Assembly (NCBI GenBank): GCA_964514975.1
Contig: CAZESS010000001.1
Location: forward strand, 62,197-126,196
Length of the DNA stretch: 64,000 bases
Direction: 5' to 3'
Origin: an uncultured Thermoplasmatales archaeon
GTDB taxonomy: Archaea > Thermoplasmatota > E2 > UBA202 > DSCA01
The position numbers and the translations under genes are program-made. The notes under the pieces were generated by a model. The model ran no database searches, was not told where the DNA came from, and saw only the letters and a list, made by a program, of their open reading frames with translations. Shown here one piece after another: positions 1-64,000 of this stretch (within the stretch, counting starts at the first letter, position 1; every line of letters starts with the position of its first letter).

Positions 1-305
1 CTGGCCTCCGCGATGTGACCGATGCGGCATTTCGCCATCACCGGAATCGAAACAGCTTCCATGATCTCCTGCACGATCTTGGGGTCAGCCATCCGGGCGA
101 CGCCTCCCGCTGTGCGAATGTCGGCGGGCACCCGCTCGAGCGCCATCACCGCGACAGCACCGGCATCCTCGGCCGTGATAGCCTCCTTCGGCGTGGTGAC
201 ATCCATGACGACGCCGCCCTTCTGCATCTTCGCGAAGCCGCGCTTGATGAGCTCGGTGCCATAGGAAAGTCCTTCAAGGTCAAGGTCAAGGGACATGGGT
301 GGCAT
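1..305 (-). CDS. pdxS: Pyridoxal 5'-phosphate synthase lyase subunit (5' part; runs off window start)
   Basis: Manual minus-strand translation: [38 protein letters not shown]...[28 protein letters not shown]...[13 protein letters not shown]. Not in the ORF track; start at 305 or 296. Confidence 0.93.
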
Positions 306-407
306 ATTGCCCCGGCATTTTATAAATTTTGCGTAGACGGGCTGACGCTGCCCCTGCCACCTGAATATATAAATAATGGCATCTCCTACTCTTTACACAT
401 CGATACC

Positions 408-1127
408 ATGAGTGATATGCTACAAAAAATCAGTTTCGTCATCCCCACCCTCAACGAGGAGGCGGGCATCGGCCCGACCATCGACAGCATCGACCGCACG
501 GCGTATGAGCAGCGGGGCCTGGACATCGAAGTCCTGGTCGTCGACGGCGCCTCGACTGACAGGACGAGGGAGATCGCCGAAGAAAAAGGCGCCCGCGTCA
601 TCCTGGAAAAACGCAAAGGCTATGGCCGCGCCTACAAGACCGGCATGCCCGAAGCCACTGGCGACATCATCATCACCGGGGACGCCGACGGCACCTACCC
701 GTTCCATCTCACCCATGAATACGTCGACATCCTCCTCGACGACAACCTCGACTTCATCACCACCAACCGCTTCGCCGACCTGGGCATGGAGTCAATGAGC
801 GCCAAACATTTCCTGGGCAACTTCATGCTCTCCACCACGCTCCGCTTGCTCTACTGGGTCGGCGTCCGGGACTCACAGAGCGGCATGTGGATATTCCGCA
901 AAAAAGCGCTCGACCGGCTGCCCAAGCCCCTGCAGGTGTTCAACGACGGGATGCCCTTCAGCGAGGAAATCAAGATAGAGATGTTCCGCTGCCCCGAGGT
1001 CAGGGCACGGGAGATCCCATCTGAGCTATATGCCCGGAAGGGCGAAGCCAAGATAGAATCGTTCAGCGACGGCTGGAAAAACTTCAAGTTCCTCTTTGTC
1101 AACAGGTGCCGCACATGGACCCGTTGA
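408..1127 (+). CDS. Family 2 glycosyltransferase (Dol-P-sugar synthase-like)
   Basis: ISFVIPTLNEE, VVDGASTDRT, KGYGRA, DADGTY and DSQSG motifs; start trimmed from the ORF at 15 to ATG 408. Confidence 0.88.
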   Translation: MSDMLQKISFVIPTLNEEAGIGPTIDSIDRTAYEQRGLDIEVLVVDGASTDRTREIAEEKGARVILEKRKGYGRAYKTGMPEATGDIIITGDADGTYPFHLTHEYVDILLDDNLDFITTNRFADLGMESMSAKHFLGNFMLSTTLRLLYWVGVRDSQSGMWIFRKKALDRLPKPLQVFNDGMPFSEEIKIEMFRCPEVRAREIPSELYARKGEAKIESFSDGWKNFKFLFVNRCRTWTR

Positions 1128-1507
1128 TGCTCGCATGGATATTCGTCATCGGCCTCCTCATCGGCTTCCTCGCCGGCGTCGCCATCATCTACCGGCGCGG
1201 CGTCAAGCCATGGAAAGAGGAGGCGCAGGAGGCCAGGCACCGCAAGCGCTCGCTGTCCACCACCTACGGCAAAATCACCGAACAGTTCGCACCCTTCATG
1301 GACCGATATCCCTACAACGCAAAGCATTTCAGGTTCATCGGCTCTCCCATAGACGGCATACAGTTCACCGACGACGCCATCTACCTCGTCGAAATCAAGA
1401 GCGCCGGCAGCCAGCTCACGGCCAGACAGCGCAACATCCGGCAGCTCGTCGAAGATGGCCACGTGTTCTGGTACACGTTCGAGGTGAACGATGGGCGTCA
1501 ACCTTAA
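1115..1507 (+). CDS. Membrane-anchored PD-(D/E)XK endonuclease related to Holliday junction resolvase (Endonuc_Holl-like)
   Basis: N-terminal hydrophobic helix, then GKITEQFAPF, RFIGSPIDGIQF, LVEIKS..SQLTARQRNIR. Confidence 0.75.
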   Translation: MDPLMLAWIFVIGLLIGFLAGVAIIYRRGVKPWKEEAQEARHRKRSLSTTYGKITEQFAPFMDRYPYNAKHFRFIGSPIDGIQFTDDAIYLVEIKSAGSQLTARQRNIRQLVEDGHVFWYTFEVNDGRQP

Positions 1508-2501
1508 ACCGCTCACCGAGCCACACGAGCGCACCTGGAACGACCTCCGGCACAGCAGCGTCGCCATCGACGCATACAACGCGCTCCACCAGTTTCTCTC
1601 CATCATCCGGCAGCGTGACGGCACCCCGCTCAAGGATGCCAAGGGCCGCATTACCTCGCATCTCACCGGATTGTTCTACCGGACTGCCAACCTGATAGAA
1701 CGGGACATCCGGCCCGTCTATGTCTTCGACGGCGAACCCCACGAGCTCAAACAGGACACCCTGGACATCCGGCGGGCCCGCAAGGAACAGGCCAAACAGG
1801 ACTGGCAGGCAGCAAAACAGCGAGGCGACCTCGAAGAAGCCAAAAAAAAGGCGCAGCAGACCTCGACGCTCACCTGGGACCGGGTCGAGGAAGCACAGCA
1901 ACTGCTCCAGGCGCTCGGCATCCCCTACATCGAGGCACCAGGCGAGGGCGAAGCGCAGGCATCATACATGTGCAGCCGGGGCGACGTCGACTATGCAGGG
2001 TCGCAGGACTTCGACTGCCTGCTGTTCGGCGCCCCACAATTGTTGCGCAATCTCACCATCTCCGGGCGGCGGAAGCTCCCAGGCAAACAAAAATGGGTGC
2101 AGATATCCCCGGAAACCATCACGCTTAAAGAGCTGCTCGAAGCACACGACATCACCCGGGAGCAGCTCGTCGATATCGCCATCCTCATGGGCACCGACTT
2201 CAACGACGGCATCAAGGGCATTGGCCCCAAGACCGGGCTCAAGCTGGTCAAAAAACACGGCGACATCGAATCCATCGACCGGGACATCACCATCGACCAC
2301 CTCGACGACATCCGCAGCATCTTCCTGCACCCCCGGACCACGGACGACTACCACGTCGAATGGCAGCCCGTCGACGAGGACGCAACCAGGGCATATCTCT
2401 GTGGGGAGCACCAGTTCAGCCGGCAGCGCGTGGACAGCACCCTCGACAAGTTCCAGGGCTTCGCCGAATCGCTCGACCAGAAAAACCTGCTCGACTTTTA
2501 A
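1491..2501 (+). CDS. fen: Flap endonuclease 1
   Basis: MGVNL, AIDAYNALHQFLSIIRQRDGTPL, EGEAQA, SQDFDCLLFGAP, GTDFN..GIGPK; C-terminal PIP box QKNLLDF. Confidence 0.97.
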   Translation: MGVNLKPLTEPHERTWNDLRHSSVAIDAYNALHQFLSIIRQRDGTPLKDAKGRITSHLTGLFYRTANLIERDIRPVYVFDGEPHELKQDTLDIRRARKEQAKQDWQAAKQRGDLEEAKKKAQQTSTLTWDRVEEAQQLLQALGIPYIEAPGEGEAQASYMCSRGDVDYAGSQDFDCLLFGAPQLLRNLTISGRRKLPGKQKWVQISPETITLKELLEAHDITREQLVDIAILMGTDFNDGIKGIGPKTGLKLVKKHGDIESIDRDITIDHLDDIRSIFLHPRTTDDYHVEWQPVDEDATRAYLCGEHQFSRQRVDSTLDKFQGFAESLDQKNLLDF

Positions 2502-2565
2502 AACACAAAAAAAAAACACAAATACCGTTTTTAGAGGAGTTTTTAATATATATTAATATTCGAAG

Positions 2566-2580
2566 TATTTATATATACTG
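2566..2580 (+). promoter_or_regulatory. Probable TATA box of surface protein gene 1
   Basis: TTTATATATA in an AT-rich intergenic stretch about 30 nt before ATG 2607. Confidence 0.5.
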
Positions 2581-2606
2581 TAGCAACTTTGCGAGTGCGT
2601 GGAAAC

Positions 2607-5600
2607 ATGAAAGAAAAAATTGTAACCCTACTAACGGTAAGCTTGCTGATACTCGCTGGTCTGTCTTCACTGGCAGGCGGCCAATCAGCCGCGGACAGCA
2701 CAGCGCCTGTAGAAGGCGCATCGGTCAATCTAGCTTGGACTGATGGCACATACACTGACGGGAACTCTACCTCCACTAACGCTACCGGCTACTATGAAAT
2801 GAATGTGGCAGAGGGAACCGTAAATATCACGGTGGAACATTCAGACACACAGGAGAACGAAACCCTGAATGTCAAAAATTTCACGGGTAACTTCACCGTC
2901 GCTGACTGTCCATCCACATACTGGAAAAACATAACGTTGCCCGCCTTTCCGCAGGACAACGCCACCCTCGTCGGGACCGTCTACGACAATAGCACCGGCG
3001 ACCCCGTCGAGGCCGATATTAGCATATCATTCACCGGCAGCTACTTTACCGGCAGCAACAGCACGACCTGCGCCACCGATGGATCCTACAGCATAGATCT
3101 TCCTCCATCGGAAGTGACGGTCACCGCCGATGCGACGGGATACTATTCAGCGTCCAATACGACTACTATCGGCGAGGAGACGAAAACCCTTAACGTCTAT
3201 TTGGAACCGGAGCCACCTGAAACAGCCACGGTCAAAGGATACGTTACCAACAGCGACAACGGCACAGGCATAGAGAACATGTTTTTGTATTTCTCTAGTC
3301 TAAACTCCAGCTATTCCAACTACACGTATAGTAATGCAGACGGATACTACGAATGCGACCTTGCTGCAGAAAACTTCAGCATTTCTCCATATCCGGATGA
3401 ATATTTCTCGAACTCCACTATGTTTGAGCTAAACGACAGCGAGGTTAAATGGGTTAACATGTCCTTTATTCCGACTCCGCCGGACAACGCCTGGGTGGAA
3501 GGACATGTGTATGATAATGCAACCGGTTCACCGCTTGCCAATGCAGGTGTCTCTGTTTCCGGCTCTTCTCGCCTCGATTTCTATAATTACAGCCACTATT
3601 TCAACAACGGAACTATGACTAACAGCAGCGGCTATTACAATGTTTCAATCCCGGCTGTCGAAGCAGTTGAACTCTATACTTATTATAAAAATAAAACAGA
3701 AATATATTCCATATATGCATATAAAGCCGACTACTTTGACAATAGCAGCAGTGGGGACATCATCGAGCCGGGCGGTGTCATGGTCAGAGACATCAATCTG
3801 ACGGCCAAGCCACCAGAAAACTGCATCGTGAAAGGGTATATCAACCAGAGTGGAGCCCCATCTGGCAATACGCCGCCGTCGGCGTCGTTCACGATTGAGC
3901 CGGGTAGTATTTCGACGGGTGAGACGGTTTATTTCAATAGCACCTCGACGGATAGTGACGGCAGCATCGCGAGCTGGAGCTGGGAGTTCGGCGATGGCTC
4001 CACTGCGACGGGTGCGGAGGTGACGCATAGCTACAGCGATGATGGCAGCTACACGGTGAATCTGACGGTTGCGGATGATGACGGCGCCAGCGACACTGCC
4101 AGTGAGACGGTGACTGTGGGTGCTGATATCTATGTCGATGACGATGCTCCTGATAGCTGGTATGACGCCACTCATGTCCACACCATTCAGGAAGGAGTAG
4201 ATAATGCAACAGCTGGCGATACCATATTAACAGAACCAGGAGAATATGAGGAAAATATTGATATTTATAGATCAAATATCACGCTCAGGTCAAGCGAGAG
4301 TCATGAAGCAGTTATCAATGGCTCGGTAGAGATAACAGCAGATGGAGTAACCGTTGAAGGTATGAATATAACCAACGCTGATTATTATGAACTCCCTCAG
4401 AATTCTGGTACAGTTGGTATTTATGTAAACCAATCAGAGGATGGCTTTGAGGTTGACTTACGGGACAATAGAATCGCCGGAGCAGATTATGGAATCTATA
4501 TAAGGGATAAAAACGAGGGGCATGGTGGTTTGGCAACCATAGAAGGGAATGACATCACAGATATCGAAGAACACGCTATCTTCTTCCACGCTCATGGAAC
4601 CTATACAGTTGAACACGTTACCGTAACCAACAACACCATTACAGACAGCGTTAAAGGCATAAAGATATACGCATGTGATCAATCCATAATAGAGACTGTA
4701 ACCGTAGAAAACAATACTTTCAAAGAAGAAAAATCCGATAAGGGTCATGCCATCCGTGTACATGCCGGAGGCGGCTGGGAAGCAGATGAATACGGGGGCC
4801 GTATAGATGCGGTGACAATTGATAATAACATCGTTATCGGAGAAATAGACAGTGACCAAGGACATGGAATCCGGGTTCACTCAGGTTATTTGAGTCGTGG
4901 CATCGGCAGCGTTGATATAACTGACAACGTGGTTGAATACCCTGGAGAGCAGGGAATCAGAGTGCAGTTGCATGGAAACTCTACAGAGGAAGGAGTAACC
5001 ATCACAGACAACGAAGTAACAGGAAATGACTTTACAAAGAAGGGCATTCGAGTAGATACTGCCTCTTCTGAGCCTGGTCATATTATTACATTGAAGGATG
5101 TAGTTGTTGAGAACAACCTTGTCACCGAAATCGATGGTAGCGACAAGAACGTTATAGGAATTCGTGTCAAGGCAGGAGGATACGATGACGCTACTCATAT
5201 TGAAAATGTTAGCGTAATAGGAAACGAGGTTACTGATGGTGCCGGAGAAGGAATCCGCGTCCAAACAGGAGGAATAGACGAAAACATAAGCACCATGGGG
5301 ACAGTAATCGTAGAAAACAACACTGTAACCGATAATGAAGAACGAGGAATCCGTGTCCACGCAGGGGCAGGAAATTATTCGAAATCTTCTCATCCGGACA
5401 GTTATCCCACTGGATCTAGTATTGATACGGCAATTGTTGAAGGTAATATTGTCATTGATAATGGTGTTATCGGAGTTCGGGTCAGTGCAGGTAATAACTC
5501 CATTGTTAGCACGGCAACTATCGAAGACAACTACGTCGAAGGACACAAGGTAGGAATCTGGGATCGTGCATGTGATGAGGGAATCATTAAATCGTTGACC

Positions 5601-7469
5601 ATCGATGAAAACGAAGTCAAGAAAAACACCGAATTCGGCATTTTGCTCGATGACGGGTCTTGGGAATGTCCTAGAAGTGGGAGGACAAATCCTAGTGGCG
5701 CTATAGAAAGCGTTAACGTCACAAAAAACATGATTGAAGGCAATGGAGCGGGTGTTTTTGTTTTTGATATCAATGGAGACACTGAATCAGCAGTCACAAT
5801 CAACTACAACAACATTAGCAACAACACCTGGGGCATTCAGGTGCATGAGACCTATCAGGACGACATCGTTGACAACGAGTTCTGGTACAACGGCGACAGT
5901 GCCAGCGGAAATGGCGGCGCAATCAATCTCTCTCGGGTCAACGACACCTATCTCTCCGGAAACACCCTGCGGTACAATTATCACGGCGTATGGATGGAGA
6001 ACTGCGAGGACAACCTAGTTGAGTACAATGACATCCAACAAACGTTGCCCGATTGCGATGGGAGTCCCTCTGAGATTCCCCCAATCGGCGTTGTAATTGT
6101 TGAGAGTGACTCCTTCAATGTCATCCAGCACAACAACGTTTCCAGTTATCCTATTGGAATAGCTTTGGCGGAAACGACGCACGAGAAGGTGAGATACAAC
6201 GACGTTTCGTTCAACATGTACGGCGTGTTGCTAGCTCAGACTAGCCTCAGCAATATCATCGGAAACGAGATATACAGCAACAGCGAAGACGGCGTCCTCT
6301 TTCAGGAATCCGACCACAATAACCTGACGGGAAACCACATATACGACAACACCATCGGCGTGAACTTCACCACCTCTCCCTACAACAACCTGACCGGCAA
6401 CGACATATTGAACAACGCCGACAAAGGCATCCACCTGTATATGGGTTCCAGCTACAACAACCTCACCGAAAACTATGTGGCTGACAACAACTACGGCATC
6501 TACCTCGAGGGCTCATCGACCACACTCCCCGAAAATATCACCATCCGCGACTGCGTTGCATCCGGCAACGCAGAGCACGACTTCTTTGCCACCGACCATA
6601 CAGTCAACACGACGGTCACCAACCTCACCGTGTCCAGCTATCCGACATCGGTTGATTTCACCTATGGATATGGCATCGCACTGAAGGGTGTTGCGCATGC
6701 AGAGCTGCATCCCAATCCTGGCTACGCTGACATCGGCAAGTTCTTGAATATCACCAACGTGACCGCGACCTCGTGGATCAACATCAGCATCCATTACGAG
6801 GAGGACGACCTCGACCAAACGGATGAGGATACGCTGATGCTCCATCGGCTGAACGATACATCATGGGAGCTAGCGAATCCGGACTACGAGATGGTCAACA
6901 CGGCTGACAACTATCTGCGGGCCAACCTATCCGAGTTCAGCATCTTCGGCGTGTTCGGTGATTTCACCCGGTACTGGATGAACCTGTCGGAGGGCTGGAA
7001 CATGGTCACGCTGCCGGTGTGGAACAGCAGCTTCGTCAATGCGCAGGATCTCGGCGAATGGATACCGGATTGCACGATGGTATCCCGGTGGAACCCCCAG
7101 GAGCAGATGTATGTCACCCATGTGGTTGGCTATGGATCAGGCTTCAACCTGGTGAACGGCTCGGGCTACTTTGTATATGTGACCGCGGATGTGTCAAAGG
7201 AATACACGGGCATGGGGCAGGCAACGGCGAACCTGACCGTGATGGACGGCTACAACCTGCTCGGCTGGACGCAGACGATCGATACCAACGCTTCTGCATT
7301 GCTGGCATCGATCGAGAACTGCCTGAAGCTCGGCATGTATGACCCGGAAGATGGATGGCTGCCGCAGTATTTCGCTGGGTCGCCTGCACCGCTGAACTTC
7401 GAGGTCGTGGCGGGTGACGGCGTGTTCGTGTACGTCACCACGGGCAGCAGCACCTGGAACGGCAGCTAG
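2607..7469 (+). CDS. Large secreted protein 1: carboxypeptidase-regulatory-like repeats, PKD domain, parallel beta-helix, conserved C-terminal module
   Basis: Signal peptide MKEKIVTLLTVSLLILAG; GTVYDNSTGDPV/T..DG.Y repeats; PKD WSWEFGDG..THSY; N.I..N..GI beta-helix repeats; many N-x-S/T sequons. Confidence 0.85.
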   Translation: MKEKIVTLLTVSLLILAGLSSLAGGQSAADSTAPVEGASVNLAWTDGTYTDGNSTSTNATGYYEMNVAEGTVNITVEHSDTQENETLNVKNFTGNFTVADCPSTYWKNITLPAFPQDNATLVGTVYDNSTGDPVEADISISFTGSYFTGSNSTTCATDGSYSIDLPPSEVTVTADATGYYSASNTTTIGEETKTLNVYLEPEPPETATVKGYVTNSDNGTGIENMFLYFSSLNSSYSNYTYSNADGYYECDLAAENFSISPYPDEYFSNSTMFELNDSEVKWVNMSFIPTPPDNAWVEGHVYDNATGSPLANAGVSVSGSSRLDFYNYSHYFNNGTMTNSSGYYNVSIPAVEAVELYTYYKNKTEIYSIYAYKADYFDNSSSGDIIEPGGVMVRDINLTAKPPENCIVKGYINQSGAPSGNTPPSASFTIEPGSISTGETVYFNSTSTDSDGSIASWSWEFGDGSTATGAEVTHSYSDDGSYTVNLTVADDDGASDTASETVTVGADIYVDDDAPDSWYDATHVHTIQEGVDNATAGDTILTEPGEYEENIDIYRSNITLRSSESHEAVINGSVEITADGVTVEGMNITNADYYELPQNSGTVGIYVNQSEDGFEVDLRDNRIAGADYGIYIRDKNEGHGGLATIEGNDITDIEEHAIFFHAHGTYTVEHVTVTNNTITDSVKGIKIYACDQSIIETVTVENNTFKEEKSDKGHAIRVHAGGGWEADEYGGRIDAVTIDNNIVIGEIDSDQGHGIRVHSGYLSRGIGSVDITDNVVEYPGEQGIRVQLHGNSTEEGVTITDNEVTGNDFTKKGIRVDTASSEPGHIITLKDVVVENNLVTEIDGSDKNVIGIRVKAGGYDDATHIENVSVIGNEVTDGAGEGIRVQTGGIDENISTMGTVIVENNTVTDNEERGIRVHAGAGNYSKSSHPDSYPTGSSIDTAIVEGNIVIDNGVIGVRVSAGNNSIVSTATIEDNYVEGHKVGIWDRACDEGIIKSLTIDENEVKKNTEFGILLDDGSWECPRSGRTNPSGAIESVNVTKNMIEGNGAGVFVFDINGDTESAVTINYNNISNNTWGIQVHETYQDDIVDNEFWYNGDSASGNGGAINLSRVNDTYLSGNTLRYNYHGVWMENCEDNLVEYNDIQQTLPDCDGSPSEIPPIGVVIVESDSFNVIQHNNVSSYPIGIALAETTHEKVRYNDVSFNMYGVLLAQTSLSNIIGNEIYSNSEDGVLFQESDHNNLTGNHIYDNTIGVNFTTSPYNNLTGNDILNNADKGIHLYMGSSYNNLTENYVADNNYGIYLEGSSTTLPENITIRDCVASGNAEHDFFATDHTVNTTVTNLTVSSYPTSVDFTYGYGIALKGVAHAELHPNPGYADIGKFLNITNVTATSWINISIHYEEDDLDQTDEDTLMLHRLNDTSWELANPDYEMVNTADNYLRANLSEFSIFGVFGDFTRYWMNLSEGWNMVTLPVWNSSFVNAQDLGEWIPDCTMVSRWNPQEQMYVTHVVGYGSGFNLVNGSGYFVYVTADVSKEYTGMGQATANLTVMDGYNLLGWTQTIDTNASALLASIENCLKLGMYDPEDGWLPQYFAGSPAPLNFEVVAGDGVFVYVTTGSSTWNGS
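6618..7469 (+). repeat. Shared C-terminal coding repeat, copy 1 of 3
   Basis: Near-identical to 10410-11261 and about 16986-17837; 6696-7186 reads identical to 17064-17554. Confidence 0.95.
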
Positions 7470-7510
7470 CCCTCCCGCCACTTTTTCCCTCTTTTTTTCT
7501 GTGTTTTTAT
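7470..7510 (+). terminator. Pyrimidine/oligo-T terminator
   Basis: CTTTTTCCCTCTTTTTTTCT just after the TAG. Confidence 0.55.
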
Positions 7511-7583
7511 TGCAGAGTTAGGAAATTTTAAATACAGAATCCGGGTTTATTCTTCACTCCATCGTAGGTAGGAGGCACAGATT

Positions 7584-10500
7584 ATGAAAGCAAGACATGC
7601 ATATATCTTGGGAATTGTGGGAATAGCCGTGTTCATCGGAGTTATGGCGATGAACGCCGACGCAAGCGGAACCGAAGTCATATATTCAGATGACTTTGAG
7701 GCAGATGACGGTGGTTGGACCCCGTGGGCCAACTGGGATCCGGTTGGTGACTGGGAATGGACAGACACCTATGATGTCAGTAGTTATGCCGGTAGCCATA
7801 ATCCGCCGACCGTGGCGCATTCCGGTGATGGTCTCTGGGGCACCGTGCTCTATGACGACTACACAAACTCCGGTGGCGAGACATACATCAGCAAGACCTT
7901 TGACTTTTCCGGCTATTCCAATGTAAACATGACCTTCTGGTACTGGAGCGACCTCTTCGGCACATGGGACTATGCAAAGCTATATGTCAACGGTGTAGAA
8001 GTCTGGTATGTTGACACCCAGCCCGGTACGGCCTGGGAGCAGGCGGCCATCGACCTGTCCCCGTGGGACTACATGTCAGATGTCAACGTGACCTTCGAGG
8101 TGCATGCTAGCACCGTGGTGAACTATGCCGGCCTGTACATTGACGATTTCAATCTGACCGGTGTTCTATCACGCTATGTGGACGATGACTTCGATGCCGC
8201 CACGCCGGGCTGGGGCACGACACATTTCGACAGCATACAGGATGCCATCGATGCTGCCGGCGAGGGCTGCACCATCTATGTCTGGGATGGCCTCTACAAT
8301 GAGACCAACATCCATGTCGATAAGACCCTGACTATTATCGGAAACACCACCGTTGATGCGATGACCGGCGCCGTATCGTGCAACACCAATGTCAACTACA
8401 CCGACAAGGGTTTCATCGTTAAGGCGGACCATGTCAACATCTCGGGTTTCAACCTGACCAATAACGGCGTTATCGCTGGGTGTAGAGGCGTGCTGGTCAA
8501 TCATTCCAGCCACTGTAATATCTCGGGTAACATTATCCAGGAGGACTATGATGGCATCAAGCTCAACCACTCGGATGACAACATCGTGTACAACAACATC
8601 ATCCGCAACCAGTCGATGTATGGCATCTGGCTGAACAATGCCAGCAACAACGTGGTCAACTCGAACGGCATCTACAACAATTATATCGGCGTTTTCTATC
8701 AGCCAGAGATGATGTATCAGGTCATGCCCGCCTGCTGGAATACAATTGTGGGGAACAATATATCTCACAACGGCTGGGGCATCGAGATGTTCGGGACATA
8801 TGAGGATGACATCCTGAGCAACACGTTCTGGTACAACGGGGAGATATCTGGAGGAAAGACACGTGAAAACGGTGGCCCTGCCGATGGCGGTGCAATCCAT
8901 CTCCTTATGGCAAATGATACATACATCTCGGGCAATCACATGAAATACAATTTTCAGGGCATCTGGATGGAGAACTGCGATGATAATGTGGTGGAGCACA
9001 ACGAAATCAACCAGTCCATGATCATTCCCAACGGAAATGGTAGGTCCTACCATATCTATGTCGAGGGCAAAGAGGGATGGACGCTGGTTGAAACGCTCCA
9101 TCTTTCTCGCAACTATGAACGAACGACGGTTACGCTTCCATCCGGAGCAGGCGAATACCGTGTCCGTATCGTGCAGTCCGGCGGCGTGGCAGCTCATGTT
9201 GACCAGATGGTGCTGCTTGACGGTGAAACGGTTGTCCCCGTGTCTGCTGTCTGCGACGGAAGCGACATCGTAGAAAAGCTGTATGCCGTTGATAACGACG
9301 TGGCAGATATCTGGGAACGGACAATCGAGCTGACCTGGCAGGGCACTTTTGTCTCTCCAACACTGCTGCTGGTGGCGAACGAGGAACAGCCAGCCTATAT
9401 TTCGCCCATCCGTACACCCTCTATTATGCATCCCACTCTGATGGAGTTGTACACGCTGGAGGACAGTGGTGCTATAATGGTGGACGGCGAGCCCGATGAC
9501 CTTGCGGTGCCTGATTTTTCCGATTACTGGGCACCGACCAGTGGTCACCCTGCCGGAGACACGTTGGTGTGGCTTCGGTCTGATGGCGAGTATCTTTATG
9601 GAGCGATGGAGGTAACCGCGGATAACACCTATGACATGACGGGCTGGGGTTCACTCTACATCGCGACCGATAATGTTGTGCGGGAGTTCCGAGTCGATGC
9701 ATCCGATGAATCCTACGGCGTTGGTGGTTTTGTATACACCGACACCGTCGGCTGGCAGCACATGCTCTACGAGTTCCAGATACCGCTGGCGGACATCGAT
9801 GCCTCCATCGGCGACACCATCCGGGTTGGCTACGGTAGCTACGGGACCCTTGGGGGTATGCCCGCAGGTGTGCAGATCGATGGCATGGACGGCGATGGCT
9901 CCTACAACGTTATCCAGTACAACAATATTTCAGGATATAACTCGGGCATATATCTTGTCCACACGGACCATGAAGAAGTTTGGTACAACAACATCTCATC
10001 CAATGGATATGGGGTATACATAGATAACACCTGGTATAGCAACGTGACATGCAACCACATCTATAGCAACGGCGACGGTATCTATGCTTACTATGCAGAA
10101 TACAACAATATCACCGGGAATGATATTGATAACAACCACCATGGGGTTGGCCTGACATATTATAGCAGGAACAACAATATCGCGGGCAACAATATACAGG
10201 ATAACACCAACTGGGGTATTGCTCTCCATCCATATGCCGACAACAACCATGTAATCGACAACGACATAGCAGCCAACCGCTATGGCATCTACATATCCGG
10301 GAATTCCCCCTCTTTTGCACCCGATGGCAATACCATCCTCGACTGCAGAGCCAGCACCAACACCATGTATGACTTTTACGCAACAAACTACACCTATAAC
10401 ACCGTCGTAACCAACCTCACCGTGTCCAGCTATCCGACATCGGTTGATTTCATCTATGGCGACGGCATCGCGTTGAAGGGTGTTGCGCATGCAGAGCTGG

Positions 10501-11261
10501 CGTTGAATCCGGGCTATGCCGCCATTGACAAGTTCTTGAACATCACCAACGTGACCGCGACCTCGTGGATTAACATCACCATTTATTACGAGCAGGATGA
10601 CGTTAGCGAGACCGATGAGGATACGCTGGCGTTGCAGCGGCTGAACGGTACAGCCTGGGAGATGGCGTCTCCGGACTACGAGATGGTCAACATATGTGAA
10701 AACTATCTGCGGGCCAACCTATCCGAGTTCAGCATTTTTGGCGTGTTCGGCAACTTCTCCCGGTACTGGATGAACCTGTCGGAGGGCTGGAACATGGTAT
10801 CGTTGCCGGTGTGGAACAGCAGCTTCGTCAATGCGCAGGATCTCGGCGAATGGATACCGGATTGCACGATGGTGTCCCGGTGGAACCCCCAGGAGCAGAT
10901 GTATGTGACCCATGTTGTTGGCTATGGTTCCGGCTTCCAACTGGTGAACGGCTCGGGCTATTTTGTATATGTGACCGCGGACGTGTCAAAGGAATACACG
11001 GGCATGGGGCAGGCAATGGTGAACCTGACGGTGATGGACGGCTACAATTTGCTCGGTTGGACGCAGACGATCGATACCAATGCATCTGTGTTGCTGGCAT
11101 CGATCGAGAACTGCCTGAAGCTCGGCATGTATGACCCCTCGCTTGGATGGCTGCCGCAGTATTTCGCTGGGTCGCCTGCACCGCTGAACTTCGAGGTCGT
11201 GGCGGGCGACGGCGTGTTCGTGTACGTCACCACGGGCAGCAGCGCCTGGAACGGAACCTAG
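7584..11261 (+). CDS. Large secreted protein 2: N-terminal jelly-roll (MAM/InhA-like), beta-helix with inserted CBM9/DOMON-like module, conserved C-terminal module
   Basis: AGGAGG RBS, signal peptide, SDDFE..GGW...AHSG..LWGT...GLYIDD, beta-helix repeats, shared tail. Confidence 0.85.
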   Translation: MKARHAYILGIVGIAVFIGVMAMNADASGTEVIYSDDFEADDGGWTPWANWDPVGDWEWTDTYDVSSYAGSHNPPTVAHSGDGLWGTVLYDDYTNSGGETYISKTFDFSGYSNVNMTFWYWSDLFGTWDYAKLYVNGVEVWYVDTQPGTAWEQAAIDLSPWDYMSDVNVTFEVHASTVVNYAGLYIDDFNLTGVLSRYVDDDFDAATPGWGTTHFDSIQDAIDAAGEGCTIYVWDGLYNETNIHVDKTLTIIGNTTVDAMTGAVSCNTNVNYTDKGFIVKADHVNISGFNLTNNGVIAGCRGVLVNHSSHCNISGNIIQEDYDGIKLNHSDDNIVYNNIIRNQSMYGIWLNNASNNVVNSNGIYNNYIGVFYQPEMMYQVMPACWNTIVGNNISHNGWGIEMFGTYEDDILSNTFWYNGEISGGKTRENGGPADGGAIHLLMANDTYISGNHMKYNFQGIWMENCDDNVVEHNEINQSMIIPNGNGRSYHIYVEGKEGWTLVETLHLSRNYERTTVTLPSGAGEYRVRIVQSGGVAAHVDQMVLLDGETVVPVSAVCDGSDIVEKLYAVDNDVADIWERTIELTWQGTFVSPTLLLVANEEQPAYISPIRTPSIMHPTLMELYTLEDSGAIMVDGEPDDLAVPDFSDYWAPTSGHPAGDTLVWLRSDGEYLYGAMEVTADNTYDMTGWGSLYIATDNVVREFRVDASDESYGVGGFVYTDTVGWQHMLYEFQIPLADIDASIGDTIRVGYGSYGTLGGMPAGVQIDGMDGDGSYNVIQYNNISGYNSGIYLVHTDHEEVWYNNISSNGYGVYIDNTWYSNVTCNHIYSNGDGIYAYYAEYNNITGNDIDNNHHGVGLTYYSRNNNIAGNNIQDNTNWGIALHPYADNNHVIDNDIAANRYGIYISGNSPSFAPDGNTILDCRASTNTMYDFYATNYTYNTVVTNLTVSSYPTSVDFIYGDGIALKGVAHAELALNPGYAAIDKFLNITNVTATSWINITIYYEQDDVSETDEDTLALQRLNGTAWEMASPDYEMVNICENYLRANLSEFSIFGVFGNFSRYWMNLSEGWNMVSLPVWNSSFVNAQDLGEWIPDCTMVSRWNPQEQMYVTHVVGYGSGFQLVNGSGYFVYVTADVSKEYTGMGQAMVNLTVMDGYNLLGWTQTIDTNASVLLASIENCLKLGMYDPSLGWLPQYFAGSPAPLNFEVVAGDGVFVYVTTGSSAWNGT
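10410..11261 (+). repeat. Shared C-terminal coding repeat, copy 2 of 3
   Basis: Offset 3792 from copy 1; scattered substitutions. Confidence 0.95.
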
Positions 11262-11296
11262 CCCCTTCCCCCCTCTCCTTTTCCCGTTTTTCTCTC
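11262..11296 (+). terminator. Pyrimidine-rich terminator
   Basis: CCCCTTCCCCCTCTCCTTTTCCCGTTTTTCTC after the TAG. Confidence 0.5.
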
Positions 11297-11489
11297 ATAT
11301 TTAAACAGGTAAAAGGCCAGATGGTGGTGAATACTATCCGCCTGAAAAACGTTTGCCCCTGTGTTTTATAGCCATTATGTCCTGTATGGCATCTTTCGAG
11401 AGTATTTAGATAGGTTTTTATACTATGCACTTGTTATAATGTAATTCCATAAACCATGGATATGTATAGGATATAGGAGGAATAAAACC

Positions 11490-14400
11490 ATGAAACGAAC
11501 AACACATATTTTAGCGATAGCGGGAGTAGTGGCGGTGGCGGCCCTGGCAGTGATGGCGTTTGGCGCCACGCAGGCAGATGCAGAAACCATAAATGTACCA
11601 AGTGACTATTCCGCCATACAGCAAGCAATAGACAATGCCACCAGTGACGACACCATTGACATCGCCAGTGGATATACGCATGATGGGACAAGGATTATCG
11701 TCGACAAGGATTTGACCATCGAGGGCAACAACGCGGTGATAGATGCAGGGATAGATATTGAAAGCGGCGCTGACGTCGTCATCAATAATCTCACCATCCA
11801 GGATCTCTCTACCGCAGATACCTCATCGTGGTCGGGTCTTTCAACAGCGGGCTCTGAATGGATTGTGGTCGGTGTGCGAAGCGGAACACTGACAGCGACC
11901 AACCTGGACATAACGCAGACAAACACTCTTTCAGCACAATATGTTAACCTGGTCGGCATTTCAGTCCAAAACGGCGAGGAGATGACGTTGAACGATTCCA
12001 CCTTCGATCTTACCAATGTAAACTATAGTCTGACGTACGGTGTCTATGCTCAGCAGGGGGCGACTGGTGTATCTCTTAATGATAACACATTTAACTTGTG
12101 GAGCGAGAGACGGACAATGTTTATCGGAACGGAGTTCTATGCAACCGGGGAGCAGGTTCCGATACAGATGACGAACAATGTGTTCAATGCGGCCGGCTCT
12201 GATTTTGGATACTGGCTGCAGGTTTTCAGTGGTTCGTCAATCACCAGGGAAATGGTAAATAACTACATTGATGGCAACCTGACCGCCGGGAGAATCTCGC
12301 ATGTGTATCTTGGAGGATGGTATGACTATATCTCCGGAGGACCATGTGACGCTATTATCTACGACGGACAGTCAATACAGACCGCCATTGATGAAGCAAG
12401 CCCCGGCCATACAATCTGCGTTGCAGCGGGAACGTACACCGAAAACATTGTCATCCCAAAGCCTCTAGTTTTAAAGGGTCCCAATGCTGGTATTGACCCA
12501 AATACAGGTAATCGTGTTGCAGAAGCAAACATTACTGCTAAAATTACTGTAGACGCAAACGATGTGAGCATACTGGGATTCAATATCAGTGACTCTACAG
12601 CGATGGATTTCTACAATGGCAACTTGGATAATCTGACGATTTCCTGGAATTATATCATCGGGATGAATGATGGAATACAGGTGAACTATTTTGAATGGAG
12701 CGGCACGAGCTATGATTCACATAATGTAACCATCAGCCACAATTACATCGGTGATATGACGGGAACAGCAACGAGGAGTCCATTTTATATTGGTGGGCTT
12801 GTCAGCTCTGATATCTCGTACAACACATTTTCAAATACATTGTGGGGCGGGATACAGTTAGCTGGTTGTAGCGACCTGGATTTCACCTATAATAGGTTCG
12901 TGAATATTACGGAGAAGAAAAGCTACTGGGTCCAGTTCACAAAAGATAATGAAAACGTTAGGATACTGTACAATACCGGCATCAACACGACCGGAGGAGT
13001 GAAATTGTATGGTAATGATCAAACGGATTACCATATCGATTTTGAAATCGCACACAATACGTTTAACTCTCTCGTTCCACCAGATTCTGGGACAGGGAGC
13101 CACCAGGAGCCCCATATCACAGTTTGGGACTTCTACGGAGCTTACGCAGATGGGTTGGATATACATGATAATAAGATAAACCAAGAACTCGATAACCTCA
13201 TCGCTGGTACGTCATCCACCTCTGCGATGGCATTCTTTGGTGTTCTGGACGATATAACGGTACAGAACAATAATTTGACAGTGACAGGGTCCCTTGCCTC
13301 TGCTTCAAATTACTATGGGATGTATATCCGTGGGGGGCCCAAGAGTTACACCATCCAAGGGAACTCATTCATTGGTTCCTCAGCAGATGGTACGATGGGC
13401 ATTAAACTGGCTATCAATGAGCATCCTGCATATACTGGATACGCTAGCGACGGGACAACCGTTTTAATACCATGGTCGCCGTCAGATACTGATATTCAGA
13501 TTACTCAGAATGCGTTCGATGCATTTGACTACGGGCTGAAATTCTTCCGAAATTATCCGCAGGAAGACGGCCTGGTGGCAGGTGCTACGGTTGATGTCAA
13601 CTATAATACAATACAGAACAGTGTTACTGCCGGCATAAGCAATGCAGGCGGCCAGCAAATTGTGGATGCCACTTACAACTGGTGGGGTCATCCATCCGGG
13701 CCGAACCATACCAGCAATCCGTCGAAGGACAACGGCATGGGCGACAACGTGAGCGACAACGTCCACTTCTCGCCGTGGCTCAACGCGCCGTATCCTGGCG
13801 GCAAGGCCATCGACTACTGGAACCCCATTTCTGTTGATGGCGAGGCAGACATTAACGAAAAAGCGAACGCAGACACCACGGTAAATATCACGACCACCGA
13901 AGAGCAAAACGTTACCGTCCAGAACTATGTGGGCGACCCCCAACCCGGTGCAGGCTCCCCGCAGGGTATCGGTCCTATCGGCAAATACGTCAATGTATCC
14001 GTCGAGAACGAAACAGCGGTTGAATGGCCGGTGAACATCACCATATACTACACTCAGGCGGATCTCGATGCGGCTGGCATCCCCGAGACGATGCTGGCGG
14101 CGATGCTCTACTACAACGAGACATCCGGTGATTGGGAGGCATACAACGATACCGGCGTCAACACCACGTATTCCGAGGACGGATACGAGGGCTACGTCTG
14201 GGCGAACGCCTGGAACAGCGACCAGCTTTCGCCGAAAGCCCAGAGCGGCTTTACCGATGTGTGGGTGGACGATGACCAAGATCCGAGCTGGTATGACACC
14301 CGGCATGTCAGGACCATCCAGGAGGGCATCGGCAACGTCACCGAGGGCGGCACCGTCCATGTCTGGGATGGCCTGTACAGAGGGACCAACATCCTTGTTG

Positions 14401-17400
14401 ACAAGAGCGTTGACATCATCGGCAACACATCGGTCGACGCGTTGAACGGTGCGGTATCATACAATACCAATGTTACCTATACGGACAAGGGCTTCGTCGT
14501 CGAGGCGGATTATGTCAACATCACGGGTTTCAACCTGGCCTATTGGGGAATGAATCCGGCTCCATGTGGCGGCGTGCTGGTCAATCATTCCAGCCACTGT
14601 AACATCTCCGGCAACATCATCCAGGATGACGCGGATGGCATCAAGCTCAACCATTCGGATGACAACATCGTGTACAACAACATCATTTCCGGCCAGTCGG
14701 ATTTCGGCATCTGGCTGGTGGACGCCGCGAGCAACGTCATCGAGGCGAACAACATCACCGACAACTCTTTCGGCATATACTATGAGACGTCTGAACCTGT
14801 GCCTGCCTCATGGAACACCATCGTGGCTAACAACATTTCCTCTAACGATTACTGGGGCATCTACATGGAGGACACGGACAACGAGACCATCATGTACAAC
14901 TGGTTTTATGGCAACGGCATCACGGAGGGCGGCGCGGTTTATTTCTGGGACGTTGAGAACAGCACCGTAGCGGAGAACGAGATGTACGGCAACCTCGAGG
15001 GCATCGTGCTGGAGAATTGTTACAATGTGACCGTCGAGTCCAACATCATCATCGGGCTGTCTATACCTGACGATGGCGGCGAGACCTACACCGTGTCTGT
15101 CAACACGGGCGAGGGATGGGAGGTCTGTGAGGAGCTTCGTTTCCCCCGATATTATCGAACTGAGCATGTCAGATTGCCCTCATCGACAGGTGACACCTAT
15201 CGGGTGCGCATCGAGCAGCATGGCGGCATCGCCGCGCATGTCGACTATGTCGCCCTGGGTCGCGGCGCGTTACACACCCCTGACCAGGCCATCGTGCATG
15301 GCGACGGGACGAGCGTGATGGACAAGCTGCTTGCCCGGGACAACGACGTTGCAAGTGCATGGGAGCAAACCATTGAGCTGACCTGGAACGAGCGATTCAC
15401 TGAGCCCGTGCTGGTGATGGTGGCCAACGAGGAGCAGCCGATGGAGATGGAGATACCGCTGCGGACCCCGTCGGTGATGACCCCCGACAACATGGAGCCA
15501 TATACGCTGCAAAACAACGGCGCCATCGAGGTCGATGGCACACCTGACGGGCTGGGTGAGGCTGACTTTTCTGATTTCTGGATGCCCATGAGCGGTCATC
15601 CATGGGGAGATACCCAGGTATGGCTTCGCTCGGATGGCGAGTATCTCTACGGCGTGATGGACATAACATCGGATAACACCTGGGATGACACCGGCTGGGC
15701 GTCGCTCTACGTTGCGGTTGGCGACGAGGTACAGGAGTTCCGGGTTGATACTGACGACCAGACCTATGGCACCCCCGGTTTCGTGTACACCGACGCTGTT
15801 GCATGGCAGCACGTGTATTACGAGTTCAAAATACCGCTGGCGGACATCGAGGCCTCCCTCGGTGACACCATCCGTGTTGGCTACGGCAGCTATGGAACAA
15901 GTGCGCAGATAATTGGCAGCACCGGTGTTCGCATCAGCGGTGGCCGTACCAACAACACCGTCCGAGGCAACGTGCTGGAGGAACACGCCCATGCCATCGC
16001 GTTGCAGTGGGTGGATAACGAGACCATCGAGGACAACATTTTGTACAATAATTCCTATGGCATATGGGTGGAGATGTGCCGCGATGTCAATGTGACCGGC
16101 AACATCATCGACAACGCTCCCGGCTGGGGGGAGGAGGGCATCCATGTAGCCGATATCGGGATGATGGTTGGCTATCCGGTTGATGAGTATTGCTACAACA
16201 ACGTCAGCGACAACGTGGTGATGAACTGCTCATATGGCATCTATCTCCAGTATACCGACAACGAGACCGTGGCGGACAACATCCTGTACAACAACACATA
16301 TGGCATCTTGCTCGAGGGATGCCGCGACATAGACGTGACCGGCAACCTGGTCGACAATCCGCCGATGTGGGGAGAGTTTGGCATAGTGGTTACGGACATG
16401 TACTTGAACGGAGACACCGCTCCAGAGCGGTGCTTTAACAACCTCAGCTACAACATGGTTGCAAACAGCTCGTATGGCATCGCCCTTGTATCTACAGATA
16501 ACGAGACCGTCTATGCCAACACCGTCACTAACTGCACATCATATGGCATAGCCCTTGACGCGGTGAGAGATTCCCTTATATGGGACAACGTTCTGACTGC
16601 CAACGGGTACTCCTCCATGTATATCAGTCCGGCGAGCGGTATTATGCTCTATGACTGTTACAATGTGACCGTGCTCTCCAACGATATCAACGGCAGCTTC
16701 GTCGGCGATAACGCCGGCATATCCATCATTGGGATGAGCGAGGGCGGAGGCAGTGTCGAGGGCTCGTACAATACCATTGTGGATAACACGATCTGGCAGT
16801 GCTTCGGCGCCATCGCACTATTCGGTACCGACCACGAAACACTTGAGGGCAACACAATGTATGACAACGGGCAATACGGCATCTACATTGCGGCCTCGTA
16901 TGACAGCGTTATCGCGAACTGCACGGTGTCCGATACCGCAGGATATGACTTCTGGTCTGATTCACCCTCGTATAATAACACGGTCGCCAATCTCACCGTA
17001 TCGAGTTATCCGACATCGGTTGATTTCACCTATGGCAACGGCATCGCGTTGAAGGGCGTTGAACATGCAGAGCTGCATCCCAATCCTGGCTACGCTGACA
17101 TCGGCAAGTTCTTGAATATCACCAACGTGACCGCGACCTCGTGGATCAACATCAGCATCCATTACGAGGAGGACGACCTCGACCAAACGGATGAGGATAC
17201 GCTGATGCTCCATCGGCTGAACGATACATCATGGGAGCTAGCGAATCCGGACTACGAGATGGTCAACACGGCTGACAACTATCTGCGGGCCAACCTATCC
17301 GAGTTCAGCATCTTCGGCGTGTTCGGTGATTTCACCCGGTACTGGATGAACCTGTCGGAGGGCTGGAACATGGTCACGCTGCCGGTGTGGAACAGCAGCT

Positions 17401-17837
17401 TCGTCAATGCGCAGGATCTCGGCGAATGGATACCGGATTGCACGATGGTATCCCGGTGGAACCCCCAGGAGCAGATGTATGTCACCCATGTGGTTGGCTA
17501 TGGATCAGGCTTCAACCTGGTGAACGGCTCGGGCTACTTTGTATATGTGACCGCTGATGTATCCAAGGAATACACGGGCATGGGGCAGGCAATGGTGAAC
17601 CTGACCGTGATGGACGGCTACAATTTGCTCGGCTGGACGCAGACGATCGACACCAATGCATCTGCGTTGCTGGCATCGATCGAGAACTGCCTGAAGCTCG
17701 GCATGTATGACCCCTCGCTTGGATGGCTGCCGCAGTATTTCGCTGGGTCGCCTGCACCGCTGAACTTCGAGGTCGTGGCGGGTGACGGCGTGTTCGTGTA
17801 CGTCACCACGGGCAGCAGCACCTGGAACGGCAGCTAG
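11490..17837 (+). CDS. Large secreted protein 3 (2115 aa): multiple beta-helix domains, inserted CBM9/DOMON-like module, conserved C-terminal module
   Basis: AGGAGG RBS, signal peptide, IQ.AID.A helix-cap motifs, DATYNWWG.PSGP motif, shared tail. Confidence 0.85.
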   Translation: MKRTTHILAIAGVVAVAALAVMAFGATQADAETINVPSDYSAIQQAIDNATSDDTIDIASGYTHDGTRIIVDKDLTIEGNNAVIDAGIDIESGADVVINNLTIQDLSTADTSSWSGLSTAGSEWIVVGVRSGTLTATNLDITQTNTLSAQYVNLVGISVQNGEEMTLNDSTFDLTNVNYSLTYGVYAQQGATGVSLNDNTFNLWSERRTMFIGTEFYATGEQVPIQMTNNVFNAAGSDFGYWLQVFSGSSITREMVNNYIDGNLTAGRISHVYLGGWYDYISGGPCDAIIYDGQSIQTAIDEASPGHTICVAAGTYTENIVIPKPLVLKGPNAGIDPNTGNRVAEANITAKITVDANDVSILGFNISDSTAMDFYNGNLDNLTISWNYIIGMNDGIQVNYFEWSGTSYDSHNVTISHNYIGDMTGTATRSPFYIGGLVSSDISYNTFSNTLWGGIQLAGCSDLDFTYNRFVNITEKKSYWVQFTKDNENVRILYNTGINTTGGVKLYGNDQTDYHIDFEIAHNTFNSLVPPDSGTGSHQEPHITVWDFYGAYADGLDIHDNKINQELDNLIAGTSSTSAMAFFGVLDDITVQNNNLTVTGSLASASNYYGMYIRGGPKSYTIQGNSFIGSSADGTMGIKLAINEHPAYTGYASDGTTVLIPWSPSDTDIQITQNAFDAFDYGLKFFRNYPQEDGLVAGATVDVNYNTIQNSVTAGISNAGGQQIVDATYNWWGHPSGPNHTSNPSKDNGMGDNVSDNVHFSPWLNAPYPGGKAIDYWNPISVDGEADINEKANADTTVNITTTEEQNVTVQNYVGDPQPGAGSPQGIGPIGKYVNVSVENETAVEWPVNITIYYTQADLDAAGIPETMLAAMLYYNETSGDWEAYNDTGVNTTYSEDGYEGYVWANAWNSDQLSPKAQSGFTDVWVDDDQDPSWYDTRHVRTIQEGIGNVTEGGTVHVWDGLYRGTNILVDKSVDIIGNTSVDALNGAVSYNTNVTYTDKGFVVEADYVNITGFNLAYWGMNPAPCGGVLVNHSSHCNISGNIIQDDADGIKLNHSDDNIVYNNIISGQSDFGIWLVDAASNVIEANNITDNSFGIYYETSEPVPASWNTIVANNISSNDYWGIYMEDTDNETIMYNWFYGNGITEGGAVYFWDVENSTVAENEMYGNLEGIVLENCYNVTVESNIIIGLSIPDDGGETYTVSVNTGEGWEVCEELRFPRYYRTEHVRLPSSTGDTYRVRIEQHGGIAAHVDYVALGRGALHTPDQAIVHGDGTSVMDKLLARDNDVASAWEQTIELTWNERFTEPVLVMVANEEQPMEMEIPLRTPSVMTPDNMEPYTLQNNGAIEVDGTPDGLGEADFSDFWMPMSGHPWGDTQVWLRSDGEYLYGVMDITSDNTWDDTGWASLYVAVGDEVQEFRVDTDDQTYGTPGFVYTDAVAWQHVYYEFKIPLADIEASLGDTIRVGYGSYGTSAQIIGSTGVRISGGRTNNTVRGNVLEEHAHAIALQWVDNETIEDNILYNNSYGIWVEMCRDVNVTGNIIDNAPGWGEEGIHVADIGMMVGYPVDEYCYNNVSDNVVMNCSYGIYLQYTDNETVADNILYNNTYGILLEGCRDIDVTGNLVDNPPMWGEFGIVVTDMYLNGDTAPERCFNNLSYNMVANSSYGIALVSTDNETVYANTVTNCTSYGIALDAVRDSLIWDNVLTANGYSSMYISPASGIMLYDCYNVTVLSNDINGSFVGDNAGISIIGMSEGGGSVEGSYNTIVDNTIWQCFGAIALFGTDHETLEGNTMYDNGQYGIYIAASYDSVIANCTVSDTAGYDFWSDSPSYNNTVANLTVSSYPTSVDFTYGNGIALKGVEHAELHPNPGYADIGKFLNITNVTATSWINISIHYEEDDLDQTDEDTLMLHRLNDTSWELANPDYEMVNTADNYLRANLSEFSIFGVFGDFTRYWMNLSEGWNMVTLPVWNSSFVNAQDLGEWIPDCTMVSRWNPQEQMYVTHVVGYGSGFNLVNGSGYFVYVTADVSKEYTGMGQAMVNLTVMDGYNLLGWTQTIDTNASALLASIENCLKLGMYDPSLGWLPQYFAGSPAPLNFEVVAGDGVFVYVTTGSSTWNGS
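16986..17837 (+). repeat. Shared C-terminal coding repeat, copy 3 of 3
   Basis: Offset 10368 from copy 1. Confidence 0.95.
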
Positions 17838-17882
17838 CCCCTTCCCCCTCTTTTTCCCCTCTCTTTTCTCTTTTTTTCTCCC
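17838..17882 (+). terminator. Long pyrimidine tract terminator
   Basis: About 45 nt consisting only of C/T after the TAG. Confidence 0.55.
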
Positions 17883-17916
17883 AAAACCTTTTTTAACGCG
17901 CGCTTGATGTCTTAGC

Positions 17917-18495
17917 ATGGCTGACGAGCAGGAGTTACAGCATCTCAGAGTCGTTCTTGATTACCTTCCCTGTGAGGACTGCGAGCACCGCGTTCCCGAG
18001 GAGGAGCGCCGGTACATGTGCTCCATGTGCGGCAGGATCAACAGAAACGTTTCAGCGGAGATAGCGGTGCCCCGCTGGCGAACCGAAAACGGCAGCGTTG
18101 TCGCAGTGGAGGGCCGTGACATCGAGGAGCTGCGCCCCGAGGTGTCGATGAAAACGGAGACGGAGGAGGAACCCGAGGAGCCAGAGGGGCCAGAGGAGGA
18201 CATGACCGAGGAAATCGAGGTGCTCGAGATTGGCGTCGACGTGCCGGAGGAGGAAGAGGAACCCGATGAGGAGGAGCTTCCCGAATGGGAAACCGTGGAG
18301 GAAACACCGCACACCGTCGGCGAATACACCCTGTACACCAAGGAGGCAACCCTGCGAGGCGGACGCAAACAGCAGATATTTTTTTATGCGAAAAAAGAAA
18401 AAAAGGATGCCACTCCCTGCGCCAAGCCCGAGGGCTACGATGTCAAGGTCAACGAAAACACCGGCTTGCCCGTCCTCAAAAAGAAAAAAAAGTAG
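17917..18495 (+). CDS. Hypothetical protein: Zn-ribbon, acidic linker, basic C-terminal domain
   Basis: CEDC...CSMC; E-rich middle; YTLY...TGLPVLKKKK end; TTTTTAA box upstream. Confidence 0.75.
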   Translation: MADEQELQHLRVVLDYLPCEDCEHRVPEEERRYMCSMCGRINRNVSAEIAVPRWRTENGSVVAVEGRDIEELRPEVSMKTETEEEPEEPEGPEEDMTEEIEVLEIGVDVPEEEEEPDEEELPEWETVEETPHTVGEYTLYTKEATLRGGRKQQIFFYAKKEKKDATPCAKPEGYDVKVNENTGLPVLKKKKK

Positions 18496-18501
18496 CCGAC
18501 A

Positions 18502-19506
18502 ATGCACATCGAGGAGTTCGACTACCCTCTGCCACAGGAGGCTATCGCGCAGCATCCCGCCATCCCCCGGGACAGCTGCCGCCTGCTCGTCATGGATGAC
18601 GGCATCCGTCATCATCGTTTCACCGACATCACGGGCTATCTCCACGAGGGAGACGTCCTGGTGGTCAATGACACCCGGGTCAGGCATGCCCGCATCCACG
18701 CCCGGAAGAACACCGGCGGAAAAATCGAGCTGCTCGTGCTCGGGCAGGAAAACGGCGCATACCGATGCATGATCAAGGGACGCGTCCACGAGGGCACCGC
18801 TGTCGAGCTGCCCGACGGCGAAACCGCCACCGTTATCCGCAAAAACGGTGGCATCTGCCACCTGGACATCCCACACGGGATTGAGCAGCTCGAGGCGATG
18901 GGCGAGATGCCGCTGCCACCGTACATCAAAGCCGACCTCGCCGCCGAGACAAAGGAGCGATACCAGAGCGTCTACGCCGACGAAAAAGGATCCGTGGCCG
19001 CGCCGACAGCCGGCCTGCATTTCACTCCCGAGCTGCTCGACCGCATCCGCCACAAGGGTGTCACCATCGCCGCCATCACCCTGCACGTCGGCATCGGCAC
19101 CTTTATGCCCATCCGGGACAGGCACGTCGAAAACCACAGCATGCAGCGCGAATGGTACCGCATCGATGGGAGAGCAGCCGCAGCCATCAACCGGGCATCG
19201 GGCGACGTCATCGCCGTGGGCACCACCACCATCCGGGCGCTGGAGAGCGCCACCGTAGACGGCGAGGTGCAGCCCGGCGAGCGGAGCACCGACCTGTATA
19301 TCTATCCCGGATACCGCTGGCAATCGCCGGTCGACGGCATGCTCACCAACTTCCATCTGCCGCAGTCCACACCCCTGCTCATGGTCTGTGCCTACGCCGG
19401 CAGAGACTGCATCATGCGGGCATACCGGGAGGCGCTCCGGCATGGCTACCGGTTTCTCAGCTTCGGCGACGCGATGTATATCCGGGGGGCGCCATGTTCG
19501 AGATAG
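18502..19506 (+). CDS. queA: S-adenosylmethionine:tRNA ribosyltransferase-isomerase
   Basis: FDYPLPQEAIAQHP, VVNDTRV, MPLPPYI, RYQSVYA..GSVAAPTAGLHFT, TLHVGIGTF, AVGTTTIRALES, TNFHLPQST, YRFLSFGDAM. Confidence 0.96.
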   Translation: MHIEEFDYPLPQEAIAQHPAIPRDSCRLLVMDDGIRHHRFTDITGYLHEGDVLVVNDTRVRHARIHARKNTGGKIELLVLGQENGAYRCMIKGRVHEGTAVELPDGETATVIRKNGGICHLDIPHGIEQLEAMGEMPLPPYIKADLAAETKERYQSVYADEKGSVAAPTAGLHFTPELLDRIRHKGVTIAAITLHVGIGTFMPIRDRHVENHSMQREWYRIDGRAAAAINRASGDVIAVGTTTIRALESATVDGEVQPGERSTDLYIYPGYRWQSPVDGMLTNFHLPQSTPLLMVCAYAGRDCIMRAYREALRHGYRFLSFGDAMYIRGAPCSR

Positions 19507-20552
19507 CGGCGGAGCAGGAACAGGCCAGAGCCGGCGTGCTGCACACCAGCCACGGCGACATTGCCACCCCGGTGTTTTTGCCCGTCGCGACCAAGGGAGC
19601 CATCAAGACGCTGACGCCGGAGGAGGCATGGAGGACGGGCAGCAGGATGCTCATCGTCAACTCGCTGCATCTCTACCGCCGGGGCATGTCGCGCATCCGG
19701 CGTGCCGGCGGCATACACGAGTTCATGCAGTGGAATGGTGCCGTCGTCAGCGACAGCGGAGGATTCCAGCTGATAAAACAGTTTCCCTGCGAGATAGACA
19801 CCGACGGCATCCGGTTCACCATGCCCGACGGCTCCAGCGACCTGTTCACCCCCGAAAAATCAGTAGCGGTGCAGGAGCAGCTCGGTGTCGACATCGCCCT
19901 CGCGCTCGACGACTGCCCGTCCCACCCGGCGGAGCAGGAGCGCGTCGCCCGGGCGGTCGACACCACCATCAGATGGGCAGAGCGATGCCAGGGCGATGGC
20001 CGCTTCGCCATCCTGCAGGGCGGTATCGATGCCGGACAGCGTGTGCGCTGCGCCCGCGCCATCGCCGGGATGGACTTCGACGGCTACGCCATCGGCGGCC
20101 TCTGCATCGGGGAGCCAAAGGACACGATGCACCGCATGGTCGCGGCGACCATCCCGCATCTGCCATCCGGGAAGCCCCGCCACCTTATGGGCGTCGGCTC
20201 ACCCGGGGACATCTGGCGCGCCGTCGCCGCCGGCGTCGACATCTTCGACAGCGCCTATCCGACGCGCAACGCCCGGCATGGCACCATTTTCATTCCAGGC
20301 GGCAAGGTCAACCTGGGGCGAGCGAAGACATCCGGCAGCGTGATAGACGACACATGCGACTGCTACGCCTGCCGGCATTTCAGCCTCGACTACCTCAACC
20401 ACCTGTTCCGGGAAAAAGACCCGCTTGGGCCGCGGCTGGCGACGGTCCACAACCTCACCCATGTCAACCGGGTCGTTGCGGCGGCGCGGGAGCGCATCCT
20501 GGCGGGAAAAACGCTAAAAACGAACACGGGCATACAGTTTGATGCTGTTTGA
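19494..20552 (+). CDS. tgt: Bacterial-type tRNA-guanine(34) transglycosylase
   Basis: TPVFLPVAT, SDSGGFQ, LDDCP, LQGG, GYAIGGL, HLMGVG, DIFDSAYPTRNARHG, Zn site CDCYAC...HN; about 350 aa, no archaeosine-TGT C-terminal PUA extension. Confidence 0.93.
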   Translation: MFEIAAEQEQARAGVLHTSHGDIATPVFLPVATKGAIKTLTPEEAWRTGSRMLIVNSLHLYRRGMSRIRRAGGIHEFMQWNGAVVSDSGGFQLIKQFPCEIDTDGIRFTMPDGSSDLFTPEKSVAVQEQLGVDIALALDDCPSHPAEQERVARAVDTTIRWAERCQGDGRFAILQGGIDAGQRVRCARAIAGMDFDGYAIGGLCIGEPKDTMHRMVAATIPHLPSGKPRHLMGVGSPGDIWRAVAAGVDIFDSAYPTRNARHGTIFIPGGKVNLGRAKTSGSVIDDTCDCYACRHFSLDYLNHLFREKDPLGPRLATVHNLTHVNRVVAAARERILAGKTLKTNTGIQFDAV

Positions 20553-21255
20553 AACCAATCACGGGGTCATCGTCGCCTGTGACGTCGACACCCATAACGC
20601 TTTTGAACATCTCGTCCAGCAGACCTGTCACCTCGAGGGTGTCGTCGGATACAAAATCGGTACCCTCCTGGGTCTGACCTATGGCCTCAGGCCGCTCACC
20701 GAGATGGTGGCGGAGCACTGCAATCTGCCCGTCATCTACGATCATCAAAAAGCGGCGACGGACATCCCGCAGATGGGCGAGCCCTTTGCCCGGGTCTGCA
20801 AAAACGGTGGCGTCGACAGCGTCATCCTGTTCCCCCAGGCGGGCCCTGAAACCGAAAAAGCGTTCATCCGGGCCGTCATCGAGCATGACATGGTGCCGAT
20901 GGTCGGCGGCGAGATGACCCATCCCGGTTATCTCACGGAGGAGCAGGGATACATCCGGAGCGACGCGCCACCCGACATGTACCGCCTTGCCGCCCGGCAT
21001 GATGTATCCTATTTCATCGTCCCCGGCAACCGGCCGGCGGCGCTACAGCGCTACCATGACCTGCTCACCGGCATTATGGACATGCCGGCGTTCTGCATGC
21101 CCGGCATCGGCCGGCAGGGGGGCTCCATCCGCAGCGCCTTCGAGCAGCTTGGCAGCACGGCGAAATATGCCATTGTGGGCTCCGCCATCTACACGAGCGA
21201 TGACCCCGAGGCAGCGGCACGTGAGCTGGCCCGGGAAGCCCTGGAGTTCGAGTGA
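20539..21255 (+). CDS. pyrF: Orotidine 5'-phosphate decarboxylase
   Basis: IVACD, GYKIG, YDHQKAATDIP, PGIGRQGG, IVGSAIY; followed by pyrE. Confidence 0.88.
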   Translation: MMLFETNHGVIVACDVDTHNAFEHLVQQTCHLEGVVGYKIGTLLGLTYGLRPLTEMVAEHCNLPVIYDHQKAATDIPQMGEPFARVCKNGGVDSVILFPQAGPETEKAFIRAVIEHDMVPMVGGEMTHPGYLTEEQGYIRSDAPPDMYRLAARHDVSYFIVPGNRPAALQRYHDLLTGIMDMPAFCMPGIGRQGGSIRSAFEQLGSTAKYAIVGSAIYTSDDPEAAARELAREALEFE

Positions 21256-21259
21256 TATC

Positions 21260-21976
21260 ATGGAAGCCAAAGACATCATGGAGGAACTGTACCGGCACGG
21301 CCTCGTCAAAACATGGCACCGTGACCGGCCCGAGGGATGGACACTGGTGTCCGGTCTCTGGAGCCCTTTTTACATCAACCTCAGGGCGCTCCCCGGTCAT
21401 CCCCGGCTGTTCATGGCGGTCGGCGAACGCCTGGGCGAGATGATACTGGAGCGCTGCGATCTCGACAGCGTCATGGGCATCGCCATGGCCGGTATCCCGC
21501 TTGCATCGGCGGTTGCGGTGCAGCACGGCGTCCCCATGCTCTACACCCGGAAGCTCAGGGGCGTGAAATCGCTGGAGGCGCTCCGCGAGGCCGCACAGCA
21601 GTACGGGCAGCATTCCCTGGTCGAGGGAGCCATGCATGACGGCGACCGGGTGGTCGCGCTCGATGATTTGGTCACGCGGTTTGACAGCAAGCTCGTCGCC
21701 GTCGAGCAGCTCGCGATGGAGGCAGACCGCCGCGGGGTGGATATATCCTGCTGCGACGTCGCGGTGCTCATCGACCGGGAGCAAGGCGCCGGCGACATCG
21801 CCGCCCGGCACGGCATCAGGCTGCACGCGTTGATACCATTCCAGAGCCATGGCATCGACTGGCTCCACGATGTCTTCACCGACGTGGAATACGAGGTCAT
21901 CAGCGACTACCTGCACGACAGCGACAAATACCAGGACGAGCAACGCCGCCGTGACATCATCGACTCCTTCAAATAA
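21260..21976 (+). CDS. pyrE: Orotate phosphoribosyltransferase
   Basis: WTLVSGLWSPFYINLR, GIAMAGIPLA, PRPP loop VVALDDLVT, VLIDREQG. Confidence 0.88.
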   Translation: MEAKDIMEELYRHGLVKTWHRDRPEGWTLVSGLWSPFYINLRALPGHPRLFMAVGERLGEMILERCDLDSVMGIAMAGIPLASAVAVQHGVPMLYTRKLRGVKSLEALREAAQQYGQHSLVEGAMHDGDRVVALDDLVTRFDSKLVAVEQLAMEADRRGVDISCCDVAVLIDREQGAGDIAARHGIRLHALIPFQSHGIDWLHDVFTDVEYEVISDYLHDSDKYQDEQRRRDIIDSFK

Positions 21977-23012
21977 TGCGCCGGCGGAAGCCGCGCATGG
22001 TCCACCATCGCACGAGCTTTTCGAGCAGCCCGGGCAGCCGTCCGTCCATGCTCCAGTGGTGCCATGACAGGATACCATGGCGGCTGCCCAGGCTGATGAT
22101 CAGGGGGATGGGCCGCGGCCGATACACGGCCATCGACGCGTCATCATTTTTGGTGACGTTTTTCACGATAATCCGGGCGTGGCGCTCGGCGTTCTGCGCC
22201 GTTTTTTCCTCTTTGATGGCGGTGACGTCGCCGCCGGCGTAGATGTGCGGATGGCCGGGCAGCTGCAAAAACCGGTTCACCTGTACGGCGTTGCGTTCGT
22301 CGAGCACGTCGCCCAGCCCATCAAGAAAAAAGGGGTTGTGGCGGATGCCCGTGCACCAGACCACGACGTCCGCCGCTATCTCCCGCCCCATGTCGGTAAC
22401 ATACATGCCGGCATGGCGGTCGACCACCTTTTCCTCCATTACCAGCCGGATGCCATGTCGCTCCAGGAACTGGCCGGCATGTTGCGAGGCCGACGGCGGG
22501 TTTCGCTCGAGCAGCCGGCGGTGCGCATGCACCAGGGTTATATGAAGGCGAGGGAGTTTCTCCACGAGCTCGGCGGCCAGCTCCACGCCGATCAGCCCGC
22601 CACCCACAATCAGCACCCGGTCGGCGTCACGGAGCGCCGCGGCGAGCGCCATCGCCTCCCCTGTGGAGGTGAGCGTAAACATATCGGTGGTGTCGTCGAG
22701 CAGCACGGGATATTCGACGCCGGATGCGACGATCGCCCGGTCAAACCGTATCTGCACGCTGTCGGTTTCGATCACGTGTGGGGTCATCCGGACGACGTCG
22801 CCGGTAATGATATCCGCATGCGGCAAAAAATCCCGGTAGGGAACCGATAACATGCGACTGCGGCCCGGCTCGCAGACCAGCCGGTGGACACCCGGCGTGT
22901 ACTCAAAAAACGGTGTCCGGTCAACCAATATGACCTGCACCCCGGGGCGCTGCTGCAGCTTTCTGGCGACCAGCGCACCGCAGAAGCCTCCCCCGACGAT
23001 GGCGACATCCAT
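21969..23012 (-). CDS. FAD/NAD(P)-dependent oxidoreductase (NDH-2/AIF-like)
   Basis: VAIVGGGFCG, IVGGGLIGVELAAE, IYAGGDV; start trimmed to MDVAIV. Confidence 0.85.
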   Translation of the reverse strand: MDVAIVGGGFCGALVARKLQQRPGVQVILVDRTPFFEYTPGVHRLVCEPGRSRMLSVPYRDFLPHADIITGDVVRMTPHVIETDSVQIRFDRAIVASGVEYPVLLDDTTDMFTLTSTGEAMALAAALRDADRVLIVGGGLIGVELAAELVEKLPRLHITLVHAHRRLLERNPPSASQHAGQFLERHGIRLVMEEKVVDRHAGMYVTDMGREIAADVVVWCTGIRHNPFFLDGLGDVLDERNAVQVNRFLQLPGHPHIYAGGDVTAIKEEKTAQNAERHARIIVKNVTKNDDASMAVYRPRPIPLIISLGSRHGILSWHHWSMDGRLPGLLEKLVRWWTMRGFRRRII

Positions 23013-23014
23013 GG

Positions 23015-24388
23015 TCAGCCATGCCGGTAGCAGTTCAGTGTTTTCACGTTCACGAACTCGTGCAGCCCGTGCCGGGCGAGCTCCCGGCCGATGCCGCTCT
23101 GCTTTATGCCGCCGAAGGGCAGCCGGGGGTCGGACTTGGTGATATGGTTGACAAACATGCAGCCTGCCTCTATCCGCCGGGCGATGGCCATGCCCCGCGC
23201 TGTATCGCGCGTCCACACGCTGCCACCCAGCCCGAACCGGGTTTTGTTGGCCAATGCTACCGCCTCCGCATCGTCGGCTACGGTGAACACCGGCGCAACG
23301 GGCCCGAACACCTCGTTCCTGGCGACGCGCATGTCACAGGTGACATCGGCGAGCACCGTCGGCTGAAAGAAAAAGCCGGGCCTGTCCAGCCCGTGGCCCC
23401 CGGTCACAAGGTGTGCCCCGCCATCCAGGGCATCCTCGACGAAGGTCTCCATCTGCGCCACGGCTGTCTCGGATGCCAGCGGACCCGCCTCGGTCGCCAT
23501 GTCCAATGGGTCGCCCACCCTGAGATGCTCCATCTTATCAGCGAGCATTTCGATGAACATCTCGGCTACATCTGCATGGACGATAAACCGCTTCGCGGCG
23601 ATACAGCTCTGCCCCGTGTTTATCATCCGCCCACGGACCGCCTGCGCTGCAACAGCGTCCATGTCGACGTCGTCCAGAACGATGAACGGGTCGCTGCCAC
23701 CCAGCTCCAGCACCATTTTTTTGAGATGCCGTCCCGCGGTCGCGGCCACCGCCCGGCCTGCATCGACGCTCCCGGTCAGCGAGACACCCCGCACGACGTC
23801 GGCGGCAACCAGCCGCTCGATCAGGTCATGTCCGGCTATAACGGTCCGGAAGACATCCACGGGAAACCCGGCCTCCCGCAATGCTGCCTCGATGGCGAGC
23901 GCGCTCCCCGTGCAGATGCTGGCATGCTTGAGCAGCACCGTGTTGCCCGCCAGGAGCGCTGGAATGGCGCAGCGGAGCGCCTGCCAGAACGGAAAGTTCC
24001 AGGGCATGACGGCCAGGATGACACCCAATGGCTGAAACACGATGCGGTGCTCGAGGCCGTCCGCCTCGACATGTTCGTCGGCCAGCCATGCGGGGGCATT
24101 GTCCGCATATACCTCGGCCATCCATGCACATTTCTCTATCTCGGCCACCGACTCCCGCAGGGGCTTGCCCATTTCCCGGGTCATCAGCTCCGCATATTCC
24201 TGCCTGTGTTCGCGGAGCACCGCTGCCAGGCGTTGCACATATGGCACTCGCTCCTCGACGCTCAGCCTGCGCCATTCCCCGAAGGCCAGGTGCGCCCGAT
24301 CCGCGATGTCGAACAGCTCGTCCTCGGCCATCGTCTCGTAGGTGGCGATGGGCTGCCCTGTCGCCGGGTTCACGGTTTCAACCATCAT
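23015..24388 (-). CDS. NAD(P)-dependent succinate-semialdehyde dehydrogenase family
   Basis: MPWNFPFWQ, LTGS, LELGGSD, NTGQSCIAAKR, EVFGP, PFGGIKQSGIGRE. Confidence 0.92.
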   Translation of the reverse strand: MMVETVNPATGQPIATYETMAEDELFDIADRAHLAFGEWRRLSVEERVPYVQRLAAVLREHRQEYAELMTREMGKPLRESVAEIEKCAWMAEVYADNAPAWLADEHVEADGLEHRIVFQPLGVILAVMPWNFPFWQALRCAIPALLAGNTVLLKHASICTGSALAIEAALREAGFPVDVFRTVIAGHDLIERLVAADVVRGVSLTGSVDAGRAVAATAGRHLKKMVLELGGSDPFIVLDDVDMDAVAAQAVRGRMINTGQSCIAAKRFIVHADVAEMFIEMLADKMEHLRVGDPLDMATEAGPLASETAVAQMETFVEDALDGGAHLVTGGHGLDRPGFFFQPTVLADVTCDMRVARNEVFGPVAPVFTVADDAEAVALANKTRFGLGGSVWTRDTARGMAIARRIEAGCMFVNHITKSDPRLPFGGIKQSGIGRELARHGLHEFVNVKTLNCYRHG

Positions 24389-24497
24389 TGTATGCTCCCA
24401 TAGGGCATATCAGGCAGCCATCATTTAATGGTTTGTTCTCCCCATGTCCCCGGGCGGTGAACCTATATACGCCCGGCAGATTTAAACAGGAGACAGC

Positions 24498-24824
24498 ATG
24501 GCACATGTGCAGTCCGGCTCGCACACCACGGGATGGACGGAGCGACACGTCTACCGGGCGAGAACCACCGACTCATCGTTTTCAACGGGAGATGGACGGT
24601 GCGACATATGCGGAGAAAGCCACCGCAATCCCTACGAGGGCAGCCCGCACTATGTCACAATGAGGGTGCCCGTCCGCGTCGCCAAAAACTGGGCATCCCA
24701 TCACGGCATCGTGGTGCACATGGAACAGCGGATGGCATACGTCCACAAAAAAGGCCGGAGGCCGGACCATGTCCAGCTCGTTCCCTACACCGAATGGGAA
24801 ACGGTCAGGACGATAGGGCCGTAA
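24498..24824 (+). CDS. Small hypothetical protein with CxxC motif
   Basis: AGGAG RBS and TATA-like boxes upstream; CDICGESH; fills the intergenic gap. Confidence 0.55.
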   Translation: MAHVQSGSHTTGWTERHVYRARTTDSSFSTGDGRCDICGESHRNPYEGSPHYVTMRVPVRVAKNWASHHGIVVHMEQRMAYVHKKGRRPDHVQLVPYTEWETVRTIGP

Positions 24825-24894
24825 AGATGATACATCTCACCATGTCTGCATCCCGGCCAATACTTTTTAATATTTTAGGGCATTTTGATGGCCA

Positions 24895-25401
24895 ATGACA
24901 TCGATAGAAACCGTTTTCCCGTTGCTCGGAGACATTAAAGATGAGGAACTGCGCGGCAAGGTCGTCGAATGCTGGACGCTGGCGATGGAACGTGGCGGCT
25001 GGGACAGCCTGGACGGCATCCCGTTCACGCTGCTTTTGCCGGATGCGGGCGAGTTCACCGGCCATGTCAACCGCGTCACCGCGATGGCCGCCGCCGTCGG
25101 CAGGGAGCGCGACGACCTGGACATGGACGTGCTGATTGCCGGAGCGCTGCTGCACGACGTCGGCAAGCTCCTGGAATACGAGCGCGCTGACGGCCAGGTA
25201 CAAAAATCGGCTATGGGACACATCATCCGTCATCCGGTGAGCGGCGCCGCGCTCGCCGCCCTTGTCGGCCTGCCCGACAACATCGTGAGCATCATCGCCG
25301 CGCATTCCAAGGAGGGCGAGTATGTGGAGCGGATCCCCGAGGCCGTCGTCGTCCACCACTGCGACTTCATCGACTTCCACATCGCGAAGGGGAAACGATG
25401 A
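24895..25401 (+). CDS. HD-domain (HDIG) metal-dependent phosphohydrolase
   Basis: GHVNRV, ALLHDVGK, RHPVSG, IAAH, VHHCD. Confidence 0.88.
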   Translation: MTSIETVFPLLGDIKDEELRGKVVECWTLAMERGGWDSLDGIPFTLLLPDAGEFTGHVNRVTAMAAAVGRERDDLDMDVLIAGALLHDVGKLLEYERADGQVQKSAMGHIIRHPVSGAALAALVGLPDNIVSIIAAHSKEGEYVERIPEAVVVHHCDFIDFHIAKGKR

Positions 25402-26513
25402 TACGTGGCCAGGGCGCGGCGGGCACGGACAACAAGCGCGACTGCCATGTGAGCGTGCAGGAGGGCTCCTCCATAGAGATTGAGAGCAAGTATGCCGGCA
25501 TGTTCGGCGATCACATCAAATCGCTGGTGCAGCGCCGTCTCGACGAGCTGGATACCGATGCCGCCGTTACTGTTCAGGAGCGGGGCTGCTATGACTACGT
25601 CGTCCTGGCGCGGCTTGAGGCCGCCCTGCATCGTGCGGGCATGGAGCAGCTGTCCGACGGGATGGCGGAGCGTTCGCCGCCGCAGCGACAGTTGCGGCGG
25701 AGCCGGATGTATGTGCCGGGGAACAACCCCAGGATGCTGAACAAGGCGGGCATGTACGGCGCCGACTGCCTCATCCTCGACCTCGAGGATTCCGTGGCGG
25801 TGGACCAAAAGCTCGACGCCCGCTATCTGGTCAAAAATGCATTGCAGTATCTCGATTTCGGCGGGGCTGAGCTCTGGGTGCGCATCAACAAGGCGAAGGC
25901 GAAGGAGGACATCTCGGTCGTCAAATACGGCAGTCCGCATGGCATCTGTCTGCCGAAGGCGGAGATCCCGGAGGACGTGGTTATCCTGGAGAACATGCTC
26001 GAGGAGGAGGGCCTCGATGCTGCTATCATGCCCATCGTGGAGACCGCCCGGGGTATCCGGAACGTTGACGCCATCGCCGGGGCGAGCGACGCCGTCGTGG
26101 CGCTTGCCTTCGGCGCCGAGGATTTCACGGCTGACGTGTGCGGCCGTCGTTCGCGTGAGGCGTTGCTGTATCCGCGCAGCCGGCTTGTCGTGGCCGCCCG
26201 TTCCCATGACGTGCAGCCGCTTGACACCGTGTATGCCGATGTCGCCGACATAGGGGACCTGCGGGAGGAAACCATGCACGTCATCGAGCTGGGGTTCGAC
26301 GGGAAGGGCGCCATCCATCCCAAGCAGGTGCCGGTCATCCATGACTGTTTTACCCCTGGCGATGCGGAGGTGGAGGAGGCCAGAGAGGTCATCGCCGCTG
26401 TCGAGGCAGCCCGCGAGAAAGGGCTGGGCAGCGCATCGCTGCATGGCAAGATGATCGATTTGCCGGTGGAGAAACGAGCCCGTCGCATCCTCCGGCGGGC
26501 GGACATGAGCTAG
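25398..26513 (+). CDS. Fusion of citrate-lyase ACP-like (CitD) domain and CitE/citryl-CoA lyase-family domain
   Basis: N-terminal AGT...D, IES..MFG..I, RGCYDYVVLARLEAAL.RA; then RRSRMYVPGNNP, LDLEDSV, VRIN, IVETARG, FGAEDF, GKGAIHPKQV, GKMIDLP. Confidence 0.85.
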   Translation: MIRGQGAAGTDNKRDCHVSVQEGSSIEIESKYAGMFGDHIKSLVQRRLDELDTDAAVTVQERGCYDYVVLARLEAALHRAGMEQLSDGMAERSPPQRQLRRSRMYVPGNNPRMLNKAGMYGADCLILDLEDSVAVDQKLDARYLVKNALQYLDFGGAELWVRINKAKAKEDISVVKYGSPHGICLPKAEIPEDVVILENMLEEEGLDAAIMPIVETARGIRNVDAIAGASDAVVALAFGAEDFTADVCGRRSREALLYPRSRLVVAARSHDVQPLDTVYADVADIGDLREETMHVIELGFDGKGAIHPKQVPVIHDCFTPGDAEVEEAREVIAAVEAAREKGLGSASLHGKMIDLPVEKRARRILRRADMS

Positions 26514-26518
26514 CTCTC

Positions 26519-27172
26519 ATGCGTCTCACCATTTTGTATGACAACACGGTGTATCGTGCCAGTAGAGGTCTGATGGCCCGGTGGGGGTTTTCCTGCCTGG
26601 TGGAAACTGGAAAGCGGCGTATTCTCTTTGACACGGGTGGCGACGGCCAGGTGTTGCTGTCCAACATGGCCGCGCTGGATGTGCATCCGGAGACCATCGA
26701 TACCATCGTTATCTCGCATGAGCACTGGGACCATGCTGGCGGGCTCCCATCGCTGCTTGAGCGAAATCCGGATGTCCGGGTCTATCGGCTGAAAAAGCCG
26801 TCGTCGCCCGCGGCAGAAACCATCCCGGTGGATGAGCCCCGTTCCATAGCCGACGGCGTGTTCAGCACCGGCCGGCTGCCCGGCTCGCCGGTCGACGAGC
26901 AGTCGCTGGTTATTCGCTGCGGGAAACGATGGTGTGTGCTGGCTGGCTGCTCGCATCCCGGTGTCGCCGCCATTCTTGATGCAGCGGGAAGGCATGGCCA
27001 TGTTGATGGTGTCATTGGTGGACTGCACGGCTTTGACAGCTACGGGCTGCTCGACGGCATGATGCTGGTCTGTCCGACGCACTGCACGCGGCATGTCGAC
27101 GAGATACGGCGGCGCTATCCCGACCGCTATATTAAGGGCGGTGTCGGCCGGGTCATCCATCTGGAGCGGTGA
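26519..27172 (+). CDS. Metallo-beta-lactamase fold hydrolase
   Basis: TILYDN, WGFSCLVE, ILFDTG, SHEHWDHAGG, GCSHPG, GGLH, PTHCT. Confidence 0.88.
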   Translation: MRLTILYDNTVYRASRGLMARWGFSCLVETGKRRILFDTGGDGQVLLSNMAALDVHPETIDTIVISHEHWDHAGGLPSLLERNPDVRVYRLKKPSSPAAETIPVDEPRSIADGVFSTGRLPGSPVDEQSLVIRCGKRWCVLAGCSHPGVAAILDAAGRHGHVDGVIGGLHGFDSYGLLDGMMLVCPTHCTRHVDEIRRRYPDRYIKGGVGRVIHLER

Positions 27173-27208
27173 GCCAACGTTTAAATAGGCTACCGACGAT
27201 ATGTCATT

Positions 27209-27973
27209 ATGATTATCCCGCTTCCCGTGCTGGCGCTGCTGGTTCTCATCGTTATTATCATCCTGGCTGCGGCAATCAAGATCGTCAGGGAATACGAGCG
27301 CGGCGTGATTTTCCGTCTCGGTCGATTGCTTGGTGCCAAGGGGCCCGGCGTGTTTTTCATCATCCCGATTTTTGACAACATGATCAAGGTCGACCTCCGG
27401 GAGCACGTGCTCGACGTGCCGGCGCAGGAGGCCATCACCTCGGACAACGTCCCGGTTCGGGTGAACGCCGTCGTCTACTTCCGGGTGATGAATCCCGAGG
27501 ACGCGGTCGTGCGCATCCAGAACTACATGCAGGGCACCCAGCAGATGGCGCAGACCACGCTCCGGAGCATCATCGGGCAGGCGGAGCTCGACGCGATACT
27601 CAAGGAGCGCGACCGGATAAACCAGCGCCTGCAGAGCATCCTTGATGAGGCAACCGACGAATGGGGTGTCAAGGTTACCGCCGTCGAGATAAAAGACGTC
27701 GAGATACCGGAGTCGATGCAGCGTGCCATGGCGAAGGCGGCGGAGTCGGAGCGCGCTCGTCGTGCTCGCATCATCGCCGCTGAGGGCGAGCTCCAGGCGT
27801 CGGAAAAGCTGGCTGAAGCGGCACGGGTGATATCGCAGGAGGAGGGCGGCTTACAGCTGCGCTTCCTGCAGACTGCCTCCGACATGGCGGAGGAAAAAAA
27901 CACGACGACCATCGTGCTTCCCATCCCGGTCGAGCTCCTTCGGTTTTTTGAGAGTAAAAGCAAGGAGAAGTGA
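27209..27973 (+). CDS. SPFH/stomatin (slipin) family protein
   Basis: N-terminal TM, EYERGVIFRLGR, ITSDNV, AQTTLRSIIG, WGVKVTAVEIKDV. Confidence 0.93.
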   Translation: MIIPLPVLALLVLIVIIILAAAIKIVREYERGVIFRLGRLLGAKGPGVFFIIPIFDNMIKVDLREHVLDVPAQEAITSDNVPVRVNAVVYFRVMNPEDAVVRIQNYMQGTQQMAQTTLRSIIGQAELDAILKERDRINQRLQSILDEATDEWGVKVTAVEIKDVEIPESMQRAMAKAAESERARRARIIAAEGELQASEKLAEAARVISQEEGGLQLRFLQTASDMAEEKNTTTIVLPIPVELLRFFESKSKEK

Positions 27974-28001
27974 TGTCTGTACGGCCGATAGCGCCCCTGT
28001 G

Positions 28002-28673
28002 TTATGGCAGCAGCAGCGCGAACGATGCAACGGCCAGGAGGGCGCAGGTTCCCATGGCGGCATAGTGGCCGACCCGGCTGCACGAGCGCTCCGTCGTCCT
28101 TTTTTTCTCTGCTGTTGTATACCACAGCAGCGGTATCGACAGGGCAGCTACGGTCGTCATGGTGGACAGCAGATGCCACAGCGTGAACGGCAGCGCCATG
28201 GTGTAGCAGGTTGCCAGGCCTGCAGTGCTATGAGGATACCATCCGAGCCAGCAGCCCAGGTTTGTCCAGGCGTCGTAGAGCAGCACGCTCCCTATGCCCA
28301 TGCCGGCGATGCCCAGCGGTGAACGTGTCAGGCCGTGCCGTTTGCCCGTTGCGCCGAGCAGCCCGATGAACGCGAAGCCCGTCCAGGTGAACAGGAAGAT
28401 AGCGGTGTTGCCATGGTAGAGGTCGGTGATGGCCATGACTGCCAGGGGCACGACGAGGCTGTACAGGCCGCCGAGCAGGATGCCGCTGAACAGTGCCACG
28501 GCTCCGACGACGAAGAACAGGTCGAGCATGAACATGGGCTGGGTGATGCCGTTGAGCGTCATCGTGGCGTGTGGTGCGTGCGGCAGGAGCTGGCCGAGCA
28601 TGATGCGCCCGATGACGCCGGCTGCGATGAGCAGGCCGGCGGCCAGCAGCTGTTTTCTGGTGTCCTGGATCAT
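28002..28673 (-). CDS. Membrane transporter, ECF S-component-like (BtuM-like)
   Basis: About 7 TM helices; AVALFSG, PLAVMAITD, LLYDAWTN.G.W, GL..CY..ALPF pattern. Confidence 0.65.
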   Translation of the reverse strand: MIQDTRKQLLAAGLLIAAGVIGRIMLGQLLPHAPHATMTLNGITQPMFMLDLFFVVGAVALFSGILLGGLYSLVVPLAVMAITDLYHGNTAIFLFTWTGFAFIGLLGATGKRHGLTRSPLGIAGMGIGSVLLYDAWTNLGCWLGWYPHSTAGLATCYTMALPFTLWHLLSTMTTVAALSIPLLWYTTAEKKRTTERSCSRVGHYAAMGTCALLAVASFALLLP

Positions 28674-28713
28674 GTGGTTCCTCCGTGGTTAAAGCTCATG
28701 AGCATATTAAAGG

Positions 28714-29151
28714 TTAACTGTACCCGGTGAACTTCCATGCAACGACATCGTGGTTATGTACGGACTGTTTGTCGGCGCCAACGGTGGCATAGCTGTCGTT
28801 AATCCAGTATTGCCAGTATTTGTTGTCCTGGCCGTTTTCCACGCCGTTGATGGCCGTTATCAGATTGCTGTCGTACTGGGGATAAAATGTGCTTGATATG
28901 GAGAAGTTGCCTGCCTCGCCTGCTTTAAACAGAAGCCTGTATACGGTGGCGTTCGAGGTGCTGATGGAGAGGTTGTCATAGGTCCATGTGGTCTCGTTGC
29001 TGAATGTGATAGTAACCGAGGCGTTTATCATCGTGGTTGTCTCTCCATCTGAGTCTGCTGTTCCATCCTCCATGGCGTAGATGCCGACGATGATGCCCAC
29101 TGTCGCGATAAGAATCATGGCTGCTATCAACACGCTTTTTCTCATATTCAT
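28714..29151 (-). CDS. Membrane-anchored transcobalamin-C-terminal-like (DUF4430) protein
   Basis: N-terminal TM; TVY.LL, LITAINGVEN...YWQYWIN...VGAD....D.V.W.F. Confidence 0.8.
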   Translation of the reverse strand: MNMRKSVLIAAMILIATVGIIVGIYAMEDGTADSDGETTTMINASVTITFSNETTWTYDNLSISTSNATVYRLLFKAGEAGNFSISSTFYPQYDSNLITAINGVENGQDNKYWQYWINDSYATVGADKQSVHNHDVVAWKFTGYS

Positions 29152-29249
29152 TCAATCACCGTAAACTTTTTTTTACAAACGTAAAGTAAATTTGCTATTT
29201 AAAGTTTGCGGGCCGGAAACATTTAAGAGCACTCCGCCGTTGAAACCCA

Positions 29250-30047
29250 ATGGACCTCCTTCGAGAAAAAGCGCTGTCCACCCGGGTGCTCATAATCCTC
29301 GAAATCGCCACCGGCCGCCACTCCCGGCTGGCATCCATCGCCGAACAGATTGGTATCACCAAGCAGGCCGTCTCCGACTACATAAAAAAAATGCGGAGCG
29401 ACGACCTCGTCCAGGTCATCGACGGCGAATACCGGCCCACCATTCAGGGCACACAGTTCATGCACCGGCACCTTCTCGACCTCAAACAGTTCCTGGAGGA
29501 TACCCTCGCAAAGCTCAATATCGTCGAAAGCGACGCGGCGCTCGCCGGCGACGACCTCGTCGCGGGAGACACGCTCGGTCTGTTCATGGAAAACGGCGTC
29601 CTGACCGCCTACAGCAGCCGCCCATCGCCATCACGGGGCACCGCCCGCCATGATGCAGCCCCTGGAGAGGACGTCGCCATCGACGACATGGAGGGCATCA
29701 TGCAGTACGAGCTCGGTACCATCCATCTCTACGAGCTCCCCGGCCCCCAGCAGGGCGGCACCCGGGCCCTGGACATCGAGGCGCTCGCCGCCGCCCTCGA
29801 CGAGGCGCAACCGGACCGCATCGCCATCGCCGACGTCATCGCCCGGGCAGCGCTCAACCGGGCAGCCATCGCATACGACATCGAGTTCGCCCCATGCCAC
29901 GCGGCCATCGCGGCGGCGCAGCGCGCCCTGGACGTCGCCATCCTGGGCTGGAGCACGGCCATCGAGGAAGCGCTGACCGCCATCCAGGATTTCAACAGCT
30001 CATCGGTCGAGCGTATCGGCTACCAGGTATCCTCGTTTTGCCCATAA
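29250..30047 (+). CDS. Winged-HTH transcriptional regulator (archaeal, COG1497-like)
   Basis: IAEQIGITKQAVSDYIKKM HTH; divergent from the DUF4430 gene. Confidence 0.8.
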   Translation: MDLLREKALSTRVLIILEIATGRHSRLASIAEQIGITKQAVSDYIKKMRSDDLVQVIDGEYRPTIQGTQFMHRHLLDLKQFLEDTLAKLNIVESDAALAGDDLVAGDTLGLFMENGVLTAYSSRPSPSRGTARHDAAPGEDVAIDDMEGIMQYELGTIHLYELPGPQQGGTRALDIEALAAALDEAQPDRIAIADVIARAALNRAAIAYDIEFAPCHAAIAAAQRALDVAILGWSTAIEEALTAIQDFNSSSVERIGYQVSSFCP

Positions 30048-30076
30048 AAGTAAAAAGCCGTCTGCGATGTAGACAC

Positions 30077-31612
30077 ATGACATTGGTTGATGTGCTTGAG
30101 GAAAGCGCCCGTCTTCATGGCGACGATACGGCAGTTGTTTTCGACGACGACAGGCTGAGCTACCGGGAGCTGGCAGACCGGGCCGCCCGCATCTCATCGT
30201 CGCTTCATGCCCTGGACGTCGAACGGGGCGACCATGTTGCCGTGTGGATGTCGAACAACCTGGAATATCTGCCCGTCTATCTCGGCATCGCCGCCGCCGG
30301 CGCGGTCATGGTGCCCATGAACACCCGCTACCGGACGCATGAGGCCCGCTACATCCTCTCCAACTCCGACGCCGGCGCCATTTTCATGACTCCCCGGTTT
30401 CTCAAGATGCGGTATGACGACATGCTGCGGGAGATAGCGCCCTCGCTCGGGCACCTGGAACATGCCATCGTGCTCGGCGACGACGCAGACGTCGGCGTGC
30501 CGTCCATGGGCTACGAAACGTTTCTGTCCACCGGCGATGATGCCGCGCCGCCTGCGGTTTCCGATGATGACATCTCGCAGATATTGTATACCTCGGGGAC
30601 AACGGGCAAGCCCAAGGGGGTCATGCTGAGCCATGCAAACGTCTGCGACAACGCCCGGGTCACGGGCGAGGTCATGGAGGTGACATCGGCAGATCGCTAT
30701 TTCGTCCCGTTGCCCCTGTTTCATTCCTTCGGCCTGGTGCTCGGTTGCCTGACCCCGCTGACCTTCGGGGCGAGCATCGTCCTCCAGGACGTCTTCGATG
30801 CAGAAATGGCGCTGCGCATCATGGAAAAACAGCGGTGCACCATGAACTTCGGCGTCCCGGCCATGTTCATGATGGAGCTCGAGGCCTACCGGGAGGGCGA
30901 TTACGCGCTGGAGCTGCGCAGCGGCATGATGGGCGGCGCTCCCTGCCCCGTCGAGGTGGTGAAGGGCGTCCGGGAGGAGATGGGCTGCGACGTCTGCATC
31001 GGCTACGGCATCACCGAGACCTCGCCGCTTATCTCGCTCACCAGGTTCGAGGACGACGACCAAAAACGGGCGGAAACCGTCGGGTTGCCGCTGCCCGGGG
31101 TAGAGGTCAGGGTGGTCGACGACGAGCGCCGGCCATTGCCGCCGGGCGAGGTCGGCGAGATAGCCATCCGGGGAAACGTGATGCAGGGCTACTACGGCAT
31201 GCCCGAGGCCACAGATGAGGCAGTCGATGAGGGCGGCTGGTATTACAGTGGCGACCTCGGCGTTATCGACAGCGATGGCTACCTGTCTGTCACCGGGCGG
31301 AAAAAGGATATGATCGTCGTCGGTGGCTTCAACGTGTATCCCCGGGAGGTCGAGGAGGTGCTCTTCGAGCACCCGGAGGTCAAAAACGCGGCCGTGGTCG
31401 GCGTTCCCGATGACCGTCTCGGCGAGGTCGTCAAGGCATACATCATCCCCGGCGGCGACCTCGGCGAACAGGAAATCAGGCACTTCCTCGGTGAGCGCGT
31501 TGCCAACTTCAAGATACCCCGCTACGTCTCGTTCATGGATGCGCTTCCCATGACCGCCAGCGGCAAGGTCCAGAAGTACAAGCTCCGGGAGCACCATGAC
31601 CCATCCCAGTGA
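30077..31612 (+). CDS. Acyl-CoA synthetase (AMP-forming)
   Basis: YTSGTTGKPKG, GYGITETSP, SGDLG, GRKKDMI, TASGKVQK. Confidence 0.93.
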   Translation: MTLVDVLEESARLHGDDTAVVFDDDRLSYRELADRAARISSSLHALDVERGDHVAVWMSNNLEYLPVYLGIAAAGAVMVPMNTRYRTHEARYILSNSDAGAIFMTPRFLKMRYDDMLREIAPSLGHLEHAIVLGDDADVGVPSMGYETFLSTGDDAAPPAVSDDDISQILYTSGTTGKPKGVMLSHANVCDNARVTGEVMEVTSADRYFVPLPLFHSFGLVLGCLTPLTFGASIVLQDVFDAEMALRIMEKQRCTMNFGVPAMFMMELEAYREGDYALELRSGMMGGAPCPVEVVKGVREEMGCDVCIGYGITETSPLISLTRFEDDDQKRAETVGLPLPGVEVRVVDDERRPLPPGEVGEIAIRGNVMQGYYGMPEATDEAVDEGGWYYSGDLGVIDSDGYLSVTGRKKDMIVVGGFNVYPREVEEVLFEHPEVKNAAVVGVPDDRLGEVVKAYIIPGGDLGEQEIRHFLGERVANFKIPRYVSFMDALPMTASGKVQKYKLREHHDPSQ

Positions 31613-32774
31613 CGACATCCGCGGGACGCTCACACGGCACCTCGAGGGGAAAACCATCGTCCTGGGGGTGACGGGCAGCATCGCCGCCGTCGAGACCATC
31701 CGTCTCGCCCGGCAGCTCATCCGCCACGGTGCCACCATAATACCCGTGATGACCCCTGCCGCCATGGACATCATCCATCCATATGCACTCGAGTTCGCAA
31801 CCGGTGTCCTGCCCATCATGGAGCTGACAGGCGCCGTCGAACACGTCGAACGCTGTGGCGACCGGCCCGACAATGCGGATGCGATACTCGTGGCTCCCTG
31901 CACCGCCAACACGCTCTCCAAGATGGCGCACGGCATCGACGACACCCCGGTGACAACGTTTGCGACCACCGCCTTCGGCTCCGACGTCCCCGTCATCGTG
32001 GTCCCGGCGATGCATGCCTCGATGTACGACAACCCCTTCGTTATGGACAGCCTTGCCCGGCTCAGGCAGCACGACGTCACGGTTATCGGCCCGCGCATGG
32101 AGGAGGGCACGGCCAAAATCGCCGGCGTTGACGACATCGTCGCAGGCGTGCTCCGAACACTCGGGCGAGGTGACCTCGACGGCAGGCGGGTCATCATCGT
32201 GGGCGGCGCCACCGCCGAGCCCATAGACGACGTCAGGGTGCTCACCAACCGCTCATCGGGAAAAATGGCCATGGCCCTCGCCACCGCGGCCTATCGCCGG
32301 GGCGCCGACGTGGAGCTCTGGCACTCCGGCATCGCGGTGCCCGGTTACATCGCAACGCAGCGCTTCACCACACACCGAGACATCATCGAGCTCACACGGA
32401 TAGCCGGCCATGCCGACGTGGTTATCAACTGCGCCGCCATCTCGGATTTCGTTCCCGAGCGACATGAGGGCAAGCTCCCATCCGACCGTCCGCTGCAGCT
32501 CCAGCTCACGCCGGCGGAGCGCATAAACCCGCATCTCCGGGATATCGCCGACGTTGCCGTCATGTTCAAGCTGGAGCCATCTAAAGAGCGGGCGGTCCAG
32601 CGAGGGCGGCAACGATTGCAGGAGGACGACTTCGACGTCGTGGTTGCCAACACCACGGCATCGCTCGGCAGCGACCAGACGGAGGCATGGATAATCGACC
32701 GCTCGGAACAGCACACGCCGGTCGAGGGCAGCAAGCACATGGTCGCCGACCGGCTGCTCACCCATATAGCATGA
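31596..32774 (+). CDS. coaBC: Phosphopantothenoylcysteine decarboxylase/synthetase
   Basis: GVTGSIAA, APCTANTLSK, PAMH, TAEPIDDVRVLTNRSSGKM, AAISDF. Confidence 0.94.
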   Translation: MTHPSDDIRGTLTRHLEGKTIVLGVTGSIAAVETIRLARQLIRHGATIIPVMTPAAMDIIHPYALEFATGVLPIMELTGAVEHVERCGDRPDNADAILVAPCTANTLSKMAHGIDDTPVTTFATTAFGSDVPVIVVPAMHASMYDNPFVMDSLARLRQHDVTVIGPRMEEGTAKIAGVDDIVAGVLRTLGRGDLDGRRVIIVGGATAEPIDDVRVLTNRSSGKMAMALATAAYRRGADVELWHSGIAVPGYIATQRFTTHRDIIELTRIAGHADVVINCAAISDFVPERHEGKLPSDRPLQLQLTPAERINPHLRDIADVAVMFKLEPSKERAVQRGRQRLQEDDFDVVVANTTASLGSDQTEAWIIDRSEQHTPVEGSKHMVADRLLTHIA

Positions 32775-33610
32775 GCGTCACCGTCTTCGCGCCCGGCCAC
32801 GTCACCGGCCTGTTCGAGATATGCAGCGCCGTCGACCCGGCCATGGCTGGCTCCCGCGGCGCCGGCATCTGTCTCTCCCGCGGCGCCACAAGCATTGTTG
32901 CGCCGCATGCATCCAGGACGACGGTGACGGTCAACGGCAAACCGGGCGGCGAGGTCACCCGGGATGCCATCCGCGAGCTCATCAGGCATCATGTCGCGGC
33001 GGAGATAACGCTTGAGCTGCCGCAGTCCCAGGGCTTCGGGATGAGCGCTGCCGGGACGCTGGCGACGACGCTCGCCGTGGCAGACCTGTACGGCCTTTCC
33101 CGGGCGGCGGCGGTGCGGGCGGCCCATGTCGCGGAGGTCCGGCATATGACGGGGCTCGGCGACGTCGTTCCCGCCGCCGTCGGAGGCATCGAGATACGGA
33201 TGACATCGGGAGCCGAGGGAGCCATCCGTCACATCCATGGCGAGGGCGAGATGGTCGTCGCCACGGTTGGCCCGGAGCTCCGGACCGCACGGGTGCTCCA
33301 AGACGCGGAGACGCGAGATGAGATAACCAGTGTCGGCCGTCGCTGTATGGAGAGCCTGCTCGTCCAGCCGTCGCTTGAGCACCTGTTCACGCTGTCACGC
33401 CGCTTCGCCATGGAGACCGGCCTGCTGTCCGACAGGGTGCAGCAGGCGCTGGATGCCGTCGCGCCATATGGCATGGCGTCGATGTGCATGCTTGGCAACG
33501 CCGTGTTTGCGATGGGGGACACCGACGCCCTGGTCAACGTGCTGTCACGTCACGGCGATGTCTGGGTGTGCGACATCGACCGGCGGGGTGCCCGCCTGCT
33601 CGAGAAATAG
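32771..33610 (+). CDS. pok: Pantoate kinase (GHMP family)
   Basis: FAPGHVTGLF, GSRGAG, GFGMSAAG, AHVAEV..TGLGDV, MCMLGNAVF; coupled to coaBC. Confidence 0.88.
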   Translation: MSVTVFAPGHVTGLFEICSAVDPAMAGSRGAGICLSRGATSIVAPHASRTTVTVNGKPGGEVTRDAIRELIRHHVAAEITLELPQSQGFGMSAAGTLATTLAVADLYGLSRAAAVRAAHVAEVRHMTGLGDVVPAAVGGIEIRMTSGAEGAIRHIHGEGEMVVATVGPELRTARVLQDAETRDEITSVGRRCMESLLVQPSLEHLFTLSRRFAMETGLLSDRVQQALDAVAPYGMASMCMLGNAVFAMGDTDALVNVLSRHGDVWVCDIDRRGARLLEK

Positions 33611-33645
33611 GCAACGTTTTTATAGAAACATGTCATCATGGTGAC

Positions 33646-33831
33646 ATGGACATATCCATTCTCGGCGTGCACATTCCGCTCTGGCTGCTGTTCCTCATCA
33701 TCATCCTGGTGCTGTTCATCGGCTGGAAGCTCATCAAGTTCGCGGTAAAACTGCTCATCATCCTTGTGCTCATATTTGGCATCCTGCTCATCGGCGACCT
33801 CGTCTGGCCGGTCCTGTCATCGTGGCTCTAG
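33646..33831 (+). CDS. Small membrane protein (2 TM)
   Basis: 61-aa hydrophobic ORF with GGTGA RBS. Confidence 0.6.
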   Translation: MDISILGVHIPLWLLFLIIILVLFIGWKLIKFAVKLLIILVLIFGILLIGDLVWPVLSSWL

Positions 33832-33867
33832 CGTAAACCTTTATACTGCCAGCTCTTTTTTTCGTCC

Positions 33868-35037
33868 ATGTTGCTCATCAAAGACGCCGGCGAGATATTT
33901 CTCCCGGACGGCTGCGCCAAAGATGTCTCCGTTCTCATCGGCGACGGACGGATACAGGACATCGGCAGCGACCTCGACGCCGGCGACGCAGACGTCATCG
34001 ACGCCACCGGCAAAACGGTGCTGCCAGGATTCGTTGACTGCCACACCCATGCGGTGTTCGCCGGCGCCCGGGAATTCGAGCTCGACATGAAGCTCAAAGG
34101 CGCCTCCTACCAGGAGATAGCAGAGCAGGGCGGCGGCATCGGCTACACCGTCCGGCATACCCGTGATGCCTCAAAAAAGGAGCTCATCGAGCAATCCCGC
34201 CATCGTCTCGACCGGATGCTCCGTCATGGCACCACCACCGCGGAGATAAAAAGCGGCTACGGTCTCGACACCGCCACCGAGCTCAAAATACTCGATGTCG
34301 CCCAACATCTCGGCGACGACCACGCAGTCGATATCGTCCCCACATTTCTCGGGGCACATGCCATCCCCGGAGGCATGGACAAAGAAGACTACATCCAACT
34401 CGTCATCGAGGACATGATACCCCGGGTCGCCGAACAGGGGCTGGCGGTCTTCTGCGACGTCTTCTGCGAAAAGGGCTACTTCACCCCCGACGAAACGAGG
34501 CGTATCCTCACGGCAGGCATCAAGCACGGCCTCACGCCCAAAATACATGCAGACGAGTTCACCGACATCGGCGGTGCAGCGCTGGCGGCCGAGCTCAACG
34601 CAGCCAGTGCAGACCATCTCCTCATGGCCTCCCGGGAGGGCATCGAGGCGATGGCCCATGCAGGCGTGGTTCCGGTGCTGCTGCCCGCGGTGCCGTTTTC
34701 CATGATGCAGGAGCGCTACGCCAATGCCCGGGGGATGCTCACCGAGGGGCTCCCCGTTGCCCTGGCCACCGACCTCAATCCCAACTGCTGGACGGAAAAC
34801 ATGCAGCTCGTCATCCAGCTCGCCTGCTTCCAGATGGGCATGACCCCGCGGGAAGCCATCGAAGGAGCGACGATCAACGCGGCGCGCGCCATCGACTGTG
34901 CGGAACAGATTGGCAGCATCGAAATCGGCAAGCAGGCGGACCTCCTCGTCATCAACGCGCCCTCGCACCGCTATCTTCCATACCATTTCGGCGTCAACCT
35001 CGTAGAGACGGTCATCAAGACCGGAGCCGTTGTATGA
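33868..35037 (+). CDS. hutI: Imidazolonepropionase
   Basis: PGFVDCHTHAVFAG.R..E, EIKSGYGL, PTFLGAHA, DVFCEKG, KIHADE, SADHL, ATDLNP. Confidence 0.94.
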   Translation: MLLIKDAGEIFLPDGCAKDVSVLIGDGRIQDIGSDLDAGDADVIDATGKTVLPGFVDCHTHAVFAGAREFELDMKLKGASYQEIAEQGGGIGYTVRHTRDASKKELIEQSRHRLDRMLRHGTTTAEIKSGYGLDTATELKILDVAQHLGDDHAVDIVPTFLGAHAIPGGMDKEDYIQLVIEDMIPRVAEQGLAVFCDVFCEKGYFTPDETRRILTAGIKHGLTPKIHADEFTDIGGAALAAELNAASADHLLMASREGIEAMAHAGVVPVLLPAVPFSMMQERYANARGMLTEGLPVALATDLNPNCWTENMQLVIQLACFQMGMTPREAIEGATINAARAIDCAEQIGSIEIGKQADLLVINAPSHRYLPYHFGVNLVETVIKTGAVV

Positions 35038-35660
35038 GCGCCGTCGCGCTGCTCTCCGGGGGCATCGATTCACCGGTGGCGCTCTACATCATGGCCCGGC
35101 GGATGGACTGTACCGCCCTGTTCATGGACACCTATCCCTTCATGGAGGAGCCACCGGGCAAAATACATGCCCTCGTCCGGCAGGTCATGCATGTAGCCGA
35201 TGCATCCATCCCGCTCTACACGGCTCCCTTTGGCCGGCTCGTGCAGCAGGAGATACGGCGGCATGCGACACCCCGGTTCCGCTGCCTGCTCTGCAAGCGC
35301 ATGATGTACCAGGTGGCGGCGGCGCTAGCTCAACAACGGGGTGCGGACATCCTGGTCACCGGTGAAAACCTGGGGCAGGTGGCCTCCCAGACCCTGTCCA
35401 ACCTGGCGGTGCTCGACGACGCGGTAGCGATGCCGGTCGTCCGGCCGCTCATCGGTCTCGACAAGCAGGAAATCATCGAGATAGCGGAGCGCATCGGGAC
35501 CTATGAGCATTCCATCGCCGGCGATGCCTCCTGCAGCCTTGTGCCCCGGCAGCCGGCGACCATGTCGAAGCGCGCTGCGCTCAGGGATGAAGAGACGAAG
35601 CTGGACGTCCGGCCGCTCGTTGCAGCCACGATGGAGCAGATGACGCAAGAGAAACTTTAA
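35034..35660 (+). CDS. Stand-alone ThiI-like PP-loop tRNA sulfurtransferase catalytic domain
   Basis: LLSGGIDSPVA, CLLCKRMM, TGENLGQVASQT, RPLIGLDKQEI; no THUMP domain. Confidence 0.85.
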   Translation: MSAVALLSGGIDSPVALYIMARRMDCTALFMDTYPFMEEPPGKIHALVRQVMHVADASIPLYTAPFGRLVQQEIRRHATPRFRCLLCKRMMYQVAAALAQQRGADILVTGENLGQVASQTLSNLAVLDDAVAMPVVRPLIGLDKQEIIEIAERIGTYEHSIAGDASCSLVPRQPATMSKRAALRDEETKLDVRPLVAATMEQMTQEKL

Positions 35661-35686
35661 AAAATACGCCTCCATTACCCCACGTT

Positions 35687-35760
35687 GGGCTCTTGGTCTA
35701 GCTGGTTATGACGTCGCCTTGACATGGCGGAGGTCCTGGGTTCAAATCCCAGAGAGCCCA
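35687..35760 (+). tRNA. tRNA-Val(GAC)
   Basis: GGGCTCT/AGAGCCC acceptor stem, TCGCC-TTGACAT-GGCGG anticodon arm, CTGGG-TTCAAAT-CCCAG T arm; no CCA encoded; TTTAAAAA upstream. Confidence 0.96.
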
Positions 35761-35772
35761 TTCCCACATCAT

Positions 35773-35857
35773 GCAGGGGTAGCCAAGCCAGGTTAACGGC
35801 GCAAGGTTCAGGGCCTTGTCCTGCAGAGGTCCAAGGGTTCGAATCCCTTCCCCTGCA
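35773..35857 (+). tRNA. tRNA-Leu(CAG)
   Basis: GCAGGGG/CCCCTGC acceptor stem, CAAGG-TTCAGGG-CCTTG anticodon arm, long variable arm, AAGGG-TTCGAAT-CCCTT T arm. Confidence 0.96.
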
Positions 35858-35914
35858 TTTTTATCCGGGAAAAATGGCAAGTGTTAAGAAACAACCCGGC
35901 GTTGCAGTACCATT

Positions 35915-36931
35915 ATGGACCTCGACGACCCTGAGGGCATGACATCGCTCGACCCGTCCGGCATGCTCGATGAAACGGCGGCGTTTCCCGACCACATAGC
36001 TGACGCTATAAGGCTGGGCGCAGACCCGGCTGTCAGGGATACGATAAACGCCATCCTTTTCGTGGGCATGGGCGGCTCGGCCATCGGCGGCGAGCTCGTA
36101 CAGCAGTTGTTCGTCGACAGCTGTACCATACCGATAATGGTACATCGGGGATACGAGCTGCCTGCATGGGCTGACGAAAAAACGCTCGTCGTAGCGACCA
36201 GTTACAGTGGCAACACCGCCGAAACCATCTCATGTTTCAGGGAGGCACTGAAGCGCGGCTGCACGACGGTCTCTATATCCTCCAACGGCATGCTCGAGGA
36301 GCTTTCCGGTAGCAGCGACTGCCACATCGCAATCCCGCAGGGTATGCAGCCCCGGGCGGCGCTCGCCTATCTCATGCTGCCGCCGCTGAAAATCATGGAG
36401 CAACATGGCCTCGTTGCGCTCCCCGACATGGAGCAGGTCGCCGGCGAGGTCAGGGAGTATAGCGAGCATCTGAACCCGGATGTTCCGTCCGTGGACAACC
36501 CGGCGAAGCAGCTCGCTACCAGTACCCGGGGAATGCCCGCCATCTATGGCCATGGATACCTTGGAGCCGTGGCGACGCGATGGCGGCAGCAGTTCAACGA
36601 GAACGCGAAGATGGCCGCCGCAGATTACGCGGTGCCGGAGGCAAACCACAACGAGCTCATGTCGTGGGTCGACGGGCAGCGGGATGTCACCTGTATTTTT
36701 CTCCGCCAGCCCGACGAGCCCGATGCTATCGCCAGGCGCATCGACTACATGGCGGAAATATATGGGCGGCATGCCCGGGTGGAGGAGATAACGGCCCATG
36801 GCCAGAGCCATCTCGCCCGCATGCTTTGCATGGTGTATCTCGGCGACTGGGTCAGCGTCTACCTGGCGCTCCGCCGCGACGTCGATCCCACGCCGGTGTC
36901 GCTTATCGAGGCGTTGAAGCAACGATTGTGA
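35915..36931 (+). CDS. Bifunctional phosphoglucose/phosphomannose isomerase
   Basis: GMGGSAIGG, SYSGNTAET, PRAAL, RWRQQFNENAK, PEANHNE, DPTPV. Confidence 0.92.
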   Translation: MDLDDPEGMTSLDPSGMLDETAAFPDHIADAIRLGADPAVRDTINAILFVGMGGSAIGGELVQQLFVDSCTIPIMVHRGYELPAWADEKTLVVATSYSGNTAETISCFREALKRGCTTVSISSNGMLEELSGSSDCHIAIPQGMQPRAALAYLMLPPLKIMEQHGLVALPDMEQVAGEVREYSEHLNPDVPSVDNPAKQLATSTRGMPAIYGHGYLGAVATRWRQQFNENAKMAAADYAVPEANHNELMSWVDGQRDVTCIFLRQPDEPDAIARRIDYMAEIYGRHARVEEITAHGQSHLARMLCMVYLGDWVSVYLALRRDVDPTPVSLIEALKQRL

Positions 36932-36932
36932 T

Positions 36933-37058
36933 GTGATCAGCACTCAAGATCTTCATCACTGAACCCTTTCTTTTAAAAAGAAAGCGTTTCATCGGAAAGA
37001 AACGTCCGGGCTTCCCCTCAAAGAAAGGGTTCTCAGCAAGGGTTCGCTCATCACAGCC
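36933..37058 (-). ncRNA. Box C/D methylation guide sRNA (tRNA-Leu targets) with 72-nt insert
   Basis: Minus strand: C GTGATGA (37054-37048), guide GCGAACCCTTG, D' CTGA (37036-37033), insert, C' GTGATGA (36959-36953), guide AGATCTTGAGTG, D CTGA (36940-36937). TTATAAAA box about 25 nt upstream. Confidence 0.85.
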
Positions 37059-37142
37059 ATACAATGCCCCCGGCATTTTATAATTGTTTCTGCGCCATCG
37101 CTCAAACTATTTATATCGACGCATCCTTAACAGCACTGGCGT

Positions 37143-38510
37143 ATGCAATCCCTCCTTAACCCCCGGATGGTCTACCAGTTGCTCAAGGGATATCTCCGGG
37201 ACAAGGACCGGGTGTGGCGGGCCAGCCGGGAGGAGTTCCGGCGGCTGCAGGACCGGGCGCTGCGCCGTATGGCTCGCTACGCCTACGAGGTCCCGCTCTA
37301 CCGGCAGAAATACCGGGAGGCAGGAGTGCACCCCGACGACATCGCGGGCATCGCGGACATCAAACGGCTGCCCTCTGTCTCCAAGGACGACCTCCGCCGG
37401 CATTTCCCGGACGGCATCGTGCACCCCCGTTTCAGGCGGGACAGGGGGAACCTGGTGAGCACCTCGGGGTCGACCGGCCAGCCGGTGTCGCTGTACACCG
37501 ATACCTCGGCGGTCATCACCGCCCTCCTCGGCTTTTTGCGGGAGATACAGGAATACGGGGTCAACTGGCGGAAAACCCGGATGAGCGTCATCGCCGACGT
37601 CGATGAGCATGCGGTGGAGGAGGCCTACCTGCAGGGCAGCGTCCTGCCCGCCATCCGCCGGCTGTTTCCGCTCGACAACCTCCAGATTTTGCATGTGGGC
37701 GACGAGCCCCGCGACCTCATCCGGCGCATCGACGCATTTGAGCCCGAGTTCCTGGGCGGCTACCCCGGCGTGCTGCGGGCGCTCGCCGTGCTGAAGCGCA
37801 GGGGACATGGCGAGCACGTTGCGCCGCGGGTGATGTCCTCCTCGGGGGCGGTGCTGGACGACTACACCCGGCGGTATATCGAGGACGCGTTTGCGGCGCC
37901 CATCTACGACGTGTATGGTTCGACGGAGGCGGGGCCGGTGGCCTTCGAATGCTCCAGCGGCAGTTATCATATCCATTCCGACCTGGTCTATCTTGAATTT
38001 CTGGACGAGGATGGTAGGGACGTTGCGCCGGGTGAGCCGGGCCGGCTGGTCATCACTCGTCTCTATGGACGTGGCACGCCGATTATCCGCTATACAGGGA
38101 TGGACGACATCCTGGTGCCCCTCGAGGACACATGCCGGTGTGGTATCACCACGCCCGTTATCGGCCGCGTCGGCGGACGCAAGGTCGACGCCATCGTGCT
38201 GCCCGACGGGGAGATCATCCCGCCGTTTTCCATCACGGGTATCCCGGGTGAGGTCATGAAGCAGTATGAGACCGACAAGATAAAACAGTTCCAGATCGTG
38301 CAGGAAAGCTTCGACGAGCTGACCTTCCGCCTGGTCATCGACGAGGAGCTCCGCCATGTCGGTCCCCCGGTGGACACCATATGCGAGGAGATACGCCGCG
38401 CCTGCCGGCAAAAGGTTGGGCCGGACATGGTGGTCAACGTGACCGAGGTCGAGCACATCGGTGGCGACACATCGAAGCCCCCGGTACTGGTTTCCAGAGT
38501 CCACGGCTGA
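37143..38510 (+). CDS. Phenylacetate-CoA ligase family (PaaK/CapK-like) protein
   Basis: STSGSTGQP, GYPG, YGSTE, PIIRY..DD, GRKVD, QFQIVQ. Confidence 0.88.
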   Translation: MQSLLNPRMVYQLLKGYLRDKDRVWRASREEFRRLQDRALRRMARYAYEVPLYRQKYREAGVHPDDIAGIADIKRLPSVSKDDLRRHFPDGIVHPRFRRDRGNLVSTSGSTGQPVSLYTDTSAVITALLGFLREIQEYGVNWRKTRMSVIADVDEHAVEEAYLQGSVLPAIRRLFPLDNLQILHVGDEPRDLIRRIDAFEPEFLGGYPGVLRALAVLKRRGHGEHVAPRVMSSSGAVLDDYTRRYIEDAFAAPIYDVYGSTEAGPVAFECSSGSYHIHSDLVYLEFLDEDGRDVAPGEPGRLVITRLYGRGTPIIRYTGMDDILVPLEDTCRCGITTPVIGRVGGRKVDAIVLPDGEIIPPFSITGIPGEVMKQYETDKIKQFQIVQESFDELTFRLVIDEELRHVGPPVDTICEEIRRACRQKVGPDMVVNVTEVEHIGGDTSKPPVLVSRVHG

Positions 38511-38554
38511 GGCAGGGCTCAGATTTTTTATATAGCGTCATGTATTGCAGGCCT

Positions 38555-39097
38555 ATGCAGGCAATCGCGTTCACCGGTCTCCCCGGCTCAGGGAAAAGCG
38601 AAGCCGTCGCCATCGCCGAGCAACATGGATGGACGGTCATCCGGATGGGCGACGCTGTCCGGGTGGAGGCCAGGCGCCGCGGCCTGCAGCCCAGCGACGA
38701 GCATCTCGGCAGCATCGCCGACGAGCTCCGCCGGGAGGAGGGCATGGACGTCTGGGCCCGCCGATCGCTTTCCAACGAGCAGGGAGATGTAGAGGGAGAT
38801 GTGGTCATCGACGGCATCCGGAACATCGAGGAGGTCGAGTTTTTCCGCGAGGCGCTCGACGACTTCGTGCTCGTCGCCGTGCACGCGTCACCCGAGACGC
38901 GCTACCGGCGGCTGCGTGAACGCGGCCGCTCCGACGATTCGGCATCGTTCGATGAGCTGAAACGGCGCGATGAACGGGAGCTCCGCTGGGGCATCGGCAG
39001 CGTGGTGGCCATGGCCGACGTGGTCGTTGTCAACGAGGGCACCCTGGCAGCGTTTCGTGAAAAAATAACCGGCCTGATGGCCGATATCGCGGGATAA
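38555..39097 (+). CDS. P-loop kinase, dephospho-CoA-kinase-like (UPF0200)
   Basis: [36 protein letters not shown]. Confidence 0.85.
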
Positions 39098-39158
39098 CCC
39101 GCCGGTGGTGCATCGGGATGTGGGCAAACTAATTAAATGGCTTTTTCTTGCCTCTCCC

Positions 39159-40409
39159 ATGGATTACAAGGTCAAGGACATCGGGCTGGCCGATGAGGGG
39201 CGACGACTCATCGGCTGGGCCGAGGACCACATGCCCGTGCTGATGGACATCCGGAATGATTTTGTGCAGCGCAGGCCGCTGGCCGACGTGACCGTCGCGT
39301 GCTGCCTGCATGTCACCAAGGAGACGGCGGTGCTGATGAAAACCCTGCAGGCCGGTGGCGCCACGGTCGCATTGTGCGGCTCGAACCCATTGTCGACGCA
39401 CGACGCCGTCGCTGCGGCGCTGGCCGAGGAGGGCATCCATGTCTACGCGTGGCGGGGGAACAGCGACGAATACTACTGGGCAGTCAACCGGACGCTTGAC
39501 TACAGGCCGCAGATAACGATGGACGACGGCGGCGATTTAGTTACCACGTTGCACACCGACCGGCAGGAGTCGCTCGAGCATGTCATCGGGGGGACGGAGG
39601 AGACCACGACGGGTGTCAACCGCCAGCGGGTGATGGCCGATCAGGGCGACCTGCGCTTCCCACTGGTGGCGGTCAACGACGCGATGACCAAGCATTTTTT
39701 CGACAACCGCTATGGCACGGGCCAGTCCACCATCGACGGCATCCTCAGGGCGACATCGGTATTGCTCGCCGGCAAAACGTTCGTGGTCGCGGGCTACGGC
39801 TGGTGCGGCCGCGGCCTGGCGATGCGCGCCGAGGGCATGGGCGCCAGCGTCATCGTCACCGAGATAGACGAAATACGGGCGCTGGAGGCCGTCATGGACG
39901 GCTACCGGGTGATGCCGATGGCCGAGGCCGCCCGCCTGGGTGACATTTTCGTCACCGTCACCGGCAACAAGCACGTCATCGACGCAGCGGCGCTCGACGC
40001 AATGAAGGACGGTGCCATTGTCGCCAACGCCGGCCATTTCGACAACGAGATCAACGTGCCCTACCTCCACGGGCAGGCGGTGCAGGAGCAGGACGTGCGC
40101 GACAACACCCGGCGTTACGTGCTGCCGGACGGCCGGAGCATTTATCTGCTGGCGGAGGGCCGCCTGGTCAACCTCGCAGCGGCGGAGGGTCATCCCAGCG
40201 AGGTCATGGACATGTCCTTTGCAAACCAGGCGCTGGTTGCCCGCTGGCTCACCGAGGAAGGAGGCGACCTCGGCAACAAGGTGTACAGGGTGCCCGACAC
40301 CATCGACCGGGAGGTCGCCCGCCGCAAGCTTGCGACCATGGACGTTGCCATCGACAGGCTGACGGAGGAGCAGCGGAGCTACATGGACGACTGGCATGAA
40401 GGAACATGA
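39159..40409 (+). CDS. ahcY: Adenosylhomocysteinase
   Basis: [57 protein letters not shown]. Confidence 0.97.
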
Positions 40410-41152
40410 ACGAGCTCATTGAGCATGCCGCCAGGGACATCGTCGCCGCCGATACGGCCATGGCGCTGACGGGCGCCGGCGTTTCGACGGAGTCAGGCAT
40501 CCCCGACTTCCGGAGCAAAAACGGGTTGTGGAGCCGCTACGACATCCATGAATATGGGACCGTCGACGCCTTCCACCGCAATCCGGGCAAGGTCTGGTGC
40601 ATGCTCCGGGAGATGCTGTCCCTGCTTGACGCGGAGCCCAACCCGGCCCATCGGGCGCTCGCCAGGCTCGAAGAGCTGGGATATCTCGACGCCGTCGTCA
40701 CGCAAAACGTCGACAACCTGCACCAGGAGGCGGGCAGCCAGACCGTCATCGAGTTCCACGGCAACTTCACCCGCGTGGTCTGCCAGCGCTGCGGAAAACA
40801 GCGGGCCGCGGAACAGGTATCGCTCGACGAGCTGCCGCCCCGCTGCACGTGCGGCGGCGTGCTAAAACCCGACGGCGTGTTCTTCGGCGGGCAGATACCC
40901 CCGGAGGCGTACCGGCGGACGATGGCGCTGGCGCAGCGCTGCGACCTGCTGCTCGTTGTGGGCACCTCGGCGACGGTGTCGCCGGCGAACCAGCTGCCCT
41001 ACCTGGTGAAAGCCGGGGATGGGACGGTCATCGAGGTCAACACGGAGGCGACGGAGATCACCGGCGGCCTGTCAGACTATCTTATCAGAGGAAAAGCGGG
41101 GGAGGTGTTGCCCTGTCTCGTTGACGCGGTCATGTCGGCCAGTCAACCGTGA
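40406..41152 (+). CDS. cobB: Sir2/CobB NAD-dependent deacylase
   Basis: [31 protein letters not shown], CxxC...CxC, VGTS. Confidence 0.93.
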
Positions 41153-41822
41153 CCTGCTCGGCGGCGCCGCGCTCCACCAGGATGTCGGCTGTTTTTTTGG
41201 GCAGCACGACCACGTCCTCTTTTTCCAGCTCGTAGTTGTTCATGTCGCTGCCGACAAACGAGGGCATGTCCTGCAGCATCCGGAGCGTGACATCCTGCTC
41301 GACGGACCTCCCTGGTTCCTCGGTGTCGGATGGCTCTCGCGCTTCAGGTGGTCCTGTTTCCCGCGTCTGCTCGGGCTGCGGCGCTGCTGCCGTGTCGTTT
41401 TCGCTCTCAGTCGTCGATGATGGCTCTGGTGGCTGGTCCTCCTGCTCCTCGCGGGAGACGTCGCCTTCGAGGATGCGCCGCCGGTTGTCCCTGAGCAACG
41501 CTACAAGCCGGTCGTAAAACCGGCGCTCCTGCCGGGTGAGATGCTTCGGGGTGTGACTCCCGACAGCTGCGAACACTACCTTTTTCTGCCGCCTCTCATA
41601 TATTTTTTCGAGGCTGCGCTTCGCGTTGCGCAGCTCGTCGGAGATGAGCATGACTTTCTTCGACGACGGGTTCTTCGAACGTTCTTCCTCCAGCCGTCTC
41701 TCAAGCTGTCTGATGTGCTGGAGTGCCTCCTCGAAAAAATCGTCGCCGATGTTCATGAGCTCCGGGGATCGTCGTTCCCGCTGTTCCAGCTTGCGCAGCT
41801 TCGTGTAGTCAAACGTGGCCAT
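41130..41822 (-). CDS. GINS complex subunit (Gins51-type)
   Basis: ERRSPEL..I.DDFF, IYERR.KK, LT.QER.FY, acidic linker, B domain MPSFVGSD..Y.L.KEDVV.LP...A.IL..RG. Confidence 0.8.
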   Translation of the reverse strand: MATFDYTKLRKLEQRERRSPELMNIGDDFFEEALQHIRQLERRLEEERSKNPSSKKVMLISDELRNAKRSLEKIYERRQKKVVFAAVGSHTPKHLTRQERRFYDRLVALLRDNRRRILEGDVSREEQEDQPPEPSSTTESENDTAAAPQPEQTRETGPPEAREPSDTEEPGRSVEQDVTLRMLQDMPSFVGSDMNNYELEKEDVVVLPKKTADILVERGAAEQVTVDWPT

Positions 41823-41922
41823 CTACACACACATTGGCCATCGGATATTTATGTTTTGAGTGCCCGCTGCACAGGAAGGCATTATGCTTATATAGCGTGT
41901 TCATTATATCGGTTGTGAAATA

Positions 41923-44900
41923 ATGAAACTCATGAAGCGCTCCGGCTGGATAATGTCGCTTTTCGTCGCCGCTCTTCTGCTTTCAACTCCATTGTTTTCC
42001 CTGGCTGAAGGTGCCCGCGAGGTTCCATCGGGCTTCACCGGTGTCTCCTGGAACCGTGTGGTCCCGGTGAACAAGGCCACCCTGGTGCAACATGACGAGA
42101 ACAGCTACCTCGACGACCTCGCCTATATGGCTGCCATCCCGTCGAGCGTGTTCTACGACCACAACACCGACAAATTGTACTCGAATCCGCTGCTCTTCTA
42201 CGAGGACAACCAGGAGCTCGACCGGAAAAACCGGACGCTCAACGCCTACAAGGGCCTCAACTATTTCATGGAGGACTGGCAGACCTACACCGGCGGCGTC
42301 AAAAAAATCGAGACCATCAACATGGGCGACAGGGAGCCATGGCAGGCCAAAAACTACACCCACATCAACGGCCAGGACCCCTACAGCATCGCCACCCAGA
42401 TGGCGCTTGAGGACTGGTCATATGCGGACAGCGCCGTCGTCGCGGCGCTGGGCAACATGTCCGGTACGGGCAACACCACCACCGGCACCATGACCGGTAC
42501 CATGTCCGCCGGGTCTGTCAAGCATATCAGGCAGACCGCGGTGAAGCAGGACTCCATCGCCCCGCAGTACAACGACTTCTATGTCGCCGACGACTACAAA
42601 TACATCAAGGCCAACCTGACCTGGCCGTCCAAGAGCTGGCTGCCCACGCTCTCCTATCTCGGCACCCTCGGGCTATTGCAGGGCGGCCTGACCATTCCCT
42701 CCGCCGATCCAGACCTGCACCTCTACTGCAACTACGGCGGCCTCATGCAGGTCGCCTCATCGCAGAACTGGAACGTGATGGCCGGCGCCAGCGAAAGCTG
42801 CGAAAGCTACATTTACGCGCCCGGCAACTGGAAGTCCGCCGTCGTCGACATCCCGACCAAGGGACCGCTCGGCGAGCGCCATGGCACCATCATGGAGCGC
42901 ATCCGTGACCTCATCACCGGCCAGGTGCACTACCTCATCGACATCTCGCTGTACCCCGGCAAAGAGATAGAGATACCGGAGGCGACGCCGTTCATGTGCC
43001 GCGATGTCACCTTTGAGCTCAGCTGGAAGGGCGGCGGCCCGCTCGGACTGGTCATCGTCGACGAGAACAACGTCGCGGTCGGCGAGGCCGTGGCCACCAA
43101 CGTGTCAAAGCAGACGCTGGAGCTCGACCAGCTCGGCGAGGGCAACTACCGGGCCGTCGTCGTGCAGCTCGGCGAAGCGGAGCGCGAGATATCATACACC
43201 ATCAACTATGAATGGAAGCAATCGATGCGGAAGGACAGCGCCAACTCGCTGATGAACGCGGCAGAGGGAGCCATCCTGGCGTCGCTCACCAACTCGCCGT
43301 TGCTCTACACCCCCGCCGACGACTTCCACGGCGACCTCGAACGGGTGCTCACCAAGCTCGGCGTCGACCACGTCTACTACGTCGACATCGGCAACCAGTC
43401 CGACGACACCATACGGCAGGAGCTACGGCGCATCTGTTCTATCAAAAAAGAATACCACACGCTCGAGGACATCTACCATGACATCCGGGGCAGAAGCGAG
43501 GAAAACGACATCGTCTTCACCACCATCGACCCCTGGACGACATGGCGTGCCGAGGAGCTCGCGCCAGCAGAGGAAAAAGAAAAAGCGCTATATCTCGGCT
43601 CCGCCGCCTACCTGGCCGCGCACCATGGAGCCCCGCTGATGGCGGTCGACATGCATCCGCCACTCTCCAGGGCGGTGGTATGGCACACAGAATGGTGGAA
43701 GGACCACGCCGTCCGTGACGACGAGCCCAATGTCGGCGCCATGTATCTCACCAGCAAGGAGGCATACGACTACCTCGACGAAATCGGGTTTGACAAACCG
43801 GGGGAGCGCGAAAGCATCATCACCGTCGCGGGCCAGTTCGACATCGGTGTTTCATGGGACCGCGCGTTCGTGGGAGCCGCAACGCCGGGCCGTCTCATCG
43901 GCACACCGGTCGACACGGCGCAGTGGGCGTCACGGAGCGCCTTCTATCCCGCCCTTATCTATGCAAACCCGGCGGTGAGCCAGAACACCGTCAGCCTCAT
44001 CAACGGCAGCAGGAGCACCCGGCAGCTCACCGGGCTGCTCAACATCGAAAAGCCGAGCCAGGAGGAATCATTCCACGCGCCGGTGCTCGCCTCATACATG
44101 ACCTATGCGCATCGGTTCAACGAGCGCGCCGGAGAATACTGGGATTTCCAGTATACCACCAACACGGGCATCACGCCGTTCTATCAGCCGTCGACCAATC
44201 CCATCGACCAGGGCGTGCTCGACAAGTACGGCAAATACGGCTCATATTATCCCGACCTCTCCGAGACAGAGGTCGTCCCGTTTTACCTCGAAAAATGCGG
44301 CTACGAGATGGCCTACGCCACGAATTTCACGGCGACGATGGAAGACCTCAACCGGGGCGTCGTCGCCTGGTTCGAGACCACCCATGGCTTCATGGAAAAC
44401 TCGGGCAGCCTCGCCTTCTGGAACCCCCACGGAGTGCCGGGCTTCTTCGGTCTCAACCTGAGCCTGCCCACCGTGGAACCCAATCCCTGGCGCGGCTACG
44501 AGCTCTACCTCCCCGGATGGCTCGACGGCTCAACCCAGGAGCCCGACGTGCTGTCGCAGAGCCAGCGCCTCGGCCTCGACATCGTCCCCGCGAAGCTGAG
44601 CGACCTGCCCCTGTCCGACCTCCTGCCGGTCATCAAGCGGACGGGCTACGATGGCATCATCATCACGGTGCTGTTCGGCCGCCTGCGCACCAAGGACTAC
44701 ACGGGCTACGAGATGGAGGAGGCGATGGAAAACCTGCATTCGATGGGCTTCAACGCGCTGAGCTGCCTGATCTCCAACACCTATCTCCATCTGTCGCTCA
44801 TCCGCCATGGCTGCGTCTGGCAGGTCATCGACCCCTGGGAGACATCATGGTATTCGGCGTTCGCAAGCGAAATGTTCGCCCGCGACCTCGCGCTCGGCAA

Positions 44901-45222
44901 AAACGTCGGGCAGGCTTACACGGACAGCATCCTCCACACCGGCATCGGGTATCTCACCAAGGACTGGTGGTGGGACATCAAGGAAAACCTGTGCTATTTC
45001 GGCGACCCCGACCTTTCGATGTGGTCACCACAATATGGCTGGGATAAACCCGAGTCATTGGACAGCGGCACCATCCATGGCCATGCGCCCTTCGGCGCCA
45101 CCGACTACCCGCAGGAAGAGGAAGAGGGCGGCTTCTCCATGATTATCGGCGTCGGTCTCATTCTCATTGTCGCGGCAGCCGGCGCATATCTCGGCTGGAA
45201 ATACAAGCAGCGGAAAAGCTAA
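41923..45222 (+). CDS. Large membrane-anchored extracellular protein with CWB2-like repeats and C25 (gingipain)-like peptidase motifs
   Basis: Signal peptide, C-terminal TM plus basic tail; A..AS..NSPLLYT-type repeats; THG, LSCL, YFGDP. The ORF is certain; the domain calls are tentative. Confidence 0.7.
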   Translation: MKLMKRSGWIMSLFVAALLLSTPLFSLAEGAREVPSGFTGVSWNRVVPVNKATLVQHDENSYLDDLAYMAAIPSSVFYDHNTDKLYSNPLLFYEDNQELDRKNRTLNAYKGLNYFMEDWQTYTGGVKKIETINMGDREPWQAKNYTHINGQDPYSIATQMALEDWSYADSAVVAALGNMSGTGNTTTGTMTGTMSAGSVKHIRQTAVKQDSIAPQYNDFYVADDYKYIKANLTWPSKSWLPTLSYLGTLGLLQGGLTIPSADPDLHLYCNYGGLMQVASSQNWNVMAGASESCESYIYAPGNWKSAVVDIPTKGPLGERHGTIMERIRDLITGQVHYLIDISLYPGKEIEIPEATPFMCRDVTFELSWKGGGPLGLVIVDENNVAVGEAVATNVSKQTLELDQLGEGNYRAVVVQLGEAEREISYTINYEWKQSMRKDSANSLMNAAEGAILASLTNSPLLYTPADDFHGDLERVLTKLGVDHVYYVDIGNQSDDTIRQELRRICSIKKEYHTLEDIYHDIRGRSEENDIVFTTIDPWTTWRAEELAPAEEKEKALYLGSAAYLAAHHGAPLMAVDMHPPLSRAVVWHTEWWKDHAVRDDEPNVGAMYLTSKEAYDYLDEIGFDKPGERESIITVAGQFDIGVSWDRAFVGAATPGRLIGTPVDTAQWASRSAFYPALIYANPAVSQNTVSLINGSRSTRQLTGLLNIEKPSQEESFHAPVLASYMTYAHRFNERAGEYWDFQYTTNTGITPFYQPSTNPIDQGVLDKYGKYGSYYPDLSETEVVPFYLEKCGYEMAYATNFTATMEDLNRGVVAWFETTHGFMENSGSLAFWNPHGVPGFFGLNLSLPTVEPNPWRGYELYLPGWLDGSTQEPDVLSQSQRLGLDIVPAKLSDLPLSDLLPVIKRTGYDGIIITVLFGRLRTKDYTGYEMEEAMENLHSMGFNALSCLISNTYLHLSLIRHGCVWQVIDPWETSWYSAFASEMFARDLALGKNVGQAYTDSILHTGIGYLTKDWWWDIKENLCYFGDPDLSMWSPQYGWDKPESLDSGTIHGHAPFGATDYPQEEEEGGFSMIIGVGLILIVAAAGAYLGWKYKQRKS

Positions 45223-46364
45223 ATATCGGCGATGCCACGGCCGGCGAGCAGCACCGCCAGATATTCGGGTATCTCCACGGTGCCCTTCTCCAGGGAAAAC
45301 CTCTGCTCCATCATCGATATCTCGACCGGGTGCTGCAGCTCCACCTCGATGCCATCACCGCCGAAAACAACGGCATCCCGTAATGGGTCAAAGTCATCGA
45401 TACCGTCGAGCGCAACCGGCGTGACACGCAGGCCGGTTTTGCCGTGCAGCGAGCCCGGCTGCCGTATCAGCCTTTTGACATCCCCGGTCACGGGTTCATC
45501 GGGTTCACCACGGAGCTCGACGGCGCACCGTTTCACCAGCTGCGGCATGACTTTTTTGATGTATGTCGACTGGTCGATTTTCCCGCGGCGGATGCGCTCG
45601 ATGCGCTCCCCGGTGACATCCTCGATGATGCCCGTGGCGGTTTTTTTGCCGACGCCCTCGAAAGAGGTCAGCAATTTCATCGCCTCGTCCTGTTCCATGT
45701 CCTGGAGCTCCCGGAAAAAATCGACGATGTCCCGGCTGATCTTGCCCTGCCAGCCCGGCGCATCCGGCGGCGCTATCTCCATCGCCGTCTGGGTCATCCG
45801 TCCCCGGCGGGCGATGGTTTTTTCCCGTAGCATCGCGTCGAGGTTGAGCCCCCTGCCGGTGATATAGTCGACGATCTCTCGCCGCGCCTGGCTCTCCAGT
45901 GGCAGCACCTCGGGATGGACGACATGGCAGTGGTAGCCCCGGCCGCCGCTGAAGTACAATGACAGCTCCTGGTCGGTGAAGCCGAAATCCTCGGTCAAAA
46001 ACGAGACGAGCTTTTTGAGCTCCTCCTTGACTGCCTCGAGCATTTCCTCATAGCGCATGTCTTCCGCCCCTGGCAGATGGTCCGCATCGAGATCGAAGAT
46101 GAGGTCGGCGCCCATCCAGCCTTTTTCCTGCATCGTCGAGGCATCCGGCGTCTTGTAGTAGGCCGAGGAATGGTAGACATGCGCCGGCGCCCGGTCCCTG
46201 AGCAGCTCAAGCAGCTCGTCATGCTGCCTGAAGCCCACGTGGCGGGTCATCCCGGCCTGGTCGAAAAACACGAAGCCATACTCGCGGCGGGCGAAGCGAC
46301 GCGGCGCCGGAATCGCTGCATCGCGATAGTAGCGCCGGAACCGTTCCTGCAGGAAGCTACCCAT
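45219..46364 (-). CDS. priS: DNA primase small subunit
   Basis: REYGF, YHSSAYY, GADLIFDLDADH, FSGGRGYH, DEPVTGDVKRLIR.PGSLHGKTG. Confidence 0.96.
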   Translation of the reverse strand: MGSFLQERFRRYYRDAAIPAPRRFARREYGFVFFDQAGMTRHVGFRQHDELLELLRDRAPAHVYHSSAYYKTPDASTMQEKGWMGADLIFDLDADHLPGAEDMRYEEMLEAVKEELKKLVSFLTEDFGFTDQELSLYFSGGRGYHCHVVHPEVLPLESQARREIVDYITGRGLNLDAMLREKTIARRGRMTQTAMEIAPPDAPGWQGKISRDIVDFFRELQDMEQDEAMKLLTSFEGVGKKTATGIIEDVTGERIERIRRGKIDQSTYIKKVMPQLVKRCAVELRGEPDEPVTGDVKRLIRQPGSLHGKTGLRVTPVALDGIDDFDPLRDAVVFGGDGIEVELQHPVEISMMEQRFSLEKGTVEIPEYLAVLLAGRGIADI

Positions 46365-47370
46365 TGTGCCTCCGCGCCCGGCTTTTGATGCGGTAGTAGC
46401 CGAGCGGATGTTTCACCCGTTTGCAGATGGCATCCATTTTTTCGACCGGGCAGAGCCCCCAGCTCTTGATGGACGAGCAGCTCGGCGGCGTATATTCGGT
46501 GCCGGAGACCTTGCCCGTGATGTGCTCTATCTGGTAGCGCGTCTTCCCGCGGCTGAAGTCAGGTGAGCCGCCGAACAATGCGACGATGTCGTTGGTGTCC
46601 ATGCCCACCGCATGCAAAAACGATACCAGGGTGAACCGGCCGACATGGGGCACGTTGACGCCTGATTGAGCGGCGGCGAGCAGCTGCCGGATGCAGGGCG
46701 GCAGCTTGGTGACCGTCACCTCGCCCATGTCGGCCTCCCGCTGCATCTGCCGTTCCTCCATCAGGGTGCGCAGCCGGGTGACCTCGTCCTCGAACACATG
46801 CCGGACATCGGAGGGCGGCTTCATCTGCCGTACCTCCCGGTAGATGGCGTCCTGGATGGCGTTCTGCAGCAGACGGGCGAGCTGCCGTTTCTGCAGCGAT
46901 ATCCATCCCCGGCTGAGGGGCATGTTGACGAGCTTCCAGCTATCGCTCCACGTCGGCGCATGTTCCAGGTAGTCGGTGAAATAAATTGTCATGTCGTCGC
47001 TGACCTCAAGGCCGTATTCATCGGCAATGGCCACGAGCATTCCCCTGTCCTCGTTCTGGAGGTATTCGTAGGCCCGCTTGGCCTCAGACAGCGCATACCG
47101 GCCGGTGGCGTAGCCGCTGCTGACGCTTGCGACGATGATGCGGGCGATGGGATAGGAAAAAATGTTCATCAGCACATCTGTTTCAGATGCGGCTGGATAG
47201 TCGCCGACCACGCCGTCCCGGATGGCGTCGTTGACCCGCTGCCGTCCGAGCGCTCTTGCACGCTCATAGATGGGGTCGTGCAGTATTTCGCCGGTGCGGA
47301 CGTCTTCTTCTTTTACCAGTTGCCGTGCCTCGTTGAGAAAGGGATACCGGGCGAGCTGGGTGACATCCAC
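46357..47370 (-). CDS. priL: DNA primase large subunit
   Basis: ARYPFL, YALSEAK, W.LVN, PPCI, H.GRF, YQIEHI, YTPPSC...GLC...C..HPL.YY. Confidence 0.94.
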   Translation of the reverse strand: MDVTQLARYPFLNEARQLVKEEDVRTGEILHDPIYERARALGRQRVNDAIRDGVVGDYPAASETDVLMNIFSYPIARIIVASVSSGYATGRYALSEAKRAYEYLQNEDRGMLVAIADEYGLEVSDDMTIYFTDYLEHAPTWSDSWKLVNMPLSRGWISLQKRQLARLLQNAIQDAIYREVRQMKPPSDVRHVFEDEVTRLRTLMEERQMQREADMGEVTVTKLPPCIRQLLAAAQSGVNVPHVGRFTLVSFLHAVGMDTNDIVALFGGSPDFSRGKTRYQIEHITGKVSGTEYTPPSCSSIKSWGLCPVEKMDAICKRVKHPLGYYRIKSRARRHNG

Positions 47371-47515
47371 GCTGTAACATCCCGGGGCTTATTTAATGTT
47401 TTATGGACGGGGGATACCTGTCGGTTAAAAATTTTTATTGTATATGCGCTGTTAGCACGGGCGTGCCATATGGATTTTTTCATGGTATTCGTTTGGTATC
47501 ACAATGGCTTCATGT

Positions 47516-48076
47516 CTAATAGTCAACCGTTACTGCAAAACCCTTAATCAGTATTCTCCGGCCACTGCGTTCCCAGGCGACACCCGTAAACCCATAAAGG
47601 GCGCCGTTGAACGCTGCACCTTTGTCATTTCCTATTGTATATGTTCCACCCTGTTGGTTGATATGTATAAATGGACACGATAAAAAGAGTGGAAACCGGG
47701 AGCTTCGCACATCTGAAAAATGACGTAAGAAATCCGGTAGTTTGTCATTGAGGAAAAAATCTATCAGAGGAAGGTCAGGGTACAATCCTATGAGCTCAAA
47801 ACAAAGGTAGATGAATTGTGCGATGACCATGGGAACAAGTGCTACATAAAATGCTGTCGGGTAGAGGTTGCCATATCCCTCAATGTGAACGGGCACGAAA
47901 TGCCTGGTGGGCGCTGATTCCGGTAGTTCCCGGGGTTCCACTGTCGCATCTGCTCCATGGTCTTTGTCATCTACATGTGTCGTTTCAATGGGTAGGTTTT
48001 CGTTAACCGCTCCCTGCATTGTGCCTGATACCATGACGATGAGAATGAATACGGTAAATATGGATGTATTTTTCAT
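47516..48076 (-). CDS. Hypothetical secreted/membrane protein (AT-rich)
   Basis: Signal-like N-terminus, GGAGA RBS, central hydrophobic stretch. Confidence 0.6.
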   Translation of the reverse strand: MKNTSIFTVFILIVMVSGTMQGAVNENLPIETTHVDDKDHGADATVEPRELPESAPTRHFVPVHIEGYGNLYPTAFYVALVPMVIAQFIYLCFELIGLYPDLPLIDFFLNDKLPDFLRHFSDVRSSRFPLFLSCPFIHINQQGGTYTIGNDKGAAFNGALYGFTGVAWERSGRRILIKGFAVTVDY

Positions 48077-48227
48077 ATATGTCTCTCCTATCCGATATAA
48101 CAGCTTATAAAAATATAATGTTTTCTAAAAATGGCTCATACTGCTGAAGCGGGTTTGATTCCCTCCTCCCGCCGGTGTGGACGTTTTTTCTTTTACCCGC
48201 TGTCGTCCATTAATGGATGAAACGTGG

Positions 48228-48707
48228 CTATGCCACCTCGACGATGAACGTGGCATGCGCAGCATTTATTGCCAGGAGCGACGGCAGCACGATGGTCTGT
48301 CCCTCGACCTCGATTTCGACGAGGCCGACGGTGCCTGTCTCCACGTCGTCGGTCAGAGCGAGCATGATGTCATCTGTCTCCGTTTCTCCCCGCTGCAGTG
48401 GGAACTGTGTCTGCGCTGGCGAGACAGCCAGCCATGAGGGCGCCCGGATGACCGATACCTCGGCCCAGACGGGGAAAACCTGGACGAAATACGGCGCATA
48501 GGAGACCGCCATCTGCACATTGCCGCCCCCATGTTCGGTGACGGTGACCTCCTGCTCGGCCATCCCGGCCTGCATCTGCCCCCACGAAATCTGGACGAGG
48601 GGGCCATCGCCGTCGATGCCCGCCGGAGCGGATGAGGATGGCGCTGCCATGATGACGGGGCTGATGAGCACACATGTGGCTACGGCCAGCGGTATCAATT
48701 GCTTCAC
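48228..48707 (-). CDS. Hypothetical secreted beta-sandwich protein
   Basis: GAGGTGG RBS, GTG start, signal peptide, APSWL.VSP motif. Confidence 0.65.
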   Translation of the reverse strand: MKQLIPLAVATCVLISPVIMAAPSSSAPAGIDGDGPLVQISWGQMQAGMAEQEVTVTEHGGGNVQMAVSYAPYFVQVFPVWAEVSVIRAPSWLAVSPAQTQFPLQRGETETDDIMLALTDDVETGTVGLVEIEVEGQTIVLPSLLAINAAHATFIVEVA

Positions 48708-48893
48708 TTTTCCACCTCTAAACCATGCAACCTGTTATTGTTTAAAAAATTTGTTCTCACCGGCACGGCGATACATCGCAAAACGGTATATATGTCGGAT
48801 GTGTTTCGCCGGCCTGCCCGCTGCCCTCCGCCGCCATCTGCCGGGGTGACGTGGCAAATGTTAAATACGGGGTCGATATTTATGGCGCTACTT

Positions 48894-49373
48894 ATGGCCG
48901 CTGAAGAAGATGACTTTAAATACATCGTACGCATCGCCGCGACCGACGTCGACGGCGCCAAGCCCGTCCGCTATGCCCTGACGCAGGTCAAGGGCGTGGG
49001 CGACACCCTGGCGCACATCATTGCCAGGGAGGCCGACGTCGACGAAACCGTCAAGATCGGCAACCTGCCCGACAAACAGATCGAGCAGTTGAACGACCTG
49101 GTTGTCAACACCGCAGACGTGGTGCCGCCCTGGATGCGGAACCGCCAGCGGGACATCGAGACCGGGGAAGATAAGCATCTCATCGGGCCCGAGATAGACA
49201 TGACGCGGCGTGACGACATCAACCGACTCAAAAAAATCAAGTCCTACCGGGGCCTCCGCCACGAAAAAGGGCTGCCCGTGCGCGGACAGCGCACCCGGGG
49301 CAACAAGCGCTCCGGCCTCGCCGTCGGCGTATCCCGGCGGAAGGTCCGGCAGCAGCAGCAGGAGAAAAAATAG
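48894..49373 (+). CDS. rps13: 30S ribosomal protein uS13
   Basis: FKYIVRIA..D.DG, PPWMRNR, SYRGLRH..GLPVRGQRT. Confidence 0.97.
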   Translation: MAAEEDDFKYIVRIAATDVDGAKPVRYALTQVKGVGDTLAHIIAREADVDETVKIGNLPDKQIEQLNDLVVNTADVVPPWMRNRQRDIETGEDKHLIGPEIDMTRRDDINRLKKIKSYRGLRHEKGLPVRGQRTRGNKRSGLAVGVSRRKVRQQQQEKK

Positions 49374-49383
49374 GTGACCATTC

Positions 49384-49956
49384 ATGGGAGATCCAAAGTT
49401 TCCACGGAAGAAATACGAGACGCCCAGCCATCCATGGGAAGCCGAGCGCATCGAACGGGAGCGAGACCTGATGCACAAGTATGGCCTCAAAAACAAGCGC
49501 GAGGTCTGGAAGGCCGAGACGTTTCTGCGGAAAATACGCGGCCATGCCCGCGAGCTCTTCGTCGGCGTCGAGGAAGCACAGACCAAAAAAGAAAAAGAGG
49601 AACTGCTGAAGCGCATGGTTTCGCTGGGGATCCTGCCGGCTGACTCCGGCCTCGACGACATCCTGGCGCTGACCATCGAGGACATCCTGGCGCGGCGGCT
49701 GCAGACCCAGGTGTACTATCACGGCCTTGCCTATACGCCGAAGCAGGCACGTCAGCTCATCGTTCATGGCCACATTTTGGTCAACGGCCGCAGGGTTCGC
49801 GTTCCCTCCTATAAGGTCAGGACGGCGGAGGAGGACACCATTCAATACGCCGAGGCGTCGCCGCTCGCCGACGACGTTCACCCGATGCGCCCCAAGGTCG
49901 ACGAGACCAGGGAGCAGCGGATGGCGATGCACAGCGAGAGCAACGAGGAGAAATAA
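49384..49956 (+). CDS. rps4: 30S ribosomal protein uS4
   Basis: [43 protein letters not shown]. Confidence 0.97.
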
Positions 49957-49957
49957 C

Positions 49958-50341
49958 ATGGGAAAAAAGGCTATCACGCATATTTTCGCTTCGCACAATG
50001 ACACCATCATCACCGTGACCGATCTGACGGGCGCGGAGACGCTCGCCAAGTGCACCGGCGGCATGGTTGTCCGCTCCGACAAGGACGAGGGCTCGCCATA
50101 TGCCGCGATGCGCGCCGCGCAGAAGGTGGCCGAGGAGCTCCGGGAGCGGGGCATCGACACGGTCAACATCAAGGTGCGCGGCCGAGGAAAAGGCCGCTCA
50201 AAGCATCCCGGTCGGGGTGCGCAGGCTGCCATCCGGGCGCTCGCCCGCGCCGGTATCCGCATCGGACGGATCGAGGATGTCACACCGGTTCCGCATGACG
50301 GCTGCCGGGAAAAAGGCGGAAAACGGGGACGCCGGGTATGA
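49958..50341 (+). CDS. rps11: 30S ribosomal protein uS11
   Basis: [32 protein letters not shown]. Confidence 0.97.
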
Positions 50342-51117
50342 AGGCCACCGTGCTGGAGGAGGAGGACCAGTTTATCAAGGTGCTGTTCGAGGACATCTCG
50401 CCCGACGTGGCCAATGCCATCCGCCGGACCATCATGCTGGATGTGCCGAGCCTGGCCATCGAAAACGTCACCATTTATGACAACACCTCGGCCCTGTTCG
50501 ACGAGATCGTCGCGCATCGCCTTGGCCTGCTGCCGCTGCCCACCGACCTGCAGATGCTGGTGTTCCGGGAGGACTGCGCCTGCGACGACGAGGGCTGCCC
50601 CAACTGCACCGTCCATTACACCGTGAGCAAGGAGGGAGAATGCACCGTCTACAGCGGCGACCTGAACGCCGAGGATACGTCATGGGCGGTCGTCGACGAC
50701 AAGGTTCCACTGCTGCGCCTGAAAAAAGGCCAGCGCATCATTCTCGAGGCCGAGGCAATCCTTGGCACGGGCAAGCAGCATGCGAAATGGCAGCCTGCCT
50801 CCGGCATCGGCTACACCTATTATCCCGACATAACGGTCAACGATGACTGCAACGGCTGCCGGGCCTGCGTGGACATCTGCCCCCGCGACGTGCTCGGCAT
50901 GAAGGGCGCCAAAGCCGTGGTCAAAAACCTGGAGGCCTGCAGCCTCTGCCGGAGCTGCATGGAGGAATGCGGCCGCGACGCCATCACCGTGACAGGTGAC
51001 CCATCCCGCATCATTTTTTCGTTCGACACCGACGGGTCGCTCCCGCCGCGCGAGGTGCTCACCGAGGCGCTCGACATCCTGCATTACAAGTACGACGCGC
51101 TCGCCGAGTCGCTGTAG
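50338..51117 (+). CDS. rpoD: RNA polymerase subunit D (Rpo3) with 2x[4Fe-4S] ferredoxin-like domain
   Basis: [52 protein letters not shown]. Confidence 0.96.
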
Positions 51118-51214
51118 CTAATCGAGGAACACCTCCTGCTTGTAGGCCGTGGGGACGAACAATATGAGCGCGGTGAAAATCTCCAGACAGCCCAGTCACA
51201 TGCACACCGACAGC

Positions 51215-51548
51215 CATATCTTCGCCAGCTCGGGCAACGGCGCATAGCTGTAGCTTGGCCCAACGCCGCCGAGCCCCGGCGGGTCATCGGCGGATACGGA
51301 GTCGGCGTCACCAATCGGAGGAAACATCGCTCGTCCTGTACGGCTCGCTGGCCGTCGGCCTCGTCATCCTCGCCATGGCCGCTACCAACACCGAGCATGC
51401 ACCCACCGCTGGCATCGCCCTGGGGCTGGTCATCAACACATGGAGCGCTGCCACCGTCGTCTTCATCATCATGGTGATGCTCTGGATGGTCGCGGTGCGA
51501 CATCTGCTCCGCCGCCGTCTCATAAACCTGACGGCGCCTCTGGTGTAG
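51215..51548 (+). pseudogene. Degraded HPP-family membrane protein
   Basis: PNAAEPRRVIGGYGVGV in one frame; SLAVGLVILAMAATNTEHAPTAGIALGLVI...LINL in another; upstream in-frame stops, no clear start. Confidence 0.6.
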
Positions 51549-51551
51549 CCG

Positions 51552-52367
51552 TTACTGCTCCTGGATCGGGGAGCGCCAGTCGAGCCCGATGGTCCGCATG
51601 CCGAGCTTGGCGACAAGGGGCATACTCCGCTTGTGCTGGCTCCGTCGCCGCATCTGCTGGATCCGGTGCACCTCGCTCTCCTCGATATCTGCGGCATGAG
51701 CGATTTTTTCAACCGGCCATTTTCGCTCCAGCCCATACAAGATACGGTCGAGCTTCTCGTAGGATATACCGAGCTCCTCCTCGTCGGTCTGCCCCTTCCA
51801 GAGGCCAGCCGATGGCGGCTTCTCGATGATGGGCCCGGGGATGTCGAGATGGCGTGCCAGCTGGTATACCTGCGTCTTGTACAGGTCGCCGACGGGCAAA
51901 AAATCGGTGCCGCCATCGCCATATTTGGTGAAATAGCCGATGAGCAGCTCCGTCTTGTTCGAGCAGCCACACACCAGGCTGTCCTTGACGTTCGAGTAGC
52001 CATACCACAGCAGCATGCGGAGCCGTGACTTGATGTTGCCGAGCGCGACGGCGTCCATCTCATGGGGATAGATCTTCCGGATGGAATGAATGAACGGCGA
52101 GATATCGATGGTCTCATACTCGATGTCGAGGTCGTCGGCCATCAGGCGGACATGCTCGAGGTCCTCGATCGGCGTTGACAGCTCCGGCATAAAAATCGCG
52201 TGGATATTGTCTTTGCCCAGCGCCATCGCCGCCAGCCTGGCGGTCACCGCCGAGTCGATGCCGCCGGACAGCCCGATGACCACGCTGTCCACGCCCGCAT
52301 TCGATGTGTAGTCACGGATGAACGTGGTGACCAGCCCTGTTGTCTCCCCTGCATCTATCTCGAGCAT
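51552..52367 (-). CDS. nadE: NAD+ synthetase (single synthetase domain)
   Basis: IGLSGGIDSAV, NIKSRLRM, NKTELLIGYFTKYGDG, KPPSAGLW.GQTDE.ELG. Confidence 0.95.
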   Translation of the reverse strand: MLEIDAGETTGLVTTFIRDYTSNAGVDSVVIGLSGGIDSAVTARLAAMALGKDNIHAIFMPELSTPIEDLEHVRLMADDLDIEYETIDISPFIHSIRKIYPHEMDAVALGNIKSRLRMLLWYGYSNVKDSLVCGCSNKTELLIGYFTKYGDGGTDFLPVGDLYKTQVYQLARHLDIPGPIIEKPPSAGLWKGQTDEEELGISYEKLDRILYGLERKWPVEKIAHAADIEESEVHRIQQMRRRSQHKRSMPLVAKLGMRTIGLDWRSPIQEQ

Positions 52368-52413
52368 ATGGATAACGTTATAAGCAGGGGCGATATATGG
52401 TTTTGGGATTTGT

Positions 52414-53526
52414 ATGCAGCTCTCACTCATCAATGTTCATCCGACAGTGGGCAACAAAAAAAAGAACCTGAAAAAAATGCGGAAGACGCTCGACGGCCTC
52501 GAGACAGACATGGCCGTCTTCGGGGAGCTCACCGCCACCGGCTACACCTGCAAGGACGAGTTCCGCGACCTGGCGGAGCCGCTCGACGGCCCAACAGTGC
52601 AGGCCGTCCAAGAGATGTCCGCCACGCATGACACGTCCATCGTGTTCGGCATGCCGCTGGAGGAACGGGCAGGACTCATCCACAACGCCGCCGTCATGAT
52701 ACATCCCGATGGGGAGGTGCAGTCCTACCGCAAAATGTTTCTCCCGACCTTTGGTCCCTTCGAGGAACGTTTTTTCTTCACCCCCGGCGACGCGTTGCCC
52801 GTATATGACACGCCCTATGGCAGGGTGGGCATGTGCATCTGCTACGACCTGTTTTTCCCGGAGCTGCTCAAGGGCATGGCATTGAAGGGCGCCGACATGA
52901 TTCTCTGCATTTCCGCCTCACCCTCGATAAGCCGCGAATATTTCGAGCAGGTGCTGCCGGCGCGGGCGATAGAGAACACCGTGTTCGTGGCCTACGCCAA
53001 CCTGGTGGGCACGCAGGAAAACCTGGTGTTCTGGGGCGGCAGCCAGGTGTACAGCCCCCGGGGAGACCTCGTCGGCCGGGCGGCCTACAACGAGGAGGAC
53101 GCGCTGACGTTCGACATTGACTTTGACATCATCAGTGAGGCGCGGGCCGCGCGCCCCACGCTCCGGGACACCCGGGCGGAGCTATTCGCCGACCTGTACC
53201 GTATCGCCCGAAGCGAGCCATTGTACCATGACTATGCGGCCATTGCCGTCCGCATGGGGCGCTATGCCGTCGAGCGGATGAAGGTCGAGACGGTCGAGAT
53301 ACATGGCCCCCGGCAGATGGTCGACGGCGTCATGTATGCGACGGCCTGCCCCCGGGACAATATCATGGTGGAGCAGGACGAGCAGATACGTGCTACGTTT
53401 ATGTCCGGCGGGGATACGCTGACGCTGACGCTCAGGCCTGAAATGCGGCGTTTGCTCGAGCAGGGATTGAACCCGGCGCGGCTTTCCTCGCTCGACGCGG
53501 ACGAGCTGTTCGATGTCTCCGGATAG
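52414..53526 (+). CDS. Carbon-nitrogen hydrolase with C-terminal FmdE-like extension
   Basis: Triad FGEL / YRKMFLP / ICYD, ARAIEN; extra ~100 aa with A.RMG, VDGV..ATAC, ATF, LRPE, DELF. Confidence 0.85.
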   Translation: MQLSLINVHPTVGNKKKNLKKMRKTLDGLETDMAVFGELTATGYTCKDEFRDLAEPLDGPTVQAVQEMSATHDTSIVFGMPLEERAGLIHNAAVMIHPDGEVQSYRKMFLPTFGPFEERFFFTPGDALPVYDTPYGRVGMCICYDLFFPELLKGMALKGADMILCISASPSISREYFEQVLPARAIENTVFVAYANLVGTQENLVFWGGSQVYSPRGDLVGRAAYNEEDALTFDIDFDIISEARAARPTLRDTRAELFADLYRIARSEPLYHDYAAIAVRMGRYAVERMKVETVEIHGPRQMVDGVMYATACPRDNIMVEQDEQIRATFMSGGDTLTLTLRPEMRRLLEQGLNPARLSSLDADELFDVSG

Positions 53527-53577
53527 CGGGGCCGGGAAGCGAAAATTATAAGATGTCCATCGTCATTATAGTAGCGT

Positions 53578-54426
53578 ATGGATTTCACCACGCTCACGAT
53601 ACTGGCGGTACTATCGTTCGTCCTCGCCTGGTTCGGCATAATGATTTTCACCACGGAAACCAGGGATGACGACGACAAAAAGAAGGAGCCCCGGCAGGCG
53701 CAGCAGGAGCCATCCGGCCATGAAACCGAGCAGGTCCAGAAGGTTGCTCATGTCGCTGAGACGCCTGCGGTGCAGGAGGCCAGCGAGGACGAGGTCGTGA
53801 TGTACCAGAACATGGTCGAAAAATACCGGGGGATGGTGCAGCAGCTCCGCCAGAAGGTCGAACGCCTCGAGCAGACGAGCAGCACCGCCGGGATGTCCAA
53901 CGACCAGCTCATCGACTGGATCGCCGACCTCCGCCGGGAAAACAAGTACCTGAAAAACAAGCTGACGGAGCTCGAAAACGAGCCCGTTCCCGACGTGCCC
54001 GAGACGTCATCGGGAACCATTGCCACGCTGAAACAGGAAAACGAGCACCTGCGGGAACGCCTCGAAAAATACCGGGCCAGGGTCACCCAGCTCGAAGACG
54101 AGATAGAGGAGCTCAAAAGCGATCTGCACTACTACCGGGACATGGTCAACAAGCTCCAGGCCAATTTCACCGTCATCAACAAGTACAACTATCGCGCCTG
54201 CATCCGCGACCCCGAGACAGGAGAGTTCTGCTACGAGCTCGTCAAGTTCCCGCCCGACTTCGACCCGTTCAACCCGACCTACATCAGCGAGGACGGCACC
54301 GAAATATACGAGCAGTACGGCATAAAGATACCCACCAAGCTCGGCGACCTCGTCAGAAAGGAGTTCAAAAAACGCGCCGCTGAGCCCTGGGAGGAAGCCG
54401 AGGTCGACTGGAAGGTCGGCCGGTAG
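53578..54426 (+). CDS. Membrane-anchored coiled-coil hypothetical protein
   Basis: N-terminal TM, heptad repeats (LRRENKYLKNKL, LKQENEHLRERL). Confidence 0.75.
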   Translation: MDFTTLTILAVLSFVLAWFGIMIFTTETRDDDDKKKEPRQAQQEPSGHETEQVQKVAHVAETPAVQEASEDEVVMYQNMVEKYRGMVQQLRQKVERLEQTSSTAGMSNDQLIDWIADLRRENKYLKNKLTELENEPVPDVPETSSGTIATLKQENEHLRERLEKYRARVTQLEDEIEELKSDLHYYRDMVNKLQANFTVINKYNYRACIRDPETGEFCYELVKFPPDFDPFNPTYISEDGTEIYEQYGIKIPTKLGDLVRKEFKKRAAEPWEEAEVDWKVGR

Positions 54427-54434
54427 CGCTGCAG

Positions 54435-55775
54435 ATGGAAAACTGGACGGAAAAATACCGGCCTCGGCATCTCGACGACGTCGCGGGCAACGCCAAAGCA
54501 TTGCAGAAGCTCCGCCAGTGGGCCCGCCAATGGCAACAGGGTATCCCACCACAAAAAGCGGTTGTTCTCTCCGGTAAAGCCGGCATCGGAAAAACATCGG
54601 CAGCGCATGCGCTTGCCAACGACCTCGGCTGGCAGACCATCGAGCTCAACGCGTCAGATGCACGGAGCAAGGAGGTCATCCGGCGCACCGCGTTTTCAGG
54701 TGCGGTCAACGAGACCTTTACCCGGGAGGGCGAATACCGTCCATCCGGGGAGGGCGGCGCCACCCTCGTCATCATCGACGAGGCCGACAACCTGTATGAA
54801 ACCAAGGGAGACCGCGGCGGCACCGGCGCCATCATCGACACCATCCGGCAGACCCGGCAGCCCGTCGTCCTCATCGTCAACGACTACTACCAGCTCATAC
54901 GGGGCGCCGGGCAGCCTCTCAAATCGCTGTGTCAGCACATCCAGTTCAAGCCCGTCGACGACCTCGGCGAGGTTTTGCAGCGCATCTGCCGGGAGGAAAA
55001 CATCCGGGTTGACCGCCAGGCTATCCGGTACATCGCAAGCCATGCAGATGGAGACGTCCGCGGCGCCATCAACGACCTCCAGACCATCTGCCAGGGGCGA
55101 CAGCACGTCGACATGAGCGCCGTCGCCAGCATCGGCAGCCGCAACCGCGAGCAGCAGATTTTTTCCGTCCTCCGGCGCATCCTCCGCGCCAGGAACATGG
55201 AGGACGCCGACGCTGCCGCCCGCGACATCGACGAAGCGCCGCCGCAGATGATACTCTGGATAGATGAAAACCTGCCCGTCGAATACAAAAAACCACGCGA
55301 CCTGGCCCGCGCCTACCGGTATCTCGCCTCGGCCGACGTTTTCCTCGGGCGGACACATCGCCGGCAGCACTACGGCATGTGGAAATATGCATGCGACCTC
55401 ATGTATGGTGGCGTGGCAGTCGCCAAGACACGTCTGTACCGCGGCTACAATCGCTACGATTTCCCCTCATGGCTCCGCAAGATGAGCGCGAGCAAGGCCA
55501 TGCGCGGCAAACGCCGCCGGATCGCCGGCAAAATCGGCAGGCACGCCCACATGTCCGGAGCGAAAACCCGGGAAACCCTGCCATATCTCGCGGCCATGCT
55601 CACCAATGACGAGGAACTGGCAGCCAATCTCGCGCGGCGGCTCGACCTCACCGCCGACGACCTCGCCCCGCTCGTGGGCAGCACGGCCGCCCGGGACATC
55701 GTCCAGCGCGCCGACGAGGACGAAAGCGACCTCGCGAAGGACGGCGACCGCCAGCAGAGCCTCCTCGACTTTTAA
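54435..55775 (+). CDS. rfcL: Replication factor C large subunit
   Basis: WTEKYRP, G.AGIGKT, ELNASD.R, IIDEAD, GDVRGAINDLQ, WIDEN, PIP box QQSLLDF. Confidence 0.96.
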   Translation: MENWTEKYRPRHLDDVAGNAKALQKLRQWARQWQQGIPPQKAVVLSGKAGIGKTSAAHALANDLGWQTIELNASDARSKEVIRRTAFSGAVNETFTREGEYRPSGEGGATLVIIDEADNLYETKGDRGGTGAIIDTIRQTRQPVVLIVNDYYQLIRGAGQPLKSLCQHIQFKPVDDLGEVLQRICREENIRVDRQAIRYIASHADGDVRGAINDLQTICQGRQHVDMSAVASIGSRNREQQIFSVLRRILRARNMEDADAAARDIDEAPPQMILWIDENLPVEYKKPRDLARAYRYLASADVFLGRTHRRQHYGMWKYACDLMYGGVAVAKTRLYRGYNRYDFPSWLRKMSASKAMRGKRRRIAGKIGRHAHMSGAKTRETLPYLAAMLTNDEELAANLARRLDLTADDLAPLVGSTAARDIVQRADEDESDLAKDGDRQQSLLDF

Positions 55776-55842
55776 CTTTTAATACAGATGTGTGGGAAAC
55801 CTATTTAACGAGGGTTAACATTGGTAAAGAAGGGTTTTAAAA

Positions 55843-58800
55843 ATGAAGGGCATGGCAGGCAGCACGCATGTAATGGTAGGGCTGGCAATAGTAGCCGCAC
55901 TCATCCTTTTTTGCTGGTCGCCATCGGTTGAGGCGCAGTCATACGAAATCAACCTGGATATCGCGGTACCGGATGAGGTAAACGTCTGCGAGCCGGCCAT
56001 CTATACACTGCACGTCAACAACACCGGCGATAACCCGCTCACCGATGTCACCGCAAACGTCACCATGCCTGATTCTTTTAACTACGTGAACGGAAGCGCT
56101 ATCGTCAACTACAGCGGAAGCTCCATCGCACAGGACCCCGTCATCCAGGGACAAAACCTGAGCTGGGACCTCAGCAGCATCGAGAACCCGCTGCCCGTCA
56201 ACGCCAGCATGTGCATATGCTTCAATCTGACCGCTTGCTGCACTGCAACCAGCGACGTGCAGCTTGCGGCCACGGTAACCGCCAACGAGAACACGTCCAC
56301 AGCCACGTCATCATCCATCCTGGTAAACAGGGGACTCATCCTTCTGGAAAAACTGCCGCAGACCCAGGATGCCTCCATCGGCGACATCGTCACCTTCACC
56401 GTATCCGTCACAAACATCGGCACCGGCCCCTTTTTCAACGTTACGGTCAACGACACCTTGGGGGACGGCCTGTCCTATGTTGCCACAAATGCATCCGGCT
56501 GGCCCGAATGGCAGTACAGCCGCATCGGAGTCGATGAAACAAGAACTGTCAACATCTCCGCCGAGGTCATTAGCTGCCAGGGGCTCTACAACGACGTAGC
56601 CGCAGCATGGGGCTGCAACGGACATATATGCCAGACCACCCATGCCAAGGGATCGATAAAACTGGTATACCGGGAGCCATCGCTCACCTTCAATGTGGAG
56701 CCCAACCCGATCACGCTGCCCTACTGCGGCAGCTCCCGTGTACATGTCAACATGACCAACGCCGGCGACGGCGGCGCCTACGACATCTACCTTGCCATGA
56801 AGGGAATGCCCGCGGCGTATAACGTCAGCGACATCCGCAACGCGACCTACTATCCGGGCAATACCACCCTGTATGTCGGCAACCTCTTGGCGCATACAAC
56901 GAACAACATCTCATTCAACATGACCGTGCCCTATGGCACCTGCGGCGGCCCATCCGGTGATGCAATCACGTTCACCCCTCGCTATCTGGACGAATGCGAC
57001 AACACATGGGCACCACCGGTCACCTATGTCACATATACACGTGCAGCGGGTCCCTCAATCGATGTCAGCAAAACAGGCCCCACCCGGGTGCTCCGCGGCG
57101 AAAACGTCTCCTACATCATAAACGTCTCCTACACCAAAAACGGGTGCAGCCTCGACAGCGTCACCACCAACATCACCGACACCTACCCAGACGGCTTCAC
57201 GGTACAGGATGCCGGCGGCGGCACCGTCGACGCAGCAAACACCACCATTACCTGGACAAACGTGAAGCTCGCCGATGGCGTCCCGTGGACCACGAACGTC
57301 ACCTTCGCCAATGGACAAACCTGCGGTGACATCGTGACCAACGCCGTCACGGTCGAACCCGTCATCGACTGTTGCGGCTGCTCAATGAGCGGAAGCGACA
57401 CCGCCAGTACGGCAAGCGTATGCGACGAAAACTACACCGGCAAGGAGCCATTCACATGGAACAAGGAAGCATCCCGTTACGTACGGGAAAACTGCAACAA
57501 CATCACCTACTACAACAACATGACCTTCCATCTCCAGGGAGCATCCTGGAGCGATGTCTGGTTCAGAGAGCAGGCAAACAACGGGCAGACAGCTCCAAAC
57601 GGCTCCACCGTCGTGAATGCCACATTCATCATAAACGGTACTCTCTCAACCACCCGGAGCATTACCCTCAATAGTTACACCTCGCTGGGCTTTCTGGACG
57701 GGCTCGCGCCGCTTGCCAATGGAACAACGCTCACCGTCACCTATGACCTCCACCAGTGGAACACCGGCACATTTTTCGCCTGGTCAGACGTCAACATAAC
57801 CGGATACCCGAACAATGCATCAGCCGACGGTGCATACCATCAGGGCCAATGGATAACTGTACAGCGGGCATCCTACACAATCGGCGTTGACATCCCTGCC
57901 ATCGTGAGCAGCTGCGGCATCTACCAGGCAACCATCAACGTCAACCATGGCAGCGACTGGGACGCCCACGATATGGTCATCACGCTCAACGGCACAAACT
58001 ACCGGTACATCGACGGGAGCACCACGATAAGCGGTCTCCAGTATAACACCACGACAGGCACCTACCAGCAGATCCCCTCTTTCGAGCCCACACAAAACGG
58101 CGCCTTCTACATATGGAATCTGAGCTCATACGGCGAGATACGCCAGGACGGCACGATAACGTTCAACGTGTCTAAGTCATGCGACCTCACCAGTTCCATC
58201 GATGCCGCTCTCACCTACAGGGACAACTGCGAAAACGAATACAGCAGCACGGCCAGCGACGTGCCAATCCTCGCCACAACCGGGGATATCTGCATCAGCA
58301 AATTCCCCGAAGAACAGTTTGCATATACCCGTCAGGTCAGCTGGCGTATCTGCATCCCAAACAAGGGAAACGGCACCGCCTACAACCTCGTGGTCAACGA
58401 CACACTCGGAGACGACCTCAGCTACGTCAACTCGACCATTGACGGCATCTGGGATCCAGCCAACACAACTGTTGGCCCACAGGGGAGAAACATCACCTGG
58501 TCCATCGGCAACGCCATCCCGAACCAGAAGATAACGATAGAGATAACCGCCAACCTGACCGGATGCGACAACCTATCCAACAACGTAACGGCCAGCTGGG
58601 GATGTATCCACGGCGAAACATGCCAGCAGGTCAACGACACGGCAACCATATCACTGGAAACCGGGCAGATACTCGTCAGCAGGCATGACGTCGACAACAT
58701 TGACCCATGCGGCGACGAGGCACAGGGAACCATAACCATCAAAAACGGCGGCGTGGACACCTACGACGTCAACGTCACCGAGCATCTGCCGGCAAACCTG

Positions 58801-61800
58801 ACCTATGTGCCGGGCACCGAATATGTCAGCGGCGCCACGCCATCCATGTTTACACAATGGGACACCAACCTCACATGGCATTTTTCAACTCTCCCGCGCG
58901 GAGCAACGGTCACCATCACCTTCAATGTCACCACCACCAGCCCCTGCGCCGCGTTCCCGGAACCCGCTAGCGCAACTGTCAACTACACGCTTCCATGCAC
59001 CGCCTACGGCCCCGAGGATACAGAAACGATAGCGATACAAAAAGTCACCCCCGAGCTCACCGTAACCAAGACACCCGGCATGGTTATCGCCGAGCCCGGC
59101 GACCTCGTGAACTGGACCCTCACCGTGACAAGCAACGGCGACTACGAGGCAAAAAACATCACGCTGGAGGACAGACTGCCCGCCAACGTCGCTTATATCA
59201 ACTCCACCATCGACGATATCTGGAGCCCTGCCAACACAACGATAGCAGGCCAGAACATTACCTGGCGGCTTCCCAACATGACAACCGGGGAAACCATATA
59301 TGTGAACATCACCGTATCCGTCAATGGCTGCACCGTCAACGACACCGACAACACCGCCGCTGTCTCCTGGGGATGCTGCCCGACTTCAAGGGAAAACAAC
59401 AGCGACGTAGTCTCCCTCCGGACATCCCCCCGGGTCAACCTAACGCAAACACACGGCGACATCATCCCCTGTGGCGGCAACGTCACCATTACCATCAACA
59501 ACAACGGCTCACGGGCAAACGTCACCGCCATTTCCGACATGCTGCCCGTCGGATACCAGTACAAACCAGGATCCACCGTCATCACCAGCAGCAACACGAG
59601 CAGAACATTCCCCGTCACCGAGCCAGCGGACTATTCAGCCGTCAACCGCACCATCATATGGAACCAATCCCACATCGACTACATCCACCACAATGAAACA
59701 ATAACTATATACTTCGAGCTAACTGACAACGGCACCGGCTGCAGCAATCTCATCGACTCCTTCAACAACATAACGTTCTCCTTCGGCAACCTCTGCGATA
59801 CGTCATTCACCGCGACATCCAATGACACCGTTACACCGCTTGCCGCAGACCTCCAGATAGACAAGTCCCCCGACCGCGAACTACTCGGCACCACCGCATT
59901 CTGGACCATCACCATTAACAACACCGGAACATATGAAGCACGCAACGTATCCGTCACCGACATCGTGGGCAGCGCATACACCAACGACTCAATCGTCGTC
60001 ACCTACACCAACGGCACAACCGACCCCGGAGCAACCATCATCGACAACAGGATAACCTGGAACAATCTCACCCTCCCCGTTGGCACCGCCGTCTGGAGCC
60101 GCCACATCTACGCCAACGTCACCGCCACCGGCACCGCGAACAACACCGTATGGACAAACGGCACCTGCCAATCCGGCTGCATCTACACCACGACCACCGA
60201 CACCTCCTACATATCACGCCTCAACTTCACAAAGGAAGGCGGCGGCAACGCCACCATCGGAACAACCGTCAACTTCACCGTTTTCGAAGCGCTTTTCTGG
60301 GGAGTCAACGAGCAATACATCAACGTCACCGTCACCGACCGGCTGCCCGACGAGCTGGTGTACGTGTCCTCCGACGCCCATGACTGCGCGGGCACCAGCT
60401 ATAATGCCAACCTTACCATCTCAAATATCTCCGGTTACACCGAGCTCACCTGGTTTATCGGCAACATAACCGGCCCCCGCTGCCTCACCATCAACATAAC
60501 CGCCGTGGTCAACAATACACTTGACAACGAGGACGGCGACGTCATCGAAAACGAGATCATTTTCTCCCACTACGACGTTGTCGGCAACCACTTTGTAAAC
60601 AATGACACGGCCAACGTTACGGTAAAAGAACCCGATCTCTCCATAACAAAAAATGCAAACCAGAGCGTTGTGGCCACCGCCGACAGCATCAACTACACCC
60701 TGGCCATCCAGCATACGCCGGATAGCACCTGGGATGCCTACGATGTCAACGTCACCGATACCATACCTGATAGCCTCACCCTTGACACATGGGGTGTCAC
60801 TCCTGCCGTCGACGGATTCTGGCAGAACGGACAGCAGCTGCAATGGAACATCAGCCATATCCCGCAGGGAAACACCGTCAACATATGGTACACGGTCACC
60901 GTCGACGACGACGTCATCGTCAACCAGCCGTTCGACAACCAGGCAAACCTCTCCTGGACGAGCACCCGCGGCACCAATCCATATGAGCGATATGGCAACA
61001 ACACACCCCTCGACGACTACAACGACGACGACGCCGCACAGGTCACCGCGACCAACGCCCACTCAATCAGCAAAACACCGGATACAGCCCGGGATTACAC
61101 AATCGGCGAGGTCATCAACTACACCATAGTCGTTGACCTTGCGCGGGCGACCTACCAAAATGTTGTCATCCGGGACCGGTTCCCCGCCGGATACCGCTAT
61201 AACCCGGGGAGCTTCCAGATAACCGCCAACAACGAATCGTTCACGGTAACCTATAGCAACACCAGCAGCTACGTCAACATATACTGGCATCTCGGTGACA
61301 TCAACAACAGCGACGACACCGACATCCACATCACCTTCAACATCACCGTCGCGGACAACCTGTCCATCCAAAACGGCGACAGCTTCAGCAACCGCGCCTG
61401 GCTCACATGGGAGGACTATCATGGCACGGATCACACCGCCGCCGACAATGCCGGACTAGTCACGATACGGGAGCCCGACCTCACACTATCAAAAACAGCC
61501 ACGTCGTCCATCGTCCAGTCGGGAGATACATTCAACTATACCCTCACGATAGCGCACAGCGGAGACAGCACCTGGCCGGCCTATGACATCTGGGTAAATG
61601 ATACGATTCCGGATGGCCTGAGCTATGTGTCAAACGTCTCGGTGCCGGGAGCGGATGTAGCATACCGGAACGGGCGGAATATTTCCTGGTATTTCTCCAT
61701 GCTCAACCAGAGCGATACCATTCAGATTAATGTAACGGTTTCAGTGGACAGCGATGTTGTATCGAACGAGCAATTCATCAATCAGGGAAACCTCACATGG

Positions 61801-64000
61801 ACCAGCACCGCGGGTCCCAATCCCGACGAGCGGTTTGGGAACCATACGCCGCTTGACGATTACAATGCATCTGACACCGAAACAGTTACCGCCGTTAACG
61901 ACCCGGTCATCGACAAACTGCCCGACACCCTGAGAAACTACACGATAGGCGAAACAGTCGCCTTTACCGTAACCGTTGACTTTCCGAACGCCACCTTCAG
62001 CAATGTATGGATAAATGACACGCTGCCGGCCGGCCTCATATACAATCAGTCCTCTTTCACAATATCACCGTCACTACCCCTTAACGCACATACGGTGAGC
62101 AGCCCCAACAACGGAACCGCACCCGTCCACGTCGCCTGGAACCTCGGTGATGTTAACAACTCCCAGAACGACAAAGACCTCACCATCACGTTCAACGCGA
62201 CCGTCGCCGACGTCCCCGGCAACCAGAACGGAACCACGCTCATCAACACCGCCAATCTGTCATGGAAAGACTACGCCGGGATAGCGCACTATCTCACCGA
62301 CGATTCCGGTGTTGTGCAGCTTTTGGAGCCGGATTTGGCTGTTGGCAAGGTGGCGAACCGGAGTGTGGTGGAGGCGGGCGACATGGTTAATTACACCATC
62401 ACTGTGCAGCATACTGCAGCTAGTTCATGGCCGGCCTATGACATCTGGATAAATGATACGATTCCGGATGGCCTGAGCTATGTATCAAACGTGTCGATGC
62501 CGGGAGCGGATGTGTTTGTGCGGAACGGGCAGCAGCTGGCCTGGTATTATGGGGAGCTCCTTGAAGGCGATACCATTCGTATTAATTATACTGTCACTGT
62601 TGATGATGATGTCGTTGTGGACCAGGATTTGGACAACGCTGTTAATCTCACCTGGACCAGCATCAACGGCACCAATCCGCATGAGCGGTTCGGTGACTAC
62701 ACGGCGCTCGACGACTATAACCGAACGGTCCAGTGGCCGCTGGATGTCAACAATACGGCCGTCGTGACCAAGGCACCCGAGCAGCAGCGGAACTATACCA
62801 TCGGGGAGACCCTGAATTTCACCGTCATGGTGGATCTGCCGAACGCGACGGCGTATAACGTCTGGATTAATGATACACTACCAGCTGGGCTTATCTATCA
62901 ACCGTCGAGCTTCATCATGACGGCGAACAATGGCTCGTTCACTGAGCAGGTGAGCTCGCCGAATGATGGCTCTGTGCCGGTCTCGGTCAACTGGAGTCTG
63001 GGAACGGTGAATAACAGTGATGGTGCGGATGTTACCATCCGGTTTAATGTGACGGTTGCTGATGTCATGGGCAACCAGAATGGCACGCTGCTGAGCAACA
63101 CCGTAGCTCTGGCCTGGACGGACGATGATGGTGAGGTTCAAACCGATGCTGATACATCCGGTGTTGTGCAGCTTTTGGAGCCGGATTTGGCTGTTGGCAA
63201 GGTGGCGAACCGGAGTGTGGTGGAGGCGGGCGACATGGTTAATTACACCATCACTGTGCAGCATACTGCAGCTAGTTCATGGCCGGCCTATGACATCTGG
63301 ATAAATGATACGATTCCGGATGGCCTGAGCTATGTATCAAACGTGTCGATGCCGGGAGCGGATGTGTTTGTGCGGAACGGGCAGCAGCTGGCCTGGTATT
63401 ATGAGGAGTTTCCGAATGGCAGTGTCGCTACATTGAGCTACAATGTGGCGGTGGACAGCGATGTGGTGACGAATCAGTCGTTGGTTAACGAGGTGAACGT
63501 CACGTGGACGAGCATTAACGGCAGCGACCCATACGAGCGATTCGGCAACTGGACGAGCCTTGACGACTACAATGCGTCAGATAACGAATCAATCAGTATA
63601 TTCAGCATGGAAATATCAAAAAAAGTATGGAATGGCTCTGCATGGGATGAGTACCATCATGAAGACGTTGGAGATACAGTCAGATTCAATATATCTGTCA
63701 TCAACACCGGGAGTGCACCGTTGGCGAACATCACGGTACAGGACACCTTGCCTCTGGGATTGATCAGCGCAACATGGGGAAGCAGCAATACCTGGAATAT
63801 CAGCGGACCGCTTTACCCCGGGGAAGCGTTCTACATTGAATTTAATGCCACAGTCACTGATTCTGGCGTCCATATCAACATTGCGAATGTCACAGCCTCT
63901 GATGTCGAGAATATTATAACAAATGTTTCAAGTGATGACGCGGTGGTTGAGGGTGAACGGGCGGATGTGGTGCTGTCGAAGACGGTGTGGAATGGCTCAG
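55843..64000 (+). CDS. Giant secreted DUF11/isopeptide-domain repeat protein (more than 2700 aa, truncated by window end)
   Basis: Not in ORF track (no stop). MKGMAG...signal peptide; repeated L..K..GD...YT..V.N.G......V.D.LP.GL.YV modules; the same frame at 63961 reads ADVVLSKTVWNGS. Frame spot-checked, not every codon. Confidence 0.88.
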   Translation, partial: MKGMAGSTHVMVGLAIVAALILFCWSPSVEAQSYEINLDIAVPDEVNVCEPAIYTLHVNNTGDNPLTDVTANVTMPDSFNYVNGSAIVNYSGSSIAQDPVIQGQNLSWDLSSIENPLPVNASMCICFNLTACCTATSDVQLAATVTANENTSTATSSSILVNRGLILLEKLPQTQDASIGDIVTFTVSVTNIGTGPFFNVTVNDTLGDGLSYVATNASGWPEWQYSRIGVDETRTVNISAEVISCQGLYNDVAAAWGCNGHICQTTHAKGSIKLVYREPSLTFNVEPNPITLPYCGSSRVHVNMTNAGDGGAYDIYLAMKGMPAAYNVSDIRNATYYPGNTTLYVGNLLAHTTNNISFNMTVPYGTCGGPSGDAITFTPRYLDECDNTWAPPVTYVTYTRAAGPSIDVSKTGPTRVLRGENVSYIINVSYTKNGCSLDSVTTNITDTYPDGFTVQDAGGGTVDAANTTITWTNVKLADGVPWTTNVTFANGQTCGDIVTNAVTVEPVIDCCGCSMSGSDTASTASVCDENYTGKEPFTWNKEASRYVRENCNNITYYNNMTFHLQGASWSDVWFREQANNGQTAPNGSTVVNATFIINGTLSTTRSITLNSYTSLGFLDGLAPLANGTTLTVTYDLHQWNTGTFFAWSDVNITGYPNNASADGAYHQGQWITVQRASYTIGVDIPAIVSSCGIYQATINVNHGSDWDAHDMVITLNGTNYRYIDGSTTISGLQYNTTTGTYQQIPSFEPTQNGAFYIWNLSSYGEIRQDGTITFNVSKSCDLTSSIDAALTYRDNCENEYSSTASDVPILATTGDICISKFPEEQFAYTRQVSWRICIPNKGNGTAYNLVVNDTLGDDLSYVNSTIDGIWDPANTTVGPQGRNITWSIGNAIPNQKITIEITANLTGCDNLSNNVTASWGCIHGETCQQVNDTATISLETGQILVSRHDVDNIDPCGDEAQGTITIKNGGVDTYDVNVTEHLPANLTYVPGTEYVSGATPSMFTQWDTNLTWHFSTLPRGATVTITFNVTTTSPCAAFPEPASATVNYTLPCTAYGPEDTETIAIQKVTPELTVTKTPGMVIAEPGDLVNWTLTVTSNGDYEAKNITLEDRLPANVAYINSTIDDIWSPANTTIAGQNITWRLPNMTTGETIYVNITVSVNGCTVNDTDNTAAVSWGCCPTSRENNSDVVSLRTSPRVNLTQTHGDIIPCGGNVTITINNNGSRANVTAISDMLPVGYQYKPGSTVITSSNTSRTFPVTEPADYSAVNRTIIWNQSHIDYIHHNETITIYFELTDNGTGCSNLIDSFNNITFSFGNLCDTSFTATSNDTVTPLAADLQIDKSPDRELLGTTAFWTITINNTGTYEARNVSVTDIVGSAYTNDSIVVTYTNGTTDPGATIIDNRITWNNLTLPVGTAVWSRHIYANVTATGTANNTVWTNGTCQSGCIYTTTTDTSYISRLNFTKEGGGNATIGTTVNFTVFEALFWGVNEQYINVTVTDRLPDELVYVSSDAHDCAGTSYNANLTISNISGYTELTWFIGNITGPRCLTINITAVVNNTLDNEDGDVIENEIIFSHYDVVGNHFVNNDTANVTVKEPDLSITKNANQSVVATADSINYTLAIQHTPDSTWDAYDVNVTDTIPDSLTLDTWGVTPAVDGFWQNGQQLQWNISHIPQGNTVNIWYTVTVDDDVIVNQPFDNQANLSWTSTRGTNPYERYGNNTPLDDYNDDDAAQVTATNAHSISKTPDTARDYTIGEVINYTIVVDLARATYQNVVIRDRFPAGYRYNPGSFQITANNESFTVTYSNTSSYVNIYWHLGDINNSDDTDIHITFNITVADNLSIQNGDSFSNRAWLTWEDYHGTDHTAADNAGLVTIREPDLTLSKTATSSIVQSGDTFNYTLTIAHSGDSTWPAYDIWVNDTIPDGLSYVSNVSVPGADVAYRNGRNISWYFSMLNQSDTIQINVTVSVDSDVVSNEQFINQGNLTWTSTAGPNPDERFGNHTPLDDYNASDTETVTAVNDPVIDKLPDTLRNYTIGETVAFTVTVDFPNATFSNVWINDTLPAGLIYNQSSFTISPSLPLNAHTVSSPNNGTAPVHVAWNLGDVNNSQNDKDLTITFNATVADVPGNQNGTTLINTANLSWKDYAGIAHYLTDDSGVVQLLEPDLAVGKVANRSVVEAGDMVNYTITVQHTAASSWPAYDIWINDTIPDGLSYVSNVSMPGADVFVRNGQQLAWYYGELLEGDTIRINYTVTVDDDVVVDQDLDNAVNLTWTSINGTNPHERFGDYTALDDYNRTVQWPLDVNNTAVVTKAPEQQRNYTIGETLNFTVMVDLPNATAYNVWINDTLPAGLIYQPSSFIMTANNGSFTEQVSSPNDGSVPVSVNWSLGTVNNSDGADVTIRFNVTVADVMGNQNGTLLSNTVALAWTDDDGEVQTDADTSGVVQLLEPDLAVGKVANRSVVEAGDMVNYTITVQHTAASSWPAYDIWINDTIPDGLSYVSNVSMPGADVFVRNGQQLAWYYEEFPNGSVATLSYNVAVDSDVVTNQSLVNEVNVTWTSINGSDPYERFGNWTSLDDYNASDNESISIFSMEISKKVWNGSAWDEYHHEDVGDTVRFNISVINTGSAPLANITVQDTLPLGLISATWGSSNTWNISGPLYPGEAFYIEFNATVTDSGVHINIANVTASDVENIITNVSSDDAVVEGERADVVLSKTVWNGS
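62305..63403 (+). repeat. 247-bp direct repeat (62305-62551 and 63157-63403)
   Basis: Copies read identical, 852 bp apart (in frame). Confidence 0.92.

Follow-up and report, generated by a model that had tools for sequence, protein, structure and literature searches.

The genome of this uncultured archaeon, a member of the Thermoplasmatota, probably encodes a complete bacterial-style de novo pathway for queuosine, part of which is the operon located in the window (the whole 64,000-nt stretch analysed here). The presence of a bacterial-type queA-tgt pair in an archaeal operon, first described in the initial annotation of the window, was confirmed; the pair is real and probably functional. The genes predicted to supply its substrate and to complete its product are encoded on further contigs of this genome, which also has TgtA and ArcS for archaeosine. 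In addition, an uncharacterised zinc-ribbon gene, hereafter up192, lies directly 5' of queA throughout the order to which the genome belongs.

Table 1. Coordinates of the queuosine locus, its operon neighbours and an archaeal marker gene, as positions of the window.
Feature	Position	Strand	Description
up192	17917..18495	+	uncharacterised protein, 192 aa; stop codon 6 nt ahead of queA
queA	18502..19506	+	tRNA preQ1(34) S-adenosylmethionine ribosyltransferase-isomerase, 334 aa
tgt	19494..20552	+	short bacterial-type tRNA guanosine(34) transglycosylase of 352 aa
pyrF	20539..21255	+	divergent orotidine-5'-phosphate decarboxylase; operon neighbour, outside the queuosine unit
pyrE	21299..21976	+	divergent orotate phosphoribosyltransferase; operon neighbour only
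RFC large subunit	54435-55775		archaeal marker in the window; NF003231 445.5 bits (cut-off 442)

The reading frames of queA and tgt were located where the initial annotation had placed them (Table 1), in the bacterial gene order and with the overlaps described there: queA and tgt share 13 nt, while tgt and pyrF overlap by 14 nt if pyrF starts at a TTG codon, or by 11 nt if it starts at the ATG one codon downstream. The start of tgt is the ATG common to all orthologues, M1 and F2 being invariant in the alignment (A2). For comparison, the order is represented by 38 other species genomes, distributed among families f1 (12 genomes), f2 (25) and f3 (1). In all 33 loci of the order possessing both queA and upstream sequence, up192 is found directly 5' of queA, and pyrF follows tgt in family f1 only, not in f2. 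The genes up192, queA and tgt probably form a working three-gene operon, behind which pyrF-pyrE are placed in family f1.

The deduced QueA protein matched the models NF001140 (385.3 bits, cut-off 324) and TIGR00113 (343.3 bits, cut-off 267.45) over residues 1-328 of 334, as well as Pfam family PF02547 (381 bits), in agreement with its description as intact. Tgt, which had been called a short bacterial-type enzyme, scored above the cut-off of the Q-type G34 model TIGR00430 (351.7 bits, cut-off 306.75, residues 2-340) and reached 352.6 bits with the superfamily model TIGR00449; its best solved relatives are bacterial Tgt enzymes (283 bits). Its assignment as an archaeosine-type TgtA was rejected, since the 352-aa protein obtained only 132.7 bits with TIGR00432 (cut-off 350) and 82.5 bits with the archaeosine enzyme arcTGT of P. 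horikoshii (1iq8), and a genuine TgtA of 635 aa is encoded on another contig (C17). The motifs LDDCP and GGLCIGE, on which the initial annotation had based a preQ1-type base pocket, are indeed present and align to D156/C158 and G229-E235 of Z. mobilis Tgt. The pocket is composed of D139/C141 and G201-G202-L203-C204-I205-G206-E207, with two conservative changes (A232C and V233I), and differs from the eukaryotic queuine type with its Val/Gly pair. The equivalents of E235 and C158, which fit preQ1 in the Z. mobilis enzyme, are conserved. Furthermore, D87 and D252 align to the catalytic aspartates D102 and D280 of Z. mobilis, the latter being the nucleophile. Both are invariant in 27 orthologues, as are D139, D140, I205 and E207 and the residues of the CxCxxC...H zinc site (C288, C290, C293 and H319). 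The dN/dS values of 0.21-0.27 for queA and 0.18-0.21 for tgt indicate purifying selection. Together with family membership and the coupling to tgt, this suggests that QueA converts preQ1-tRNA to epoxyqueuosine-tRNA in a SAM-dependent reaction.

The window was correctly reported to contain no queF, queG or queH, and screening of the whole genome located both steps left open there, preQ1 supply and final reduction, on other contigs, unlinked from queA-tgt. QueF is encoded on contig C36 (TIGR03139, 154.5 bits, cut-off 86.9), and its translation displays a Cys-containing stretch and the motif E-L-Q-S-L-K-L-Y, corresponding to the NADPH-binding motif of QueF. QueH was identified on contig C4 (PF02677, 206.1 bits, cut-off 23.5), and the QueG model TIGR00276 had no match in the genome. 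Contig C12 harbors a queD-queC-queE cluster, in which QueC exceeds its cut-off (211.4 bits, cut-off 150.3) and the two flanking ORFs have QueD (73.9 bits, cut-off 89.25) and QueE (229.1 bits, cut-off 300) as their respective best matches, though both remain below the NCBIfam cut-offs. The archaeosine branch is represented by the separate TgtA mentioned above (531.7 bits, cut-off 350) and by ArcS on contig C18 (465.8 bits, cut-off 440). No YhhQ/QPTR-type transporter was detected in a search of the genome with PF02592. Since the preQ0 genes, QueF, QueH, TgtA and ArcS occur in one genome, one preQ0 pool could feed both archaeosine at G15 and queuosine at G34.

In the pathway proposed from this gene content, QueD, QueE and QueC would produce preQ0, from which TgtA and ArcS would, as elsewhere in the archaea, form archaeosine at G15, and part of the preQ0 pool would be reduced to preQ1 by QueF. 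The Tgt of the window would then replace G34 by preQ1 in GUN-anticodon tRNAs, QueA would add the epoxycyclopentanediol moiety from SAM to yield epoxyqueuosine, and QueH would reduce the latter to queuosine. Enzyme activities, tRNA substrates and final nucleoside are those predicted from the genes, and so is a preQ0 pool common to both branches. With both the preQ1 supply (QueF) and the last step (QueH) encoded, the suggestion of the initial annotation that this archaeon makes queuosine at position 34 is strengthened, as a modification deduced from gene content. To our knowledge, queuosine has not so far been detected by chemical means in any archaeon.

The two enzymes might also act on tRNA by a different route or towards a different product, stopping at preQ1 or epoxyqueuosine, forming a further derivative or relying on salvaged precursors, which we consider unlikely. 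The A232C and V233I changes in the base pocket of Tgt are compatible with such a deviation, as are the absence of QueG, the sub-cut-off scores of QueD and QueE and the presence of the conserved, uncharacterised up192 in the operon. The conserved equivalents of E235 and C158 speak against it. QueH, inherited together with Tgt, QueA and QueF, favours a final reduction to queuosine; QueF, restricted to the same order, favours in-house formation of preQ1; and no YhhQ/QPTR-type transporter was found with PF02592.

The tRNA complement of the genome is consistent with the canonical pathway as well. Bacterial Tgt requires a U33-G34-U35 loop, and this loop was found in tRNA-Asn(GTT), in tRNA-His(GTG) and in an intron-bearing tRNA-Tyr(GTA). 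For tRNA-Asp(GTC), neither aragorn, whether or not introns were allowed, nor a pattern scan nor Rfam RF00005 gave a match in the assembly, which is treated as an assembly gap rather than as a real absence. Archaeal tRNAs are unlike bacterial ones, and TGT-fold paralogues that modify DNA exist in some bacteria and phages (PMC5699537), so that a Tgt-like enzyme redeployed to DNA in a DpdA-like manner, or to another tRNA position, rather than acting as the wobble enzyme, deserves mention as a highly improbable reading. The G34 equivalog match of Tgt, its co-occurrence with QueF and QueH, the U33-G34-U35 loops of the GUN tRNAs and its neighbours queA and pyrF, with no dpd genes beside them, all argue against redeployment. 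So does its translational coupling to QueA, for which preQ1-tRNA is the only substrate known to us. Moreover, no defence model of PADLOC, a library that presumably includes DpdA, matched Tgt at E <= 0.01. The enzyme does not group with arcTGT, and probably not with DpdA, the two affiliations that the initial annotation had named as contrary to its proposal, and its role as the G34 enzyme of a queuosine pathway is the reading retained below.

The distribution of the genes was examined in the 197 genomes of the class, with the genome of the window left out of the counts. Tgt, QueA, QueF and QueH were each present in 32-35 of the 38 other species genomes of the order. In particular, Tgt and QueA were both found in 10 of the 12 genomes of family f1 and in 22 of the 25 of family f2; QueF was detected in 11/12, 23/25 and 1/1 genomes of families f1, f2 and f3, and QueH in 11/12, 22/25 and 1/1, respectively. 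The remaining 158 genomes of the class yielded one QueA, one QueF (below cut-off) and no QueH, and these three proteins are thus all but absent from the class outside the order. Three species of a single genus (G175-G177) are devoid of tgt, queA and a full-length up192; two of them (G176 and G177) retain QueF and QueH, and the third (G175) QueH only, and the absences reflect either gene loss or an assembly gap.

A phylogeny of QueA and Tgt had been proposed as a check in the initial annotation. Trees built by quick searches with SH-aLRT as the only support measure, and with bacterial rows consisting of nearest matches only, recovered an order clade for both proteins (Tgt, 30 rows, SH-aLRT 99; QueA, 34 sequences, SH-aLRT 99), with families f1 (97) and f2 (99) each monophyletic in the Tgt tree. 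Both trees match the genome taxonomy and thus follow archaeal relationships. At the level of the phylum, QueA occurs in 88 of 401 sampled genomes, and Tgt accompanies QueA in two genomes of family f36 that consist of a single contig and are 99% complete; the relatives of these genomes bear the label DHVE2 group. The pattern of these sequences indicates that the acquisition of queA-tgt is not recent and that the genes were present in the ancestor of the order, and QueA possibly extends even much deeper in the phylum.

The constant upstream position of up192 in the order is a new observation. In the protein, a four-Cys zinc ribbon at the N-terminus is followed by an acidic linker and a basic, beta-rich C-terminal domain of approximately 55 aa; C19, C22, C35 and C38 and the P-E-W triplet at positions 122-124 are invariant in 30 orthologues, and the within-genus dN/dS is 0.12-0.18. 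No family match was obtained in Pfam, NCBIfam or PADLOC, and a relaxed Pfam search returned generic zinc-ribbon noise for the N-terminus (<= 16 bits) and nothing for the C-terminus. None of its 42 database homologues is functionally named, the few that carry a name being hypothetical proteins of Thermoplasmatota MAGs. The AlphaFold2 model, calculated from 30 sequences, had a mean pLDDT of 62 and was confident only for the C-terminal ~60 residues (~84). In a structure search with it against 48,161 PDB representatives the highest Z was 2.5, at which no fold can be assigned, and the ESM Atlas provided no usable match. Prediction of a complex of Tgt, QueA and up192, each supplied as an alignment, scored 0.00 and is uninformative on binding. 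We tentatively advance, as a rather doubtful proposal, that the unit of inheritance comprises all three genes, with up192 serving the imported enzymes as a dedicated partner, and that queuosine would have been passed down vertically in Thermoplasmatota since early times, together with an archaeal accessory factor. In such a role, up192 could for example aid Tgt or QueA on archaeal tRNAs, or split preQ0 between G15 and G34.

Equally relevant is the genomic setting of the locus. The assembly is a MAG of 66 contigs whose contamination is estimated at 2.9%, and foreign-looking contigs with negative tetranucleotide correlation (r < 0) do exist in it (C6, which carries a second QueC, C34, C41-C43 and others). 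In contrast, contig C1 correlates with the genome at r = 0.987, and the contigs carrying the pathway genes described above at r >= 0.968. The window contains no N bases and includes the archaeal RFC large subunit (Table 1), as expected from its designation as archaeal, and the host-like codon style attributed to the pair was borne out by correlations of 0.92 (queA) and 0.93 (tgt) with seven housekeeping genes of the window. A Logan contig reproduces positions 17811-20425 with 0 differences, and in a comparison that took contigs of run X2 only, runs X2-X5 containing just small shares, the up192/queA/tgt junctions were spanned by a contig of 1369 nt that originates from another study and is ~92% identical. 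No RNA run was listed as containing the locus, a result that is neutral as to its expression. The order up192-queA-tgt-pyrF-pyrE-oxidoreductase-aldehyde dehydrogenase recurs in another, separately assembled MAG at 71-85% amino-acid identity. With no sign of a chimeric junction, with gene trees mirroring archaeal taxonomy and with both genes in closed single-contig genomes of the phylum, the notion that queA-tgt is bacterial DNA misjoined to, or misbinned with, an archaeal genome retains practically no credibility and is refuted as far as sequence data can do so.

The two genes behind tgt were considered as paralogues recruited to deazapurine chemistry because both remain below NCBIfam cut-offs: pyrF scored 69.4 bits with NF010386 (cut-off 208), with 47.2 bits for PF00215 (cut-off 27), and pyrE 66.8 bits with TIGR00336 (cut-off 106.8), although no pyrE match in the genome scores higher. 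The next-best match, on contig C8, is an adenine/hypoxanthine phosphoribosyltransferase, and besides pyrF the OMPdecase family is represented in the genome only by a hexulose-6-phosphate synthase fusion. Recruitment was rejected, as pyrF and pyrE are the sole genome candidates for essential enzymes and are located 3' of tgt only in family f1.

Textbooks and recent papers, among them a 2026 QueC preprint in its introduction, still reserve queuosine for Bacteria and Eukarya, and archaeosine for Archaea. Nevertheless, archaeal queuosine genes as such are already published, and similar gene sets are known in other archaea, as the initial annotation had anticipated: Castelle et al. (2021; PMC8204110) described co-localised QueA, QueH-like and Tgt genes in DPANN and some Methanosarcinales (34 genomes), interpreted as laterally acquired and functional. 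The main text of that article makes no mention of QueF or preQ1 and names Thermoplasmat* only in an unrelated context. Literature searches combining queuosine with Thermoplasmatota gave incidental mentions only, and those with Aciduliprofundum an unrelated paper; among the papers listed, none paired queuosine with Marine Group II names, or queuosine or queuine with Thermoprofundales, MBG-D, DHVEG or Methanomassiliicoccales. The titles and opening lines of abstracts published since 2021 on queuosine, archaea, QueH and QueF disclosed no archaeal pathway. What is added here is the rest of the pathway in the genome, the counts across the order and the phylum, the congruent Tgt and QueA trees and the conserved upstream gene.

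A whole archaeal order thus appears to carry both pathways side by side, fed by one precursor, with QueA in roughly one in five of the phylum's sampled genomes. Such organisms lend themselves naturally to studying how preQ0 is divided within a cell between two tRNA modifications, and raise the question of whether queuosine tunes the decoding of NAU/NAC codons in archaea, as in bacteria; the closed genomes with DHVE2-labelled relatives are an entry point for this prediction. For annotation, it follows that such genes in archaeal MAGs should not be thrown out as bacterial contamination.

Compared with known systems, the locus shares its enzyme families with the bacterial queA-tgt operon and de novo pathway (E. 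coli and QueH users such as Thermotoga), and shares with the bacterial operon the queA-then-tgt order with overlapping frames and the preQ1-type pocket of Tgt. The window Tgt belongs to the same TIM-barrel TGT superfamily as arcTGT, from which it differs by the absence of C-terminal PUA-type domains in addition to the scores given above. Like the archaea of Castelle et al. (2021; PMC8204110), the present one has bacterial-type queuosine genes; in its genome, QueH and QueF are unlinked from queA-tgt. The DPANN-type Tgt falls in another clade than the window Tgt, grouping with the Tgt-only form of family f6. With respect to the bacterial operon, yajC-secDF/ruvAB neighbours are missing and a lineage-specific zinc-ribbon gene lies upstream instead, and, unlike in the bacterial pathway, no preQ1 riboswitch, nor any Rfam family, was detected at E <= 0.1 around queF, queH, queDCE and tgtA. 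Furthermore, Tgt is of a short form, with 336-354 aa across the order, and Cys-Ile replaces the bacterial Ala-Val in its GGLxxGE loop. As in QueH-using bacteria such as Thermotoga, the last enzyme is QueH and not QueG; in contrast to bacteria, the archaeal host also possesses TgtA and ArcS, which would give preQ0 two fates.

Two overlapping genes, which the initial annotation had read as a bacterial-type queuosine module (queA-tgt) within an archaeal operon, were recovered exactly at the positions it had assigned to them. The queA and tgt reading frames share 13 nt, and the end of tgt runs 11-14 nt into the gene that follows. The deduced QueA passed both NCBIfam equivalog models, NF001140 (385.3 bits, cut-off 324) and TIGR00113 (343.3 bits, cut-off 267.45), while Tgt passed the G34-specific model TIGR00430 (351.7 bits, cut-off 306.75) and failed the archaeosine model (TIGR00432, 132.7 bits, cut-off 350); the Pfam assignments of both proteins agreed with NCBIfam. 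Among solved structures, Tgt matched a bacterial Tgt best (283 bits), followed by Z. mobilis Tgt (~255 bits), human QTRT1 (240 bits) and P. horikoshii arcTGT (82.5 bits). Alignment to the Z. mobilis enzyme revealed the DSGGFQ aspartate, the nucleophile aspartate, D156, C158, the GGLxxGE loop with E235 and the CxCxxC...H zinc site, all of them essential in that enzyme, and A232C and V233I were the sole differences in the pocket. Since the catalytic, pocket and zinc positions are also invariant or nearly so in 27 orthologues, the earlier description of a preQ1-type pocket is correct.

Genes of the queA-tgt region (coordinates of the window)
Feature	Position	Strand	Description
Three giant beta-helix surface-protein genes	2589-17837	+	directly upstream of the operon
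up192	17917-18495	+	ORF, 192 aa, directly upstream of queA
queA	18502-19506	+	ORF, 334 aa
tgt	19494-20552	+	ORF, 352 aa
pyrF and pyrE homologues	20539-21976	+	69 bits (NCBIfam cut-off 208) and 67 bits (cut-off 107)

Several independent grounds indicate that the queA-tgt stretch is genuinely archaeal DNA, and within the reach of sequence data neither contamination nor a chimera accounts for it. The window, which contains no N, lies on C1, the largest of the 66 contigs that make up this 1.96-Mb genome, for which completeness is estimated at 98.9% and contamination at 2.9%. Its assignment to an archaeal contig was upheld by an encoded RFC large subunit (445.5 bits, cut-off 442) and by the tetranucleotide signature of C1, which, like those of C4, C12, C17, C18 and C36, correlates with the genome at r = 0.968-0.994. 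The proposed host-like codon style was likewise borne out: queA and tgt have a GC3 of 0.82-0.83, and their codon usage correlates with that of seven housekeeping genes of the window at r = 0.92-0.93. As to a chimeric junction, the best-holding Logan run yielded a contig matching 17811-20425 with 0 differences, which is not independent, this run being probably the source sample; a 1369-nt contig recovered in a separate study, however, spans 18425-19793 at ~92% identity and crosses both the up192/queA and the queA/tgt junctions, and the order of eight genes is shared by a further MAG at 71-85% amino-acid identity. Elsewhere in the assembly, contigs C6, C34, C41-C43 and several of <3 kb are probably contaminants, given their GC of 0.35-0.46 and negative tetranucleotide correlation with the genome; C6 bears a second QueC and two tRNAs.

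The preQ1 supply and the last step, initially left open, are both encoded in the same genome, by QueF on C36 (TIGR03139, 154.5 bits, cut-off 86.9), in which the stretch with the catalytic Cys and a QueF motif can be recognised, and by QueH on C4 (PF02677, 206 bits, cut-off 23.5). A single queD-queC-queE cluster was found on C12, with QueC above its cut-off (211.4 vs 150.3 bits) and QueD (73.9 vs 89.25) and QueE (229.1 vs 300) below theirs; a separate TgtA is encoded on C17 (531.7 bits, cut-off 350) and ArcS on C18 (465.8 bits, cut-off 440). Neither QueG nor a YhhQ/QPTR importer was found in this genome. The joint presence of queuosine and archaeosine genes points to a cell equipped for archaeosine synthesis and, in bacterial style, for the whole of queuosine synthesis as well, with preQ0 common to both complete routes. 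Of the four expected substrates, three are present with a U33-G34-U35 loop, namely tRNA-Asn(GTT), tRNA-His(GTG) and tRNA-Tyr(GTA), the last of which has an intron, as do many tRNAs of the genome. Despite the 98.9% completeness, tRNA-Asp(GTC) was not found in the assembly by aragorn, pattern scan or Rfam, which is treated as an assembly gap. The observation of the initial annotation is confirmed, and its interpretation is supported. Probably the route is the canonical one, in which QueF would convert preQ0 to preQ1, Tgt insert preQ1 at G34, QueA form oQ and QueH convert oQ to Q; variant end products, salvage or other targets share the remaining probability. As, to our knowledge, no experiment has yet shown queuosine in any archaeon, this remains a genomic prediction.

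Among the 197 species genomes of the same GTDB class, the four genes specific to queuosine are concentrated in the order to which the window belongs, comprising families f1, f2 and f3; the window's own genome is left out of the counts that follow. Tgt and QueA are each present in 10/12, 22/25 and 0/1 genomes of these families, QueF in 11/12, 23/25 and 1/1, and QueH in 11/12, 22/25 and 1/1, respectively, whereas the 158 genomes outside the order contain one QueA, one QueF (below cut-off) and no QueH. The misses within the order fall mostly in genomes 60-93% complete, and in one of them (G166) the upstream gene up192 lies at a contig end. In genus g9 of f2, three species (G175, G176 and G177) lack tgt, queA and full-length up192, all three keeping QueH and the latter two QueF, while three sister species hold everything; the three genes may have been lost recently as a unit, or the region may assemble poorly. 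Another f2 genome, G179, has two near-identical up192-queA-tgt units on contigs C63 and C98 (L140 and L141), which points to a duplication or else to a mixture of strains in this bin (4% contamination). Across the phylum Thermoplasmatota, QueA was detected in 88 of 401 sampled genomes (72 above cut-off), spread over many families and including two 99%-complete genomes, each a single contig, in which Tgt is present too (448-465 bits); close relatives of QueA from the family of these two are titled 'DHVE2 group archaeon'. Several complete genomes of family f40 (e.g. G380, single contig, 99% complete) encode a QueA-like ORF of ~350 aa scoring only 114-152 bits against a cut-off of 267. This ORF could represent a diverged paralogue of QueA that serves another role; no match to Tgt was obtained in G380.

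Both trees recovered the order as a clade. In the Tgt tree (104 rows, quick IQ-TREE search, SH-aLRT support only), the 30 order sequences are monophyletic (99), as are f1 (97) and f2 (99), and together with four other archaeal sequences, two of which are long branches of unsure placement, they are set apart from all other rows by a branch with support 100. Congruently, the QueA tree unites 34 rows of the order (support 99), and the same two Thermoplasmata MAGs form the sister of this clade (support 90). Within the genus, dN/dS is 0.18-0.21 (tgt) and 0.21-0.27 (queA). The pair has therefore been passed on vertically, and purifying selection has acted on it, from a time preceding the diversification of the order. 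In a 56-row QueA tree all 29 Thermoplasmatota rows form one group with an SH-aLRT of only 85, making a single old acquisition in the phylum possible; the bacterial rows in all trees are nearest hits alone, so no donor can be named.

The gene up192 immediately precedes queA, at a spacing of ≤6 nt or overlapping, in each of the 33 loci of the order where queA and the sequence upstream of it are available (L160, with only a tgt end at a contig start, is outside this count). Its product combines a four-Cys zinc ribbon, an acidic linker, an invariant P-E-W motif and a basic C-terminal domain of ~55 aa, and evolves with a dN/dS of 0.12-0.18. Searches of Pfam, NCBIfam and PADLOC gave no family match, the ESM Atlas no usable match and a fold search nothing; none of the 42 database homologues is functionally named, the few named ones being hypothetical proteins of Thermoplasmatota MAGs. 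The full-length protein is restricted to the order, while its C-terminal domain alone occurs in 194 of the 197 class genomes in several copies each, often as ORFs of 60-90 aa. At more distant archaeal queA-tgt loci, another gene takes the upstream position. Downstream of tgt, pyrF-pyrE follow in family f1 only; as the two homologues score far below cut-off and are the sole candidates for these enzymes in the genome, PyrF and PyrE of this lineage are apparently divergent. The giant surface-protein genes have a lower GC (0.45-0.57), and relatives retain the tail of the last of them beside up192.

A different Tgt, of ~395 aa and 450-480 bits on TIGR00430, is encoded in 34 of 108 genomes of family f6 of the same class (loci L090-L119, e.g. 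L098:1486-2670), and none of these 34 genomes contains QueA, QueF or QueH. It clusters with DPANN Tgt sequences, and its loop reads G-G-(gap)-S-L-G-K instead of the bacterial GGLxVGE, the E235 equivalent being missing, which suggests a salvage-only enzyme or one with an altered substrate.

The suspicion that archaeal occurrences may already be reported proved right: Castelle et al. describe co-localised QueA, QueH-like and Tgt, their figure naming DPANN and some Methanosarcinales; QueF and preQ1 go unmentioned in the main text, which names Thermoplasmatales only in another context, and Thermoplasmatota may be among the paper's 34 genomes (PMC8204110). The literature otherwise searched for queuosine in Thermoplasmatota gave no link. 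Surprising as it is against the textbook rule, the queA-tgt pair is therefore a further well-documented case of a known oddity published in outline, to which the present analysis adds the complete pathway in one genome with coexisting archaeosine genes, order-wide and phylum-wide counts, and a third conserved gene, up192.
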